DNA of 64,000 nt, from the NCBI GenBank assembly GCA_964448105.1, contig CAYUVK010000006.1, forward strand, positions 8,443 to 72,442. The letters run 5' to 3'. Made by a program: the position numbers and the translations under genes. This stretch comes from an uncultured Ignavibacteriaceae bacterium. Lineage in GTDB: Bacteria; Bacteroidota; Ignavibacteria; Ignavibacteriales; Ignavibacteriaceae. This document shows positions 1-64,000 of the stretch, piece by piece (the stretch's first letter is position 1; each line of letters starts with the position of its first letter). The notes under the pieces were generated by a model. The model saw only the letters and a program-made list of their open reading frames with translations. It was not told the origin of the DNA and searched no databases.

Positions 1-2297
1 AGGATAGCTGCCGAAATTTTTTTCGCCGTATATTCTAAGTGCAGCCGCAGATAAAGGGAGTAAAGAAGTGGATACGTAATAACGTACATCCCCGGTTAAT
101 TTCGAAAAGCCGCTTTGATCTTTTCTTAGCGAAGGATAAGAAACTGCTTCCCCTGCAAAATAAAGTCCCTTGCCGGGAATAACCGGGTTATCTCTTCCAT
201 CTATTTTTATCCCTGCATTTATCCCGGTTAATAGAAAATCTCTATAACCATAAGGAGGATTCTGAATAAATAGAGAATTCACCTCTTTTTCCGTAGAAGT
301 AAATTTCAATGAAATCCCAAAGGATAAATTTATATGGTTGTTTAAAAGAAATTCAATCCGCGGATCAATTAAAAATTCTTTCTGGTTTACTTTATAAAAA
401 TGTTGTTTCTCAAGAACTTTATCTCTTTTTGTTTCATTACCATAGCCATAAAAATTAAGGACTTCCAAACCGGAGCCAAAAGCATGAAGTGCAATTTTGG
501 AACCATTTATTAAAGAATAGAATTCACCTAAATAATTTATTTTAAATTTCTGCGGTTTAGTTGCAAACCCAGCCTTCAACTCCATCCTGTAAACATACGG
601 AGAAGTTCGGAAGCCGAATTCATATAAAATTGGACCACCTCCAAGGAATAATCCTTCATCCGGGTTAGAGGAAATCCAGGGGATAAACCGCCAGTCATGG
701 CCCCAATCCTGAACTGTTGGCTCATACTTAATAGTATCATTATTAGGTTTAGGATTATCATTTTTATTTATTACTGTGCTTGCACCTTTTATAAATCTGG
801 TTTTATTCCCCCCGTCATAAAAGAAAGTTTTTTTCTCAGCCTGCAATATAAAAGGAATGAATCCGAACAAATATCCTTTAACTTCGGAGCTGTCAATTAG
901 TTCATCTTTGTCCCCATCACCTGCAATAATCACAGGAATACTTGAATTCACTTCTCCTTTAACAATTGCATAGTCATCACCGTCGAGAAGCATTATTCTT
1001 ATTTCTTTTGTAAAATCATCATTAAACATTCTATGAAATAGGATTGACTTCTTTTTCTCACCTGTTTTTTTATCTCTTTTACTAACCGTTACTTCAACAT
1101 GGTGTTCATCAATCCGGTTTATTTCTGCATATTCATCTTTATCGGTTCCATATATATCAACATATTTTGAAATATTTTTATAGTAATTTTCAGAAGCTTC
1201 AAAAAGATTATTGCGCCTTTCTTTTAAAATTGATACTAAATATTCTCCTGATTTTTGAATCATTTCAGGCGGCATATGATTGACCGCATCAACTATAACC
1301 GAATCAGTAAGATGATCTAATACATAATTAGTCACCGAATCCCATTGCGGTTTATCAAATGAAGACAGGAACCTTCTATCAACATATCTTCCCGACCAGG
1401 TTAAAGATTCAATTTTAGGATAAGATTCCGAAAAGCTGTTCATTTGAGTTATCGATTCAGTTGCAATCCAGGGAAACAAACCATCAAACCTTGAAAAAGC
1501 CTGATCGCGATCTCTTGGAATTGGATACCAGACTTTTTCCCCATTCTCGGTGAACCGAGCCCATTTCCATTGATCAACATGCCTGTCCCAATCTCCGACA
1601 TAAATGTCTATTAACCTGGCCTTTAGAAATTCTGTAGCCTTTACATGCTCATCATTATCCTCTTCAAGCCTTTTGAATAATTTATATGTACTTTTTATTT
1701 TTTCCGCATTTGCAAATCCCTCATCTTCATCATCAGCTTCAGGCTGGATTTCAAGCATACCAATAATTCCACCGAATTCTTGTCTGAATTTTCCAAGCTT
1801 TTCATCATCAGGCATAATATAAAGCTCAGGTATTGCCTGCAAAACTCCCACAGCATTTAGAATTGGAGCAACTATAAGAGGCGCCATTGGATTTGCCGAG
1901 CTAATCTGGTCCTGAAATACATCGGCTGCAAGTGATTCCTGTAATTCCGGCGGGAGAGTTTTAGATGGATCTTTATCTAATGATCTGAATTTATATTGCT
2001 TACCATCTTTTCCAACTAATCTTAATGATTTTGTCTGCAACCCGCCTCCCTTTTTTAAAGGTTCTAATCCGCCTGCAAATTTATTTAAATCTAAAACTTT
2101 AATTTTTAAAGGTGTAGACCATAAATCTCTCCAGTGTGTCCCGAAGAAAATTTTATGAAACCATCCTGCTTTATAACTTTCATTTGGAATTACTATTATT
2201 TCTTCTTCGGTGGTTTCATCTAAATTACTTTGAACTTGCGGATATGAAGAAATGGTTAAAAGAAAAAATGCAATATTTAGGTAAGTAATTCTTTTCA
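1..2297 (-). CDS. Large exported hypothetical protein, partial (C-terminal end runs off the window start)
   Basis: Hand translation of the minus strand from the ATG at 2295-2297 gives a signal-like N-terminus (MKRITYLNIAFFLLTISSYPQVQS). It appeared open to base 1 by eye; only the first ~260 nt were checked codon by codon. It is absent from the ORF track because no stop falls inside the window. It contains a GDWDRHVDQWKW motif, and the distal part has an alternating beta-strand-like pattern. Confidence 0.6.
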
Positions 2298-2466
2298 TTT
2301 TTATCTAATAAATAGAATTTTGCTATTGATAAATTTTTTCATCATGTTCTAACACTTTATTCACATAATTATCATTAATTTAAAAAGTCATAGTTTTTTA
2401 TTATTAGAAATGCGGAAAATAAAATATCAATTATCTAAAATGAGGGAGAATACGAGTAATTATATA

Positions 2467-3675
2467 TTATTCAATCAATGGTCCTAAATTTGTCCCTCCT
2501 GGGAAAAGAATTACGGCCACTGCAAAAGCTAAAATTGAGACTATTATACCATACATAAAAATATTGTAACATATTCTCAGGTAGCGGTATTTTTGTCCCA
2601 ATACCTGGCCAAGGTAATAGAAATCTTTTGTCATACTGCCGTAAAGAAAATCTTTATCATTCATCATTTCATTCATTCCCCATTCAAATTCTTTCAGCTT
2701 CATTTTAAAAAAATTTCCAAAGAATAAAAGGTTGACTCTTTTTTCTTTAATATCTTCATGTGTAAAAGTGCCTGAAGTAATTTTAGGACGCGTAACCAAA
2801 ACAGCAAAAATCAAAGTAACTAAACTCACAGTTGCCAATATTGCAGTAGGAATTATCAGATGCGGATTAGTATCTAATTTTCTTACCATTACAGCAACTA
2901 TTGCAGTTAAAATAAGAGTATTAATGCTTATCATAATATTAGCTTTGTTATCTGCAAGCCCGCTGAACTCTACATGCGTACGAATTGTATTACGGAACAT
3001 TGTTTCAATCCCGCGCTCAGCTTGTTTACTTTTTGCCGGTTTTTGTTTTTCAATTGTATCACCAATTTCAATTCCATTTTTTACTTTAATTAGTCTCTTT
3101 TTCAGCTTTTCAATGTTTCTTTGCCTTTGCTCTTCAAAAACTTCTTTTGCATAATCAGTATTAAATTTATTGTTCGTTAAAAAATCAATATTGGAATTCA
3201 GCCATTCAATATCCGTAAACTTGTTACCCAGCATATTTTCCCATTCCTGCCGAAGTAGCTTTACCCTGCTTTGAAACCCTTTTTGACCAATATGTGACAG
3301 GTCGGCATCGCAAATAATTTTTTCAAGTAAACTTTTAGGATTACGTGGAATCTTTGTAGCCCTTATTAAGTGAGCAACCATTTCAATTTTTTCTTCAGAA
3401 AGATGATTCTCATTACTAAAGTTTTTAAAAATCTCAATACTTTTTTCCTCATGTCCAATATAAAGTTTAATCAAACCCGTATCATGGAACCATGCGGCAA
3501 GTAAGAGAATCTCCATATCTTCATTCGATAAACCACTGTGTTCTCCAATTAGTTTTGCAGATTCAACTACATTGAGAGTATGGTCAATATTATGATAAAC
3601 GCAGCCTTCCGGTAGATTATTCTGAAATAAATTAACAACAAATTCAGATGCTTTAGTCAAGTAATTCATAATCAT
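2467..3675 (-). CDS. HD-domain phosphohydrolase fused to a C-terminal multi-TM domain (DUF5706 / PycTM-like)
   Basis: N-terminal HD motifs are present (YHNIDHT, AAWFHDTG). The C-terminal half (ERGIETMFRNTIRTHVEFSGLADNKANIMISINTLILTAIVAVMV plus two further hydrophobic helices) matches my recollection of DUF5706, the Pycsar effector TM domain. Confidence 0.75.
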   Translation of the reverse strand: MIMNYLTKASEFVVNLFQNNLPEGCVYHNIDHTLNVVESAKLIGEHSGLSNEDMEILLLAAWFHDTGLIKLYIGHEEKSIEIFKNFSNENHLSEEKIEMVAHLIRATKIPRNPKSLLEKIICDADLSHIGQKGFQSRVKLLRQEWENMLGNKFTDIEWLNSNIDFLTNNKFNTDYAKEVFEEQRQRNIEKLKKRLIKVKNGIEIGDTIEKQKPAKSKQAERGIETMFRNTIRTHVEFSGLADNKANIMISINTLILTAIVAVMVRKLDTNPHLIIPTAILATVSLVTLIFAVLVTRPKITSGTFTHEDIKEKRVNLLFFGNFFKMKLKEFEWGMNEMMNDKDFLYGSMTKDFYYLGQVLGQKYRYLRICYNIFMYGIIVSILAFAVAVILFPGGTNLGPLIE

Positions 3676-3921
3676 TTACCCCAAATAATTATTAATTTGA
3701 AGTTACTTATTTTTAAATAAAAAAGAAATTATAATTATTTATTTCTGATCTAATTACTCGGAAAAAGATACCGGATCTTATGATTTTTTAAATCATTTCC
3801 GGCTAATCGTCATCCTCGTAACTTTAAGAGAAATTGCCGGCAGGAATTATCTTAAATACAAAACGGATAATTGATACAAATGAAAATCTTTACATTCAGG
3901 ATTTACAGGCTGTTTGTCAAT

Positions 3922-4628
3922 ATTTTAATGATAACGAATCTTATTTTCTTTAGAGTGCGATTGTTCTTCAGGTTCCTCCATTTCTTTTTCATCCATTTCT
4001 TTTGAATAAGAATTATATTCTTCGGGTGAAGTTTTATGAAGTTGTTTTACTGCAGCTACAATTGCCCATATTTTATCATCGGGATGAGTTCTACCCCATG
4101 CCGGCATTCCCGTCATTTTAATTCCGTTTTTAGTTACCCAAAATAATTCTTCTGCGCTCATTTCTTTACCTGACTCACTCAAATCTGGTGCAGGCGGATT
4201 TAATCCTTTTGCCAAATTTGTTTCTTTCTTCCCCGGTGCACTGTGGCAGCTTTCACACATTTCTTGATAATGTACAAAACCTTCTTTAATCATGGATGAA
4301 TCATTTAGATCCGGAGCCTTAATCGCTTTAGAATGATGCTCAACAGAATTATCGCTTGTAGTTTCTAAAACCCATTTGGAGATTCCTGTTTCAGGTTTTA
4401 TTGCACTTACATTGTATAGGCCTGAGTAAATAAATATGATGCCTAATACGCCTAATCCAATAAATGTAAATAATATTGATAAAATGATTTTCATTGTTTT
4501 TCTTAGATATTTTAGTGAATATTTTTGTAGGATAAGTTAAAGGTTAAAAGTTAAGATTCAAAGGTCAGGGATCAAAGATTGACTATGATTAGTAATTCTT
4601 AATCCAAATTGAGTTGTTTTGAATTAGA
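3922..4628. repeat. Direct repeat copy A (~0.7 kb; cytochrome c gene plus its upstream region)
   Basis: Hand alignment with 21109-21813. The two copies are identical from ATTTTAATGATAACGAATCTTATTTT through the whole CDS. Similarity then decays through ATCAAAGAT...TTGTTTTGAA in the 5' flank. Confidence 0.8.
3925..4494 (-). CDS. Membrane-anchored monohaem c-type cytochrome (paralogue A)
   Basis: N-terminal TM helix, a single CESCH haem motif and a downstream MTGMPAWG (Met ligand region). About 23 of 189 residues differ from the 21112-21681 copy by hand alignment. Confidence 0.85.
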   Translation of the reverse strand: MKIILSILFTFIGLGVLGIIFIYSGLYNVSAIKPETGISKWVLETTSDNSVEHHSKAIKAPDLNDSSMIKEGFVHYQEMCESCHSAPGKKETNLAKGLNPPAPDLSESGKEMSAEELFWVTKNGIKMTGMPAWGRTHPDDKIWAIVAAVKQLHKTSPEEYNSYSKEMDEKEMEEPEEQSHSKENKIRYH

Positions 4629-4963
4629 TAATGACCAGAATAGTTCTTTTGTATTTTCACCATTAAAAGTTAGAGCAGTATAAGAAATCATTTTTTTATA
4701 TTTATCAAAATATTGCATGAAAGATTTTGGCAAAGGTAACACGAATACCCCGTTACTAATTTCCTCTAATCTTATTCCTTTTAAAGAAATATCCTTTATA
4801 ATAAAATTACTTGTGTTTTTTACAGAAAATTCTTGAAAGAATAGTAAATTATAAGGTATAAGATAAAAGTTTTATTATTAATCTAATTTGCAAATTATTT
4901 TTTTACTGCATACATTCCGTTAAAATTTATGGCTGAGTTTCCAAATTATGTGCAGGTAGATAC

Positions 4964-7474
4964 ATGTTTAAGTTAAATAAATTTTTGCCTTGGTTATCCA
5001 TCCGGAACAAACTGATTATTGCATTTACAGGTCTTTCTTTATTGCCCATTATGGTAGTCGGTGTATATGGAATTGTTACTAACACGAAGATGATGAGACA
5101 TATTGCAATTCAAAATCTCAATCATGATCTTTCCTTGCTTCAGGAAAATACGGCAAGCCTAATGTCTGGGATAGAAAGTGATCTTCGGCTGATTCAAAAT
5201 TCATATTTGAATAAGAATTTATTGAATACATCGAAAGATCAACACTATTTTTTACAAACACATACAATTAAAGATTTAAATGACGGACTTCTATCTTTAG
5301 TTAAATCACGAAGGATTTACTACCAGATTAGAGTTATGGATTATTTGGGAAATGAAATTTCACGCGTACAATCAGAATCATCCAATTTGACAGATGATTC
5401 ATATCAGATTGTTGCCAGAAATGAATTACGACCATTTCCTGAAGTCTATTACCTTTATCTTGTAAAAAATCTTTCCAAAGGTCAAATTGCATTAGCTCCG
5501 GCCGAACTTCGTGGAACAAATAATAAATTAATACCTGTGGTAAGTTTTGCTGTGCCTATAAGTTATGGAGACAAGGAATCCGGTATTCTTATTGCAGATG
5601 TGTATGTTAAAAGCCTTTTCGGCTCTTTACAGACTTATAAACCTCTAGCCCAGGATGAGGAAGTAATTTTAGCAAGCAGCGATGGTCATTACCTTTATCA
5701 TTCTTTAAAGAAAAAGAACTGGAATAAATTGTTAGCTGAAAGAAATGAATATAATCTTCAGCATGATTTTTCTGTTCCTGTAACAAATAAAATTCTTTCA
5801 AACCGGAAATCTACATTTATCGATGAAAGTAATTATATAATCTCTCATTCACCACTTTTCTATGGATATTCTTCAGTTTATCATTCAAGCATAGAACAGA
5901 GTTTCGCAATTCCGTTATATTTAATTGTTGCTGTTCCTAAAGCAATCATTATGTCTCCTGTTCACTCTTATGAAAATACATTTGCAGGTATACTTGTATT
6001 ATTCCTTATCATTTCAATTACATTAAGCCTATTGGCGACAAGACATTTTACTACTTCGCTTGCAACACTTACAAGAGGGGCTGAAACAATTACCAAAGGG
6101 AATTATGATTACAGGGTTAATGTAGAGACGGGTGATGAGATTGAAAAATTAGCTGAGCAATTCAATTTAATGGCAAAATCATTATTTGCACATGAAAAGG
6201 AAATACAGCAATATAGATTACACCTTGAAGAAATGGTTGCTTCCAGAACGGAAGAGCTTTTTTCCGAAAAATCAAAGTTGCAGGCCATACTTGATAATTT
6301 ACCGAGTGCATTTTTACTTCTTGATAAAGAATTGCGTATACAAACTGCAAGCGCTGCATTTAATACAATCACGGGTTACAATATTGATGATGTAAAAGGA
6401 GAAAATTGCAGCAAGATTTTCGGTACAAACGGATCATGTACTAATTGCATTTGCCAGAAAGCAATTTCAAATAATAAAATTGAAAGCTATATAAGCTGTA
6501 AAATAGATAACAAGCAGCAAGAACGCTACATTGAACATGTTGCCATTCCAATGAAGTATAATAGTGAAGTGATTGCCGTATTAGCAGTTATTACAGATAT
6601 TACGAAACGAAAGCAATTGGAAAATGTTTTAGTTAAAACAGAGAAGCTTGCTGCAACAGGAGAGATTGCAGCATTTGTAGCCCATGAATTCCGTAATTCT
6701 CTGACATCAATTAAAATGATTCTTCAACTTTTAGCGGAATCTGAACACGTTTCGAAGTCTGAAAAAAAATCTGTTACCGTTGCACTCAATTCTACCGGGG
6801 AAATGGAAGAAACTGTTACCAAGCTGCTTAACTATGCTTACCCGGTTCCGATGAACTTTCAAGCTGCAAGCATTGACACGATATTGAATGAAAGTCTCGT
6901 TTTTGTCCAGCTCCGTTTTCGTAAATCAAGGATATCTATCAAAAAAGAAATCGAACCTTCAATTCCACCAATATTTTTAGATGCTTCACATTTAAAGGAA
7001 GCAATAATTAATGTTCTTTTGAATGCCGTTCAGTCGATAGATGAAAAAAATAATTCATCTGAAAGTATAAACTTCGAAAAAGACGCAGTTAATAAAATTG
7101 GGATTTCAGTACGGAAAATAAATCTTAAAAAGACACTTCACGATTATAAATTAGAAGAAGCTATTGAATACACACATATTGAAAATGCAGATCGCAATAA
7201 ATATGAGATAATTTTACCAAAGGGAACCGAGTGTATTCTTTTACAAATTACCGATACCGGCGGTGGCATAGATCGTAAAGATATTTCGAGAATTTTCGAT
7301 CCGTTCTTCACTACAAAAACTAATGGTACCGGACTAGGGCTTCCAATGGTAAAGAGAACTATTAATGCTCATCGGGGTATTATTACAGTAGAAAGTAAAA
7401 AGGGAGCGGGTACAACTTTTGGTATCTTTATCCCATTACTTAACGAAGGTGATTCATTTCCTAAACATATCTGA
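4964..7474 (+). CDS. Sensor histidine kinase (2 TM, periplasmic Cache-like domain, HAMP, PAS, HisKA, HATPase)
   Basis: Two TM segments flank a ~300-aa extracytoplasmic region. H-box FVAHEFRNSL, N-box NVLLNAVQS, G-boxes DTGGGI and GTGLGL. PAS-like segment LQAILDNLPSAFLLLD. Confidence 0.9.
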   Translation: MFKLNKFLPWLSIRNKLIIAFTGLSLLPIMVVGVYGIVTNTKMMRHIAIQNLNHDLSLLQENTASLMSGIESDLRLIQNSYLNKNLLNTSKDQHYFLQTHTIKDLNDGLLSLVKSRRIYYQIRVMDYLGNEISRVQSESSNLTDDSYQIVARNELRPFPEVYYLYLVKNLSKGQIALAPAELRGTNNKLIPVVSFAVPISYGDKESGILIADVYVKSLFGSLQTYKPLAQDEEVILASSDGHYLYHSLKKKNWNKLLAERNEYNLQHDFSVPVTNKILSNRKSTFIDESNYIISHSPLFYGYSSVYHSSIEQSFAIPLYLIVAVPKAIIMSPVHSYENTFAGILVLFLIISITLSLLATRHFTTSLATLTRGAETITKGNYDYRVNVETGDEIEKLAEQFNLMAKSLFAHEKEIQQYRLHLEEMVASRTEELFSEKSKLQAILDNLPSAFLLLDKELRIQTASAAFNTITGYNIDDVKGENCSKIFGTNGSCTNCICQKAISNNKIESYISCKIDNKQQERYIEHVAIPMKYNSEVIAVLAVITDITKRKQLENVLVKTEKLAATGEIAAFVAHEFRNSLTSIKMILQLLAESEHVSKSEKKSVTVALNSTGEMEETVTKLLNYAYPVPMNFQAASIDTILNESLVFVQLRFRKSRISIKKEIEPSIPPIFLDASHLKEAIINVLLNAVQSIDEKNNSSESINFEKDAVNKIGISVRKINLKKTLHDYKLEEAIEYTHIENADRNKYEIILPKGTECILLQITDTGGGIDRKDISRIFDPFFTTKTNGTGLGLPMVKRTINAHRGIITVESKKGAGTTFGIFIPLLNEGDSFPKHI

Positions 7475-7484
7475 AAAATATTAA

Positions 7485-8906
7485 ATGAATAAATTTAACA
7501 AATTAAAAGAGAATAGAGGAAAAATTCTTGTTGTGGATGATGATCCCAAAATATTATTTGCCTTTCTTGAAGTTTTAAAGAAAGACGGTTATTCTGCTGT
7601 CACGGCAGGCGATGGAGAAGAAGCTTTAAAGGTAATCAGCTCCGAAAATATCGTACTGATTTTCATGGATATTTCAATTCCCAAAATAGACGGCTTGGAG
7701 GTTTTAAAAAGATTTAGAGAACTGGGGATAAATATTCCTACTATCATTATTACCGGTTACGGTATAATGCAAAATGCAATTAAAGCCATGCAGCTCGGTG
7801 CTTTTGACTATCTTACAAAACCACTTGACATAAATAAAATCAGAGAACTAACAAAAAATGCGCTGTCTAAATCGGTTAGAACTTCAGAGAATACCAAAAA
7901 CGATTTTACTTTTAATACAGATATAGTCGATAGTTATGAATTAATCGGCAGAAGCTCACGGATGCAGGAAATATATAAATTGATCGGTATGGTTTCCACG
8001 ACACCCAATACAGTTCCGGTATTAATCACAGGTGAAAGTGGTACGGGAAAAGAATTGGTAGCCAGGGCAATTCACGGCAACACATTAGAAACAGGTCACC
8101 CTTTTATAGGAATTAATTGTTCTGCGGTTCCTGATAACCTGCTTGAATCAGAACTGTTCGGTTACGAAAAGGGTGCCTTTTCGGGTGCTGAGACCCGTAA
8201 GTTAGGGAAGTTTGAACTTGCCCAGAACGGAACGATATTCCTTGATGAAATCGGCAATCTTTTACCAAACTTGCAGCAAAAATTGTTAAGGGTACTTCAG
8301 GAAAGAGAATTTGAAAGACTCGGCGGTAATGTTCCAATAAGAGTGCAAGCTCGATTCATAGCTGCAACAAACAAAGATCTTGAACCGGAAATTAAAAAAG
8401 GAAATTTTAGGGAAGATTTTTATTTCCGGTTGAATGTTGTGTCAATTAAATTGCCTCCCCTAAGAGAACGTCCTGAAGATATTCCCCTTCTTTCAAATTA
8501 TTTTTTAGCAAAATACAATGAGCATCTTAAAAAGAAGGTTGAGGGATTTTCAAAACAAACTATGGCACTTTTAAACAATTATCAATTTCCGGGAAATGTT
8601 AGAGAACTGGAAAATTTAATTGAGAGAGCAGTAATGCTGACAAGAGGAAAAGAAATTACAGATGACCTCCTGGAAAAAATGCTTAGCTTAAATCCGGTTA
8701 AGGCGCCGGTACTTCCAATTTCAGGATCAACACTCAAACAATCACGCGAACATATTATCAGGATGTTTGAACAACAATTTATTGAAAAAAAACTAGCCAA
8801 CACACATGGAAATGTTACTCTGGCAGCTAAAGATTCAGGAATGACAAGACAAAACTTCCAGCGCATGATGAAAAAGTATAATATAAAAGCATCAGATTTT
8901 AAATAA
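7485..8906 (+). CDS. Sigma-54-dependent response regulator (NtrC family: REC + AAA+ + Fis-type HTH)
   Basis: REC domain (ILVVDDD...FMDISIPKIDG), Walker A GESGTGKE, sigma-54 contact loop as GAFSGA, and a C-terminal HTH (GNVTLAAKDSGMTRQNFQRMMKKY). Confidence 0.92.
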   Translation: MNKFNKLKENRGKILVVDDDPKILFAFLEVLKKDGYSAVTAGDGEEALKVISSENIVLIFMDISIPKIDGLEVLKRFRELGINIPTIIITGYGIMQNAIKAMQLGAFDYLTKPLDINKIRELTKNALSKSVRTSENTKNDFTFNTDIVDSYELIGRSSRMQEIYKLIGMVSTTPNTVPVLITGESGTGKELVARAIHGNTLETGHPFIGINCSAVPDNLLESELFGYEKGAFSGAETRKLGKFELAQNGTIFLDEIGNLLPNLQQKLLRVLQEREFERLGGNVPIRVQARFIAATNKDLEPEIKKGNFREDFYFRLNVVSIKLPPLRERPEDIPLLSNYFLAKYNEHLKKKVEGFSKQTMALLNNYQFPGNVRELENLIERAVMLTRGKEITDDLLEKMLSLNPVKAPVLPISGSTLKQSREHIIRMFEQQFIEKKLANTHGNVTLAAKDSGMTRQNFQRMMKKYNIKASDFK

Positions 8907-9057
8907 TATAAATCCTTCATATCAAAACCTGCATAAATAAAGATATATTAAGACAAAGATAAATCAGAATAAAAAATTACTTCGCTTAAATGAAATTGGT
9001 TCCGCTTATTTATTTATCATATACTCCTATTCCCATTATACCTATGTACCTTAAAAG

Positions 9058-9097
9058 TGTAAAATAATCTTTGGCACATGTAAAATAAAACTTGGCA
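9058..9097 (+). promoter_or_regulatory. Two 19-bp direct repeats spaced 21 bp apart (candidate enhancer / UAS for the sigma-54 activator)
   Basis: TGTAAAATAATCTTTGGCA (9058-9076) and TGTAAAATAAAACTTGGCA (9079-9097). They lie ~75-115 bp upstream of the candidate -24/-12 element. Confidence 0.35.
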
Positions 9098-9170
9098 GTT
9101 TTTCCTTCTCAAAAATAATTCTATCCGTGTAAATCTCTACTAATGAACTATTTAATACATTTACTCAAAC

Positions 9171-9184
9171 GGCATACATGTTGA
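9171..9184 (+). promoter_or_regulatory. Candidate sigma-54 (-24/-12) promoter
   Basis: GGCATACATGTTGA compared with the consensus GGCAC-N5-TTGC. The GG and the TTG are at the correct spacing, but the final C is an A. It lies ~35 bp upstream of the REC gene start. Confidence 0.35.
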
Positions 9185-9216
9185 ACAAACCATATTAAAT
9201 TATTTGTGCAAAAGTA

Positions 9217-9606
9217 GTGATGAATAGACCAAAGATATTAGTTGTAGATAGTGATAAAAATATTCTTTCAGCTTTCAGTAATTATTTAAGGAAGAAAAAA
9301 TATTCAATGACCGGTGTAAATAATATTGAAGCAGGATTGAATAAAATCTATAAACAAAATTTTAATCTTGTGATTACTGATGTTAGGATTAATTCGGAAT
9401 TTGGAACAAGTTTTATCTCACAAATTAAAGAGACCCAAAATAGCTTACCAATAATTGCAATTACAAGTTATCCAGATAAAATAAAAGAATCCGATTTGAA
9501 AATTTGCGGTGCAGATTATCTTTTTATAAAACCTTTAGAACTTAGTCAGCTTGATAAAGCAATCGAAAACTGTTTAAAATCAAATTTAACAAACAAAATA
9601 ATATAG
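9217..9606 (+). CDS. Stand-alone receiver (REC) domain response regulator
   Basis: CheY-like pattern ILVVDSD...LVITDVRIN...IIAITS...K. There is no output domain. The start is GTG 9217 or ATG 9220. Confidence 0.85.
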   Translation: MMNRPKILVVDSDKNILSAFSNYLRKKKYSMTGVNNIEAGLNKIYKQNFNLVITDVRINSEFGTSFISQIKETQNSLPIIAITSYPDKIKESDLKICGADYLFIKPLELSQLDKAIENCLKSNLTNKII

Positions 9607-9615
9607 GGTGAAAAA

Positions 9616-10995
9616 ATGGTATCAACTACTTTTATATTTTTTATAGAATCACTTTTAGGACAGAAGAAGAAGAAAATATATCTTATTCTATCCATAATTG
9701 GAATGCTCATGTTTCTGACTGCACCCAATAATTATGCTATTCCAAGCTTTGCAAGACAGACTAATTTATCATGCAATTACTGTCATTACACTTATCCTGC
9801 CCTGACCCCGTTCGGGAGGATGTTTAAACTGAACGGGTATACTATGACAAATGTTGAAACGATCGAAGCCGTTTCACCGGATAGTGAACATACAACGCTG
9901 AAGATTCCATCGACATATTCATTTTCTGCATTTGTGAAATCTTCATACACTTCTATAAGCAAAGCAGCACCGGGTATAAAAAATAGCTTTGTTCAATCTC
10001 CCGAAGAAATAAGCTTATTTTTCTCAGGCGAAATAACTCCAAAAATAGGTGCATATGCTCAACTTACATACGGTTTAAGCGATGGAGCTATTGGGTTGGA
10101 TATGCTCGATATCAGATATGCAGATCATGCAAGACTTGGAACGAAAGATCTGTTGTATGGGATAACATTAAATAATATGCCAACTATGCAGGATGTTTGG
10201 AACACAACTCCAGCCTGGGGTTTTCCATATTATGGTTCTGAATCGGCTCCATCTCCTACCGCCGCTACTTTAATACAATCGATGGAAGGTGTTGCAGGTT
10301 TAGGTGCTTATGCGCTGTATAATAATTTAATTTACGTGGAGGTTACGGGTTATCATTCTTCACCAGCTGGAGTTTCTTATCCGCCCGATGCCTCATGGGA
10401 AATGAATACTAAAGGAGTGTCACCATACTGGAGAATAGCACTTCAGCATAAATGGGAAAGTCAATATGTTATGGTAGGAACTTACGGCATGTCTTCAAGT
10501 ATTTATCCGGCAGGAATAACCGGCTCAACAAATAAATATACGGATGTCGGCTTTGATGCTCAATATGAAAATATTGGTGATAATGGGGGTTCATGGATTT
10601 TTCATACAACATATATAACCGAGAAACAAAATCTGGATGCGACTTTTAGTGATGAAGGTTCGGCTAATGCAAGCGACAAATTAAATTATTTTAAGATCGA
10701 CGGTACGTACAATTTCCCTGAGTTGGCATCACTTTCGGCAGGATTCTTCTCAGTAAGCGGTTCAAACGATGCAATTCTATATGCTCCGGGTGATGTTTCA
10801 GGAAGTCTTAACGGTGAGCCGAACAGCAGCGGTGAAATCCTTCAATTGACATTCTTACCCTGGATGAATACTCAAATTGGAGTTCAGTACACACTATACA
10901 ATAAATTCAATGGTTCCAGCAGTAACTATAATGGTTCGGGCAGAAATGCTTCCGATAATAATACTTTGTATTTAATGGGATGGTTCGTGTTCTAA
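9616..10995 (+). CDS. Fused monohaem cytochrome c / outer-membrane beta-barrel protein (Cyc2/Cyt572-like architecture)
   Basis: Signal peptide (KKKKIYLILSIIGMLMFLTAPNNYA), a single CNYCH immediately after the predicted cleavage site, then ~400 aa rich in Gly/Tyr/Ser with alternating strands. It ends in the OMP-type terminus GWFVF. Confidence 0.6.
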   Translation: MVSTTFIFFIESLLGQKKKKIYLILSIIGMLMFLTAPNNYAIPSFARQTNLSCNYCHYTYPALTPFGRMFKLNGYTMTNVETIEAVSPDSEHTTLKIPSTYSFSAFVKSSYTSISKAAPGIKNSFVQSPEEISLFFSGEITPKIGAYAQLTYGLSDGAIGLDMLDIRYADHARLGTKDLLYGITLNNMPTMQDVWNTTPAWGFPYYGSESAPSPTAATLIQSMEGVAGLGAYALYNNLIYVEVTGYHSSPAGVSYPPDASWEMNTKGVSPYWRIALQHKWESQYVMVGTYGMSSSIYPAGITGSTNKYTDVGFDAQYENIGDNGGSWIFHTTYITEKQNLDATFSDEGSANASDKLNYFKIDGTYNFPELASLSAGFFSVSGSNDAILYAPGDVSGSLNGEPNSSGEILQLTFLPWMNTQIGVQYTLYNKFNGSSSNYNGSGRNASDNNTLYLMGWFVF

Positions 10996-11048
10996 CTGTG
11001 CGCGGATTTTATTCAAATATGATGTTAAAATTTTGGGAGTAAATAAAA

Positions 11049-11531
11049 ATGAAAATGAAAATGAATTCAATTATGACACTGTTACTTTTTAGCTCTTTTA
11101 TTTTTTTCCTGGGATTTGAATTAGAAAATCCAAACGTGGTTAAATCTTTAAAAACAAATCCTGAATTTCAACAGAAGGATAAACCTTCAAATTTAGCAGA
11201 TAAAGGGATTGGTCCAATCAAAGAAATAAAGCTGGGAAGCATAGATCAAAAATTGGTTGATAAAGGAAGCTCCATATTTTATGACAAATGCGCATTATGC
11301 CATAATATTGATGATGTAAACCTGGCCCCTCCTTTACGGGGAATTAGTAAATATCTATCACCTGAATTCATTATGAACTACTTAATGAATACAACCGAAA
11401 TGCAGAAGAAAGATCCTTATATAAAAAAATTAATCCAGGAATGGAAGAAAGTGCCAATAATGAAGGATCAGCATTTAAAGAAAAAAGATGCCAGGGCAGT
11501 ACTGGAGTTTCTTAGATCATTAGACGAATAA
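11049..11531 (+). CDS. Monohaem class I c-type cytochrome, exported or anchored
   Basis: Hydrophobic N-terminus, a single CALCH motif and the size of a small class I cytochrome. Confidence 0.8.
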   Translation: MKMKMNSIMTLLLFSSFIFFLGFELENPNVVKSLKTNPEFQQKDKPSNLADKGIGPIKEIKLGSIDQKLVDKGSSIFYDKCALCHNIDDVNLAPPLRGISKYLSPEFIMNYLMNTTEMQKKDPYIKKLIQEWKKVPIMKDQHLKKKDARAVLEFLRSLDE

Positions 11532-11553
11532 TTAAGCCCCATACCCGTTAAAC

Positions 11554-11582
11554 TTGCCTGCCGGAAGGCAGGCTTGTTTACT
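11554..11582 (+). terminator. Rho-independent terminator
   Basis: GCCTGCC-GGAA-GGCAGGC stem-loop followed by TTGTTT, located 25 bp after the stop of the cytochrome gene. Confidence 0.6.
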
Positions 11583-11715
11583 CGCTTCAGAGGCTTCCAA
11601 TAACTACATAAAAGTTTCACTGTAATAGTTTGAAAAAAAACATAGCAAGAAAAAGTTTAACTAACAGAAGAATTTTCGTTGTGATAATTGCAGAAATTAT
11701 TGAATTAAAATCATC

Positions 11716-12228
11716 ATGAGAAATAAAATATTCATTTTAGTTTTCTTCATATTAGGTTTTGTTATTAGTCTCTTACTAATAAATGATAATTCAAAGAATG
11801 CCACGGATATCGATCCTGTGTCTTTCAGCCACTATGTCCATACCAAAGAGCATAAGATAAAATGTGTAAATTGCCACAGGGGTGTTGAAACACAAGCGCG
11901 TGCAGAAATCCCTAATGTAAAAATTTGCAGTGTCTGTCATTCAAGGTTAATGAATCCTAAATCGGAAAAAGAAAAAAAGATTTATGAGTATGTGAAAGAA
12001 AACAAAACAATTCCCTGGAAAGTATTCTATTATGTTCCAGATTATGTTTACTTCTCTCACAGAAGACATGTTAAGCTTGGCAAATTGGATTGTACCGCTT
12101 GTCATGGTGATATGAGAGAGCAAACTTCACCTGAACTGAAAAATTTTAGCCCGGTAAAAATGCAATTTTGTTTTCAATGCCATGAAGATAAAAAAATAAC
12201 AACAGACTGCGGCAACTGCCATCATTGA
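11716..12228 (+). CDS. Membrane-anchored pentahaem cytochrome c (ActA/QrcA-like)
   Basis: N-terminal TM helix and five CxxCH motifs (CVNCH, CSVCH, CTACH, CFQCH, CGNCH). Confidence 0.85.
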   Translation: MRNKIFILVFFILGFVISLLLINDNSKNATDIDPVSFSHYVHTKEHKIKCVNCHRGVETQARAEIPNVKICSVCHSRLMNPKSEKEKKIYEYVKENKTIPWKVFYYVPDYVYFSHRRHVKLGKLDCTACHGDMREQTSPELKNFSPVKMQFCFQCHEDKKITTDCGNCHH

Positions 12229-12282
12229 TTTTCAAAATGCTAACGAAACTATTAAATAATGATTAACCGGAGAATAAACTGA

Positions 12283-14547
12283 ATGGAAATTAATAGAAGG
12301 GATTTTGTGAAACTGTTTGGAGGTTCTTTATTTGGACTTGCAATCGGAGGCGGTGCCGGAGCTATGTTAAAGCTTCCTAAAAAAGCAGAACCAATTCTTT
12401 ATTCCGGCCCAAGGATTGAATCCTGGAAATTGACTGCTTGTACAAAGTGTCCGGGCAGCTGCAGCCTTAGGATTCGTCTTATTGATGATCTCCCAATCCA
12501 GGCATTCGGTAATCCAAATTCTCCAATAAATGAAGGTGGAATTTGCCCGCTAGGGCTTGTGTCTGTAGCAGATTTATATCATCCTGCCCGGCTTACAAAT
12601 CCTGTTAAAAAAATAAACGGTGAATTTAAACCGGTATCTTATAAAGAAGCTTATAATATTATTTCTGATAATTTGAAGAATATTATTTCGAACAAAAGGC
12701 AGGATGATGTTTTTATTGTTGCACAAACCGAGTCAAAATTTCGAGTTGAATTGTTTCGGAAATTTTCTGATACCACTGGTTTTAAAAATCTAATAATTGA
12801 TAATTTCCGTGACGGAAGCTCTTTTCCGTTTTTTAAAGCAGCAGGTAATGCCCCGGATTTTATTGATTTTGATAAGTGCGATTATATATTAAACTTTGAT
12901 GCACAGTTCACCGAGATTTCTCAAAATCCTATTTACTTTACAAGAAAGATAAATGAATACAGATCTAAAGGATTTAAGATTACGACTGTTCAACCAAAGT
13001 TAACACCGGGTGTTGCTAAATTAGATGAATGGATACCCCTTCAGCCTGTTTTATTTGGAAATTTTGCATTGGGAGTTGCATATGTCTTATTGAAAGATGA
13101 CCAGTATGACAAAAGCTTTTTAGAGGAAAACTTTTCCGGATTTACCGATTTTAAAAATCATGTGCTGGAAAATTATGTACCGGATAAAGTGGCAAAGTTA
13201 ACAGGTATACCTGCAGAGAAAATTATTGAGATAGGCAGAGAATTTGAAAAAGCATCATCACCTGCTGCCTATTTTGATGAGTCGGTATTGTATAATTCAA
13301 ACGGGACACAAAATGCCTTTGCTATAATTGCCTTAAATGCATTAAAAGGATTTCGCAGCTTTGGTAAAATAAAGAATAGTTTTTTATCATCAGTTTTACA
13401 AAATGAAAGCCGGGAGATCAATATAACTTTTACAAATTTGATGGCTCGGCTTTCAAAAAGTAACGCTCTACAAGCTCTACTAATATCCGGAAGTAATTTT
13501 GTGTTCAATAGTCCCGATAGTGAAGCTCTGAAAAAACAATTAAGTTCCATTCCTTTTATTGTCAGCTTCTCCTCCTTTGTAGATGAAACTTCTTCATTTG
13601 CGCATTTGATAATTCCAGACCACTGCAATTTAGAAAAGCTTGACCTGCTGCTTAACAATTCGATGGGAGTACCTGCTGTTACCTTACAACAGCCGGTTGT
13701 TGAACCTTTTTTCAAAACTTCTGATACAGGTGATGTGCTAATATCTTTAATGAAGGAGATTAAACCGGAAGCAAAAGTTCAATATGAAAATTATTCAGAT
13801 TATATCACACAGATAGCAAAGAAAATTTACTCAGGCAGAGAAGGTATTTTTATGGATCAAAATAAGCCGACGGTGATTGAGAAAGGATTAAGGAAAATCG
13901 GGTGGCAGACCGAACAATTCGGCAGCTTTGATGATTTCTGGGACAGCCTGACGGATTCAGGAGGATGGTGGGATCCTTTTGCGGAAAAAGAACCATACAA
14001 TCCCAAAATTGATTTTAAACCGGCGTTTTATAAAGAATCTTTTACGACAAAGAACTCATTGAACTCCATACCAAAGAATAAACTACATTTAAACATCTTT
14101 AAAAGAAACTTGGACTATAAAGGGAACATGAGCATTTATCCCGTTCTTGTAGAACAGTTCGGGAGCAACTGGTCTGTCTTCTATCAACTATGGGCTGAGA
14201 TAAACCCGGTGACGGCACGCAGTTTATCTCTGCGTGATAGAAGCAAAGTAATATTAAAAACTAACAAAGGAAAATTCCCGGCAGTTTTAATTTACAATCC
14301 TACTGTTGTACCGGGCAACCTGGATATTCCTTTTGGATTAGGACATACGATTCTGGGTGACACATGCGGTGTTAACCCACTAATTTTTTCAGAAAATAAA
14401 ATTGATAAACCAACCGGTAAACCTTCTTTTTCCGAATCATTAATTGAGATTGAAGGTTCTTCGTTAAAAAATTCTTCGTTGGCTGAACAAGTGAAATTAA
14501 ATCAAAAACAATTTGCAGAAAATCAAGTTAGGAGAGATTATGCCTAG
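12283..14547 (+). CDS. Tat-exported molybdopterin-oxidoreductase-family (MopB) subunit (ActB1/QrcB/PsrA-like)
   Basis: Twin-arginine signal MEINRRDFVKLFGG. N-terminal FS0-type cluster motif CTKCPGSC...GGICPLG. 754 aa. Confidence 0.85.
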   Translation: MEINRRDFVKLFGGSLFGLAIGGGAGAMLKLPKKAEPILYSGPRIESWKLTACTKCPGSCSLRIRLIDDLPIQAFGNPNSPINEGGICPLGLVSVADLYHPARLTNPVKKINGEFKPVSYKEAYNIISDNLKNIISNKRQDDVFIVAQTESKFRVELFRKFSDTTGFKNLIIDNFRDGSSFPFFKAAGNAPDFIDFDKCDYILNFDAQFTEISQNPIYFTRKINEYRSKGFKITTVQPKLTPGVAKLDEWIPLQPVLFGNFALGVAYVLLKDDQYDKSFLEENFSGFTDFKNHVLENYVPDKVAKLTGIPAEKIIEIGREFEKASSPAAYFDESVLYNSNGTQNAFAIIALNALKGFRSFGKIKNSFLSSVLQNESREINITFTNLMARLSKSNALQALLISGSNFVFNSPDSEALKKQLSSIPFIVSFSSFVDETSSFAHLIIPDHCNLEKLDLLLNNSMGVPAVTLQQPVVEPFFKTSDTGDVLISLMKEIKPEAKVQYENYSDYITQIAKKIYSGREGIFMDQNKPTVIEKGLRKIGWQTEQFGSFDDFWDSLTDSGGWWDPFAEKEPYNPKIDFKPAFYKESFTTKNSLNSIPKNKLHLNIFKRNLDYKGNMSIYPVLVEQFGSNWSVFYQLWAEINPVTARSLSLRDRSKVILKTNKGKFPAVLIYNPTVVPGNLDIPFGLGHTILGDTCGVNPLIFSENKIDKPTGKPSFSESLIEIEGSSLKNSSLAEQVKLNQKQFAENQVRRDYA

Positions 14548-15229
14548 ATACGGGATGGTTATTGATCTTAATAAGTGCAATCAATGTGAAGCATGTGTTA
14601 CCGCTTGCAAGCTTGAAAATAACGTTCAGATAGTTTCAAAAGAAAATGCCGAAATGGGAAGAGTTATGCAATGGATGAAAATGCTTACGACAAATCATGA
14701 GGGAAATTACCCGGAAATTAGACCTGTAAGTCTCCCAGTTTTTTGTGTCCAGTGTGATGATCCCCCTTGTATAAAAGTATGTCCGGTAAGAGCAACTTAT
14801 AAAAGAGACGACGGAATCGTTGCACAAATTTATCCTCAGTGCATAGGATGCAGGTATTGCATGGCTAACTGCCCTTACACAGTAAAAGTATTCAACTGGT
14901 ATAAAGATGAACAGCCTGTTGAATATGAAAAATGCTATAACACTGATGTTTCTGTACGACCTAAAGGTATAGTTGAGAAATGTACTTTTTGTATCCATCG
15001 ATTACAAAAAGCTAAGGAAAAGTCAAAAGCTGAACATAGAAAAATGCAGGAAGAAGATTATGTTACTGCATGTACAGAAGTATGCCCTGCCCATGCAATT
15101 CATTTTGGTGATCTGGATGATCCCAACAGTCATGTTTCCAAATTAATGAACGATTATAGAAAGTTCACGTTACAGGAAGAACTGGGAACGGAACCGAAGG
15201 TTTATTACTTGAGCGAAAAATCCCAATGA
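14540..15229 (+). CDS. 4x[4Fe-4S] ferredoxin-type subunit (ActB2/QrcC/PsrB-like)
   Basis: Cys clusters CNQCEACVTAC, CVQCDDPPCIKVCP, CIGCRYCMANCP and CTFC. I prefer the ATG at 14540 (MPRYGMVIDLNKC), which is preceded by AGGAGA, over the track start at 14513. Confidence 0.9.
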   Translation: MPRYGMVIDLNKCNQCEACVTACKLENNVQIVSKENAEMGRVMQWMKMLTTNHEGNYPEIRPVSLPVFCVQCDDPPCIKVCPVRATYKRDDGIVAQIYPQCIGCRYCMANCPYTVKVFNWYKDEQPVEYEKCYNTDVSVRPKGIVEKCTFCIHRLQKAKEKSKAEHRKMQEEDYVTACTEVCPAHAIHFGDLDDPNSHVSKLMNDYRKFTLQEELGTEPKVYYLSEKSQ

Positions 15230-15268
15230 AGATTTTCGATTTATCAATACAATAATTAAGGTTTTCAG

Positions 15269-16615
15269 ATGAACAATCAAAACTTCGTTGATGAAGATGA
15301 GACATTATTTAGACCTATATATCACACCGGAAAAGGTTTCTATGCTTTTGCAGCCGCCTTAGCAGCCATAGTTTTGTTCGGCATTTTTATGTATATCCGT
15401 CAGCTCATATTCGGACTTGGAGTTACCGGAATGAACGAACCTGTAAGCTGGGGATTTTATATAATCAGCTTTGTTTTCTTTATTGGTATTTCACATGCAG
15501 GAACACTTATATCTGCAATTCTACGATTGTCAAAAGCAGAATGGCGGAGGCCGATAACTAGAATGGCAGAAGTGATTACTGGAATTGTCCTTTTGATTGG
15601 TGGTCTTCATCCAATTATTGACTTAGGCAGACCGGACAGGATACTTCATATATTTGAACGTGGGCGTTTACAATCTCCGCTTCTTTGGGATGTTACCAGC
15701 ATAACCGCCTATTTTACCGCTTCAACAATTTACCTTTATCTTCCATTAATTCCAGACATTGCACTGCTAAGAGATAGAGGCGGAAGATTTCATAAGATTT
15801 ATGAAATATTATCCTGGGGATACGAGGGTACCGAAAAACAAAAACATGTTCTGGAAAGAGCAATAAATATTTTGATGGTCATGGTTATTCCAATTGCAGT
15901 TTCGGTTCATACCGTAATCTCATGGATATTCTCAATGACTTTGCAGCCTGGTTGGCACAGCACTATTTTCGGTCCTTATTTTGTTGTGGGTGCAATTTAT
16001 TCAGGTATAGCTGCACTTATAATTGTTATGATTGCATTCCGGAAAGCTTACCATTTACAAGATTATCTCAAAGAAATTCATTTTAGATATCTTGGTACGC
16101 TGCTTTTGGTCATGTCGCTGCTCTGGTTTTATTTCACATTTGCTGAATACTTAACTACTTTTTACGGGCATGAGCCGCCGGAAATGCGTGTTTTCCTCTA
16201 TAAATTCGTTGGTAATTACTCTTTCTTTTTCTGGCTTATGGTAGTTTGCAATTTTATCATTCCTGTTGTCTTTTTAAGTAATAAAAAACTTAAGACCATT
16301 GGGGGAATTTTATTTACATCAATAGCGGTAGTACTCGGTATGTGGCTTGAAAGATTAATTATTATTGTTCCATCTATGGCGAATCCAAGACTTCCCTATC
16401 CAACGGGAATTTATGTCCCGTCTTTAACGGAAATATCACTTCTTCTTGCTGCTACTGCTGCATTTGTTCTAGGATTTATGGGATTTTCAAAACTATTTCC
16501 TTTGGTTTCAATATGGGAGATCAAAGAGGGACGTGAACAAAGTGTAAAAACTGTATCGGAACGGTTACACGAATATTTGCCTTCAAAAGGTCATATAAGA
16601 AATGAAATTGTATGA
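15269..16615 (+). CDS. NrfD/PsrC/ActC-family integral membrane quinone-interacting subunit
   Basis: 448 aa with about ten hydrophobic helices. NrfD-like segment VSWGFYIISFVFFIGISHAGTLISAIL. It directly follows the FeS subunit gene. Confidence 0.88.
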   Translation: MNNQNFVDEDETLFRPIYHTGKGFYAFAAALAAIVLFGIFMYIRQLIFGLGVTGMNEPVSWGFYIISFVFFIGISHAGTLISAILRLSKAEWRRPITRMAEVITGIVLLIGGLHPIIDLGRPDRILHIFERGRLQSPLLWDVTSITAYFTASTIYLYLPLIPDIALLRDRGGRFHKIYEILSWGYEGTEKQKHVLERAINILMVMVIPIAVSVHTVISWIFSMTLQPGWHSTIFGPYFVVGAIYSGIAALIIVMIAFRKAYHLQDYLKEIHFRYLGTLLLVMSLLWFYFTFAEYLTTFYGHEPPEMRVFLYKFVGNYSFFFWLMVVCNFIIPVVFLSNKKLKTIGGILFTSIAVVLGMWLERLIIIVPSMANPRLPYPTGIYVPSLTEISLLLAATAAFVLGFMGFSKLFPLVSIWEIKEGREQSVKTVSERLHEYLPSKGHIRNEIV

Positions 16616-16883
16616 GGGACTTATGTTGAGTAAAATAAAAAGTATCTTCGGAAAAAATATTCTTATTCAAACTGTACTTTTGTCATTTTTATGGATGCTT
16701 GCATCAGGGATGACACTTCTGTTAATTAATTTAGTGCAAGTCTCCTATGAAGTTAATGATCATCAATCTGCTTCAATTGCTATAAGTATTCTTGGAATTA
16801 TTGTTTTTTGGATTTTAGCAGGCATTTTAACATATGTTTTGGTCGGATTATACAAAGGAAGAAAAAAGGAGAGTAATAAATGA
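16602..16883 (+). CDS. Small two-TM membrane protein (possible accessory subunit)
   Basis: Two hydrophobic helices. It is translationally coupled on both sides (overlaps the NrfD stop, and ATGA overlap with the next gene). An alternative start is the ATG at 16620, after GAGGGA. Confidence 0.5.
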   Translation: MKLYEGLMLSKIKSIFGKNILIQTVLLSFLWMLASGMTLLLINLVQVSYEVNDHQSASIAISILGIIVFWILAGILTYVLVGLYKGRKKESNK

Positions 16884-18073
16884 AAATCAGAATTTTGTTT
16901 TTTATCTTCTTAATTGCTTTAATATCTACTACATTCATTTATTACGGATTTACACCAAATATTTTTTTTCAGCAGAAGCAATCAGAGAAAAAAAATCTGC
17001 CTGAAAATCCATTAGATGGTCGATTAGTCTTTGAGGGCAAGGGTTGTATTGACTGCCATGCAATTAATGGATTCGGTGGACATACTGCACCCGATTTCGG
17101 AACACATAATTTTTTCGGAAGTGATTATGATTTGATATCCGAAATGTGGAACCACTCGCCTAATATGTTTAAAGAAATGGAAAAAAAGAAAATTGATAAT
17201 CAAAAATTTAACACCACTGATTTTGGTAATCTCCGTTACTTTCTTTATTTCCTGCGTTACTTAGGAAGCAATGGAAATGTAAGTAAGGGGCATGAACTTT
17301 TTATTAAAATGAAATGCAGTGATTGCCATTCAGTCGGCGAAGGGAATGCGAAAAAAATTAGGCTTGATACAATAGGAGTTTATGCTACACCTCTTTACCT
17401 GGCACAAGTAATGTGGAATCATGCTCTCAAAATGCAGAAAATGCAAAAGATTTCCGGTATTAAAATTCCGAAATTTAAAAATAATGATTTTGCCGACCTA
17501 TCGTCTTATATAGCAGAAGTTAGTACTTATGGAAAGCGGGAAAAAAATTACATGTCACCAGGCAATCCTTTGAAAGGAGAAAAATTATTCGAAAGTAAGA
17601 AGTGCAGTTATTGCCATGTACAAAACCATATTGGACCGGATTTAACAAATTTTAATTTTAATAAGAGCGTAACGGAAATAGCCGGTATAATGTGGAATCA
17701 TGCTTTAAACATGGAAGAAGTTATGAGGAAAAATAAAATTTCATGGCCTTCATTTGAGGGAGATGAAATGGCAAATCTCATTTCATACCTGTATTTTAAA
17801 AACCGGGGTGATATTAAAGGTTCCGTCGAAGAAGGCAAGCAGCTTACTCAGCAGAAAGGATGCATCAGTTGTCATAGTGCAGGTAATTCATATGATGCTC
17901 CTGATATAAATAGTATCGGACCTTTTAACAGTATGGATTATTTTTTCAGTGAATTGTGGAATCATTTGCCGTTAATGGAAAAGAATCTGTATATAAAAGG
18001 TAAATCTCTGCCGAAGCTCTTGCCTTCAGATATAAAATCGTTGTATCTTTACTTTGACCGTAAAAACCGGTGA
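16880..18073 (+). CDS. Membrane-anchored tetrahaem cytochrome c built from four tandem class-I-like domains
   Basis: N-terminal TM helix. Four CxxCH motifs (CIDCH, CSDCH, CSYCH, CISCH), each followed ~30 aa later by a [ML]WNHxxxM motif. Confidence 0.85.
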   Translation: MKIRILFFIFLIALISTTFIYYGFTPNIFFQQKQSEKKNLPENPLDGRLVFEGKGCIDCHAINGFGGHTAPDFGTHNFFGSDYDLISEMWNHSPNMFKEMEKKKIDNQKFNTTDFGNLRYFLYFLRYLGSNGNVSKGHELFIKMKCSDCHSVGEGNAKKIRLDTIGVYATPLYLAQVMWNHALKMQKMQKISGIKIPKFKNNDFADLSSYIAEVSTYGKREKNYMSPGNPLKGEKLFESKKCSYCHVQNHIGPDLTNFNFNKSVTEIAGIMWNHALNMEEVMRKNKISWPSFEGDEMANLISYLYFKNRGDIKGSVEEGKQLTQQKGCISCHSAGNSYDAPDINSIGPFNSMDYFFSELWNHLPLMEKNLYIKGKSLPKLLPSDIKSLYLYFDRKNR

Positions 18074-18122
18074 AGGCATATTTTTTTGACGCCTGACGAT
18101 CATAAGTAAAGAAGTACATTTT

Positions 18123-18731
18123 ATGAATATTAAGTTATGTTCATTGTTTATCTTTTTTTTGTCGACTATCCTTTTTACCAAAACTGCATCTGCTGGTAAC
18201 ATTAAAGGTAAAATTAATCTTGAGGGAACAAAAAGCAACGCCGGAGTTTTAGTATTCATCGAACATGTTGACGGTTCTTTTGCTCCACTTAAAAAACCGG
18301 CAGTCATGGATCAAAAAGATTTTATGTTCATACCAAAAATATTACCAATTTTAGCAGGCACAACAGTAGACTTTTTAAATAGCGACAGCGTGCTGCACAA
18401 TGTATTTACACCAACAAAATGTGCTGATAGCTTTAATCTTGGAACTTGGCCTAAAGGCCAGTCCCGTTCATATACTTTTAATAATGCAGATTGTTTTGTT
18501 ACAATACTCTGTGATGTTCACCCTTATATGCAAGCATGGATAGCCGTACTTCAAAATCCTTTTTTTGCACAAACAAATGAAATAGGAGAATATGAAATAA
18601 AAAATATTCCCCCGGGTAATTATAAATTAAAAATCTGGTACCCGTTTTACGAAACCGAATCTAAACATATTACTGTCAGCGGTACTCAAATATTAGTAAA
18701 GAATTTTACATTAAAAAGAACAAGCGAATAA
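18123..18731 (+). CDS. Exported cupredoxin-like (type-1 copper) protein with a CarboxypepD_reg-like C-terminal beta-sandwich
   Basis: Signal peptide. Candidate T1Cu ligands are LHNVF ... CDVHPYM (C-x2-H-x2-M, amicyanin-like spacing). C-terminal segment GEYEIKNIPPGNYKLKIWYPF. Confidence 0.65.
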   Translation: MNIKLCSLFIFFLSTILFTKTASAGNIKGKINLEGTKSNAGVLVFIEHVDGSFAPLKKPAVMDQKDFMFIPKILPILAGTTVDFLNSDSVLHNVFTPTKCADSFNLGTWPKGQSRSYTFNNADCFVTILCDVHPYMQAWIAVLQNPFFAQTNEIGEYEIKNIPPGNYKLKIWYPFYETESKHITVSGTQILVKNFTLKRTSE

Positions 18732-19030
18732 TAATCTTACCAAAATATTAACTGAAGTTACGCATATTTTAATTTTGAGATTTTTGATTTGCCATGAAAT
18801 TAAAAAGGATGTCAAATTATACTTTCTCCATCACTCTATGCCAATTTTAAACATATTTAACGTTTATTTTCCAATACATTGCCATGAGAAATATAGGAAA
18901 TTCTCAAGCTTTTTCGGGATTCGGCTCAGTCGAATTAATAGTTGGTGCAATAGTCACTTTCCCGATGCACTGGTAGCTAGTAAAAATTGGCTGGAAATAT
19001 GGAATGTCTTAATAGACACTCAGACTCATT

Positions 19031-21094
19031 TTAGATTTCTAACAATTTAGCATTTATTGCAACTATAACTGTACTTATCGACATTAAAACCGCACCAATA
19101 GCAGGACTTAAAATTATTCCGGCTGAAAACAAAACACCCGCAGCAAGCGGAATAGCAATAACATTATAACCGGTTGCCCAAATTAAATTTTGAATCATCT
19201 TTTTATATGTTGCCCGGGCAAATTTTATTAAAGTGACAACATCCTGGGGATTATTTTTTACCAGAATAATATCTGCAGTTTCAACAGCAACATCAGTTCC
19301 TGTACCTATGGCAATACCAACATCAGCTTGAGCCAAAGCAGGCGCATCGTTAACACCATCACCGGTCATAGCTACAATCATTCCACGATTCTGCACTTCT
19401 TTAATCTTCTCAGCTTTTTTGCCGGGTAGAACCTCAGCAAAATATTCATCAAGTTCGAGTTCATCAGCGACCCATTTTGCAACCTGTTTGTTATCCCCGG
19501 TAAGCATCATTGGTTTTATTCCCATTTCCTTAAGCTGCTTAATTGCTTCTTTAGATTCTTCTCTTATTATATCAGCTAATGTAATGACACCAATTAAATT
19601 ATTTTCAATTAAAAGATATACAACAGTTTTACCTAAGCCTGAAAGTTTGTCTATTTTATCTTTTCCTTTTACTTCAATTTTATTTTCTTCCAGGTATCCG
19701 GGACTTACAACTTTAACATTTCTCCCGTAGACTTTTCCTTCGGCACCTTTACCAGGAATCGAATTAAATTCTTTTACTTCAAATTTTTCTTTGTTTATTT
19801 CATTAAAAGAATTTACAATACCTTGAGCAATAGGATGTTCAGATTCTGATTCAACGGCAGAAGCATATTTTAAGATTTCTTTTTCATCATATTTATTATC
19901 AAAAGAAATTGTATCTGTTACTCCGAATTCTCCTTTTGTTAAAGTTCCTGTCTTATCAAAAATTACTGCTTGAATATTTCTTGCCTGTTCGAATGCATTT
20001 CTGTTTCTAATTAGCAAGCCGTTTTTTGCAGAAAGCGCAGTTGAGACCGCTACAACTAAAGGAATAGCTAAACCTAAAGCATGAGGGCATGTAATTACCA
20101 TTACTGTCACGGTCCTGGATAATGCGAAGTTGAAACTTTGTCCGGTAAAAACAAGCCATACAAACATTGTTAATGCACCGGAAGCAATTGCAACAATAGT
20201 TAACCAAAAAGCAGCTTTGTTAGCAAAGTTCTGAGTTTTGGATTTGCTCTCCTGTGCTTCCTTAACCATCTTTACTATCTGTGAAAGAAATGTTTCTTCA
20301 CCGATTTTCTCAACTTCAATTTTTATTGAACCCTCGCCATTTATGGATCCTCCGATTATATCATCACCTTCACCTTTTGAAACTGGTTTTGATTCACCTG
20401 TAATCATAGCTTCATTGATAGAACTTTTGCCTTCAAAGATTTTTCCGTCGGCAGGAATTTTTTCTCCAGGTTTTATTAATAATTTAGCTGCGTGCTTAAG
20501 TTCGGAAACCGGAACATCAGAAACATTTCCGTTTTCATCAATTTTATGAGCTTCATCCGGCATAAGTTTGGCAAGTTCTTCAAGAGCTTTTGAAGCGCCC
20601 ATCACTGATTTCATTTCTATCCAGTGCCCAAGCAGCATTATATCAATCAAAGTTGCAAGTTCCCAAAAAAAGACTTCCCCTTTAACTCCAAATACAACTG
20701 CGCTGCTGTAGAAATACGCGACTGAAATTGCAAGTGCGATTAAAGTCATCATTCCGGGTTGTTTCTTTTTTAATTCATCAAAAAGTCCTTTTAAGAAAGG
20801 CCAGCCCCCGTAAAAAAAGGTAAAAGATGAAAGCGCAAACAAAACATAGATATGGCCATTGAAGCGTAATGCTTCTTTAAGTCCGAGAAATTGCTGGACC
20901 AGAGGTGAGAGAAGAAGGATTGGAATTGTGATTATTAATGAAATCCAAAATCGCTTTTTGAAGTCTTCAATCATATGTGAATGATGATCATGATGAGAAT
21001 GTTCTTCATGTTCATGATTATCATTTTTAATATTGATGTTCTTATGATGATTATGATTCATATAATGGCCTTCATGCTCTTTCGTAGAGTTCAT
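19031..21094 (-). CDS. copB: P1B-type copper-transporting ATPase, CopB-like (His-rich N-terminus, CPH motif)
   Basis: His-rich leader (HNHHKN...HEHEEHSHHDHHSH), TGES, CPH in TM6 (ITCPHALGLAIP), DKTGTLT and GDGVNDAP. Confidence 0.92.
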   Translation of the reverse strand: MNSTKEHEGHYMNHNHHKNINIKNDNHEHEEHSHHDHHSHMIEDFKKRFWISLIITIPILLLSPLVQQFLGLKEALRFNGHIYVLFALSSFTFFYGGWPFLKGLFDELKKKQPGMMTLIALAISVAYFYSSAVVFGVKGEVFFWELATLIDIMLLGHWIEMKSVMGASKALEELAKLMPDEAHKIDENGNVSDVPVSELKHAAKLLIKPGEKIPADGKIFEGKSSINEAMITGESKPVSKGEGDDIIGGSINGEGSIKIEVEKIGEETFLSQIVKMVKEAQESKSKTQNFANKAAFWLTIVAIASGALTMFVWLVFTGQSFNFALSRTVTVMVITCPHALGLAIPLVVAVSTALSAKNGLLIRNRNAFEQARNIQAVIFDKTGTLTKGEFGVTDTISFDNKYDEKEILKYASAVESESEHPIAQGIVNSFNEINKEKFEVKEFNSIPGKGAEGKVYGRNVKVVSPGYLEENKIEVKGKDKIDKLSGLGKTVVYLLIENNLIGVITLADIIREESKEAIKQLKEMGIKPMMLTGDNKQVAKWVADELELDEYFAEVLPGKKAEKIKEVQNRGMIVAMTGDGVNDAPALAQADVGIAIGTGTDVAVETADIILVKNNPQDVVTLIKFARATYKKMIQNLIWATGYNVIAIPLAAGVLFSAGIILSPAIGAVLMSISTVIVAINAKLLEI

Positions 21095-21108
21095 TCTAAA
21101 ATTCCCTC

Positions 21109-21813
21109 ATTTTAATGATAACGAATCTTATTTTCATTAGAGTGTGATTGTTCTTCTTGTTTCATTATTTCTTTTTCGTCCATTTCTTTTGTATAAGAAT
21201 TATATTTCTCCGGTGAAGTATTATGAAGATGTTTTACTGCTGCTATAATTGCCCAAATTTTATCATCCGGATGGGTTCTCCCCCACGCCGGCATACCTGT
21301 CATTTTAATTCCGTTTTTTGTTACCCAGAACAATTCTTCTGCACTCATTTCTTGTCCGGATTCACTTAAATCGGGTGCAGGTGGATTTAATCCCTTCGCC
21401 AGTTCTGTTTCTTCTTTTCCCGGACCACCATGGCAGCTTTCACACATTTCCTTATAATGTGCAAAACCTTCTTTTATCATAGACGGATCATCTAGATCCG
21501 GAACTTTAATACCTTTGGAATGATGCTCAACTGAATTATCACTGGTAGTTTCTAAAACCCATTTGGAGATTCCTGTTTCAGGTTTTATTGCACTTACATT
21601 ATATAGGCCTGAATAAATAAAAATGATGCCTAATATGCCCAACCCAATAATTGTGAATAATATTGATAAAATGATTTTCATTATTCTTCTTAAAATATTT
21701 TATTAATTTTAGGAAAATAATTTAAGTGGTAAATGCCAATATTCAAACGTTATGGATCAAAGATAAGTTATACTGGGCAATTACTAATTCGAATTGAATT
21801 GTTTTGAAATTGA
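21109..21813. repeat. Direct repeat copy B (~0.7 kb; cytochrome c gene plus its upstream region)
   Basis: Hand alignment with 3922-4628, in the same orientation. Confidence 0.8.
21112..21681 (-). CDS. Membrane-anchored monohaem c-type cytochrome (paralogue B), first gene of an operon with copB
   Basis: CESCH motif and the same 189-aa length as the copy at 3925-4494. Its stop lies 17 bp upstream of the copB start. Confidence 0.85.
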   Translation of the reverse strand: MKIILSILFTIIGLGILGIIFIYSGLYNVSAIKPETGISKWVLETTSDNSVEHHSKGIKVPDLDDPSMIKEGFAHYKEMCESCHGGPGKEETELAKGLNPPAPDLSESGQEMSAEELFWVTKNGIKMTGMPAWGRTHPDDKIWAIIAAVKHLHNTSPEKYNSYTKEMDEKEIMKQEEQSHSNENKIRYH

Positions 21814-22000
21814 AAGAGATATATATCAACAATTTAAATTCTATAAATATTTTCATTTACAGGTAACCCTTTTGAACTTGATCTTTTATTAAATTAGCGC
21901 CATTTACAAATCCTTTTAAATCCGGAATTAAAAATTCTATTTAAGTAATAATTTAAAAATGTTAAATATATTTGCAGTTTAGTTAAACAATGAATATTCC

Positions 22001-22579
22001 ATGAAAATACGTGAAAGCGGGATGCCGGAAGAAAAATACTGGGAAACTTTTTTTAATATTCAGGATATTTTCTACCGGCTTCAATTAGATAATAAAATCA
22101 ATAGTGCAGTTGAATTTGGTTCAGGGTACGGAACTTTTGCTATTCCTGCAGCAAAGATTATTAAAGGGAAAATTCATGCCTATGATATTGATGAAGAGGT
22201 GACTTACCGTTTGTCTCAAAGAGTAACAGAAGAAAAATTATCTAATGTAATTATTCATGAAACTGATTTTGTCAAAGAAGGAACTTTATTAAATGATAAT
22301 TCAATCGATTATGCAATGATGTTCAATATACTCCATGCTGAAAAACCGGTTGAATTATTAAAAGAAGCTTTCAGAATTTTAAAACCGGGAGGAAAGATTG
22401 GCATCATTCACTGGATTTACTCTCCGACAACTCCAAGAGGTCCTTCAATGGATATAAGGCCAAAACCGGAACAATGTATCGAATGGATGAAATTGGCCGG
22501 CTTTACAATTAACAGTGATGTCATTTCACTGCCGCCGTATCATTATGGAATCGTGGGAAGGAAAATGATTGCTACTTGA
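22001..22579 (+). CDS. Class I SAM-dependent methyltransferase
   Basis: Motif I VEFGSGYGTFAI, a post-I acidic residue (YDID) and ILKPGGKIGI. Confidence 0.8.
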   Translation: MKIRESGMPEEKYWETFFNIQDIFYRLQLDNKINSAVEFGSGYGTFAIPAAKIIKGKIHAYDIDEEVTYRLSQRVTEEKLSNVIIHETDFVKEGTLLNDNSIDYAMMFNILHAEKPVELLKEAFRILKPGGKIGIIHWIYSPTTPRGPSMDIRPKPEQCIEWMKLAGFTINSDVISLPPYHYGIVGRKMIAT

Positions 22580-22683
22580 TGCTGGATTCTCGATGTTCGA
22601 TATTTGATTATTGGAATAAATAATCCGATATTAAAAAATCAATATAAATTCACTTACTCAATAGTTTTCCTATATTGTTATTT

Positions 22684-23247
22684 TCAATCTAACCGGCTTT
22701 TTGCATCACTGCCGTGATCTCTTAACTGAGCGTCAAACCAAACGTGAATTGCATTTACTATTACAGAATCTTTTGAAGCAAATGTAAGTTTCGCTCCATC
22801 AGACAATTTTTTAAACTTGACATCAAACTCACCTTTTGATCCGGATAAAACTTTTAAACCGGGCATATTCATTCCGTGAAGAGTCTTAGGATCTCTGAAA
22901 TCCGCTTTTGAAAATAATTTACATTCTTTTTTTAAGTGGCTTTGTACCAATGCTGCCTGTGCGGTATCTTTTTTATTTTTTGTTTTTATCATTAAAACAC
23001 CACCAGCATCGTTTTTAATGAAATAGTGGGTGACTTTATTCATATCAAATGGCATTACCATGTGACTTTCGGTATGTATCATATGCTGCCTGTGCATTAA
23101 AGTCGAATCATTCATGTGATGATTAATATGGTTGTTTTTATCCTGCGGGTATGAATAGTTATTCGCAAGCAGACAACTAAAAGCAAATACTATTAAAATA
23201 TGTTTTATTTTATGAGCAATTAAAAGATTTTTTATTTCAAACTCCAA
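22684..23247 (-). CDS. Exported hypothetical protein with a His/Met-rich N-terminal segment
   Basis: Signal-like N-terminus, then NNHINHHMNDSTLMHRQHMIHTESHMVMPFDM. It contains conserved-looking MPFD...HGMNMPGL motifs. Function unknown. Confidence 0.55.
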   Translation of the reverse strand: MEFEIKNLLIAHKIKHILIVFAFSCLLANNYSYPQDKNNHINHHMNDSTLMHRQHMIHTESHMVMPFDMNKVTHYFIKNDAGGVLMIKTKNKKDTAQAALVQSHLKKECKLFSKADFRDPKTLHGMNMPGLKVLSGSKGEFDVKFKKLSDGAKLTFASKDSVIVNAIHVWFDAQLRDHGSDAKSRLD

Positions 23248-23507
23248 AATGCTAATTAAAATTAAGTAAAAGATATATCATTAACCAAAATATCAGCCCA
23301 GGTTTAATTGCAGCCGCAAACATCATTGTCAAACACTAATATTTACAGAATCAAAAAATTTTGACGGGTAATTAGATTTCAACCGGTAAATTTAAGGAAT
23401 ACTAAGCAAAGTTTTTTGGTGTAAATGATTTTATAATTTTTATAATTTACTAAAAAGAAGCGATGCCTATTATTTTAATAATAGAATCTATATCAAAAGA
23501 AAACAAA

Positions 23508-23648
23508 TTAAGTTTCCCCTTCCACAATTTTTATTTCTTCTTCGGTTAGGCCGTAAAGCTGATAAACTAATTGGTCGATTTGTTTATCTGTAGCATCTAT
23601 TTGCCTTTGGAGTACAGTTTTTTCTTGGGGGTTTATTAAAGATGACAT
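23508..23648 (-). pseudogene. 3'-terminal remnant of a DNA methyltransferase / type IIG-type I R-M gene
   Basis: Hand translation gives ...QEKTVLQRQIDATDKQIDQLVYQLYGLTEEEIKIVEGET*. This is the characteristic C-terminal tail of N6-adenine R-M methylases. Its only start codon lies inside the REP-like hairpin. Confidence 0.45.
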
Positions 23649-24364
23649 TTTTCAAGTTGCTATCCAGATATACGAAAAGATGTCTATCTTTTCCTTTCCC
23701 CAACTTCATCTTCAATTAAATAATTATCACTAAAATAATCCCTTTTCATATCAGAATGAAAGCAGATGAAATTACTTTTCCCACCAAACCATTCAATTAC
23801 TATATCTCTGCTCAATCTTGTTTCATTATTTCCAGCTAATATTTTATATGAACTGAACTTATAATTTCTTAGGTCTCCTACAATATTATGGTGAACAGGA
23901 TTGGCATGTATATAATATACAGCTGAATAAAAATAATTTTCATTATCTATAATCTTCCTCTTAAAGCCCCTTTGGAAAAGATTCCCCCTTCTTTTTTCTT
24001 GTATGTTAATTGACATCGAATACGAAATAAAGAACTTTCTGAATCTTTCACTCACAATCGCAGGTTGATTGTTTTTTACTCTTACAAGTAGGTGAAAGTG
24101 ATTAGGAAGTAAGCAGTAAGCAAATGTCTCTAAAGAATCCGAAAGATATTTATAATACTGTCGAAGAAAATAGTAATAATTATCTTCATTAAAGAAAATC
24201 TTTTCATTACCGTTACCACGGTTATATATATGGTATACTTTATCTTTGTACAAAGGTATGTAATAATTTATTTTTTTCATTATTAATCTGCCAAAAGATG
24301 ACATCTTTCAAGTTGTTACCAAGGTATTCGAAAAGATGTCATCTTTTCTTTTCCCCAACTCTTC
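23638..24364 (-). mobile_element. RAYT (IS200/IS605-like Y1 transposase) unit flanked by two ~70-bp REP-like hairpin repeats
   Basis: Repeats at 23638-23706 and 24293-24364 share AAAGATGACATyTTTCAAGTTG...CGAAAAGATGTC.ATCTTTTC.TTTCCCCAACT. Copy 2 folds into a ~17-bp stem (AAAAGATGACATCTTTC / GAAAAGATGTCATCTTTT). Copy 1 is more degenerate. Confidence 0.65.
23684..24280 (-). CDS. REP-associated tyrosine transposase (RAYT, transposase IS200-like family)
   Basis: HUH motif LPNHFHLLVR and catalytic Tyr region YYIHANPVHH. N-terminus YHIYNRGNGNEKIF. I prefer the ATG at 24280 (MKKINYY) over the track start inside the hairpin. Confidence 0.85.
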   Translation of the reverse strand: MKKINYYIPLYKDKVYHIYNRGNGNEKIFFNEDNYYYFLRQYYKYLSDSLETFAYCLLPNHFHLLVRVKNNQPAIVSERFRKFFISYSMSINIQEKRRGNLFQRGFKRKIIDNENYFYSAVYYIHANPVHHNIVGDLRNYKFSSYKILAGNNETRLSRDIVIEWFGGKSNFICFHSDMKRDYFSDNYLIEDEVGERKR

Positions 24365-24455
24365 TTTTATCATCACTTCTTTCGAAGAGTTCGACAAGTT
24401 CAGTTATTCTGTTAGGAACAGACATTAAGCCCCGCTTTCTGTAATCAGTTTTCAT
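24339..24455 (-). pseudogene. Possible 5' remnant of the same R-M/methylase gene (38 codons)
   Basis: MKTDYRKRGLMSVPNRITELVELFERSDD... weakly resembles N-termini of type IIG/BREX-type methylases (xxELVExFExN). The ORF terminates in the REP-like hairpin. Confidence 0.25.
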
Positions 24456-24847
24456 TGCAAATTATCTGTTTAGAGAAATTAAATCAAATGGTAATATAAA
24501 AATTATTAAAATACATAATTGGTATTCTGTATACTATTGATTTTCCCCATGGTATGTATATTTCCACTTTGGAGGAAGAAGGTAACATTTTCCATGGAAA
24601 AGCTGGTTGCCTTTTAGTAAAAATAAACCCAGATTTGTCATTAGAAAATAAGAGATAATTAGCAAAACGATGAATTTTTGCTACTTACAAAATAATATTG
24701 TTATCAAAAATTGTATGTTTTAATTACAGTGCTCCATAAAGCCTGTAACGAGTCTAACTTATTCTATTCAAATAAGTTATCTAATGTTTTTTCTAATGAC
24801 GGCCATTAGAAATTTTCCCTAATGACAAATTTGGGATAAAATAATTT

Positions 24848-25063
24848 ATGATTATGAATTTAAAAGATTTTGAAAAACAAATCCCTTCTGAAATTCTTAA
24901 AAGAGGTTACAGCTATTTTAACAATAAGCATATTATTTCTTTAGAGGAGGAGGAGTCGGGCATCTGGTTTGCTCAAGTTGAAGGAAATGAAAATTATAAT
25001 GTAACCGAAAAAAGAAAAAGTCAAGCAAGCAGGTATTCAAGTCATATGAACAAAACCAAATGA
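24848..25063 (+). pseudogene. Truncated N-terminal fragment of a SWIM-zinc-finger (SNF2-associated) protein
   Basis: IPSEILKRGYSYFNNKHIISLEEEESGIWFAQVEGNENYNV matches the usual N-terminus of SWIM-domain proteins. It then diverges and stops after 71 aa. Confidence 0.5.
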
Positions 25064-25125
25064 TTTTTCTGCCGCCATCATTGGAAGAGCTAATAGAAGA
25101 AAACCATATGGTAAGAGTAAATTAA
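25060..25125 (+). pseudogene. 21-codon relic of an IS1182/IS5-type transposase N-terminus (DUF772-like)
   Basis: Hand translation MIFLPPSLEELIEENHMVRVN* matches the conserved LFPxSLDDLIPEDHPVRxI start of these transposases. The rest of the gene is missing. Confidence 0.5.
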
Positions 25126-25158
25126 ACTGATTTTAATTTGAATAATTTGAATAAAATA

Positions 25159-28143
25159 TCATAGAGAATTAAGATTTAAACTTTTTATCAGTTCATTTGC
25201 AACATTCGAACTTTCAAGCCTCATTATACTTTCTTCAGAATTCCCAAAACTCAGAAGATTTATGCTTCCATACCAGGCAATCCGTCGATCAATTATTGCA
25301 AATTTCTGATGTATGTTTGATTTCAATAATAAATTGATACCCTCATTTTTCAAACCATCCAAAGTATGGTACACAATTAATCTATTCCCTTCCCTATAAT
25401 CTTCATAAGGCTTTGTCATAATATTTATTTTAACATTTTTGATTATGGCTTTATTAAAATATTGATACATTTGTTCAACACGTCTTCTTGTAATAAACGG
25501 ACTAATTATAAAGATTTCCCTTTGAGCATTTATTAAATCGTTGTTATAAACCGGTAAAAAGCTATTTTTATCAAAAATAAAATTAGCAGTTTCAACTGTC
25601 CCGTCTGGCAGGACTTCACCTTTTATTTTATATCCAAGCGAAGCGTAACCATTAAGCCTCTTGTTGTACATTTTCTCAAGCATCCTTATATGAATATCTA
25701 TGTAATCATAAACTTGAACTTCTTTTTTATTTTCATGCAGCCTGTGAAGCCTTCCAATATATTGCTGTAAAGTACCTTTCCATGATATTGGTAATGTCAG
25801 AAACAGAGTATCAAGCCTTGGTTCGTCAAATCCTTCTCCGATATATTTGCCGGTTGCAACCAAAGTTAATTGCTTATTCAAAGAAACATCGGATATTCTT
25901 TTTAGAGTTTCTTTGGTTTTCTTTGCTCCGATTTTACCAGTTAAGGTTATTACATCCGGAATTTTTTCGTTTAACTTTTTCACAAGCATTTCCACATGGT
26001 CGGTTCTTTCAGTTAATACCAGAGAATTTCTACCGCTTTCGTAATTTTTAATAATATCACTAACTATAAGTTGATTTCTCATTTCATCAACTGTTAATTC
26101 TGAATAAATTTCTTGAATTGTAAATTGTTTTGCTCCTGATTGGACTTCTTTATCAATTGGAATATTAAAACCTGTAAATTTTGGGATAACATAATGTTCA
26201 AATGGTCTTTTTTCTGCTTGTATCTTTGCGTCGACTTTGAATCTTACCTGTCCGCAATGCATAAAAATAATTGGATGATGTCCATCTGATCTTGTAGGTG
26301 TTGCTGTTAATCCGTAAACATATTTTGCATCAGCATTTTTAAGGACTTGTTCAAAACTGAAGGCAGGAATATGATGACATTCATCTACAATTATCATCCC
26401 ATAATTATTGATGCCATCTAAAATACTTTTTCCTTTGTTTAAAGATTGCATGATTGCAACATCAATGATACCAGTTAAATTCTCTTTGCCTCCTCCAATT
26501 TGTCCTATTAGCGATTGTCGATTTTGTCTATTTCGTTTTTTCTTAATTTCAGGTAATTCTTCTTCTATATTTAAAAACTCAGATAATCTTGATATCCATT
26601 GTGAAAGTAATTGTTTTCTATGAACTATTACAAGTGTATTTATTTTTCTTTCAGAAATTAATTTAGCTGCAATTACAGTTTTACCAAATGCTGTGGCAGC
26701 GGCTAATACGCCATTTTCATATTTTAATAATTTATTTACTGCAGATAACTGTTCATCTCTTAATACTCCTTTAAACACAACATTTATATTTCTACCATGA
26801 TTGGTTTTATCAACTTCTTTAATCTCAATATTAAATTTATCTAATATAATGTAAATATCTTCTTCACACCCTCTCGGCAAACAAAGAAATTCTTCCGTTT
26901 CATCAGAACATGATATAATTCTTGGCTTATTATATGTTGGCATTCGCATTGCCTGGGCTTTATAAAATTCAGGATTCTTAAATGCAGCTAACCGTTTTAA
27001 AACATTCAATGCCTTTTGAGAAATACCTTCTTTGAAAATATATATCATATTTGCTTTTATAAGCTCTATATTTTGGGGAAAGTCATCCCTAGTTAGCTGT
27101 GGCGTTTTGATTCTCTCCCATGGTTTTTGATTTTCTTCGGTATCTTTTCTTAATACTCCTAATTCATTCCCGTTTGCTGCAGAAAGTCTTACAATGATAG
27201 ATTCAACTTTGTCTTCTGACAACTTCTTTATGTAACTCAAAAATTCCCATTGATCAGTATAAGGTTCATATTGTTCATTAATAAAAACACTATTGTCTTT
27301 CTTTCTTGATTCTTTCTGCAAAGGAAGTGCAATCAAATTCCCGAAACCTCCTTTTGGCATTAAATCTTGATTGGGAAAAAATCTATCATAAGATTTGAAT
27401 TTGATTTCGTGCCTTCTATTCATTGAATAGGTTAATAAAGATGTTCCGAATTTCCTTGCTAATGAAGCAGGTATACTCTTCTCAAAGAAGAACCAAACGT
27501 GAGCACCATTTCCCGAACGGGAACGTTCTACTGCAAAAGGGAGATCAAAATCTATACATATATTTCTTAATACAAAAATATCTTTTTTCCATTCTTCATT
27601 ATCAAAATCGATTGCTAAAAAGTAGCAAGTTTCATCAATACACATAGGGTATATTCCTGCAACAACATTTCCTTTAAGATGCTCTTCAATTACTTTTTCA
27701 GTTAAAGGTTCAAAAGCTTTATTATTGCACTCGAAGCATTTTATTTTCGGCTTGTTGCATATTCCTGGCTTCCACTCGTTAAAACAAACAGGTGAATAAC
27801 CTGACTTACCATTTTTATTCTGCCATCTTTTAGTAAACACATCATCTCGTCCTTTAAAGAGAGACATAAAAAGTTTTATCTTTTCCCCGGGTTTACTGTA
27901 TCGATTTATTGATTTTCTAGAAAGTTCATGGGTTGGTTGAGCTGAAATATCTGGACAAATTTCTTCCTTATCATTAACAGAAATATCCGGTAATTCTAAT
28001 TCATTTAAAGTTTCCTTTGAATAATTGAGAATGTCAAGCTTTTCTTTTAGTATTTTATTTTCAGCTTTTAATTTATCATTCTCAATAAGTAGTGCCTGGT
28101 ATTTATTTAAGAGGGATAAATTTTTTACCTGATCATCAGTCAT
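25159..28143 (-). CDS. Single-polypeptide conflict-system protein: coiled coil + Zn-ribbon + archaeo-eukaryotic primase (AEP) domain + SF2 DExH helicase + PLD(HKD) nuclease
   Basis: Cys cluster CFNEWKPGICNKPKIKCFEC. AEP motifs LAIDFDNE (DxD) and SRSGNGAHVWFFF. Helicase motif I AATAFGKTV and motif II VDECHH. C-terminal HKD motif HQKFAIIDRRIAWYGSINL. Confidence 0.85.
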   Translation of the reverse strand: MTDDQVKNLSLLNKYQALLIENDKLKAENKILKEKLDILNYSKETLNELELPDISVNDKEEICPDISAQPTHELSRKSINRYSKPGEKIKLFMSLFKGRDDVFTKRWQNKNGKSGYSPVCFNEWKPGICNKPKIKCFECNNKAFEPLTEKVIEEHLKGNVVAGIYPMCIDETCYFLAIDFDNEEWKKDIFVLRNICIDFDLPFAVERSRSGNGAHVWFFFEKSIPASLARKFGTSLLTYSMNRRHEIKFKSYDRFFPNQDLMPKGGFGNLIALPLQKESRKKDNSVFINEQYEPYTDQWEFLSYIKKLSEDKVESIIVRLSAANGNELGVLRKDTEENQKPWERIKTPQLTRDDFPQNIELIKANMIYIFKEGISQKALNVLKRLAAFKNPEFYKAQAMRMPTYNKPRIISCSDETEEFLCLPRGCEEDIYIILDKFNIEIKEVDKTNHGRNINVVFKGVLRDEQLSAVNKLLKYENGVLAAATAFGKTVIAAKLISERKINTLVIVHRKQLLSQWISRLSEFLNIEEELPEIKKKRNRQNRQSLIGQIGGGKENLTGIIDVAIMQSLNKGKSILDGINNYGMIIVDECHHIPAFSFEQVLKNADAKYVYGLTATPTRSDGHHPIIFMHCGQVRFKVDAKIQAEKRPFEHYVIPKFTGFNIPIDKEVQSGAKQFTIQEIYSELTVDEMRNQLIVSDIIKNYESGRNSLVLTERTDHVEMLVKKLNEKIPDVITLTGKIGAKKTKETLKRISDVSLNKQLTLVATGKYIGEGFDEPRLDTLFLTLPISWKGTLQQYIGRLHRLHENKKEVQVYDYIDIHIRMLEKMYNKRLNGYASLGYKIKGEVLPDGTVETANFIFDKNSFLPVYNNDLINAQREIFIISPFITRRRVEQMYQYFNKAIIKNVKINIMTKPYEDYREGNRLIVYHTLDGLKNEGINLLLKSNIHQKFAIIDRRIAWYGSINLLSFGNSEESIMRLESSNVANELIKSLNLNSL

Positions 28144-28222
28144 TTCATTTTACTCATCCGTTAAACTTCATTGTAAGATTTATTAAATTTTAGAAATTCA
28201 TTCCGAAAAGCTTTTGATAATC

Positions 28223-28585
28223 CTATTCATTAGAAGTTGAACTAGTATAAATGGATTTGATATTTTTTAATTGATCAATCAGTTTGTCTAAATCATCTTC
28301 AATTATAGCCCAGACTATTTTATAATCAATACCAAAATAATCATGAATAATGCGATTTCTAAATCCCCTAATTCTTTCCCATTCAACATTAGGATTATTT
28401 TGCCTGAATTTAGGATCAATTCTATTAGCGGCTTCTCCTATTATTTCAAAATTTCTTACAACTGCATCCATTGTTTTTTCATCTTTTTGAAACGAATCAA
28501 AATTTAATTCGCTTGTATAGCTTTTGATTTTCATAGCTGATTCAATCATATCTTCAAGCAATAAAAGTATATCTCGCTTAGACAT
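28223..28585 (-). CDS. hepT: HepT-like (DUF86) RNase toxin
   Basis: Rx4HxY motif as RNRIIHDY, 120 aa, and an 8-nt overlap with the upstream MNT gene. Confidence 0.9.
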   Translation of the reverse strand: MSKRDILLLLEDMIESAMKIKSYTSELNFDSFQKDEKTMDAVVRNFEIIGEAANRIDPKFRQNNPNVEWERIRGFRNRIIHDYFGIDYKIVWAIIEDDLDKLIDQLKNIKSIYTSSTSNE

Positions 28586-28868
28586 AAATTAGATCCGATT
28601 TAATTACTTTATAATACCTTTCCTTTATTCCATTTCTTGAAACTAAATCAACTTTAAATCCTATAAGATTTTCAATTTCTTCTGCAAGATCAATAAATTG
28701 GATTCCAATTTTGTCTTTGAACTCAACCATTATATCCAAATCGCTTCCATCCTCTTGTTCATTTCTTGCATAAGAACCAAAGATAGCGATTGATTTAATA
28801 GGATATTTAGAAAATAATTGTTTCTTATGAGTATTCAATATAAACTCTATTTCTTTAAGAGTTTTCAT
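28578..28868 (-). CDS. mntA: MntA-type nucleotidyltransferase antitoxin
   Basis: GSYARNEQEDGSDLDI (GSxxR...DxD of minimal nucleotidyltransferases), 96 aa. Confidence 0.9.
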   Translation of the reverse strand: MKTLKEIEFILNTHKKQLFSKYPIKSIAIFGSYARNEQEDGSDLDIMVEFKDKIGIQFIDLAEEIENLIGFKVDLVSRNGIKERYYKVIKSDLIYV

Positions 28869-29057
28869 AGCTTTTGATGGTTTGTTACTAAATTACTAAT
28901 ATGATTATCAGGCTAAATAGGAGTATAAACACAAAAATATTTAAATTAATTTTACTTTAATAATTTACAATTTAGAGAGTCATTTAACAAACCTATTTTC
29001 CTTATAACAGTGGGACGGAATAAATATAAAGTTAATAAAACAATTTAATCACATTAA

Positions 29058-29106
29058 TAAATAAAAAGTCATTCCCACATTACGGAAACTGTTTGCGGGA
29101 ATGATC
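29058..29106 (-). terminator. Rho-independent terminator / REP-like hairpin ending the cus-associated gene string
   Basis: On the minus strand, TCATTCCCGCA-loop-TGTGGGAATGA is followed by CTTTTTATTTATT. It lies just downstream of the stop at 29129. Confidence 0.55.
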
Positions 29107-29128
29107 TTACCATATTGAGGGATACTAT

Positions 29129-29536
29129 TTAATTTTGTCTTCTTCCCATCATCATACCTTGGTGCATCATTCCATTCCCGTTCATCATATTCTGCATCCA
29201 GCCCCACATCTGCGGATAATTATTCATCATGTTATACATGTAATTGGTTAGACTTGAATCACGATTTGCTTTTGAGAACATTCCATTCATCATCATATGA
29301 CGGGTATTCCGGTTATTCATCATCCACCCGATCATATTGTTCATTGCACTTGAATTGTCGGCCATGTGATTCATGAAATTCTGCATCATCTGCGGATTGT
29401 TGATAATTGTAGTAATTGCTTCGTCCTGGTTTTCTTTATTTTGAAGCATCTGCTTAATTGAGTTGCCTTGGGCAAAAAGTAATGAAAAACCGAATACTAC
29501 AACAACCAAAACAGGTATTAAAACTTTTAATTTCAT
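29129..29536 (-). CDS. Exported Met/Asn-rich protein (candidate periplasmic Cu(I)/Ag(I) binder)
   Basis: Signal peptide. 26 of 135 residues are Met by hand count, in MxxM / MMxxM patterns with His (e.g. HMMMNGM, GMMHQGMMMG). Confidence 0.7.
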   Translation of the reverse strand: MKLKVLIPVLVVVVFGFSLLFAQGNSIKQMLQNKENQDEAITTIINNPQMMQNFMNHMADNSSAMNNMIGWMMNNRNTRHMMMNGMFSKANRDSSLTNYMYNMMNNYPQMWGWMQNMMNGNGMMHQGMMMGRRQN

Positions 29537-29696
29537 TTTATCATTCTCCTTTCAATTAGGATCTTATTGACTTAATTCTTACGTAACAAATTTATACTTC
29601 CTGATAACATATTGCGTTATATAATTCTAATTTTCTTTTATATATTTTTAATGATCATTCTTAACTATACTATGCCTTAAAGGGTTTAATGCCTAT

Positions 29697-29795
29697 TTAT
29701 TTACAGCAATCTTTTCCTTCACTTGTTTTCATAAATTTTTTATAACCGGCAATAACTACCAAGCCAATAAAAACAAAACCTACAACTAGTTCCAT
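29697..29795 (-). CDS. Unannotated 32-aa membrane micro-protein ending in Cys-Cys-Lys
   Basis: Hand translation MELVVGFVFIGLVVIAGYKKFMKTSEGKDCCK*. A strong AAAGGAG Shine-Dalgarno lies 6 nt upstream. It is below the ORF-track length cut-off. Confidence 0.35.
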   Translation of the reverse strand: MELVVGFVFIGLVVIAGYKKFMKTSEGKDCCK

Positions 29796-29858
29796 ATTTT
29801 CTCCTTTATTAAAAATAATTTGCCGTATCTTTTAGATAATCACATATATTAAAGAGAA

Positions 29859-30260
29859 TTACTTTAAACCTTTTACTTTGAAGCCGCTTTTCAAAAGTAT
29901 TTCTTTTGCTCTTTTAAGTGATACTTCTTTCAAAGTCATTCCGCAAAGCGGGCACTTACCCGGTTTATCTGAAATTACATTATAATCCATTACATCCTGG
30001 TATACTTTCCCGTCTTTATTTTCATCAATTGCTTTTAAATCAATTACACCCTCTCTAACGATAGAGTCTTTAACATTTTTTGTTGTATCTATATTCATAA
30101 CTTTGTTAGAATCACTTTCCATATTCATTTTATGTTCCATCATTTTCATAGTTTTATGATTCATTGAGCTATCCATTTTTTCTTGTGCTAATGAAAGAAC
30201 TGCAAAGCTGAATGTAAACACAAAAACTAAAAGAAAAGTTTTGCTTATATTATTGAACAT
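29859..30260 (-). CDS. Exported Met/His-rich protein with a C-terminal heavy-metal-binding (CxxC, HMBD/YHS-like) module
   Basis: Signal peptide, then MDSSMNHKTMKMMEHKMNMESD, then IDENKDGKVYQDVMDYNVISDKPGKCPLCGMTLKEV. Confidence 0.7.
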   Translation of the reverse strand: MFNNISKTFLLVFVFTFSFAVLSLAQEKMDSSMNHKTMKMMEHKMNMESDSNKVMNIDTTKNVKDSIVREGVIDLKAIDENKDGKVYQDVMDYNVISDKPGKCPLCGMTLKEVSLKRAKEILLKSGFKVKGLK

Positions 30261-30283
30261 TTTATACCTCCTTGTATTAATTT

Positions 30284-30625
30284 TTATAAATTCTGAAAAT
30301 CATTTGTTTCTCCAGTTTTAATACGCACAGCTTTTTCAACAGGAGAAATAAAAATCCACCCATCGCCGCTTTTACCTGTATGTGCATATTTCGAAATAAC
30401 ATCAACTAATTTGTCACTTTCTTCGTTATTGCAAACCAATTCTATCTTAACCACTTTGGTATATTTTTGAACATACTCAATAGAAAAGCTAAAAGCTTCA
30501 GGATCCGCCCACTCAGCAAGTGCGTTAGCATCAAGTAGAGTCATTCCCTTTACACCTGCTTCTTCTAATTTTTCAATTACGATATCGGCTTTTTCATGCC
30601 GAATGTAAGCAATTATTTTTTTCAT
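30284..30625 (-). CDS. P-II (GlnB)-like small signalling-fold protein encoded inside the efflux operon
   Basis: MKKIIAYIRHEKADIVIEKLEEAGVKGMTLLD...TGKSGDGWIFISPVEKAVRIKTGE follows the P-II fold signature. I prefer the ATG at 30625, immediately after the cusA stop. Confidence 0.8.
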   Translation of the reverse strand: MKKIIAYIRHEKADIVIEKLEEAGVKGMTLLDANALAEWADPEAFSFSIEYVQKYTKVVKIELVCNNEESDKLVDVISKYAHTGKSGDGWIFISPVEKAVRIKTGETNDFQNL

Positions 30626-30626
30626 A

Positions 30627-33600
30627 TTAATTTCCTTCACTTTTAGCTTGATTAGCAATTTTTAATACCTGTCTTTTCTTTATTACATAAAAGATAGCCG
30701 GATAGAATGCGAGCTGAATTATCATGGCTGTGATTATACCGCCGAACATCGGGGCGGCAATTCTTTTCATTACATCGGAGCCCGATCCGTGTCCGATAAG
30801 GATTGGTAACAAACCAAGCAGCAGCACGGTTACCGTCATTATAACAGGACGTATTCTTCTGACTGCTCCCTGGAAGATTGCCTCTTTAAGTTTTTCAAGT
30901 GATGTTAACAATCCCTGCTTCCTCATATTTTCATAAGAGATTTCCAGGTAGAGCAGCATAACAACTCCCATTTCAGCACTTACACCCAGTAATGCTATTA
31001 TACCAACCCAGACAGCAACGCTAAGATGGTAGCCTGCCAGGAATAAATACCATGTTGCTCCCACCATTGAAAACGGAAGGGCAAGTATAATTATTCCTGT
31101 ATTGATGAATGATTTCGTATTAAAGTAAAGGAGCAGTAATACTATCAATAAAGTCAGCGGGAGAACTGTGGCAAGCTTTTTAGCAGCTCTTTCCATGTAT
31201 TCATACTGTCCGCTCCAAATTAATGAATAGCCATGAGGAAGCTTTACTTTCTGTGCTATTATTTTCTGTGCATTTTGAACATAAGTTCCTACATCGATAT
31301 TTTCTATATCAATGTAAACCCAGGAATTAGGCCGCGCATCTTCCGATTTAATCATCGGCGGGCCCTTCTTGACTACAATATTGCCAAGTTCTTCTAGGGG
31401 AATATTTCCGCCGCCTGATAATGGAACAAGCACACGTTTTAAAGCATCAATATTATCACGATAATCTCTTTGATAACGAAGATTTACGGGATAACGCTCC
31501 AATCCTTCGACTGTCTGTGTAATGTTCATTCCGCCTACAGCCGACATAAATACATTTTGAACATCAGCTACTGTAAGACCATATCTTGCAATAGCATTTC
31601 TATCAATATCGAAATCAACATAATTTCCGCCGGCAGATCTTTCAGCATAAACGGAACGTGTACCCGGTATTGTTCGTGTCACTTCTTCAATTTTTTTACC
31701 GATATCCTGCAATACCTTCAAATCCGGTCCGGCAATCTTAATTCCTACCGGAGTTTTAATACCGGTTGAAAGCATATCGATTCTTGTTTTGATTGGCATT
31801 GTCCATGCGTTTGTAAGTCCAGGTATTTTTACAGCTTGATCTAAATCTTCAACAAGCTTTTCCCTTGTCATTCCCTCCGGCCATTCATCTTCAGGTTTTA
31901 ATTGTATTGTTGTTTCAATCATTGATAATGGTGCAGGATCTGTAGCAGTTTCAGCGCGTCCTATTTTTCCAAATACTGATTTAACTTCCGGAAATGTTTT
32001 AATGATTTTATCAGTCTGCTGCAACAATTCTTTCGCTTTTGTAATTGAAATTCCCGGCAATGTAGTCGGCATATACAGTAAATCACCTTCGTACAACGGC
32101 GGCATAAATTCCGAACCGAGCTTCGAAAAAGGGATGTAAGAAACAATTACTATTAATATAGAAAGAATAATTACCCACCATCTTTTTTTCAAAACAAAAT
32201 CTACAATAGGATGATAGACATTCATTAAAAACCTTGTTACAGGATTGTCCTCTTCCTTTTTCATTTTACCACGTATGAAGTACCCCATTAAGACAGGAAC
32301 TATTGTAATTGCGAGTATTGCACCTGCCGCCATCGAATATGTTTTTGTAAATGCCAAAGGTTTGAACAATCTTCCTTCCTGTGCCTCGAGTGTAAATACA
32401 GGAATGAAGGAGACTGTGATTACTAAAAGTGAATAAAATATTGAAGGACCAACTTCTTTTGAAGATTCAAGAATCACAGCCCAGTGCGGTCTTCTTTTCC
32501 CTTCCGGCAAAAGCTGGTTATGCAAAATGTGCGAGTGGGAGTTTTCCACCATTATTATTGCAGCGTCAACCATTGCACCAATTGCTATTGCGATACCGCC
32601 GAGCGACATAATGTTTGCATTCAAACCCTGTAATTTCATAACAAGCAAAGCTGCCAGTACAGCAGTTGGCAAAGTAAAAATTGCAACGAGAGAGCTTCGG
32701 AAGTGAAGAAGGAAAATAATAATTATTAAAGCCACAATTAAACCTTCTTCCATTAATTTATCACCTAGATTATCAACCGCTTTATGTATCAGTTGACTTC
32801 TGTCATACACAGGAACAATCTGAACATCAGATGGAAGTGAAGACTTCAATTCCTGCAATCGTTTTTTAACTTTGTTGATAACCGCAAGCCCGTTTTCTCC
32901 ATACCTTTGAATTACAATTCCGCCTACTACTTCACCTTCACCATTAAGATCTGCAATTCCTCTTCGTAATTCGGGTCCTATATCAATATTTGCAACATCT
33001 TTTAAATAAATTGGTGTGCCAGTGCTTGGGTCTTTTCCAATAGCAATATTTTTCAAATCATCAACACTTTTTATATATCCCAAACCTCTTACCATAAACT
33101 CGGTTTCACCCATTTCCATTAACCTGCCGCCGACATCATTGTTGCTTTGTTTTATTGCCATTTTAACTTTACCGAGCGGAATATTGTAAGAAGCTAATTT
33201 TGTAGGATCAACATTCACCTGGTATTGTTTTACAAATCCACCGACACTTGCAACTTCAGATACACCCGGAATAGCTGATAGTTCATATTTTAAGAACCAA
33301 TCTTGTATTGAGCGTAATTCCTGCAAACTCCGTTTGTTAGATTTAAGTGCATATTCATAAACCCATCCTAAGCCTGTAGCATCCGGACCTAACTCAGGCG
33401 ATACTCCTTCAGGGAGTGAACTTCGCATTGAACTTAAATATTCAAGCACCCTGCTTCTTGCCCAGTACAAATCAGTTCCATCTTCAAATATTATATAAAC
33501 CATTGAAAAGCCGAAGAATGAGTATCCCCGAACGTCTTTTGCGTAAGGAACAGAAAGCATTTTAGATGTAAGCGGGTAGGTTACCTGGTCTTCAACTATT

Positions 33601-33806
33601 TGCGGGCCTTGCCCGGGATATTTTGTAAATATGATTACCTGCACATCACTTAAATCAGGTATAGCATCTACAGCAGTATTTTCAATCGCCCATATGCCTC
33701 CGAATATCAGTGCAGCAGTTAATATTATTACCAGTATTTTATTATTAATTGACCATTCAATTATTTTGGCAATTATTCCGTCTTTAGCTGGATTACCTGT
33801 TGTCAT
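30627..33806 (-). CDS. cusA: Heavy-metal efflux RND pump, CusA/CzcA family
   Basis: 1059 aa with 12-TM RND topology and two large periplasmic loops. It sits in an operon with the adaptor (MFP) and outer-membrane factor (OMF) genes. Confidence 0.93.
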   Translation of the reverse strand: MTTGNPAKDGIIAKIIEWSINNKILVIILTAALIFGGIWAIENTAVDAIPDLSDVQVIIFTKYPGQGPQIVEDQVTYPLTSKMLSVPYAKDVRGYSFFGFSMVYIIFEDGTDLYWARSRVLEYLSSMRSSLPEGVSPELGPDATGLGWVYEYALKSNKRSLQELRSIQDWFLKYELSAIPGVSEVASVGGFVKQYQVNVDPTKLASYNIPLGKVKMAIKQSNNDVGGRLMEMGETEFMVRGLGYIKSVDDLKNIAIGKDPSTGTPIYLKDVANIDIGPELRRGIADLNGEGEVVGGIVIQRYGENGLAVINKVKKRLQELKSSLPSDVQIVPVYDRSQLIHKAVDNLGDKLMEEGLIVALIIIIFLLHFRSSLVAIFTLPTAVLAALLVMKLQGLNANIMSLGGIAIAIGAMVDAAIIMVENSHSHILHNQLLPEGKRRPHWAVILESSKEVGPSIFYSLLVITVSFIPVFTLEAQEGRLFKPLAFTKTYSMAAGAILAITIVPVLMGYFIRGKMKKEEDNPVTRFLMNVYHPIVDFVLKKRWWVIILSILIVIVSYIPFSKLGSEFMPPLYEGDLLYMPTTLPGISITKAKELLQQTDKIIKTFPEVKSVFGKIGRAETATDPAPLSMIETTIQLKPEDEWPEGMTREKLVEDLDQAVKIPGLTNAWTMPIKTRIDMLSTGIKTPVGIKIAGPDLKVLQDIGKKIEEVTRTIPGTRSVYAERSAGGNYVDFDIDRNAIARYGLTVADVQNVFMSAVGGMNITQTVEGLERYPVNLRYQRDYRDNIDALKRVLVPLSGGGNIPLEELGNIVVKKGPPMIKSEDARPNSWVYIDIENIDVGTYVQNAQKIIAQKVKLPHGYSLIWSGQYEYMERAAKKLATVLPLTLLIVLLLLYFNTKSFINTGIIILALPFSMVGATWYLFLAGYHLSVAVWVGIIALLGVSAEMGVVMLLYLEISYENMRKQGLLTSLEKLKEAIFQGAVRRIRPVIMTVTVLLLGLLPILIGHGSGSDVMKRIAAPMFGGIITAMIIQLAFYPAIFYVIKKRQVLKIANQAKSEGN

Positions 33807-33867
33807 TTAATTTCTCCAAAATTTTTTTTGAGCTTGACCACTATAAGAAACTGTTAAATAAATTTCT

Positions 33868-33945
33868 GTTGTCATTTCGAGGGAGTCCTCGACTGAGAAA
33901 TCTTTTGCTTTTATTGAGATTTCTCCCCTCGGTCGAAATGACAAC
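33868..33945. repeat. 78-bp nested palindromic (REP/MITE-like) element in the cusB-cusA spacer
   Basis: Outer arms GTTGTCATTTCGA (33868-33880) / TCGAAATGACAAC (33933-33945) are perfect over 13 bp. Inner arms are GAGAAATC / GATTTCTC. Confidence 0.7.
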
Positions 33946-34023
33946 TCGCAGTATATTCCTAAACAATTACTTAAGTTATTTTTTATTTTACTCATCATAT
34001 TTAACCTTCAGATAAATCTTGTA

Positions 34024-35586
34024 TTAGTCTTTATACTCAAATCCATTCTTTTTTAAATTCTCTTTTACTTCTTTAATAGTGAATTCCTTTAGTGTCATTC
34101 CACACAAAGGACATGTTCCCGGTTCATCGGAAATAACATTCCAGTCCATTATATCTTCGTAAAGCTTTCCATCTTTATTTTTATCAATTGCAGAAAGATC
34201 GATTGTGCCTTTTCTTATCCGCGGATCAGTCATTTCAGTGTTATCTTTTTTGTCCATATCTTTCATCGAATTCACATTATCATTTTTCATTTTCGTCGTA
34301 TCTTTTTTAGCGGCGCTACTAAATTGTGACAAAGCAGCTCTCAGATTACTTTCCGAATCGATTAGGAATTGTGCGGATGTTACAATTGTTTCCCCTGCAG
34401 ATATTCCCTTTAGAACCTGGTAATAACCATTGGAATAATCACCAAGAGTTATTTCCATAGGTTTGAATTTACCATTACCCAGATCGAGTATTACAATATT
34501 TTTTTGACCGTTTCTCAGCACAGCCTGTTCGGGAACAGCAGGATAATTTCCAAGACTTTTTCCTTTTATAACTATGTTAGCAAACATCGAAGGCTTCAAT
34601 TCATTATTATAATTAGGAATATCAAACCTGACTTTTACTGTTCTTGTTTTGTTATCAAGAGTCGGATAGATAAAAGAAATTTTACTCTTAAAAGTTTTCC
34701 CCGGTAAAAAATTAAAAGTAATATCAGCACGTGAACCCAATTTTACTTTAGGCAATTCATATTCATAAATATCTGCTGTTAACCATAAATTCGAAAGGTC
34801 TGCAATATGCAGCAAAGAAGCACCAGCCATAACTTTCTGACCCTCTACAACATTCTTCATTATAACTGTTCCACCCTGCTGGGCATAAAGAGTCATATAG
34901 GTTTTTACAACTTTTGTCTCTTTTATCCTTTCAATTTCACTTTCAGGGATTTCAAGTAATTCCAATTTTCTAACAGCGTTCTTTAATAATTCATCCCCGC
35001 TTGCTGCAGCTTCACTAATGGTAGAATTTTTTACAGTAGATTGATAAGAAAGTGCTGTCAATAGTTCTTGTTCTGCGGCTACAAGTTCAGGAGAATAAAT
35101 ATCCATCAATTTTTCACCTTTATTTACTACTTGCCCGGTATAATTAACATAAAGCTTCTGCACCCAGCCGCTTACTCTTGTAGTTACCATATATTCATTC
35201 TGCTCATTAACAGTGAGTATACCATTTGTAACTACCTGGGAACTTAAATCTTTATTTTCAACTACAGCAGTTTTTACATTCATATTTTGCTGAACTGCAC
35301 CGCTGATAGTTACTATACCATTTCCTGAAGCTTCATCTTCATAAACCGGTACCAAATCCATTCCCATTTTTGATTTCCCCGGGTGATCATAAACCTCGCT
35401 TGGATTCATGGGAGCACGCCAGTAGAGAACTTTTCTCTCTTTTTGTGCCGTTTGTGTGGAACTGTTATTCATAGCAGAAGAACTATTATTACCTGAACTT
35501 CTAAGCCATAGATATGAAATCACCGCTATTATTATTACTAGTATTCCGATAATTATGTTTTGTATTTTCACTTTATTATTCTCCAA
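34024..35586 (-). CDS. cusB: RND periplasmic adaptor (CusB-like MFP) with an extra C-terminal CxxC metal-binding module
   Basis: N-terminal TM helix and an HlyD-type core (VSGWVQKLYVNYTGQVVNKGEKLMDIYSPEL). The C-terminal module is IDKNKDGKLYEDIMDWNVISDEPGTCPLCGMTLKEF. Confidence 0.88.
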   Translation of the reverse strand: MENNKVKIQNIIIGILVIIIAVISYLWLRSSGNNSSSAMNNSSTQTAQKERKVLYWRAPMNPSEVYDHPGKSKMGMDLVPVYEDEASGNGIVTISGAVQQNMNVKTAVVENKDLSSQVVTNGILTVNEQNEYMVTTRVSGWVQKLYVNYTGQVVNKGEKLMDIYSPELVAAEQELLTALSYQSTVKNSTISEAAASGDELLKNAVRKLELLEIPESEIERIKETKVVKTYMTLYAQQGGTVIMKNVVEGQKVMAGASLLHIADLSNLWLTADIYEYELPKVKLGSRADITFNFLPGKTFKSKISFIYPTLDNKTRTVKVRFDIPNYNNELKPSMFANIVIKGKSLGNYPAVPEQAVLRNGQKNIVILDLGNGKFKPMEITLGDYSNGYYQVLKGISAGETIVTSAQFLIDSESNLRAALSQFSSAAKKDTTKMKNDNVNSMKDMDKKDNTEMTDPRIRKGTIDLSAIDKNKDGKLYEDIMDWNVISDEPGTCPLCGMTLKEFTIKEVKENLKKNGFEYKD

Positions 35587-35607
35587 TTTAATAGGCTTTA
35601 GACTATA

Positions 35608-36876
35608 TTATTTACTTAAACTTGTTCCTGTTAAGAATTTTAATTCTTCAATCTCTTTTAGATAATCTGTTTTTAACCTGTATAAACTTGTTTCCACCTG
35701 ATACAATTTATTTTGTGCATCAATCACATTTATAAAATCAATTTGACCTACCTGGTAGCTGGATAGAGCCGCTGAATATGTTTGTTGTGCCTGAAGCAGT
35801 TGAGCTTCTTCAACTAATCTAATTCTTTCCTTCAGAGAGTTTAACTTTGAAACCGCTGTCCCAAAATTGCCGTTAAGCATTTGCAAGGAGAGATTATATT
35901 GTTCACGATACATATCCTGCATTGCTTCCGTCTCTTCAACTTTTGAGGAAACTTTTCCGCCGTAATTAAGAGGAAGAGATATACCTACCATAAATGAAGT
36001 AAAATCTGCAAGAGGTGTATTTGTTTTTGCTATTCTATCTCTTTGGGAATATTGAACTAAAACGTTAAAATTCGGAAGGAAATCATACTTTGCCAGCTTT
36101 TCCTGCAGTTCGGCTTTTTCCCTTGCTAATTCAATCCCGGTAAGAAATGGTCTATTTTGCACAGCTAATGAATCAAGCTGTTTCTGAGAAAATTTATAAT
36201 ATTGGATTGCAGGAAGATTGCCTGTAATAATAGGAACATCTTGAGATCTCAACAACTGGGCATTTATCACAGCGGTAACTGAGTTCTCTTTATTTATTAA
36301 TTCTTCTATTTTATCGTTCAAATTGGTTATTTCTAATTCAACTTTGAACAAATTCTGCTGGCTTGCTTTTGCAACCGAATAATTTATCCTGACAACTTTA
36401 GCTATCTCATTGAGCAATTTTAAGTTTTCATTTGCAACGGCAATTGCTTTCCGAACATAAATCAATTCGTAATAATTTTGAGAGACATTTTTTATTATTT
36501 CATTTTTAGCATCATCTACTTCCTGCTTTACAATTTCAGCACCTTTTTCAGTTACATCAGCCATAGAACCCAATTTCCCCGGAAAAGGAATTGCCTGGCT
36601 TAATCCAATAATTTTACCTGTCATCGGTTCTTGAGTAAAAGAAAATGAGTTGGTTGGTAAATTTGCTAAACCTAGAGTAAGCATTGGATCCGGCAGGTTT
36701 GAATTGATATTTATATAGCTTTCTGCGGCCGAATATTTTGATTGCAGCATTTTAAGCTTTGGGCTAACATTTAATGCCTGGCTTATCAAAGAATCAAGAG
36801 TATTTTGCTGAGCAAAAATGGTTAATGGAATAATACTCAATAAAATGAATAGACATATATTTTTTATATTAATCAT
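35608..36876 (-). CDS. cusC: TolC-family outer-membrane efflux protein (CusC-like)
   Basis: Signal peptide, 422 aa, two-repeat coiled-coil-rich OEP architecture, and position upstream of cusB. Confidence 0.85.
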   Translation of the reverse strand: MINIKNICLFILLSIIPLTIFAQQNTLDSLISQALNVSPKLKMLQSKYSAAESYININSNLPDPMLTLGLANLPTNSFSFTQEPMTGKIIGLSQAIPFPGKLGSMADVTEKGAEIVKQEVDDAKNEIIKNVSQNYYELIYVRKAIAVANENLKLLNEIAKVVRINYSVAKASQQNLFKVELEITNLNDKIEELINKENSVTAVINAQLLRSQDVPIITGNLPAIQYYKFSQKQLDSLAVQNRPFLTGIELAREKAELQEKLAKYDFLPNFNVLVQYSQRDRIAKTNTPLADFTSFMVGISLPLNYGGKVSSKVEETEAMQDMYREQYNLSLQMLNGNFGTAVSKLNSLKERIRLVEEAQLLQAQQTYSAALSSYQVGQIDFINVIDAQNKLYQVETSLYRLKTDYLKEIEELKFLTGTSLSK

Positions 36877-36985
36877 AGATATTTTCCTTAACAGATATAT
36901 TTATCTTTTTGAAAGAAATAATGAACAACATGAGAAGATTTTTCAAAGACAGAAAAATCCTATAGAATCGAAGAGATGGTTAAGA

Positions 36986-37402
36986 TCAGATTAAGAGAAT
37001 TGAATTGTCAAGATAGATATGGTTACTAAATTGTGTTGGAGGAGATATATCGTTAAAATATTTAACTGAATTTGTGAATAAATTATTACTTTCTGACAAG
37101 TTAAAATTTATGATTACAATAATGATTTGATTCAGGTTATGTTTATGAACATCTACCTGTAAATATTTATCGGAGATGGACTTATCAACTATTTCCGTTT
37201 TACAGCAATCTTCTTTATTGAATTCAGTTTTTATTGAAACCGGGTGGTTTTCATTTTCACATGCATTATCTTTTGAATGCATTTCACATGATTCTGACCG
37301 GGATTCATCCATCATTGTGCATAGGTTAACAGATAATGGTAATCCAGTTGTAGAAACAAAGAATAGTAAAATTAACGATATAACAGCGATTTTCTTTTTC
37401 AT
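36986..37402 (-). CDS. Small exported Cys-rich protein leading the cus operon (possibly HYC_CC_PP-type)
   Basis: Signal/anchor, then LC...C...C...DCCK...SPP motifs. Family name recalled from memory only. Confidence 0.5.
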   Translation of the reverse strand: MKKKIAVISLILLFFVSTTGLPLSVNLCTMMDESRSESCEMHSKDNACENENHPVSIKTEFNKEDCCKTEIVDKSISDKYLQVDVHKHNLNQIIIVIINFNLSESNNLFTNSVKYFNDISPPTQFSNHIYLDNSILLI

Positions 37403-37434
37403 AATCTCTTAAGAATATCAATATAAGTGCCAAT

Positions 37435-37448
37435 TTGCATATATGCAA
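37435..37448. promoter_or_regulatory. Perfect 14-bp palindrome in the cus operon promoter region (candidate operator)
   Basis: TTGCATATATGCAA is its own reverse complement. It lies 33-46 bp upstream of the start codon at 37402. Confidence 0.3.
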
Positions 37449-37642
37449 TGTATGGTGTCATCAATATAAAATTTTCTTAAAAATGAAAAAAATTATTAAA
37501 TAATTCTCTCGATCAATTATGAATTATTGATAAGAGAACTTATAATTTTGATGATAATTTGAAGAGCTAATATAAGTTCAAAAGAATATTTAATGTTATA
37601 TTTTACTAAAAAAAATTTATAAAATTATAATATATCATATTC

Positions 37643-38284
37643 TTAGTTTTGTTTCCGTGAACTCGCATTTCTAACCAATTCAACTAATTCCTTTGGTGCT
37701 TTGGAAGGTGATCCTGCATCAAAAGGCGGAGCCGGATCATATTCGATTGCAAGCTGAAGAGCTTTTGCAAGAGTTTCATTTTTAATAAGATGAACTAATT
37801 TTAATGACATATCTATTCCTGCCGATACACCTGCAGAAGTAATTACTTTTCCGTCCTGAACATATCTCTCATCCACAACTTCCGCATCATATTTATTAAG
37901 CCTTTCAATATGATTCCAATGAGTTGTTGCTTTTAATCCTTTTAAAATTCCTGCTGCACCCAGAAGCAGTGAACCGGTGCAAACCGATGCTGTATACTTG
38001 GTAGATTTATGCACCTGTTTAATCCATTCTAAAATTGTATTATTTTCAAGCAGATCATCAACCCCTTTTCCACCCGGAATTAAAAGTATATCTGCACGTG
38101 TAAAATCTTTAATGGAATGTTCGGCAAGTAGTTTTAATCCTCCCGTGGAAGTTTTTAGACCGGTTTCATTTGAAACAAAAAATATTTCTACAGCGGGGAT
38201 TCTCGATAATACCTCAAATGGACCAACAGCATCCAAGGCCGTAATATTATCAAATAAAAGAATTACAATTTTGGTTTTATCCAT
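37643..38284 (-). CDS. DJ-1/PfpI family protein
   Basis: Nucleophile elbow ASVCTGSLLLGAAG and GGKG...AGVSAGIDM, 213 aa. Confidence 0.88.
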   Translation of the reverse strand: MDKTKIVILLFDNITALDAVGPFEVLSRIPAVEIFFVSNETGLKTSTGGLKLLAEHSIKDFTRADILLIPGGKGVDDLLENNTILEWIKQVHKSTKYTASVCTGSLLLGAAGILKGLKATTHWNHIERLNKYDAEVVDERYVQDGKVITSAGVSAGIDMSLKLVHLIKNETLAKALQLAIEYDPAPPFDAGSPSKAPKELVELVRNASSRKQN

Positions 38285-38366
38285 TTATATAACCTTGTTT
38301 TAGGAATTTGAAATTTTCAATCTTATTTGTAATTAGAATATGATTAAGATTAATTGAATTATTTAT

Positions 38367-39080
38367 TTATTTTTTATCATTTAATAGCTTAAATTTTTGC
38401 AGCACTTGCACAACATCTTTTTTATGATACCAATCAGTATAAACGAGTTCTAATTCTTTAACCCAAGTTTTTCCAAAATACTTATCTCTATTCATTTTCA
38501 AGAAATTGATAAAATTTTTTTTGTCTCTTAATTCCATTTTAAATCTTACAAGGGTACAATGTACGGTTTTGATTTTATATCTCACATCAACAGAATTATA
38601 TAGATTTCCTTTTTTAAATTTGTTCCGAAGATTATTACGCATAAGTTCTAATGCATTGTTCTTTGGGAAACCCTGGATTAAAATACACGAAGAAGAAGCT
38701 GTTATTCCTTTAAATTCTATTTCAAAAGGCCGGATATTCTTTATGCTATTTCCAATATAATTGATATAATCTTGTACATGGATTTTGGATAAATTAAACT
38801 CTGAGCTGCAATTAATAATGGATAAAGCCGTAACATGAATTTCATCCGGTTTATAAAAATATTGTCCCAGTTCAATAGTTTTAATTTCTTCAATAAACTT
38901 ATTAAAATTATTTAATATGATCTTATCAGGTTTTGCTTGCAGTGTTATACCTCTCCGCGAATCATTGGGATCATCAATAAAACGGTCAAATTCCAGTTCA
39001 TCTTTTTTAAATGCTTCCAACGCATTATCCCACATTTTATTATATATTGATTTTATCAGCAGGTTAAATTTCCTTCGCAA
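38367..39080 (-). CDS. 2H-phosphoesterase-superfamily (LigT-like) protein
   Basis: Two HxT motifs in hydrophobic context (EIHVTALS and TVHCTLVRF), ~100 aa apart. Confidence 0.5.
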   Translation of the reverse strand: MRRKFNLLIKSIYNKMWDNALEAFKKDELEFDRFIDDPNDSRRGITLQAKPDKIILNNFNKFIEEIKTIELGQYFYKPDEIHVTALSIINCSSEFNLSKIHVQDYINYIGNSIKNIRPFEIEFKGITASSSCILIQGFPKNNALELMRNNLRNKFKKGNLYNSVDVRYKIKTVHCTLVRFKMELRDKKNFINFLKMNRDKYFGKTWVKELELVYTDWYHKKDVVQVLQKFKLLNDKK

Positions 39081-39327
39081 TATTCATAACCGCGTACTAT
39101 GTTTAAAATAAATATAAAGGTATTATAAAATAATAGATAATCCCTCAAGAGCAAGAGTAAGTTCAAGTGCAAGGACACAAATACTTACGCAAAAGTTAAA
39201 ATCTAATTATATATAATAAGAACCGTGAGTAATTCGGTAAAGATTTTTTCAATATTTTTTGTTAAATCAAAACTTCTTATTTATAAAATCGATAAATTAC
39301 TGTATCTAAATCCAGGAGGAATTTAAA

Positions 39328-42168
39328 ATGTATACAGCTATCATATTTGCGCTTATCGCAATCACAGCATTCTTTATAATTTCAGGATTTAGAAAAGGAA
39401 AACGGAGCAGAATAATTATAGGTGCTTTAATTGGATTTCTTACTTGGTACCTCTTTTGGTTTATGGATTTTTGGGGAGATGCTCTCTGGTTCTTTTCCCT
39501 GGGATATGGGAACAGGTTCTGGACTGTTATTCTCGCAAAGGCTATTTTTTTCGTTGTTGGAGTACTTTTCGGTGGTTTGTTTCTTTATACTTTAACACTC
39601 AGCTTATCGTCAGCTAAAAAGTATATTAAGATTGTTGCAATATTAGCAGGTGCTTTCGCCGGGGGAGTTTGGGGATTATCCAACTGGGAAGTAATTCTAA
39701 AATTTATAAATAGTGTTCCCTCAAGTATAAGCGATCCTATTTTAAATAAAAACGTTGGCTTCTACCTTTTTATATTACCTTTTCTCAATAATATATACGG
39801 TCTCTTAATTTCTCTTTCAATTATTGGATTAGCTGCTTGCGTCATTACAATTTTCTTCTGGTTTGATGGAAAAAACATTTTGGTTCAACCCCCTGCCGGG
39901 GATGATAAGGCGTTATCACGAATATATAAACCTTTATTTATAAATGCTTCCATTTTTATATTTATTCTTGCCTTTGGAAAGTACCTGAGCAGGTTTAATT
40001 TAATGTATTCATCAACCGGGGTTGTATTTGGTCCCGTCTGGACTGATGTAAATATTCTTTTACCTGCTTACAATATTATAATAATTTTAACTCTGTTAAC
40101 TGGGCTGACATTATTAATTACACCGTTAAGAAATCTTTTAAGAAAAATTTTAGAAAGATTTAAAATATACGGAAGCAGATTTTATTCTTCAGTTTTTTTT
40201 GCTGCCGGCATTTTTATAATTGTTACCTGGTTTTTGGGTTTAACATTAATTCCCGGCATATTCCAATGGATTATTGTTACTCCAAATGAAATAACTTATG
40301 AAAAGCCGTACATCATGAATAATATTAAATATACAAGGTATGGATTTAAGCTAAACGATATAGAATCAAAGCAGTACCCTGTTTCTGGCGGCTTCACACA
40401 GCAAACTGTAAATGATAACAAGCAAATATTTTCAAATGTAAGGCTTTGGGATTGGAGAGCATTGGATGCGGTATTCAAACAATTCCAGGAATTCCGTCTT
40501 TATTATGAATTTAAAGATGTTGATTTAGACCGGTACACTTTTGATAGTACTTACAGACAGGTAATGATTTCTGCAAGAGAAATCCAGCCTAATAGTTTAC
40601 CTCAGCAAAGCCAGACTTTTGTAAACAAACGATTCCAATATACACATGGTTACGGTGTTACTTTAACAACAGTAAGTGATTTCACTGACCAGGGTTTACC
40701 TAATTTGCTGATTAAGGATATTCCCCCTGTTAGTAAATATCCCGCACTCGATGTGACCCAGCCAAGAATTTATTACGGTGAGGTAACGAACAGTTATGTA
40801 GTAGTTAATTCCCAGGAAAAAGAATTTGATTATCCCAGCGGGGAAGATAATATGTACAACAAGTATGATGGGAAAGGCGGAGTTAAACTTTCCAATATCT
40901 GGCTAAAGTTTTTATATGGATGGAAATTCGGCGGTTCGCAATTTTTCTTTTCAAGTTATACTACAGATCAAAGCCGTATACTTTTTTATAGACAAATTGA
41001 AGAACGTGTAAAAAACCTGGCCCCGTTTCTTCATTTTGACCAGGACCCGTATGTAGTTCTTGCAAACGGAAAGCTTTACTGGATTATTGATGCATATACT
41101 ACTTCGGATTATTATCCATACAGCCAGCCGTATTCTTCAGCTGAAACTATTGAGTACAGTCAAGGAGACAATGCTACCGAATTGCATAGCAATACTGTTC
41201 CTTATCTAAACGGAGTAAATTATGTCCGCAATTCCGTTAAAGCAGTTGTTGATGCATATAACGGCTCTGTTGATTTTTATATTGTTGATAAAGAGGACCC
41301 GGTTATAAATGTGTGGAATAATATTTTCCCGAGCATGTTTAAAACTAAAGATGAAATGCCTAAAGATTTGCTCGCTCATATAAGGTATCCTATAGATTTT
41401 CTACTTGTGCAGGGATTAGTTTATGCAAAATACCATATGACCGACCCGACAGTCTTTTATAACCAGGAAGATCTCTGGATTCGAGCAACTGAAAAATATT
41501 ACAGCCAAATTCAGCCGGTACAACCGTATTATATTATGTGGCAGTTTCCTGATTCAAAAAAACCACAGTTTGTTTTGATCTTGCCATTCACTCCAAAAAA
41601 CCGGCAGGTAATGATAGGCTGGATTGCCGGTATGTGCGACGGAGATAATTACGGAAGATTTTTAGCTTATCAATTTCCAAAAGACAAGCTTGTACTTGGT
41701 CCCCAGCAGATTGAAACAAAGATTGACCAGGACAGCTTCTTATCCGGGCAATTAACTCTATGGGATCAGCGGGGTTCAAATGTAATACGGGGGAATGTAC
41801 TTGCTATCCCTGTCGAGAAAACATTGTTTTATGTTGAACCTATTTACCTTCAATCTGAAACTGCAGCATACCCCGAACTTCGATTAGTTGCGGTAATGCA
41901 TGGTGAAGATTTAAGTTATGCGCCCTCATTCGATCAGGCATTGCAGGGATTATTCTCAAAAACTAAACCGCAAATTGCGGCACAAACAACAACAACCTCA
42001 AAAGAAGCTGTTGCAGAAAGTAGGACTGTTAAACAACAGATACAAAATGCAAATGATGCTTTTGAAAATTATTTGAAATATCTCGGTCAAAAGAAGTTTA
42101 ATGACGCTGCCAATGAACTTCAAAAATTACAGCAATCTTTGAAACAATTGGAAGAAGGAAATAAATAA
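39328..42168 (+). CDS. UPF0182-family large integral membrane protein
   Basis: 946 aa with an N-terminal multi-TM region and a large C-terminal domain. RLWDWRALDAVFKQFQEFRLYYEFKDVDLDRY matches my recollection of the UPF0182 signature. Confidence 0.75.
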   Translation: MYTAIIFALIAITAFFIISGFRKGKRSRIIIGALIGFLTWYLFWFMDFWGDALWFFSLGYGNRFWTVILAKAIFFVVGVLFGGLFLYTLTLSLSSAKKYIKIVAILAGAFAGGVWGLSNWEVILKFINSVPSSISDPILNKNVGFYLFILPFLNNIYGLLISLSIIGLAACVITIFFWFDGKNILVQPPAGDDKALSRIYKPLFINASIFIFILAFGKYLSRFNLMYSSTGVVFGPVWTDVNILLPAYNIIIILTLLTGLTLLITPLRNLLRKILERFKIYGSRFYSSVFFAAGIFIIVTWFLGLTLIPGIFQWIIVTPNEITYEKPYIMNNIKYTRYGFKLNDIESKQYPVSGGFTQQTVNDNKQIFSNVRLWDWRALDAVFKQFQEFRLYYEFKDVDLDRYTFDSTYRQVMISAREIQPNSLPQQSQTFVNKRFQYTHGYGVTLTTVSDFTDQGLPNLLIKDIPPVSKYPALDVTQPRIYYGEVTNSYVVVNSQEKEFDYPSGEDNMYNKYDGKGGVKLSNIWLKFLYGWKFGGSQFFFSSYTTDQSRILFYRQIEERVKNLAPFLHFDQDPYVVLANGKLYWIIDAYTTSDYYPYSQPYSSAETIEYSQGDNATELHSNTVPYLNGVNYVRNSVKAVVDAYNGSVDFYIVDKEDPVINVWNNIFPSMFKTKDEMPKDLLAHIRYPIDFLLVQGLVYAKYHMTDPTVFYNQEDLWIRATEKYYSQIQPVQPYYIMWQFPDSKKPQFVLILPFTPKNRQVMIGWIAGMCDGDNYGRFLAYQFPKDKLVLGPQQIETKIDQDSFLSGQLTLWDQRGSNVIRGNVLAIPVEKTLFYVEPIYLQSETAAYPELRLVAVMHGEDLSYAPSFDQALQGLFSKTKPQIAAQTTTTSKEAVAESRTVKQQIQNANDAFENYLKYLGQKKFNDAANELQKLQQSLKQLEEGNK

Positions 42169-42210
42169 AAGAAAATTAATCATTAACAACTATAAAAAGT
42201 CGATATTTAT

Positions 42211-43266
42211 TCAATAAATTAAATTGAATAAATAACCGACAATAATTATACCTGCTGCCACAATTCCGACAAATACTATTATTAACCGGAGCTTTAAAAC
42301 TTTTTTAAGAATGATTACCTCGGGTAATGATAGCCCGATTACACTCATCATAAATGCAAGCACCGTTCCGAGCGCCGCACCTTTTTCTAATAATGCCTGT
42401 ACTATTGGAATTATTCCTGCAGCATTTGAATACATTGGAACTCCAATTATAACTGCAATTGGTACGGACCACCAGGCGCTCTTCCCCATTAAAGCAGCCA
42501 TAAAATTTTCGGGAACATAGCCATGAATTCCTGCTCCGACTGCAATACCGAGAATAATGTATATCCAAACTTTTCCCACTATTTCTTTTACGGCATCTAA
42601 ACCGGCAATAATTCTCTGTGCGAAAGGTTTGGCAGTTTGGGTTTCTTCCTTTTCCAGATGATCGGCCTTAATTTGATAAACCCAACCCTCAACATATTTT
42701 TCTAGTTTTAACCTGCTTATAATATAACCTGAAATCATTGCAATAATTAAACCTGTAGACATATAAATCAGTGCTGTTTCCCAGCCAAATAAACCGAATA
42801 AAAGAACCACAGCTACTTCGTTTATCATCGGTGCAGCAATTAAAAAAGAAAATGTTACACCGAGCGGTACACCGCTTTCGACAAATCCAAGAAATAACGG
42901 GATTGCCGAACAGGAACAAAACGGAGTTACAATACCTAGCATGCTTGCAAGAACATTTCCGGCAAAAAGCTTTTTACCGCCTAGCATTTTTCTAGTTCTT
43001 TCCGGAGAAAAATATGATCTGATTATCCCCACCGCAAAAACAATTAATATAAGAAGCAGCATAACCTTGGGAACTTCAAAAATAAAAAAGTTTATTGCAC
43101 TTGTTAGATGAGAATCTCTTGGAAGATTAACTAAATCGTAAACAATCCAGTCTGTTATGCTTTGAAGGCTTAAATAAAGAAGAAGCCATAAAGGCAGAAG
43201 TAAAAAAAGAATTGTAATTTTTACATTCTCTTTATTAATTAATTTAATTTCAACAAACGAATTCAT
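42211..43266 (-). CDS. YraQ/ArsP_1 (DUF318) family permease, last gene of the ars operon
   Basis: Multi-TM protein with TPFCSCSAIPLFLGF, a Cys-containing motif typical of this permease family. Confidence 0.8.
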   Translation of the reverse strand: MNSFVEIKLINKENVKITILFLLLPLWLLLYLSLQSITDWIVYDLVNLPRDSHLTSAINFFIFEVPKVMLLLILIVFAVGIIRSYFSPERTRKMLGGKKLFAGNVLASMLGIVTPFCSCSAIPLFLGFVESGVPLGVTFSFLIAAPMINEVAVVLLFGLFGWETALIYMSTGLIIAMISGYIISRLKLEKYVEGWVYQIKADHLEKEETQTAKPFAQRIIAGLDAVKEIVGKVWIYIILGIAVGAGIHGYVPENFMAALMGKSAWWSVPIAVIIGVPMYSNAAGIIPIVQALLEKGAALGTVLAFMMSVIGLSLPEVIILKKVLKLRLIIVFVGIVAAGIIIVGYLFNLIY

Positions 43267-43283
43267 TTGAATTCCCCTTATTA

Positions 43284-44381
43284 TTAACAGACATCCGGTG
43301 CTTTTACAGTTCCTTCTTCAACTACTTTAAAATATTTTTTCTGAAACCATAATGATACATTTACCAGGCTGATCAACACAGGCACTTCTACAAGCGGGCC
43401 AATTACTGCAGCAAATGCTTCACCTGATTTTATTCCGAATACCGCTACAGCCACTGCGATTGCAAGCTCAAAATTATTGCTGGCGGCAGTAAAAGAAAGT
43501 GTTGCACTTTGGGAATAATCTGCCCCGATTTTTCTGCCGAGATAAAATGAAACAAAAAACATTATTATAAAATAAAATACCAACGGGATTGCAATCCTAA
43601 CAACATCAAGAGGAATTTTGACTATATATTCTCCTTTAAGCGAAAACATTACAATAATTGTAAAAAGAAGTGCAACCAAAGTAATAGGACTTATTTTCGG
43701 AATAAATTTATGTTGATACCAATCCTTACCCTTTATTTTGATTAAAGAGAATCTCGTAATGATGCCGGCAATGAATGGAATTCCCAAATAAATAAAAACG
43801 CTCTCTGCAATTTGACCGATTGTAATATCAACTTTAAATGTTTTCAAACCCAGGGCAGAAGGAAGAATTGTTAGAAATATATATGCATACACAGAAAAGA
43901 AAAGAACCTGGAAAATTGAATTAAAAGCAACAAGACCTGCAGCATATTCGGTATCACCTTTTGCTAATTCATTCCAGACTATAACCATTGCTATACATCG
44001 TGCGAGACCTATCATTATTAAACCGGCCATGTATTCAGGATAGCCTTGCAGAAAAATTATTGCCAACCCGAACATTAATATTGGTCCAACTATCCAGTTT
44101 TGGAACAGGGAAAGAGATAATATTTTAACATTCTTGAAAACATCGCCTAATTCTTCATACTTTACTTTTGCAAGAGGAGGATACATCATCAATATTAATC
44201 CTATTGCAATAGGAATGTTTGTTGTACCGCTCTGGAATGAATTCCAGAAATTAACTATCCCCGGGAAAAGATATCCGGAAAAAACTCCAACAAACATTGC
44301 CAGGAAAATCCATAAAGTTAAATATCGATCTAAAAAAGATAATTTCTTAGAAACTGATGACATATTATATCTCGTCTTCAT
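43284..44381 (-). CDS. acr3: ACR3-family arsenite efflux transporter
   Basis: [19 protein letters not shown]-terminus and the conserved GLARCIAMV motif. The start may be the ATG at 44363. Confidence 0.92.
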
Positions 44382-44820
44382 TTATCAATTTGATTTCCAG
44401 TTCATTTATCCATGACATAATTTTTTCTTTTATTTGATCCCGGATAATTCGTGTACCAACTAATTTTTCTTCAAAGCTGCCATCAATTGCGGCAGGGTCA
44501 GGAAAACTCCAATGAAGTCTTTTGCATATTCCCGGGAATATTGGGCAGCGTTCGGCAGCTGTTTCATTACACACTGTAATTACATAGCGATACATCTTTC
44601 CCTGCTTAAAAAAATCGAATACACTCTTCGTTTTATTTTGTGAAATATCTATTCCATCTTCTTCCATAACTTCAACTGCAGCCGGATTCAAGATTCCTGG
44701 TTCGAGCCCTGCACTTTCAACTTCAAATTTATCCCCGCCATATTTTTTTAGATATGCTTCGGCTATTTGACTTCGTGCACTATTTTTTATACAAACGAAA
44801 AGAACTTTCATTTTATTCAT
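44365..44820 (-). CDS. arsC: LMW-PTP-fold arsenate reductase paralogue
   Basis: CX5R(S) P-loop CIKNSARS and a distal Cys pair CNETAAERC. Confidence 0.78.
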
Positions 44821-44828
44821 AATGTCTC

Positions 44829-45092
44829 TTAATTTTTTTTATGTTCCTCAGAAAGTTCATCCATCAGCCAATGTGTAAGTGTAGATTTTGTAGGCAATTT
44901 TCCGCTAAGTATTACTTTTCCATTTAACACCAATCCAGGTGTGCTCATTATTCCATATTTCATTATTTCTTTATAATCAGTTACTTTTTCAATTTCGGCG
45001 ATTAAGTTATTTTCAACAACAACTTCATTGCATAATTTTTCCAGGTTTTTACAATTGGTACAACCTGAACCTAATATTTTTATATTCAACAT
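44829..45092 (-). CDS. Small thioredoxin-fold protein (redox-active disulfide protein 2 type)
   Basis: 87 aa, with a CxxC in [11 protein letters not shown]. Confidence 0.8.
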
Positions 45093-45094
45093 TT

Positions 45095-45514
45095 TTATCT
45101 CCCTAAATTTTCCTGATAAAATTTGTAAAACTCACTTTTTATTTCATCTCTTATTTTTCTAAATACTGAAAGTATTTCTTCCTCAGTTCCAAATGCTTCA
45201 GCCGGATCTTCAAATCCTATATGTAATTGTTTCCCTACCTTACCGAGAAAAACCGGGCAGGTTTCTTTTGCATTGTCGCATACAGTAATTACATAATCAA
45301 AAGATTTATTTAAAAACTGCTCAATGTTTTTTGGAGCTTTTTTGCTTAAATCAATCCCTATCTCTTTCATTACTTTAATTGCTTTGGGATGAACTTGAGA
45401 TGATGGTTTAGTTCCGGCAGAAAAAACTTCAAGGTTAGGATCAAATGATTTAAGAAATCCTTCAGCCATCTGGCTGCGGCATGAATTACCTGTGCAAAGA
45501 ATTAAAACTTTCAA
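45095..45514 (-). CDS. arsC: Thioredoxin-coupled arsenate reductase (LMW-PTP family)
   Basis: P-loop CTGNSCRSQMAEG and a Cys pair CDNAKETC with Cys82/Cys89-type spacing. Confidence 0.88.
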   Translation of the reverse strand: MKVLILCTGNSCRSQMAEGFLKSFDPNLEVFSAGTKPSSQVHPKAIKVMKEIGIDLSKKAPKNIEQFLNKSFDYVITVCDNAKETCPVFLGKVGKQLHIGFEDPAEAFGTEEEILSVFRKIRDEIKSEFYKFYQENLGR

Positions 45515-45563
45515 TTGTGTTTCCTATATTTTGCCAAATATCGAAATGTTTTACAAAAAAATG

Positions 45564-45914
45564 TTACCTGCTGCATACTTCATTTCTATCCACTTTCTGA
45601 ATCTTCTGTTTATCGGAAATAATTAAATTATCATCCGATATCCAGAAATCAAGAGTTGATAGAACAGAAGAAATCCTTTGATCAAAAGGTTTTTGATTAA
45701 TCATATAATTAACCCATTTACCATCCTTTTCCTCAACAATAAATCCCGTATCTCTTAAAATGCTAAGATGTTTGGAAACCGTTGAAGTGGCTAAGTTAAG
45801 AACATCAGTAATTTCACAAACACATAACGATTTTGTCTGCAGCATCTTCAAAATCCTTAACCTGTTAGGATCAGAAAGGGCTTTAAATAATTTTGTGTTT
45901 TCTTTTAAATTCAT
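45564..45914 (-). CDS. arsR: ArsR/SmtB-family metalloregulator
   Basis: LCVCEITDVL metal-binding site followed by the HTH region LATSTVSKHLSILRDTGF. Confidence 0.9.
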   Translation of the reverse strand: MNLKENTKLFKALSDPNRLRILKMLQTKSLCVCEITDVLNLATSTVSKHLSILRDTGFIVEEKDGKWVNYMINQKPFDQRISSVLSTLDFWISDDNLIISDKQKIQKVDRNEVCSR

Positions 45915-45920
45915 TATTTC

Positions 45921-45940
45921 ATTTCGTTATTAAACGAAAT
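45921..45940. promoter_or_regulatory. Inverted repeat just upstream of arsR (candidate ArsR operator)
   Basis: ATTTCGTT-ATTA-AACGAAAT has perfect 8-bp arms. It lies 7-26 bp upstream of the arsR start codon. Confidence 0.35.
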
Positions 45941-46007
45941 ATAATCGGAATTAAATTCAAATTCAAATGCTTGAGCTGAAAAATTTAGGGATATTTATTT
46001 TGAAATA

Positions 46008-47993
46008 TTATTTGAGGTAAACCATTTTCTTACTGTATATTTGACCGTTAAGATTTAAAACGTAAAAATAAATACCGCTGGCCGCTTGTGTACCAAGGTT
46101 TGTGGTTCCATCCCAGGAAGTCCTATTTTCCTTTTTAGGAGTAATACCGCTAAATAATACTTTTACTTTTTCACCAAGACTGTTATAGACTATTAATTTC
46201 GCTTCAGAATTTATTTCCGAGTTAAAAATTATAACTGTCCTATTATTAAACGGATTGGGATAATTTTGAGTCAAAACAAAATTTTGAGGCACATTTATAA
46301 TTTGTTTTACCGTATCTACACCGGTAATTTTAAAATTCCCATAAACAAATGAGTAATTAATATTTACAGGTTCTCTAAAAACATTACCGGTACTATCAGA
46401 ATAAGTAAAATAAAAATCTACTTTTGTTCCGGTTGTAAAAGTAGGCATAACGACATCATATTTTAATTTACCATCATAGTTCAAAGTTAAATGATTTATA
46501 TTCAAATCGGCTTCTGAATAATTAAGAACAACAGAGGAAGGATCTATTCTATCGTGGTCTAAAAATATTTTGTGTAATATATATTCACCATTAACATATT
46601 TAAAATTAGGATACGAAATTGCTCTTGATGCCGATACAAGACCATATCCCCTGTTGCTATCCGGAGTAAAAAAATTATCTGCAGTGGTTAATAATATATC
46701 CCTGGCTTGAACATTTGACAAATACGGCCAGGCAGACAATAATAATGCTGCGGTTCCCGCGGCTAAAGGTGCAGAATAAGAAGTTCCATCGCCTGTATTA
46801 TAGCCGGAAGGATCAAATAGATCGGCATGATAAACATTTACTCCCTGTGCAAGAATATCTGGTTTGATTCTTCCATCGTAGCTGGGGCCACGGCTGCTGA
46901 AATAGGCAACAACATTATTTTTATCGACAGCCCCGACAGCAATAGTATTTATACCATCAGCGGGAGCTATTATATAATGCCATGCTGTATGACCTTCATT
47001 ACCGGCAGAAGTTATTGTAAGTATCCCTCTTTGAAATGCTAACTCTGCAGCTTTTGTAACGATAGTAGTTTTACCGTCCATATCTTTATAAGTATAAGAA
47101 TATGTTGAATCATCGAATTCATTATATCCTAAAGAAGAACTTGTAATATCGACTCCTATAGAATCCATCCATATTAAAGCTCTTGCATAATTATCTTCCT
47201 CTACATGAGTTTCGCTTCTTTCGTCTTCTGTTTTTGCCAGGATATAGCTTGCATTGTAAGCTGGACCGATTATTTCGCCATCTTTATAACCGCCTATTAT
47301 TGAAAAGACTCCTGTTCCATGCGAGTCCTGCTTAGAGATATCGCCTGGTTGATTGGCTGTAACGCTATCATTGAATACAAAATCATATTCCGCAATTACC
47401 TTTCTAGCAGAAAGAGCTTCATGCACTTTCCATCTGAAACCGCTGTCTAGTAAACCAATAACAACACCTTCCCCGCTTAACCCTTTTGATTGAACTTTAG
47501 GAATATCGATAAGATTATCCTGACCGAATGATGGACCATAATTCAAACCATCAATAATAGCATTTTTGTAAAGTGAAGGTTTATTTATTTGGCTCTTGAC
47601 TCTTTTATAAATCAAAATCTTTACCGGTTCCACTTTTTGAACAAAAGAGAATTTTAAAACAGCGTTTTTCTGTTCGTCGCTTAAATATGCGGAAACTGCA
47701 TTAAACCATTTTAATTTATTTTCAATTTTAATTCCGGAATTTGATAATACTTTCAAATAATCTTTGCTAACAGGAATATCTTCATAAGTAATAAAATTAT
47801 TCCCCATACTTTTTCTTCTTCTCTCGATGCTTCTTTCAGATAGTGAATTTATTGCTTCTGTATAAAAAGGTGAAGCTTTATTGAGTATCTCAGTTTTTTG
47901 GATCCCCTTGTCTTTAAAGTAGATTAAATATTTTGTTTGAGAATAAGATATTGTAACAAATATCAATAGAAAAAGAATAACCAATTTTTTCAT
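46008..47993 (-). CDS. Secreted S8 (subtilisin-like) serine peptidase with a T9SS C-terminal sorting domain
   Basis: Catalytic triad contexts GLLDSGF, HGTGVFS and GTSYSAPL. C-terminal domain NYPNPFNNRTVIIF...GIYFYVLNLNGQ. Confidence 0.9.
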   Translation of the reverse strand: MKKLVILFLLIFVTISYSQTKYLIYFKDKGIQKTEILNKASPFYTEAINSLSERSIERRRKSMGNNFITYEDIPVSKDYLKVLSNSGIKIENKLKWFNAVSAYLSDEQKNAVLKFSFVQKVEPVKILIYKRVKSQINKPSLYKNAIIDGLNYGPSFGQDNLIDIPKVQSKGLSGEGVVIGLLDSGFRWKVHEALSARKVIAEYDFVFNDSVTANQPGDISKQDSHGTGVFSIIGGYKDGEIIGPAYNASYILAKTEDERSETHVEEDNYARALIWMDSIGVDITSSSLGYNEFDDSTYSYTYKDMDGKTTIVTKAAELAFQRGILTITSAGNEGHTAWHYIIAPADGINTIAVGAVDKNNVVAYFSSRGPSYDGRIKPDILAQGVNVYHADLFDPSGYNTGDGTSYSAPLAAGTAALLLSAWPYLSNVQARDILLTTADNFFTPDSNRGYGLVSASRAISYPNFKYVNGEYILHKIFLDHDRIDPSSVVLNYSEADLNINHLTLNYDGKLKYDVVMPTFTTGTKVDFYFTYSDSTGNVFREPVNINYSFVYGNFKITGVDTVKQIINVPQNFVLTQNYPNPFNNRTVIIFNSEINSEAKLIVYNSLGEKVKVLFSGITPKKENRTSWDGTTNLGTQAASGIYFYVLNLNGQIYSKKMVYLK

Positions 47994-48082
47994 TTAATTA
48001 TCATAAAAGTTATTTAGTATTTAGTTTAAATATATCTTAAAAAAGAAAGAATAAAAAAAGATAAAAAAATACTCTCTAAAAT

Positions 48083-48994
48083 TTAGTGAACGGTTGTAAA
48101 TAGTCTACTATATCGAATTGAATTAAAAAAATCACCAATGTTAGAAACAGATTTATTCAAATCAATTGACCAATAAATTAAAAAAGCTCTGCCGATAATT
48201 TTGTCTTCCGGCACAAATCCCCAATACCGGCTGTCAAGACTATTGTCCCTGTTATCTCCGAGAACAAAATAATAATCTTTTTTAAATTTGTAATTCCTCA
48301 CAGGTTTATCATTTATTGTTATTACCGTACCTTCAACTCCGACTGCTTTTTTCCCGATTTCCCTGTCAATAATCATCTGCCATTCTTTAATATTTTTTAT
48401 ATTTATATCGATAGTTAATCCTTCATAGGGGATAAAAATTGCTCCGTAATTATCCTTGTTCCAGTTTTTATCCGGAGGAAATATTCCTTTTCCACGTTCT
48501 CCTTCCATAATTATGTCAGAGGAATCTATTAAAGCCGACGGAGGATTTAATATTCTTTTACCATTAATATAGACTTTCTTATCGTATATCTGCAAGAGAT
48601 CTCCAGGTTCCCCGATTACCCTTTTAACATAAGTTTCTCCGTTAGGTGAATTTAATTCATTTATATTTCCTGGAAATTCAAATACAATTACATCGTTTCT
48701 TTCCGGCTTTTCTAGTTTGATTAATTCAATTCTAGAGAGTTCTATATTTAGAATTGGAATTACACGTGGAGTAGATATCGAATAAGCAGCTTTATTAACC
48801 AGGATAAAATCTCCCGGCAGTAAAGTATTTTCCATTGAACCGGTTGGGATTTTATATGCTTCAAGAATAAAACCCCTAATGAGAAGAGCTAATATAAAAG
48901 TTATAAGAAGAGTGAATAAATATTTTTTTAATATACCTCTTTTATTTGAAGCGATAGTTTTATCTTCCGTATTATTATTCTTTTTTAAGAACAA
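48083..48994 (-). CDS. lepB: Signal peptidase I
   Basis: GSMENTL (catalytic Ser), VKRVIG (Lys) and GDNRDNSLDSRYWG. It lies downstream of lepA. Confidence 0.92.
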   Translation of the reverse strand: MFLKKNNNTEDKTIASNKRGILKKYLFTLLITFILALLIRGFILEAYKIPTGSMENTLLPGDFILVNKAAYSISTPRVIPILNIELSRIELIKLEKPERNDVIVFEFPGNINELNSPNGETYVKRVIGEPGDLLQIYDKKVYINGKRILNPPSALIDSSDIIMEGERGKGIFPPDKNWNKDNYGAIFIPYEGLTIDINIKNIKEWQMIIDREIGKKAVGVEGTVITINDKPVRNYKFKKDYYFVLGDNRDNSLDSRYWGFVPEDKIIGRAFLIYWSIDLNKSVSNIGDFFNSIRYSRLFTTVH

Positions 48995-49018
48995 TTTTTA
49001 TCCGGTTTAATAGACTCT

Positions 49019-50812
49019 TTATTCATCAATTTGAAGAACGGCTAGAAAAGCTTCCTGGGGTATTTCAACATTCCCCACCTGTTTCATTCTTTTCTTCCCT
49101 TCTTTTTGTTTTTCAAGAAGCTTTCTTTTACGCGTTATATCGCCGCCGTAACATTTTGCAAGCACATTTTTCCTTAATGCTTTCACTACAGATTTTGAAA
49201 TAACCTTTGTACCAATTGTAGCCTGGATGCTAATTTCAAACATTTGTCTGGGGATTAAATCTTTTAATTTGCTGCAGACTTTCCTTCCCCAATCATAAGC
49301 CTTGTTTTTATGAACAATCATCGATAAAGCATCTACTGGTTCACTGTTTAAAAGAATATCAAGCTTAACCAAATCCGATTCTTTATACCCGATATATTCA
49401 TAATCAAAAGAAGCATACCCGCGCGACATTGATTTAAGTTTATCGTAAAAATCAAAAATTATTTCCGACAGCGGCAATTCATATAGAAGATCTGCACGGG
49501 TTGGATCTAGATAAGATGTATTTTTATAAATACCTCTTTTTTCCATTGAAAGCTGCATTAAATTTCCGACATATTCACTCGGACATACAATCTGTGCTTT
49601 AACATAAGGTTCTTCGATTCGTTCGATATCACCGATTTCAGGCATCAAAGCAGGATTATCGACAATTATTTCTTCACCGTTCTTTCTATAAACGTGATAT
49701 TCAACGTTGGGAAGCGTGGTAATAATAGACTGATTATATTCTCGCAGAAGTCTTTCCTGGACAATTTCCATGTGGAGCAAACCTAAAAAACCGCATCTAA
49801 ATCCGAATCCTAAAGCAGCAGAAGTTTCAGGCAGGTAGCTAAGTGCTGAATCGTTTAGCCGAAATTTTTCCAATGCATCCCGCAGATCTTCAAAGTCTTC
49901 GGAGTTAGTCGGATAAAGTCCGCTGTAAACCATCGGTTTTACTTCTTTATATCCCGGTAAAGCTTTTTCAGCTTCATTATTTTTAAGTGTTACCGTGTCC
50001 CCCACTTTGGCATCATGAACATCTTTAATACCGGCAATTAAATAACCGACATTCCCTGCTGAAAGTTCATCTGCCTTTATTCTTCTTAAACCTAAAATTC
50101 CTATTTCTTCTGCTTCAAATTCTTTATTAATGGCAAAAAATTTTATTTTATCGTTTGTTTGAATTTTTCCGTTAAACAGCCTGATATAAGCAATTGCTCC
50201 CCTGTATGCATCAAAAATTGAATCAAAAATTAATGCTTGAAGCGGTGCATCGGGATCACCGGTTGGTGCAGGAATTCTTTTAACTATGTTTTCAAGAATT
50301 TCTATTATACCAATCTTTGCTTTTGCTGACGCCAAAAGAATTTCATCTTCTTTGCATCCTAATAAATCCATTATTTGCTTTTTAACTTTTTCAACTTCTG
50401 CACTAGGCAAATCAATTTTATTTATAACAGGAATAATTTCAAGTCCTGCATCAAAAGCAAGATATAAATTTGAAATGGTTTGTGCTTCAACTCCTTGCGC
50501 AGCATCGACTACTAGCAGAGCACCTTCGCAAGCTGCAAGTGAACGTGAGACTTCATAAGTAAAATCGACATGCCCGGGTGTATCAATTAAATTTAAAATA
50601 TATTCTATTCCATCATTTGCTTTATACTTCATCTGGATTGCATGTGATTTAATAGTAATACCTCGTTCTCTTTCAAGTTCAAGGTTATCTAAAAGCTGCG
50701 CCTTTGCTTCCCTTACCGATACTGTACCGGTATTTTCCAGCAGGCAATCAGCAATGGTAGATTTCCCGTGATCGATGTGTGCAACAATGCAAAAGTTTCT
50801 AATATTTATCAT
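49019..50812 (-). CDS. lepA: Elongation factor 4
   Basis: [17 protein letters not shown] and NKIDL G-motifs, with a LepA-specific C-terminal region. 597 aa. Confidence 0.97.
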
Positions 50813-50906
50813 TTATTGTCTTAATATTTAAATAATAAATATACTTACCATAAGAGAATATTAAAAGGGAATAAAAATATGAAAACAAAGAGAAAGGCAA
50901 CGAACT

Positions 50907-50980
50907 ATTTCGAATTTTGGATTTTGAATTTCGAATTTCAAAACAAATCCACAGTCCCCAATCCGAAATCCGAAATTTCA
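50907..50980. repeat. Low-complexity CGAAAT/GGATTT-type imperfect inverted repeat in the lepA / ATP-grasp divergent spacer
   Basis: ATTTCGAATTTTGGATTTTGAATTTCGAATTTC ... CCAATCCGAAATCCGAAATTTC. The halves are approximately reverse-complementary. Confidence 0.4.
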
Positions 50981-51048
50981 CTTCCTCCTTGCATGCAAGT
51001 TGAGATATTAATATTTTTTGAAACAAAATACATAATAAATATTTAGCA

Positions 51049-51966
51049 ATGGAATTTTTCGATTTAGGATTGGCATATGTCTGGGAATATGATGACGGCT
51101 TCCTTGAACTTATTGAAAGAACTCTACAGAGCGCCGGGATTACCACTTTCATTTTATCCTATCATAATTTTCCCGAAATACAGGAAAAAGTTGTTAATAG
51201 AAAATTAGGCTTCAATTTTTATCTTGATAGAGCGTGGGATGTAGATGAAGGTTTTGAAAAGCTCGGGCAAATCATCAATAGAAGAAAAACAATAATATTT
51301 AACCCGTATAAAAAAGTTTTGCATGCAATAGACAAAGCCAGCATGCACCTGGAATTTTTAACTGCCGGATTAAATGTACCTTATTCAATAATAATCCCGC
51401 CGCATAGTGAAATTGAAAACATAGTTATCACTATTGAAGAATTAGAAATTCTTGGAAGGCCTTTTATAATTAAACCTTGCAATACAACCGGCGGCGGTGT
51501 AGGCGTTGTAACAGGTGCCGAATCTCTCAGAGAAGTCCTTGATGAGCGATTAACCAATACAGATGATAAATATATTCTGCAGGAAAAAATTTATCCAAGG
51601 ATGCTGAATGGGAAAAGGGCCTGGTTTCGTTCCTTCTGGGCATTCGGCAAACCAATCCCTGTTTGGTGGGATGACCAGACTCATCTTTATGAAGAACTTA
51701 AACCAGAAGAAATTGAAATTTACGGGCTGAGAAAACTATTTAATATAACCAGACAAATTGCAAGAATTACCGGGCTTGATTTTTTCTCTACGGAAATAGT
51801 CCTTACTAATGATGATAGATTTATTGTTATAGATTATGTAAATGATCAATGTGATATGAGACTGAAATCTAAACATATGGACGGGGTTCCTGATTCGGTT
51901 GGTTATCAAATAGTAAAAAGTATGTTAAGAACTATCTTACGCGAAAAGAAAAAAGCTAAAATTTAA
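51049..51966 (+). CDS. ATP-grasp domain protein
   Basis: GRPFIIKPCNTTGGGVGVVTG (P-loop-like ATP-grasp segment) and ...ILQEKIYP...FFSTEIVL. Confidence 0.7.
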   Translation: MEFFDLGLAYVWEYDDGFLELIERTLQSAGITTFILSYHNFPEIQEKVVNRKLGFNFYLDRAWDVDEGFEKLGQIINRRKTIIFNPYKKVLHAIDKASMHLEFLTAGLNVPYSIIIPPHSEIENIVITIEELEILGRPFIIKPCNTTGGGVGVVTGAESLREVLDERLTNTDDKYILQEKIYPRMLNGKRAWFRSFWAFGKPIPVWWDDQTHLYEELKPEEIEIYGLRKLFNITRQIARITGLDFFSTEIVLTNDDRFIVIDYVNDQCDMRLKSKHMDGVPDSVGYQIVKSMLRTILREKKKAKI

Positions 51967-52054
51967 ACTATGTATTTTTTTCTATTTTATCGGAACTTGA
52001 AAAAATCGGTTGTTGAAGGATCCTTTTTTAGTAATTAAATACTATAACAATTAA

Positions 52055-52438
52055 ATGAGGAGAACCACTATTTATTTCATTGCCGGATCCTTAATAATTT
52101 TAGTTGTTATATTTTCATATCTATATATTTTCAACATTTATGAAATCACTTATTCGGTAAATCCTTCTTCGCTATACTCTGATAATGAATCAATGGTTAT
52201 TGTTACTTCCGATCCTATAAATGCTTTCGGGTGGAAAATACCTTTTAGAAATGCTTATGCCGAGTTTAATATAAAGGAAGGAAAAGATTTGATTGATATT
52301 TTATCCGAAGACAATAAGAAAGGGATTTTAAAGTTAAAAGTAAAAAACAAAACCGGTACAGTTGTTGTTTATATTAAATCGAAATATGCACTGCTTCCCT
52401 CTGAAGTTGTAATTCATATTTATCCGAATGTAGCTTGA
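52055..52438 (+). CDS. Membrane-anchored hypothetical protein
   Basis: N-terminal TM helix. No recognisable motifs. Confidence 0.45.
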   Translation: MRRTTIYFIAGSLIILVVIFSYLYIFNIYEITYSVNPSSLYSDNESMVIVTSDPINAFGWKIPFRNAYAEFNIKEGKDLIDILSEDNKKGILKLKVKNKTGTVVVYIKSKYALLPSEVVIHIYPNVA

Positions 52439-52553
52439 AATACCTCCGAACAAAAGAATGGAGTAACGAACTTTTAGTAAAACTCTTTTAATAAATATGA
52501 CATATTAAATAATTATTGTTATTTTTGTTTTAGTGAATTCATTATGAAATTTT

Positions 52554-53333
52554 ATGATAAGAATTAAAACTCTACTTCCCTTCATATTGTTTTTTTCCAC
52601 TTCAATTAATTTGGCACAGGGAACTGCCGGAGATAATGCAAAATATGAATACAGGTATTTAATCGATATGCCTACTGCTGGAATTTTAGAAAAAGGTTAT
52701 GTCGGCTTTACAAATGATGTTCTCCCGGATGGTGTTTTAATCTCAAAGCTTGAAGTTGGTGCATTTGATAATGTTAGCTTTGGAATATCATATGGCGGAG
52801 CAAACGTAATTGGCGCAGGAACTCCAAGATGGTATAAATTACCAGGTGTAAATATTCGTTTTAGATTATTTAATGAATCTATCGCTCTCCCTGCAATAAC
52901 TTTGGGATTCGATTCTCAAGGGAAAGGAGAATATTTCGATTCTCTTGGAAGATATGCCGTAAAATCTCCCGGTTTTTTCGGTGCCGTTAGCAAAAACTTT
53001 GCTTTTTTAGGTTATTTAAGTATACACGGCTGTGCCAACTATTCATTAGAAACAAAAGATGGCGATAATTTTATTGATTTGTATGCCGGATTTGAAAAAA
53101 CATTGGGACCTCATTTTTCTATAATTGGAGAATATAATTTTGCTTTTAATGATAATGCAGCAAAAAGCTTTGGAAACGGAAATGGATATCTGAATATGGG
53201 TTTAAGATGGTCCTTAGGGGATGGATTTACTTTTGGTTTTGATTTAAGAGATTTGCTGGATAATAAGAAAATAAATCCAACTGTTGCAGATAGAGCAATT
53301 AGAATTGAGTATATTAAAAATATTTTCAAATAA
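52554..53333 (+). CDS. Exported hypothetical protein, probably a small outer-membrane beta-barrel
   Basis: Signal peptide, alternating aromatic/Gly-rich strands, and a terminus close to the OMP type. Confidence 0.5.
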   Translation: MIRIKTLLPFILFFSTSINLAQGTAGDNAKYEYRYLIDMPTAGILEKGYVGFTNDVLPDGVLISKLEVGAFDNVSFGISYGGANVIGAGTPRWYKLPGVNIRFRLFNESIALPAITLGFDSQGKGEYFDSLGRYAVKSPGFFGAVSKNFAFLGYLSIHGCANYSLETKDGDNFIDLYAGFEKTLGPHFSIIGEYNFAFNDNAAKSFGNGNGYLNMGLRWSLGDGFTFGFDLRDLLDNKKINPTVADRAIRIEYIKNIFK

Positions 53334-53506
53334 ATGCGTTTTTTAGCTTTTCCATCCTTGTATTCAAACCTATACAAATAAGTTCACTATTTTATACAAA
53401 ATAAGTGGTGATTCACTATACTTATTAATAAATGAGATTAATTTCACACTTTCATTAGGAACGATTTTTGCCAATATTTGTAAAAGTATTCTTGTGGAGG
53501 TTAGAA

Positions 53507-54505
53507 ATGAAATTCTATAAATTTTATATATTCTTAGTAGTTCTGGTTTCGGCGGTTTTCTTAGGCGGCTGTTACACACAAGTCGCAATGAGAGAATACC
53601 CGAACAGGGATTACAATCATGATTATAATAATAATTATAACTACGATGATTCGACTTATTCTGACGATTCATCCTATTATGATGACTCTACTTATTACGG
53701 GAATGATTATTACGATAATACCCCTTCAATAAATAATTACTATTATGGATTCGGATATCCATATGGACATAGATACTACTGGAATTATTACCCATCCTAT
53801 TCATTTGGTATTACTTTTGGAAGTTATTATGATCCTTTCTACTGGGATCCATGGGAATGGTGCTACACCCCTTATACATGGAATTCATGGTGGTATTCAC
53901 CCTATGGTATTTATTATCCATACTATTATTCCCCGTATTCTTATGGTGGTTATTATGGGGGATATTATGGAGGACACCACAGTTATTATGGCGGAGGTAA
54001 ATATTATAAAGAAAGAACACGCGGTTCTTCTACTGTAAGAAATAATATAGGCTTAAGAAATAATGATCGTGGTCGTGTGCTCACTTCAGGAAGCAGAAAC
54101 GGCAGCAGATTAGAAAAAAGTAATTCAGGAAATCGAACAAGAAATACTAATATTAACAGACCTTCAAGAACCAATTCCACAAATACTAACAGAGAATACA
54201 GAAGAGAAAGAGTTACTAGGGAAAACCGCTCGCATTCGGTACAAAGAAATAACACTAATAGAAGAAATGAAAGTAATGTAAGAAGGAGTTCCGGCGAAAG
54301 AAGATCAAGGGAATCAAGCTCATACCAGCCAAGATCAAGAAGCGGTAACAATAATTCATATCATCCGCCACAGCGGTCATATTCCCCGCCGCGAAGTTCA
54401 TCTCCGCCTTCAAGGTCTTATTCGCCTCCCAGCAGATCATCTTCACCAAGAGGCAGTGATGGCGGTGGAAGAAGCAGCGGCGGATCTTCCGGTAGAAGAA
54501 GATAA
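53507..54505 (+). CDS. Lipoprotein with an extreme Tyr/Asp/Trp-rich half and an Arg/Ser/Asn/Pro-rich half
   Basis: Lipobox FLGGC. Roughly 45 Tyr in the first ~165 mature residues (hand count). The tail contains SYSPPRSSSPPSRSYSPPSRSSSPRG...GRRR. I prefer the ATG at 53507, after GGAGG. Confidence 0.7.
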   Translation: MKFYKFYIFLVVLVSAVFLGGCYTQVAMREYPNRDYNHDYNNNYNYDDSTYSDDSSYYDDSTYYGNDYYDNTPSINNYYYGFGYPYGHRYYWNYYPSYSFGITFGSYYDPFYWDPWEWCYTPYTWNSWWYSPYGIYYPYYYSPYSYGGYYGGYYGGHHSYYGGGKYYKERTRGSSTVRNNIGLRNNDRGRVLTSGSRNGSRLEKSNSGNRTRNTNINRPSRTNSTNTNREYRRERVTRENRSHSVQRNNTNRRNESNVRRSSGERRSRESSSYQPRSRSGNNNSYHPPQRSYSPPRSSSPPSRSYSPPSRSSSPRGSDGGGRSSGGSSGRRR

Positions 54506-54520
54506 TGGAGATAACACAAA

Positions 54521-55057
54521 ATGAAAAAAAATATATTAAAATTAATTTTAATAATAACAGTGGTAATTTCTTTCGGCGGCTGTTATACAATCTTATGGTC
54601 GCCTGATGAACAATTACCATCTGGAAATAATAGTTCTGAAAATTCTGAAAACATTGATCAAATCTATTATTCCGAACCTTTTTATGGTGATTACAATTAT
54701 TATTATGGTCATCCATGGTGGATAACCAGACATCCAATGTATTTGCCTCCAACTCAAAATGAAAATGTAGATAAAGGTAACGGTGTAAATACAATCAGAG
54801 ATAACAACACTATTAGAAACAATAACGGCACAAGAAACACAACGGATAATAATAGGCCGATAATTAATACCGGGCCTCCGGTAAAAAGCAGCAGTAACAA
54901 TAACAATGACAGCTCCGGCTCAGTATCCAAAACAAGTTCAAATAATAACAACAATTCGGGTGAAAAAACAAGAGCATCCGAGGGTTCAAGAACAAATGAT
55001 GATAATTCCGCTCGAAATAATAACGGAAGCAGAAATTCAGGAAACGGGAGGAAATGA
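54521..55057 (+). CDS. Paralogous low-complexity lipoprotein (Tyr-rich patch, then Asn/Ser/Arg-rich tail)
   Basis: Lipobox SFGGC followed by CYT, as in the upstream gene. It contains YYSEPFYGDYNYYYGHPWW, then an N/S/R-rich tail. Confidence 0.7.
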   Translation: MKKNILKLILIITVVISFGGCYTILWSPDEQLPSGNNSSENSENIDQIYYSEPFYGDYNYYYGHPWWITRHPMYLPPTQNENVDKGNGVNTIRDNNTIRNNNGTRNTTDNNRPIINTGPPVKSSSNNNNDSSGSVSKTSSNNNNNSGEKTRASEGSRTNDDNSARNNNGSRNSGNGRK

Positions 55058-56520
55058 TGTATAAAAACTTTTGTTCCAATTGCAGCAAAGTTTTTGCTTT
55101 TTTACTTATTTGCAGTTCATTTGCATATCCACAGGGTATTCCTGATGCATTGAGACTTGGAGAAAGTGGATTAGGTGCTAATGCAAGAGCCCTAGGTATG
55201 GGGAATGCTTATATCGGATTAAGCGATGATGCATCTGCTGCCTATTATAACCCGGCAGGATTAGGCTTATTAAAAAGATTAGAATTCTCAGGTGGAATCG
55301 ATTACTCAACTTATAATAATAATACAACCTTCTTTAATAATACATCAGATTACTCCAACAGTACAACGAGATTGGATAGATTAAGCTTTGCCTTTCCATT
55401 TCCAACTGTTAGGGGAAGTTTAGTGTTTGGGATCTCTTATCATAATACTAAAGATTTTACGGGTGCTTTAAAATTCGATGGATTTAACAATGGGAATAAT
55501 TCTTTAATTCAAGTTTTAAATGAAGCTACCTATTATGATAATAATGGAAATCCGTATAACATCCCTTATGATCTCGGGCTTAACGATTCAAACCTGGTTA
55601 CACCAATAAACGGTCATCTTAATCAAAGCGGTACTGTTTTAAATTCGGGTTCTACCAATAATTGGACTTTCTCGGGTGCTATTGAAGCAGCTCAAAATCT
55701 ATTTCTCGGTTTAAACTTAAACATAATTACCGGCAGCTATAATTCGAATAATGATTATTATGAAGATGATACTCAAAATTATTATCAAGGTGCAATCGCA
55801 ACCGGTGAATCATCACCGCCAATAGATTTTCAGACCTTTAATTTAAATAGAGTATTAAATTGGGATATCTCAGGTTGGAGTGCAAAGGCCGGGTTGATGT
55901 ATCAGTTTAACAATTACGGGAGATTCGGTTTAACAGTCCAGTTCCCAAAATATTATACTGTAAAAGAAACCTTTACCGTAAACGGAACAAGTTACTTTGC
56001 CAATGCTCAATATAATTTGAATCAGCAGGATTACAGTGATAACGTAAAATACGATATTGTTTCCCCCTTTGAATTTGGAGCAGGTTTTTCGATAAATTAC
56101 AAAGGATTTATTTTTAGTGGAGAAGGAACTGCAATTGATTACTCACAATTAAAATTTGATAATCCCGATGGAATTAGCGCACAGGATGTTGGTACTATAA
56201 ATAAGGATATTAAAGATCAGCTTGGTGCAGTAATAAATTACAATGTTGGTGTTGAATATACAATCCCTGAAGTTGGTTTAAGATTAAGGACCGGTTATTT
56301 TGTTCAACCTTCTGCTTACAAAGGTGATCCTTCCAGCTTCAATAAGAAATATTTTACTGCCGGAATCGGTATTTTAGCACAAGAAACTTTAGGACTGGAT
56401 CTTGCATGGGCTCACGGTTGGTGGAGTACAATCGGAGACAATTACGCTTCGAATGAATCAAGAACTTACCAGGATATTAAATACGACAAAATAATGCTGA
56501 CTGCTACTTACAGATTCTAA
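55054..56520 (+). CDS. Outer-membrane beta-barrel protein (FadL / PorV-like family)
   Basis: Signal peptide, LGANARALGMGNAYIGLSDDASAAYYNPAGLG, and a C-terminal ...TATYRF. Its start overlaps the upstream stop (ATGA). Confidence 0.75.
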   Translation: MMYKNFCSNCSKVFAFLLICSSFAYPQGIPDALRLGESGLGANARALGMGNAYIGLSDDASAAYYNPAGLGLLKRLEFSGGIDYSTYNNNTTFFNNTSDYSNSTTRLDRLSFAFPFPTVRGSLVFGISYHNTKDFTGALKFDGFNNGNNSLIQVLNEATYYDNNGNPYNIPYDLGLNDSNLVTPINGHLNQSGTVLNSGSTNNWTFSGAIEAAQNLFLGLNLNIITGSYNSNNDYYEDDTQNYYQGAIATGESSPPIDFQTFNLNRVLNWDISGWSAKAGLMYQFNNYGRFGLTVQFPKYYTVKETFTVNGTSYFANAQYNLNQQDYSDNVKYDIVSPFEFGAGFSINYKGFIFSGEGTAIDYSQLKFDNPDGISAQDVGTINKDIKDQLGAVINYNVGVEYTIPEVGLRLRTGYFVQPSAYKGDPSSFNKKYFTAGIGILAQETLGLDLAWAHGWWSTIGDNYASNESRTYQDIKYDKIMLTATYRF

Positions 56521-56549
56521 AATGAATCTTTTATTGATTTATAATTTTG

Positions 56550-56580
56550 AGCGCTATATTTTTTATGTAGCGCTTTTTTA
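56550..56580 (+). terminator. Rho-independent terminator
   Basis: AGCGCTA-loop-TAGCGCT followed by TTTTTTA, located 30 bp after the barrel gene stop. Confidence 0.65.
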
Positions 56581-56648
56581 TTTTCCTGGGAGGTTGTATT
56601 AAAGGAATTGTCTGCAGAATTGAAAGTAAAGATTACTATATTTTTAAT

Positions 56649-57554
56649 TTGGATAATTTTAATTTGATAAGGTGTTCTTTAAAAGGAAAATTTAAAAAAG
56701 AATTTAATCTAAAAAAGGATAAGTTATATAAAACCGATATTGCAGTGGTTGGCGATTTTGTAAATTATGAATTGAATGATGACGGTACCGGTGTAATTGA
56801 TGAGATTAAAAAAAGAGAAAATTATCTATCAAGGAAAGCCCCTAAAATTAAAGGTGCAAGTTATAGAGGCGAAAGACTGGAACAAATTGTCGCATCCAAT
56901 ATTGATAATCTATTTATTATAAGCAGTGCTCTTGAACCAGCTTTCAACAATAAAGTTATCGATAGATTTTTGGTTGCCGGTGAGAGTTCTCACGTTCCCA
57001 TAACCATAATTATTAATAAAATCGATTTGGACCGGGATAATTTGATTGATTCATGGGTTAATTTATACAAACAAATCGGATATGAAACTATAAGAACCAG
57101 TGCAGTTACCGGAGAAGGGATTGGAACCGTTAAAGACTTATTACTTAATAAAAAAACTTTGTTTTGGGGACAATCAGGTGTTGGGAAATCATCAATATTT
57201 AATAAAATTTTCCCGGGATTGGATTTAAATGTTGGCGAAATAAGTACTTATAGCGATAAAGGTAAACATACAACCGTAACGACAAATATGATAAAAGTTG
57301 AAGAAAATACATTTGTAATTGACACCCCGGGAATTCGTGAGATTGCTCCTTACGGAATAAAAAAAAAAGACCTGGGGCATTACTTTCTAGATTTTACTGA
57401 TTATATTTACGATTGCCGTTTCAATACTTGCACACATCAACATGAACCGGGCTGTGCGGTTATTGGGGCTGTAAAAAATAATTATATTTCCAAATATAGA
57501 TATGAAAGTTATTTAAGAATTTTAGAAACAATTGAAGAAGATATAATTTTTTAA
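56649..57554 (+). CDS. rsgA: Ribosome small-subunit-dependent GTPase A (the true start is probably upstream, see findings)
   Basis: GQSGVGKSS, DTPGIRE and the zinc knuckle CRFNTCTHQHEPGC. Confidence 0.9.
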   Translation: MDNFNLIRCSLKGKFKKEFNLKKDKLYKTDIAVVGDFVNYELNDDGTGVIDEIKKRENYLSRKAPKIKGASYRGERLEQIVASNIDNLFIISSALEPAFNNKVIDRFLVAGESSHVPITIIINKIDLDRDNLIDSWVNLYKQIGYETIRTSAVTGEGIGTVKDLLLNKKTLFWGQSGVGKSSIFNKIFPGLDLNVGEISTYSDKGKHTTVTTNMIKVEENTFVIDTPGIREIAPYGIKKKDLGHYFLDFTDYIYDCRFNTCTHQHEPGCAVIGAVKNNYISKYRYESYLRILETIEEDIIF

Positions 57555-57661
57555 CCTATCTTATAAAATTGATCAGCGTCAAATACATCTTTGCAAATAC
57601 CTAATAAAATTGTAAACTTTTTTAATAAAAATTATATTTCATTTTTAATTTATAATGTGTA

Positions 57662-59077
57662 ATGGAAGATTTCAATAATTCTGCTGTAAATTCATTTACT
57701 GACTTTCTCATTCAAAATAAATCAAGTCTGAAAGAATCCAAACTGAACAACCCGGTAGTTAGTTTTGCTGTAAAAAATAACAGTATCGATTTGAAGGATA
57801 AAATTGATTACCTAATAAAATATTACGAAAAATCGTTTTATTTCGAAAAACCTGAAGATAATTTTCTTATACTGGCAATAGACGAAATAATTTCAATTTC
57901 GGAAAACGGGGATAAACGTTTTGCTGCAACAGATAAAAAGGTAAAGGAATTAAAAAATAATTTTATTAACAACTGGGAGAATATCCAGCTGGAAAACAAA
58001 CCTTTATTTGTTGGAGGTATGAAATTTAACGTTGAACATCAGGACGAAGATTGGAAAGATTTTAGCGATTCGATATGGTTAATCCCGGAATTAATGGTTG
58101 TTAAAAGTAAGGGAGATACTTTTATCTTTTTTAATTTTATATACAGTCCCAATTCATCTATTGAGAATTTGATTGAGAAATTCAAAAGTAAATTGGAAAA
58201 TCTAATTAAACCGCCCGAAGCAAAAAATTCTGATATCGTAAAAATTAATAAACTGACGGGCGCTTCACCGAAAGACAAAAAAAAGTGGAAAAATTTAGTT
58301 AACGAATGCCTTGAAAATATCTTTAATAATAAAGTTAATAAAATTGTGGTTTCAAGAAGAATAGAACTTCTGCTTTCGGGTGAAGTTAATCTTAATCATG
58401 TTATAAATCATTTTAAATCAAAATATCCTGAATGTTATTTATTTATATTTCACAGAGGCAAATCTTCTTTTCTAGGAGCAACACCTGAGCGACTTGTAAA
58501 GTTTTGTGATGGTTCAATAAAAATTGAAGCTCTTGCCGGTTCTGCGCCGAGAGGTACTACAAATGATGAGGATATTAAATTAGAAAAAAATCTTTTGAAA
58601 AGTGAAAAAGACATTCACGAACATGATTTTGTTGTTAATCATATTAAGGATTCTATTACCCCGTTAGTTGAAGGATTAACAATCGAAAAAGAACATTCAA
58701 TAAAAAAATTAAAAAATATTCAACACATTAGTACATCAATTTCTGCAAGAATGAATTCTCAAAATTCACCGTTAAATTTAATTAAAGAACTATTCCCTAC
58801 CCCAGCAGTCTGCGGGATACCGAAAGAAGTATCTTTAAACCTCATTAAAAAAATGGAAAATTATTACCGGGGCTTATATTCAGGAATTATAGGATGGTTC
58901 AATTTTGATGATGAAGGAGAATTTGCCGTTGCCATAAGATCGGCATTAACTTACGGAAATAAATTAATTGCGTTTGCCGGAAGCGGAATTGTTGAAAAGT
59001 CAGATCCCGATCTTGAATATGAAGAAACCGAATTAAAATTTAAACCAATACTATCTTTATTTAATGAAAATCAATAG
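57662..59077 (+). CDS. menF: Isochorismate synthase
   Basis: GATPERLV and FPTPAVCG chorismate-binding motifs, in men gene context. Confidence 0.88.
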   Translation: MEDFNNSAVNSFTDFLIQNKSSLKESKLNNPVVSFAVKNNSIDLKDKIDYLIKYYEKSFYFEKPEDNFLILAIDEIISISENGDKRFAATDKKVKELKNNFINNWENIQLENKPLFVGGMKFNVEHQDEDWKDFSDSIWLIPELMVVKSKGDTFIFFNFIYSPNSSIENLIEKFKSKLENLIKPPEAKNSDIVKINKLTGASPKDKKKWKNLVNECLENIFNNKVNKIVVSRRIELLLSGEVNLNHVINHFKSKYPECYLFIFHRGKSSFLGATPERLVKFCDGSIKIEALAGSAPRGTTNDEDIKLEKNLLKSEKDIHEHDFVVNHIKDSITPLVEGLTIEKEHSIKKLKNIQHISTSISARMNSQNSPLNLIKELFPTPAVCGIPKEVSLNLIKKMENYYRGLYSGIIGWFNFDDEGEFAVAIRSALTYGNKLIAFAGSGIVEKSDPDLEYEETELKFKPILSLFNENQ

Positions 59078-60854
59078 AAATATATTATGGACCGAAACTT
59101 TCGTAAAAGAATTATCTTCTGCGGGAATTAAATATGCATGCATTTCACCCGGTTCCAGGAATACACCGTTAACTTTTGCTTTTGCTACAAATAAAAAAAT
59201 AAAATCATACGTTCACATTGATGAAAGAAGTTGTGCTTTTTTTGGGCTTGGACTCGCAAAATCTTCCGGTTCACCTGTCGTACTTGTTTCAACTTCAGGT
59301 ACAGCTACTGCAGAATTTTATCCCGCTATAATAGAAGCTTACCAGCAACGAATTCCATTAATTGTCTGTACTGCAGACAGACCTCCGGAATTATTGGACT
59401 GCGGTGCAAATCAGACTATCAACCAAAATAATCTTTATAAAAATCATATAAGATGGTTTGTCGATGTAGGTTTACCTGAACCGATTGATCGAAGGATAAA
59501 ACATATAAAAGTTGTTGCAAGAAGAGCAGTTTATGAAAGCCTTGTTAGATCAAAAGGTCCGGTTCATTTGAACTTTCCTTTCAGAAAACCTTTTGAACCG
59601 GATTCTTTCACGGATGATGTTAGTCGGGAACTATTGGATCTTGCAAACGAACTCTCTTTTGATAAGGAAGAATTCTTTAAGGAAGAAGAAAAAAATATTT
59701 CTGCTGAAAAATGGTTTATTGAAATATTTAATTTTCTAAAAGAATCCGAAAAAGGATTAATTATTGCCGGTCCAGAAAATTATGATCCGGCATTTCATAA
59801 AAAATGTCAGCTGCTTTCGGAAAAATTAGGTTACCCTGTTTTAGCAGACGGTGCTTCACAATTGCGGTTCGGAAATTATAAGAAAGAAAATATTCTTTCA
59901 AATTTTGAAGGTTTCTTACGTTCCGAATTTTTTATAAATAATAATAAACCGGATGTAATCATTCAGTTCGGAAGGACTATTACTTCAAAAGCTCTTGATA
60001 TTTATCTTGAAAAATGTTCCGCACCAAGATTTATGATTAATGAATTCGGTGACTGGTTTGATCCATCCAATAGAGCTACCGCTGCTATAGCTTGTAAGCC
60101 TTTTCTCTTTTGTGAAAAGATGCTTGACATAATTACTTCTGAAAATATAGAAAGAAAAATAAATGGCTGGCTGCATACTTTTATTGAAGCAGATAAAACA
60201 TCGGCATTGATAAAAGAGGAAATTATAAATCAATCGGATTTTTTAAATGAAGCGAGAACTATCACAGAAATAGTTAACCTTCTTCCTGAAAATTCCCAGG
60301 TGATGATCTCCAACAGTATGCCCATTCGGGATTTTGATTACTTTGCCGGGAATACAAATAAAAACATTGCAATTTTTAATAACCGCGGTGCAAGTGGCAT
60401 AGACGGAATAACATCTACAGCACTTGGTATTGCCGCAGATAGTAAAAAACCTTCCTTTTTAATTACAGGCGACCTGGCCTTTTATTATGATTTAAATGGA
60501 TTATTGGCAGCCAAGAAATATTCTCTACCGTTAATTATTATTTTAATTAACAACAACGGCGGCGGAATTTTTGAAGTCCTGCCAATCTCTAAATACAAAG
60601 AAGTGTTTAATGAATTTTTTATTTCTCCCCACTTTCTTGATTTTTCGAATTTTATTAAAGCATATAATGGTAATTACACATTAATAAGCGACTGGGAAAA
60701 TTTTCATGAAAGCTTTTCAATGGCTTTAGATAATAAAAATTTCTCCGTACTCGAAGTGAAGACTAATGCCGTTGAATCTTTAGAGTTGCGAAAAAAATAT
60801 TGGAATGAAGTGGAAAAACAATTAATGCTGCAACCTGCTCCTGAGGGTGATTGA
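59064..60854 (+). CDS. menD: SEPHCHC synthase (ThDP-dependent)
   Basis: ISPGSRNTPL N-terminus and ThDP motif GDLAFYYDLNGL...NNNGGGIF. 596 aa. Confidence 0.93.
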   Translation: MKINRNILWTETFVKELSSAGIKYACISPGSRNTPLTFAFATNKKIKSYVHIDERSCAFFGLGLAKSSGSPVVLVSTSGTATAEFYPAIIEAYQQRIPLIVCTADRPPELLDCGANQTINQNNLYKNHIRWFVDVGLPEPIDRRIKHIKVVARRAVYESLVRSKGPVHLNFPFRKPFEPDSFTDDVSRELLDLANELSFDKEEFFKEEEKNISAEKWFIEIFNFLKESEKGLIIAGPENYDPAFHKKCQLLSEKLGYPVLADGASQLRFGNYKKENILSNFEGFLRSEFFINNNKPDVIIQFGRTITSKALDIYLEKCSAPRFMINEFGDWFDPSNRATAAIACKPFLFCEKMLDIITSENIERKINGWLHTFIEADKTSALIKEEIINQSDFLNEARTITEIVNLLPENSQVMISNSMPIRDFDYFAGNTNKNIAIFNNRGASGIDGITSTALGIAADSKKPSFLITGDLAFYYDLNGLLAAKKYSLPLIIILINNNGGGIFEVLPISKYKEVFNEFFISPHFLDFSNFIKAYNGNYTLISDWENFHESFSMALDNKNFSVLEVKTNAVESLELRKKYWNEVEKQLMLQPAPEGD

Positions 60855-60942
60855 AAAGTTTAATATGTCATTTTGATTGATCCGGTTCTTTCGAAAAGAC
60901 ACTAATTTGTTTTCTGATAAACCTTTAATATCAAAAATTTTT

Positions 60943-61776
60943 ATGATCTTAAATCTTTCCGGTATAAATATTTATTTTGATCAATATTTAAATTCCAATT
61001 CTGCCAATCAAGCTAGTTTTAAGAATGTAATTCTTCTGCATGGATTTACAGGTTCATCAAAAGATTGGGAAGAAATAATACCTCGTCTCTCACCTAATTA
61101 TAATTATTACACAATTGATTTAATCGGGCATGGAAACAGTGATTCCCCTTCAGATAATGAATTTTATAATACCGCTTCGTTAATTGAACAATTAAGAGAA
61201 TTTGCAGTAAAAATTACAAAAGATAAATTTGTTTTAATTGGTTATTCAATGGGTGGAAGAGCGGCGTTATCTTATTCAATCAAATATCCCGGATCAATTG
61301 CAGGATTAATTCTTGAAAGTACCACTGCCGGTATTAAAGATGAAGAGGAAAAGATTAAAAGGATAAAAAAAGATGAAGAGCTTGCAGAGTTTATCAAAAA
61401 TCATTCAATAGAAGAATTTATTGATTACTGGATGAACCTCGATATTTTTGATACCCAGAAAAGATTTGCCAACTCAAAATTAACAGTGATTAAAAATTCA
61501 AAAATAAATAACAGCAAAATCGGATTATCTAATTCCTTAAAAGGATTCGGAGCCGGTATAATGCCGAATTATTTTGATGAATTAAAAAACCTGAATTTTA
61601 AAACCCTTCTTATAACGGGCGATCTTGATGAAAAGTTTATTTTAATAAATAATGAAATGGTTAACTTATTCCCTTCTGCGAAACACACTTCACTTAAAAA
61701 CTCAGGCCACAATACACACCTGGAAACGCCGGATGCTTTTATAAAAACAGTAAATAATTTTTTGAATGAAATATAA
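60943..61776 (+). CDS. menH: SHCHC synthase-type alpha/beta hydrolase
   Basis: HGFTGS and the nucleophile elbow GYSMGG, downstream of menD. I prefer the ATG at 60943 over the TTG at 60877. Confidence 0.78.
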   Translation: MILNLSGINIYFDQYLNSNSANQASFKNVILLHGFTGSSKDWEEIIPRLSPNYNYYTIDLIGHGNSDSPSDNEFYNTASLIEQLREFAVKITKDKFVLIGYSMGGRAALSYSIKYPGSIAGLILESTTAGIKDEEEKIKRIKKDEELAEFIKNHSIEEFIDYWMNLDIFDTQKRFANSKLTVIKNSKINNSKIGLSNSLKGFGAGIMPNYFDELKNLNFKTLLITGDLDEKFILINNEMVNLFPSAKHTSLKNSGHNTHLETPDAFIKTVNNFLNEI

Positions 61777-61792
61777 ATTTTAATCCTTAGAT

Positions 61793-62965
61793 TCAATAAT
61801 CGGTACCATTTTTCAAAAAAATATAAGACGCGGATGTACCTATTAAACCTATTAATCCTCCAATAATAAATGCTGCCTGAAGATTAATAATATCTGCAAT
61901 TATACCGAACATTATCGGACCGAGTACCTGCCCAAAGCTCAAAGATGAAGTAAATGCCCCGGTAGCAGCACCCATGCCAAAAATTCTTCCCCTTTCGGTT
62001 CTAATAGCTACTGCAGAAGCTCTTGAAACAGAACTAAATATTCCCATACTTATTGTCAGTAGAGCATACATTAATAAAGTATTAAAATAGGTAAAAATAC
62101 ACATAGAAATCGCACTAACAGTTCCTCCGATTAAAATATAATTTAATTTTTGCTTGGGAAATCTATCTACAGCTAATCCAAACGGATATTGAATAACTGA
62201 TCCTGAAATCATATAAGCAGAAAGAATTAAGCCAATATTAGTTGTGCTCATAGAAATAGATTTGACTGCCAGAACCGGGAAAAATGTATTGAAGCCCCAT
62301 CTGTAAAAACCTCTGCTGCTTATATAGGTCATAATTCCTATCATCGGTTTATCTTTGAAAACCGGTTTAAGAGATTTGAATATAGGTGTATTTTCTTTTT
62401 TATCTTTTTTAATGGCTGCGCTTTCGGGCACAAAAAACAGGATAAGGATTAAAGCTAAAAATGATAAAACAGCCATAACATAAAACGGCATTCTTATATT
62501 GAATTGATCCGTTAAATAACCTCCCAAATATGGACCGATTGCCTGCCCCGCAAAGAATTACATAAAAAATAAATTTATATACGAACCTTCTTTACCCTTG
62601 GGGGTAATATCACCAATATAAGCTTGAGCAACAGGTGTAACCAAAACAGATGAAAAACCTTCAACGAATCTAATGACAGTTAAAGTTAATGGAGAAGATG
62701 CAAAAGCGTAACAAACCGAAAGGATCATAAAAAATATTAGACCGATAACTATTAAATTTTTTCTCCCGTGCTGATCTGAGTACTGCCCTATAATTGGAGC
62801 AAATATACCACGTGATAAAGCAAATCCTGAAAAAATAATTCCCAACTGAATATTTGTTGCTTCCATGCTTTTTGCATACAAAGGAAGAATTGGGGTGATT
62901 ATTCCAAGGCTCAGCATAGAAATAGCAGTGGCAATAAATAAGCTTATAAAAATCTGCTTTTTCAT
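61793..62965 (-). pseudogene. MFS transporter interrupted by one in-frame TAA
   Basis: ORFs 62558-62965 and 61793-62527 are in the same frame (438 nt apart). Reading through gives ...YINLFFM*FFAGQAIGPYLGGYLTDQF, a contiguous MFS sequence. Confidence 0.8.
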
Positions 62966-63287
62966 AATTAATAGAATAGTAAGGTAGATTCAATAATATT
63001 TATAATTGAATATCAATTTAAGTATTTGATTTCTATTGAAAAAAATTTTGAAGTGATATGCATTAACTTATTGTAGGAGGATTAAGTTTGTTAATCTACA
63101 TATGTGTGCTAATTATTTACTTTTAGATTAAAAATGTATCATTTAAATTGGTTAATAGAATTATAGTAAATACTTATTCAAAAGGATTGAATATCTATCA
63201 TTTTTTAAGGGGTGATAATGCGAAAAGTTATCCTTACAAAAAATATTAATCATCCGGAAAATTCAATTCAAATGGGAGAATTCGACA

Positions 63288-64000
63288 ATGTCTAAATTAG
63301 GGTTAGCACTTGGCGGAGGCGGAGCAAGGGGCTTAGCACATATTGGTGTACTAAAAGTTCTGGACAAAGAAAAAATAAAGATTTCAGCTATAACCGGCTG
63401 CAGTATGGGTGCCATTGTTGGAGGACTTTATTCTTATTTCAAAGATGCCGGACAAGTTGAAGATTTTATTTTAAAAGCTATAAAAGAGCCGAAGTTTGAA
63501 AACCTGGAAATAGACTCATTGAACACAAATAAAATAAAACATGATAAAAATTATTTCGATCAACTAATCAATTATATCGGTGAAAAGATTAATGCAATAA
63601 AAATTATGGGACGAGTTTCATATTTTGATGAAGAAATCACCGATAAAATCTATGAAATGCTCCCGGATGTACCAATCGAATCATTAAAAATAAAATTCTC
63701 TGCTATAGCAACCGACCTAATCTCAGGAGAGGAAATCAATTTTACAGAGGGAAGTCTACGAAAGGCTATTAAAGCGAGTTCGGCGATACCTGGAATTTTC
63801 CCACCGGTTGAAATTGATAACAATTTTTTAGTGGACGGCAGTTCATCGGAAAGTGTTCCTGTTGGAAGAGTTAAAGAAATAGGTGCCGATAGAGTATTAG
63901 CCGTTGATGTATCACGATGCCTCAAGGTTGTAAAACCTGCAAAGAATATGATTGATCTACTTTACAGGACTGAAGATATTACTTCTTACCATTTATCATT
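63288..64000 (+). CDS. Patatin-like phospholipase, partial (runs off the window end)
   Basis: Hand translation from the ATG at 63288 gives MSKLGLALGGGGARGLAHIGVL (GGGxRG) and GCSMGA (GxSxG), with LVDGSS later. Confidence 0.9.
   Translation, partial: MSKLGLALGGGGARGLAHIGVLKVLDKEKIKISAITGCSMGAIVGGLYSYFKDAGQVEDFILKAIKEPKFENLEIDSLNTNKIKHDKNYFDQLINYIGEKINAIKIMGRVSYFDEEITDKIYEMLPDVPIESLKIKFSAIATDLISGEEINFTEGSLRKAIKASSAIPGIFPPVEIDNNFLVDGSSSESVPVGRVKEIGADRVLAVDVSRCLKVVKPAKNMIDLLYRTEDITSYHLS

What the first reader, a model, noticed from the sequence alone, without database searches (positions are those of the whole stretch)
53507..56520. Operon of two extreme low-complexity lipoproteins (Tyr/Trp/Asp-rich head, Arg/Ser/Asn/Pro-rich tail) with a FadL/PorV-like outer-membrane barrel
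Seen: both small genes encode a lipobox followed by CYT (FLGGCYT, SFGGCYT).

The first mature protein has roughly 45 Tyr in ~165 residues (YYDDSTYYGNDYY, YYPYYYSPYSYGGYYGGYYGG) plus W-rich patches (FYWDPWEWCYTPYTWNSWWYSPY). It then switches to ~165 residues of R/S/N with SPP repeats (SYSPPRSSSPPSRSYSPPSRSSSPRG...GGSSGRRR), which resembles eukaryotic RS domains. The second is a shorter version (YYSEPFYGDYNYYYGHPWW, then an N/S/R/T-rich tail).

The barrel gene start overlaps the second gene stop (ATGA), and the unit ends in a clean terminator. Another small putative barrel gene (52554-53333) lies just upstream.

Inference: I know of no characterised bacterial family like this. Possibilities include the following:
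- A surface-exposed lipoprotein pair exported through or anchored to the barrel.
- An adhesive or cross-linkable (dityrosine) matrix protein.
- A polyanion (eDNA, polyphosphate or mineral) binder via the cationic tail.
- A phase-separating envelope scaffold.

All of these functional ideas are speculative.
Basis: partly seen in the sequence, partly recalled or inferred. Interest (0 to 1): 0.65.

Follow-up and report, generated by a model that had tools for sequence, protein, structure and literature searches.

The report
Disordered Tyr/Arg lipoproteins with FadL-like barrel
Ignavibacteria carry a conserved, uncharacterised outer-membrane gene set in which one or two lipid-anchored, fully disordered proteins (a tyrosine-rich half followed by an arginine-rich half) are always encoded next to a FadL/BamG-type barrel and a second small barrel; what it does is unknown.

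Summary
LP1 (53507-54505) and LP2 (54521-55057) are real lipoprotein genes. Each has a Shine-Dalgarno site, a lipobox and dN/dS of 0.11-0.16. Their reading frames are kept in about 100 Ignavibacteria loci. The LP1 head has 45 Tyr in 146 residues (net charge -10); the tail has 37 Arg in 165 residues (net +29). AlphaFold2 predicts the whole mature LP1 to be disordered.

The barrel (55054-56520) is a FadL-superfamily 14-stranded OMP. Its best structural match is Bacteroidota BamG, but it scores below the BamG and PorV family cut-offs and lacks the BamG C-terminal tail.

The conserved core is the upstream small barrel (52554-53333, weakly YjbH/GfcD-N-like), LP1 and the barrel. This core survives down to 31% barrel identity and in a GC-rich relative. 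LP2 is a dispensable short paralogue of LP1.

The most conserved parts of the lipoproteins are the peptides just after the lipidated Cys (CYTQ[LV]A and CYT[IV]xWxP). Other local lipoproteins lack them.

Best reading (inferred, confidence about 0.35): these peptides dock in the barrel as BamH docks in BamG, and the barrel holds a sticky, polyanion-binding disordered chain on the envelope. No characterised family matches LP1 or LP2. Function is untested.

The parts
52554..53333 (+). OMP259: secreted 259-aa protein, probably a small outer-membrane beta-barrel. It is the first gene of the conserved core.
   Evidence: It has a signal peptide ending ...NLA|QG. It is very conserved, with dN/dS 0.04 and 1300 homologues, the top 120 at 68% identity or more. 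It lies upstream of LP1 in 72 of 74 loci with enough sequence, including the distant loci L027 and L029. There is a sub-threshold Pfam YjbH match to the N-terminal part of that model (18.1 bits against a cut-off of 24). 23 of 30 homologues match, best E 1.6e-5. The fold was not modelled here.
53507..54505 (+). LP1: 332-aa lipoprotein precursor. The mature protein of 311 aa is predicted to be entirely disordered.
   Evidence: Shine-Dalgarno GGAGG and ATG. Lipobox FLGG|C with the Cys codon at 53570. 138 homologues, of which 105 of the 120 listed carry CYT[QES]. dN/dS is 0.12-0.16. AlphaFold2 with 51 sequences gives mean pLDDT 47, and only the signal helix is confident.
53570..54007 (+). LP1 head: the motif CYTQVAMRE after the Cys, then an acidic D/N/Y stretch, then a Tyr/Trp/Pro/Gly core.
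   Evidence: 45 Tyr and 7 Trp in 146 aa, net charge -10. Conserved motifs are CYTQ[LV]A, NNYY, YYPS..G..G.YYDP.YWDP and YYGGYY. dN/dS of the signal peptide plus head is 0.07-0.08 where synonymous change was not saturated.
54008..54502 (+). LP1 tail: Arg/Ser/Asn-rich basic block with the motifs RNNxGxR and (R)SYSPP and a C-terminal GRRR.
   Evidence: 37 Arg, 38 Ser and 22 Asn in 165 aa, net charge +29. The motifs and the dibasic C-terminus are conserved across homologues, including L027, L029, L096 and L074. dN/dS is 0.20-0.30.
54521..55057 (+). LP2: 178-aa lipoprotein precursor, a short paralogue of LP1.
   Evidence: GGAG lies upstream. Lipobox SFGG|C with the Cys codon at 54581. Motifs are CYT[IV]xW[ST]P, YYG.Y..YY..PWW, two copies of RN..G.R, and C-terminal GRR/GRK. 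There are 120 representative clusters among 1.84 billion proteins, nearly all 150-185 aa and aligned end to end. dN/dS is 0.11-0.15. It is absent from L027 and L029 and degenerate in L074.
55054..56520 (+). FadL-superfamily 14-stranded outer-membrane barrel, BamG-like in fold.
   Evidence: Pfam Toluene_X scores above the gathering cut-off. NCBIfam BamG scores 62 bits (cut-off 250) and PorV_fam 53 bits (cut-off 90). The AlphaFold2 model has pLDDT 82 and pTM 0.81. The best Foldseek match is B. thetaiotaomicron BamG 9hiv_F, E 5.7e-17. TM-scores are 0.63-0.67 to BamG chains and 0.57-0.63 (most 0.57-0.61) to E. coli FadL chains. dN/dS is 0.04. There are 1334 homologues, the top 120 at 58% identity or more. 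N66 and P67 of the hatch NPA motif are invariant.
56549..56575 (+). Terminator-like hairpin that closes the unit.
   Evidence: An 11-bp stem with 4 G-C pairs and a 5-nt loop, followed by TTTTATTTTC. rsgA starts at 56649.

Best explanation
This is a conserved outer-membrane module of the class Ignavibacteria. Its core has three parts:
- a small secreted barrel-like protein (OMP259);
- one intrinsically disordered lipoprotein (LP1, plus its short paralogue LP2 in Ignavibacteriales);
- a 14-stranded barrel with the FadL/BamG fold.

Shown here: the genes are real, selected, co-inherited and tightly coupled. The lipoproteins are disordered block co-polymers laid out as lipid anchor, invariant short peptide, acidic Tyr/Trp-rich block, Arg/Ser/Asn-rich block, dibasic C-terminus. 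The barrel belongs to the FadL superfamily and is closest in fold to BamG.

Inferred: the invariant peptides directly after the lipidated Cys (CYTQ[LV]A in LP1, CYT[IV]xWxP in LP2) are docking elements that the barrel clamps. [quoted passage not shown]

Inferred: the barrel, perhaps through its FadL-type lateral opening and with help from OMP259, thereby positions the lipid-anchored chain. The chain most likely ends up on the cell surface.

Inferred: the Tyr-rich and Arg-rich blocks then give a cohesive layer that binds polyanions or surfaces. The chemistry would be Tyr-Arg 'sticker' interactions, as in FUS-type low-complexity domains and mussel foot proteins.
For: Real genes:
- Shine-Dalgarno sites and an ATGA start/stop overlap.
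- dN/dS of 0.11-0.16 for LP1 and LP2, against 0.04 for both barrels.
- Homologues of conserved length, aligned end to end.

Co-inheritance:
- The order OMP259-LP1-LP2-barrel is found in 22 genome loci.
- In the pooled loci, LP2 is present in 85 of 94, LP1 in 72 of 77 and OMP259 in 72 of 74. The misses that were inspected are motif variants, a frameshift or a remnant.
- The core OMP259-LP1-barrel persists with different flanking genes in Melioribacteraceae (L027). It also persists in the relative L029, where barrel identity is 31% and the LP1 tail uses GC-rich-codon residues Ala/Gly/Thr instead of Asn. L029 LP1 keeps the same block architecture, CYTQLA, YDPWY.WD.W, PSYSPP and a basic C-terminus. 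The composition is therefore selected and is not a by-product of an AT-rich genome.

Docking idea:
- The CYT peptides are the most conserved part of otherwise fast-evolving chains.
- Other lipoproteins in these loci start CSS, CAT or CST.

Precedent for a FadL-like barrel paired with a lipoprotein whose conserved N-terminus the barrel holds:
- BamG-BamH, including bamG2-bamH2 in one operon (PMC12611786, PMC12578637).
- BamG is the best structural match of this barrel.

Disorder: the LP1 AlphaFold2 model has pLDDT below 50 throughout the mature chain.

Block charges are conserved in 111 homologues. The head averages net -9 with 26% Tyr. The tail averages net +24 with 16% Arg.
Against: - No interaction was modelled or measured. 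Co-folding was not possible with these tools.
- Neither lipoprotein meets the Bacteroidota rule for a surface-export signal, which is at least two acidic residues among the six after the Cys (PMC12578637). LP1 has YTQVAM and LP2 has YTILWS. By that rule they would face the periplasm.
- FadL barrels are plugged by a hatch. This one keeps the hatch NPA motif, so threading a polypeptide through it is not obviously possible.
- LP1 and LP2 show no sequence similarity to BamH or to any other BAM chain in the PDB.
- There is no evidence of expression at the protein level.
- The synteny extends to housekeeping neighbours (rsgA and the men genes), so part of the linkage could be inertia of a stable region. 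The changed flanks in L027 and L029 argue against that for the core.
Confidence: 0.35

Rival explanations
1. Periplasmic tether or spacer. LP1 and LP2 are ordinary Lol-sorted lipoproteins of the inner leaflet of the outer membrane. Their long disordered chains span the periplasm. The Arg-rich tail and dibasic C-terminus bind peptidoglycan or anionic inner-membrane lipids non-covalently. The barrels are neighbours or regulators, not exporters.
For: There are no acidic residues in the six positions after the Cys, so the Bacteroidota surface-export rule is not met (sequence; rule from PMC12578637). The chain is long and disordered. The strongly basic tail and the conserved C-terminal RR/RK/RRR would suit binding to anionic envelope polymers.
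Against: A periplasmic lipoprotein needs no dedicated barrel. Yet LP1 stays between two outer-membrane protein genes across deep divergence and changed flanks. The LP2 stop overlaps the barrel start. The C-terminal residue is Lys in only a minority of sequences, so covalent attachment in the manner of Braun's lipoprotein is not conserved.
Confidence: 0.2
2. Accessory proteins of a true FadL-type importer. The barrel takes up a hydrophobic or aromatic substrate by lateral diffusion. The aromatic-rich lipoproteins capture or concentrate that substrate at the membrane. This would resemble the surface lipoprotein VolA, which is co-transcribed with a FadL homologue in Vibrio cholerae.
For: The barrel passes the Pfam FadL gathering score and keeps the invariant hatch residues N66 and P67. 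It matches FadL, TodX and TbuX structures at E 1e-13 to 1e-14. A lipoprotein-FadL operon has a precedent in PMC3656444. The Tyr/Trp-rich heads could bind hydrophobic ligands (inference).
Against: There are no catabolic, fad or aromatic-degradation genes in the conserved neighbourhood. The lipoproteins have no enzyme domain and no fold. A basic tail of 150-200 aa has no obvious role in lipid uptake. Co-opting FadL-fold barrels for protein partners (PorV, BamG) is a theme of the FCB superphylum (Fibrobacterota-Chlorobiota-Bacteroidota) to which Ignavibacteria belong.
Confidence: 0.15
3. BAM accessory module. The barrel is the Ignavibacteria counterpart of BamG and binds BamA. LP1 and LP2 are lineage-specific lipoprotein subunits that take the place of BamH-K.
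For: BamG gives the best NCBIfam match and the best structural match. The barrel is extremely conserved, with dN/dS 0.04 and the top 120 homologues at 58% identity or more, and it sits among housekeeping genes (lepA, rsgA). Liu et al. list the BamG and BamH of Ignavibacterium album as adjacent genes, IALB_1455 and IALB_1454. That is the same barrel-next-to-lipoprotein layout.
Against: The BamG model scores 62 bits against an equivalog cut-off of 250. The barrel ends in ...TYRF at the last strand and lacks the C-terminal extension described for BamG. LP1 and LP2 have no similarity to BamH-K, BamM or BamP chains in the PDB and are predicted disordered, whereas BamH is a folded two-domain protein. 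I could not map the IALB locus tags onto this locus.
Confidence: 0.15
4. Spurious ORFs. The two 'lipoprotein' frames are accidental open frames in low-complexity, AT-rich DNA.
For: Several overlapping alternative-frame ORFs are open across the same DNA, for example 53745-54038 (+) and 54004-54351 (-). This is typical of low-complexity sequence.
Against: The frame, the lipobox, the motifs and the length are conserved in about 100 loci. dN/dS is 0.11-0.16 in the annotated frames. Shine-Dalgarno sites are present. The architecture is kept in a GC-rich relative. Genes were called for LP1 and LP2 in independent assemblies.
Confidence: 0.01

Closest known systems
BamG-BamH of the Bacteroidota BAM complex, and the bamG2-bamH2 operon pair
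   Same: A 14-stranded FadL-fold barrel is paired with a lipoprotein whose highly conserved N-terminal tail, directly after the lipidated Cys, is held by the barrel. The pair can be encoded in one operon and belongs to the same FCB superphylum (Fibrobacterota-Chlorobiota-Bacteroidota) (PMC12611786, PMC12578637). BamG is the best structural match of this barrel.
   Different: The barrel scores far below the BamG equivalog cut-off and lacks the C-terminal tail. BamH is a folded, crescent-shaped scaffold with an acidic export signal. LP1 and LP2 are fully disordered, have no acidic signal and show no sequence similarity to BamH. No link to BamA has been shown.
FadL/TodX/TbuX hydrophobic-compound channels (Pfam PF03349), including the VolA-FadL operon of Vibrio cholerae
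   Same: The barrel passes the family gathering score, keeps the hatch NPA residues and has the same 14-stranded fold. VolA shows that a lipoprotein can be co-transcribed with a FadL homologue (PMC3656444).
   Different: Sequence identity to the solved FadL structures is about 12-14%. The partner lipoproteins are not enzymes. No fatty-acid or aromatic catabolism genes are linked.
PorV/PorQ (type IX secretion shuttle and attachment barrels)
   Same: They belong to the FadL superfamily, occur in FCB bacteria and bind protein cargo. The N-terminal and C-terminal regions of this barrel match PorV models weakly. The organism has type IX secretion cargo (subtilase at 46008-47993).
   Different: The barrel scores below the PorV_fam cut-off (53 against 90 bits). 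PorV is not among the top 50 structural matches. LP1 and LP2 have no type IX C-terminal sorting domain. No type IX secretion genes are adjacent.
GfcD/YjbH with GfcA/YjbE (group 4 capsule and yjbEFGH operons)
   Same: OMP259 is about the size of the N-terminal 12-stranded barrel of GfcD (residues 19-278) and matches that part of the Pfam YjbH model weakly. Those operons also combine outer-membrane barrels, a lipoprotein and a small low-complexity secreted protein. GfcA is Thr-rich. [quoted passage not shown]
   Different: The similarity is below threshold. A direct profile comparison with E. coli GfcD gives only 1.4 bits. OMP259 is a single domain. The second barrel here has the FadL fold and is not a GfcD C-terminal barrel. 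The polymer would be a polypeptide, not a polysaccharide. No capsule genes are linked.
Lipoproteins with disordered, basic, polyanion-binding regions (NHBA of Neisseria; the RcsF linker threaded through OMPs)
   Same: NHBA is a surface lipoprotein with a disordered N-terminal region and an Arg-rich stretch that binds heparin (PMC6104945 abstract). RcsF is a precedent for a lipoprotein whose disordered linker passes through a barrel lumen (from my own knowledge, not checked here).
   Different: Both have a folded functional domain. LP1 and LP2 have none. There is no sequence similarity.
Tyr/Arg-rich low-complexity materials (FUS-type prion-like plus RGG domains; mussel foot protein 3)
   Same: The composition is similar: Tyr, Gly, Asn, Arg, Trp and Pro, with Tyr-rich and Arg-rich segments that in those systems drive coacervation and adhesion. 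This comparison is from my own knowledge and is compositional only.
   Different: These are eukaryotic, unrelated in sequence and not lipidated. Phase separation or adhesion by LP1 or LP2 is untested.

Membership tests
FadL/Toluene_X outer-membrane transport proteins (PF03349) | Score at or above the Pfam gathering threshold | tested here: met
   34.2 bits against a cut-off of 29.7, E 1.3e-8. Most close homologues carry PF03349 in the precomputed annotation.
FadL/Toluene_X outer-membrane transport proteins (PF03349) | 14-stranded beta-barrel with an N-terminal hatch that carries the conserved NPA motif | tested here: met
   The AlphaFold2 model (pLDDT 82) matches FadL, TodX and TbuX at E 1e-13 to 1e-14. 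N66 and P67 are invariant and A68 is at least 90% conserved. The hatch itself is modelled with low confidence (pLDDT 49-55 for residues 41-70).
FadL/Toluene_X outer-membrane transport proteins (PF03349) | Uptake of hydrophobic substrates through a lateral opening | not testable with these tools
   This needs transport assays or a structure with ligand bound.
BamG (NCBIfam NF053685, equivalog) | Score at or above the curated cut-off | tested here: not met
   62.2 bits against a cut-off of 250. Only profile positions 122-361 of 397 are matched.
BamG (NCBIfam NF053685, equivalog) | Conserved C-terminal extension beyond the last strand, which contacts BamD | tested here: not met
   The feature is described in PMC12611786 and PMC12578637. 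This protein ends ...LTATYRF, and the last strand spans 472-487 of 488 residues.
BamG (NCBIfam NF053685, equivalog) | Conserved N-terminal extension of about 10-12 residues threaded through the lateral opening | tested here: inconclusive
   The mature N-terminus (Q27) lies 39 residues before the NPA motif. By my recollection of the FadL sequence that is about 7 residues longer than in E. coli FadL. The region is highly conserved but modelled at low confidence.
BamG (NCBIfam NF053685, equivalog) | Physical association with BamA; essentiality | not testable with these tools
   This needs pull-down and depletion experiments. I could not establish orthology to the listed I. album BamG, IALB_1455.
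BamH (surface lipoprotein partner of BamG) | Homology to BamH and a folded two-domain scaffold | tested here: not met
   LP2 has no PDB sequence match, and LP1 has none to BamH or any other BAM chain (its only matches, E 0.008 to 1.7, are to unrelated eukaryotic proteins), although BAM complexes with BamH are in the PDB. LP1 is predicted to be fully disordered. There is no NCBIfam or Pfam hit.
PorV/PorQ (NCBIfam NF033709) | Score at or above the cut-off, and a type IX secretion context | tested here: not met
   53.1 bits against a cut-off of 90. A profile search of the PDB finds PorV only at E 0.047. PorV is not in the top 50 Foldseek matches. There are no type IX secretion genes next to the barrel, and LP1 and LP2 lack a C-terminal sorting domain.
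Bacterial lipoproteins (Lgt/LspA substrates) | N-terminal signal peptide with a basic n-region, a hydrophobic core and a lipobox ending in Cys | tested here: met
   LP1 has MKFYKF-YIFLVVLVSAVF-LGG|C. LP2 has MKKNILK-LILIITVVIS-FGG|C. The Cys position and the lipobox are conserved in homologues. No dedicated predictor such as SignalP or LipoP was available.
Bacteroidota-type surface-exposed lipoproteins | Lipoprotein export signal: at least two acidic residues among the six after the Cys | tested here: not met
   The rule is as stated in PMC12578637. LP1 has YTQVAM and LP2 has YTILWS, with no acidic residues. The first acidic residue is at the 8th position after the Cys in LP1 and at the 8th-9th in LP2. 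Whether the rule holds in Ignavibacteria is unknown.
YjbH/GfcD (PF06082), for OMP259 | Score at or above the Pfam gathering threshold; two-barrel architecture of about 700 aa | tested here: not met
   The window protein scores 18.1 bits against a cut-off of 24. 23 of 30 homologues match at E 0.01 or better, best 1.6e-5, and only to profile positions 10-108 of 658. OMP259 is a single domain of 259 aa. A direct profile comparison with E. coli GfcD gives 1.4 bits. I treat this as a remote lead to the N-terminal barrel of GfcD.
Braun's lipoprotein (Lpp)-type covalent tether between outer membrane and peptidoglycan | Conserved C-terminal Lys for L,D-transpeptidase linkage (feature from my own knowledge) | tested here: not met
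   The C-terminal residue is Arg in most LP1 and LP2 homologues. Among LP2 homologues, GRR occurs 31 times and GRK 16 times. LP1 homologues mostly end in RRR, RR or GR.

The most novel reading that the evidence does not exclude
LP1 and LP2 are a lipid-anchored, intrinsically disordered protein coat. The partner barrel with the FadL fold, helped by OMP259, exports the hydrophilic unfolded chain and releases its acyl anchor sideways through the lateral opening into the outer leaflet.

This would be a dedicated route for surface-lipoprotein export that does not use the export signal. It would be a protein analogue of lipid-anchored capsule export. Its product would form a Tyr/Arg coacervate-like adhesive or polyanion-binding layer on the cell.
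Probability: 0.15. Interest if true: 0.85.

Novelty: new variant of a known kind. Interest (0 to 1): 0.6.

Why it matters
How bacteria of the Fibrobacterota-Chlorobiota-Bacteroidota (FCB) superphylum place lipoproteins on or in the outer membrane is still largely unknown. The recent BAM structures showed that FadL-fold barrels there have been co-opted to hold lipoprotein N-termini. This module would be a second, independent case of that design. It is a simple one: one barrel, one small barrel, and a cargo with no fold at all.

The module is present across a whole class that is abundant in sediments, sludge and anammox granules.

The lipoproteins are among the most extreme Tyr/Arg block co-polymers I know of in bacteria. 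If they self-associate or bind DNA, polyphosphate, minerals or peptidoglycan, they would be a new kind of envelope material and a tractable bacterial model of Tyr-Arg 'sticker' chemistry.

If the module is instead a lineage-specific BAM accessory or a periplasmic tether, it still fills an unannotated, highly conserved slot in Ignavibacteria envelopes.

Tried and rejected
Family and structure searches on LP1 and LP2 found nothing.
- Pfam, NCBIfam and PADLOC gave no hits for LP1 or LP2, nor did Pfam for ten LP1 homologues.
- PDB sequence searches with LP2 and with an LP1 profile returned only chance low-complexity matches.
- Rfam found nothing above noise over 50800-57700.

Searches on the barrel and its neighbours added little.
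- The barrel sequence against PDB sequences gave nothing.
- The barrel profile against PDB sequences found only PorV, at E 0.047.
- The OMP259 sequence and profile gave nothing against the PDB.
- A profile-profile comparison of OMP259 with the barrel showed no relation.
- The ATP-grasp protein and TM127 gave nothing useful against the PDB.

I tried several ways to decide whether the barrel is the I. album BamG (IALB_1455) listed by Liu et al. All failed.
- The exact window protein is not on record.
- Cluster look-ups of I. album-like proteins returned no type-strain accession or locus tag.
- The I. album genome paper gives no locus tags for the men genes, and no supplement is held.
- No paper mentions IALB_1453-1458.
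- The methods for homologue assignment are not in the text of the Nature paper.

The metagenome scan returned only close relatives (53-80% identity). It extended the co-occurrence statistics but not the phyletic range.

Ideas considered and dropped:
- a T9SS cargo or PorV pair, because there is no sorting domain and the score is below the cut-off;
- an Lpp-like covalent tether, because the C-terminal Lys is not conserved;
- ATP-grasp modification of the lipoproteins, because the ATP-grasp gene is absent where the core persists;
- repeat-driven spurious ORFs;
- AT-bias as the cause of the composition.

Full report
**What is in the window**

Between lepA (49019-50812, minus strand) and rsgA (56649-57554) lie six genes on the plus strand:
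- an ATP-grasp-like gene, 51049-51966;
- a 127-aa membrane-anchored protein (TM127), 52055-52438;
- a secreted 259-aa protein (OMP259), 52554-53333;
- LP1, 53507-54505;
- LP2, 54521-55057;
- a 488-aa barrel, 55054-56520.

A hairpin followed by a T run at 56549-56575 closes the set.

LP1, LP2 and the barrel form a tight operon.
- GGAGG precedes the LP1 ATG.
- Only 15 bases, containing a GGAG, separate LP1 from LP2.
- The LP2 stop overlaps the barrel start as ATGA, behind GGGAGG.

The mechanical ORF list starts LP1 at TTG 53468. The ATG at 53507 is the better start. It gives a canonical lipoprotein signal peptide and matches the homologues.

**Check of the observation**

- The mature LP1 head (146 aa) has 45 Tyr and 7 Trp, with net charge -10.
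- The LP1 tail (165 aa) has 37 Arg, 38 Ser, 22 Asn and 11 Pro, with net charge +29. It ends in SYSPP-type repeats and GRRR.
- Aliphatic residues make up only 5% of mature LP1.
- Twelve other proteins of the window average 4.1% Tyr and 3.8% Arg.
- LP2 has the same plan at half the size.
- There are no long DNA tandem repeats.

**The genes are real**

- LP1 has 138 detectable homologues. Of the 120 listed, 105 carry CYT[QES] right after a lipobox.
- LP2 has 120 representative clusters among 1.84 billion proteins. Nearly all are 150-185 aa and align end to end. 98 have C-Y-T-x-x-W, 110 have PWW, and most end in GRR or GRK.
- Against four relatives at 60-75% protein identity, dN/dS is 0.12-0.16 for LP1. 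The LP1 head (with signal peptide) gives 0.07-0.08 in the two comparisons where dS was not saturated, and the tail gives 0.20-0.30.
- dN/dS is 0.11-0.15 for LP2 and 0.04 for each barrel.
- The overlapping alternative-frame ORFs are by-products of low complexity.

**The family is more than a composition**

LP1 has conserved motifs in fixed order:
- CYTQ[LV]A..[DE];
- NNYY;
- P.Y.RY..YYPS..G..G.YYDP.YWDP;
- YYP.YY.PY.Y.YYGGYY;
- RNN.G.R;
- (R)SYSPP repeats;
- a C-terminal SSGRRR.

LP2 shares CYT, the YYG.Y..YY..PWW core, the RN..G.R motif (twice) and the dibasic end. It is therefore a short paralogue of LP1.

In 111 LP1 homologues the head averages 144 aa, net charge -9 and 26% Tyr. The tail averages 190 aa, net charge +24 and 16% Arg.

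A distant relative (L029) has a barrel only 31% identical. Its LP1 tail uses Ala, Gly and Thr (residues with GC-rich codons) in place of Asn, but it keeps the plan:
- CYTQLA;
- an acidic stretch;
- a Trp/Tyr core (YDPWY.WD.W);
- a basic Ser/Arg/Thr tail;
- PSYSPP;
- a basic C-terminus.

The architecture is therefore selected. It is not a by-product of AT-rich codons.

AlphaFold2 with 51 sequences gives pLDDT below 50 for the whole mature chain. LP1 is best described as an intrinsically disordered lipoprotein.

**The barrel**

- It passes the Pfam FadL gathering score.
- NCBIfam's best matches are BamG (62 bits, cut-off 250) and PorV_fam (53 bits, cut-off 90), both below threshold.
- The AlphaFold2 model (pLDDT 82, pTM 0.81) is a long-stranded barrel with a poorly defined hatch.
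- Foldseek ranks B. thetaiotaomicron BamG first (E 5.7e-17).
- TM-scores normalised by target length are 0.63-0.67 to the three BamG structures and mostly 0.57-0.61 (up to 0.63) to E. coli FadL chains.
- PorV is not among the top 50 matches.
- The barrel keeps the hatch NPA residues.
- It ends in a canonical ...TYRF without the C-terminal tail described for BamG.
- It is far more conserved than the lipoproteins.

**The conserved unit**

In all 20 genome loci that extend far enough upstream, the order is ATP-grasp, TM127, OMP259, LP1, LP2, barrel. rsgA and menF usually follow.

After adding 80 metagenome loci and the loci fetched for individual LP1 homologues:
- LP2 is found upstream of the barrel in 85 of 94 loci;
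- LP1 is found in 72 of 77;
- OMP259 is found in 72 of 74.

The misses I inspected are a motif variant (L096, CYTIIM), an LP2 remnant (L074) and an LP1 split into two ORFs, probably by a frameshift (L007).

In Melioribacteraceae (L027) and in L029 only OMP259, LP1 and the barrel remain, and they sit between different neighbours. The core is therefore OMP259-LP1-barrel. LP2, the ATP-grasp gene and TM127 are lineage-specific additions.

OMP259 matches the N-terminal part of the Pfam YjbH model below threshold. 23 of 30 homologues match, best E 1.6e-5. That part of the model corresponds to the N-terminal 12-stranded barrel of GfcD (residues 19-278; PMC11494523). A direct profile comparison with E. 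coli GfcD is almost silent. This is a lead only.

**How it most likely works**

The strongest clue is where conservation sits in LP1 and LP2. It sits in the few residues directly after the lipidated Cys. Other lipoproteins in the same loci start CSS, CAT or CST, so CYT is a private signature of this family.

[quoted passage not shown] BamG is a FadL-fold barrel. A paralogous bamG2-bamH2 pair is encoded in one operon.

By analogy I propose that the barrel clamps the N-terminal lipopeptides of LP1 and LP2. The rest of each chain would then be presented as a disordered two-block polymer.

A dedicated barrel, and possibly OMP259, would be unnecessary for a plain periplasmic lipoprotein. I therefore lean towards surface display, perhaps using the FadL-type lateral opening to release the anchor. 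That part is inference, and one tested feature speaks against it: neither protein has the acidic export signal of Bacteroidota surface lipoproteins.

The Tyr-rich and Arg-rich blocks suggest self-association and binding to polyanions or surfaces. This is a compositional analogy and is untested.

**Rivals**

- A periplasmic tether that uses the basic tail.
- Accessory proteins of a genuine FadL importer, with VolA-FadL as the precedent.
- A lineage-specific BAM accessory module.

The BAM reading is kept alive by Supplementary Table 1 of Liu et al. It lists the BamG and BamH of Ignavibacterium album as adjacent genes, IALB_1455 and IALB_1454. I could not map those tags to this locus.

BamH is a folded protein. 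LP1 and LP2 show no similarity to any BAM chain in the PDB. I therefore think a separate locus is more likely. One BLAST search would settle it.

**Novelty**

No Pfam, NCBIfam or PDB entry describes LP1 or LP2, and no paper found in my literature searches does either. The design of a barrel with a partner lipoprotein is known. This cargo, and the pairing with a second small barrel, are not. I rate it a new variant of a known kind. It is of moderate to high interest and its function is unproven.

Noticed in passing
window 51049-51966 (+) and 52055-52438 (+): A divergent ATP-grasp-like protein (RimK family at only 22 bits) and a 127-aa membrane-anchored protein lie upstream of the module in every Ignavibacteriales locus that extends far enough upstream. 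Their start and stop overlap in L022, L023 and L096. Both are absent where only the core persists (L027, L029). Their function and any link to the module are unknown.
   Followed up: partly
window 3925-4494 (-) and 21112-21681 (-): Two nearly identical 189-aa membrane-anchored cytochrome c genes (Pfam Cytochrome_CBB3). The second lies next to a P-type ATPase with a His-rich N-terminus (19031-21094). This looks like a duplicated unit.
   Followed up: partly
window 43284-45914 (-): An arsenic-resistance-like cluster: an ArsR-family regulator (45564-45914), two low-molecular-weight phosphatase/ArsC-like genes (45095-45514 and 44365-44820) and an Acr3/SBF-type permease (43284-44381).
   Followed up: partly
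window 46008-47993 (-): A subtilase carrying a type IX secretion C-terminal sorting domain (CHU_C / Por_Secre_tail). The organism therefore has a T9SS, and presumably a genuine PorV elsewhere.
   Followed up: partly
L023 1608-5424, L028 1-3538, L027 10492-12942: A gene trio of a TPR protein of about 600 aa, DUF4292 and Peptidase_M23 lies beside the module in several Ignavibacteria. It is not next to it in the window, where lepA is the neighbour.
   Followed up: no
L074 3975-4187; L007 4398-5476: In L074, LP2 is reduced to a 70-aa remnant that keeps only the C-terminal RNNN...GKGR motif. In L007, LP1 is split into two ORFs, through either a frameshift or an assembly error. LP2 therefore appears to be dispensable.
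   Followed up: partly
window 53507-54505 (LP1 head): D-S-T, which fits the Bacteroidota general O-glycosylation motif D-[ST]-[AILVMT] (motif recalled from my own knowledge), occurs twice in the acidic part of the LP1 head. At least one such motif is present in 80 of 120 LP1 homologues.
   Followed up: no
window 53745-54038 (+), 54004-54351 (-), 54255-54794 (-): Long alternative-frame ORFs are open across LP1 and LP2. They are consistent with by-products of the low-complexity coding sequence, not genes.
   Followed up: partly
window 55054-56520 and 52554-53333: In both secreted barrel proteins the predicted signal-peptide cleavage site is followed by Gln (AYPQ|G or AYP|QG in the barrel, NLA|QG in OMP259). 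This fits the Gln-after-cleavage habit reported for Bacteroidota exported proteins (from my own knowledge).
   Followed up: no
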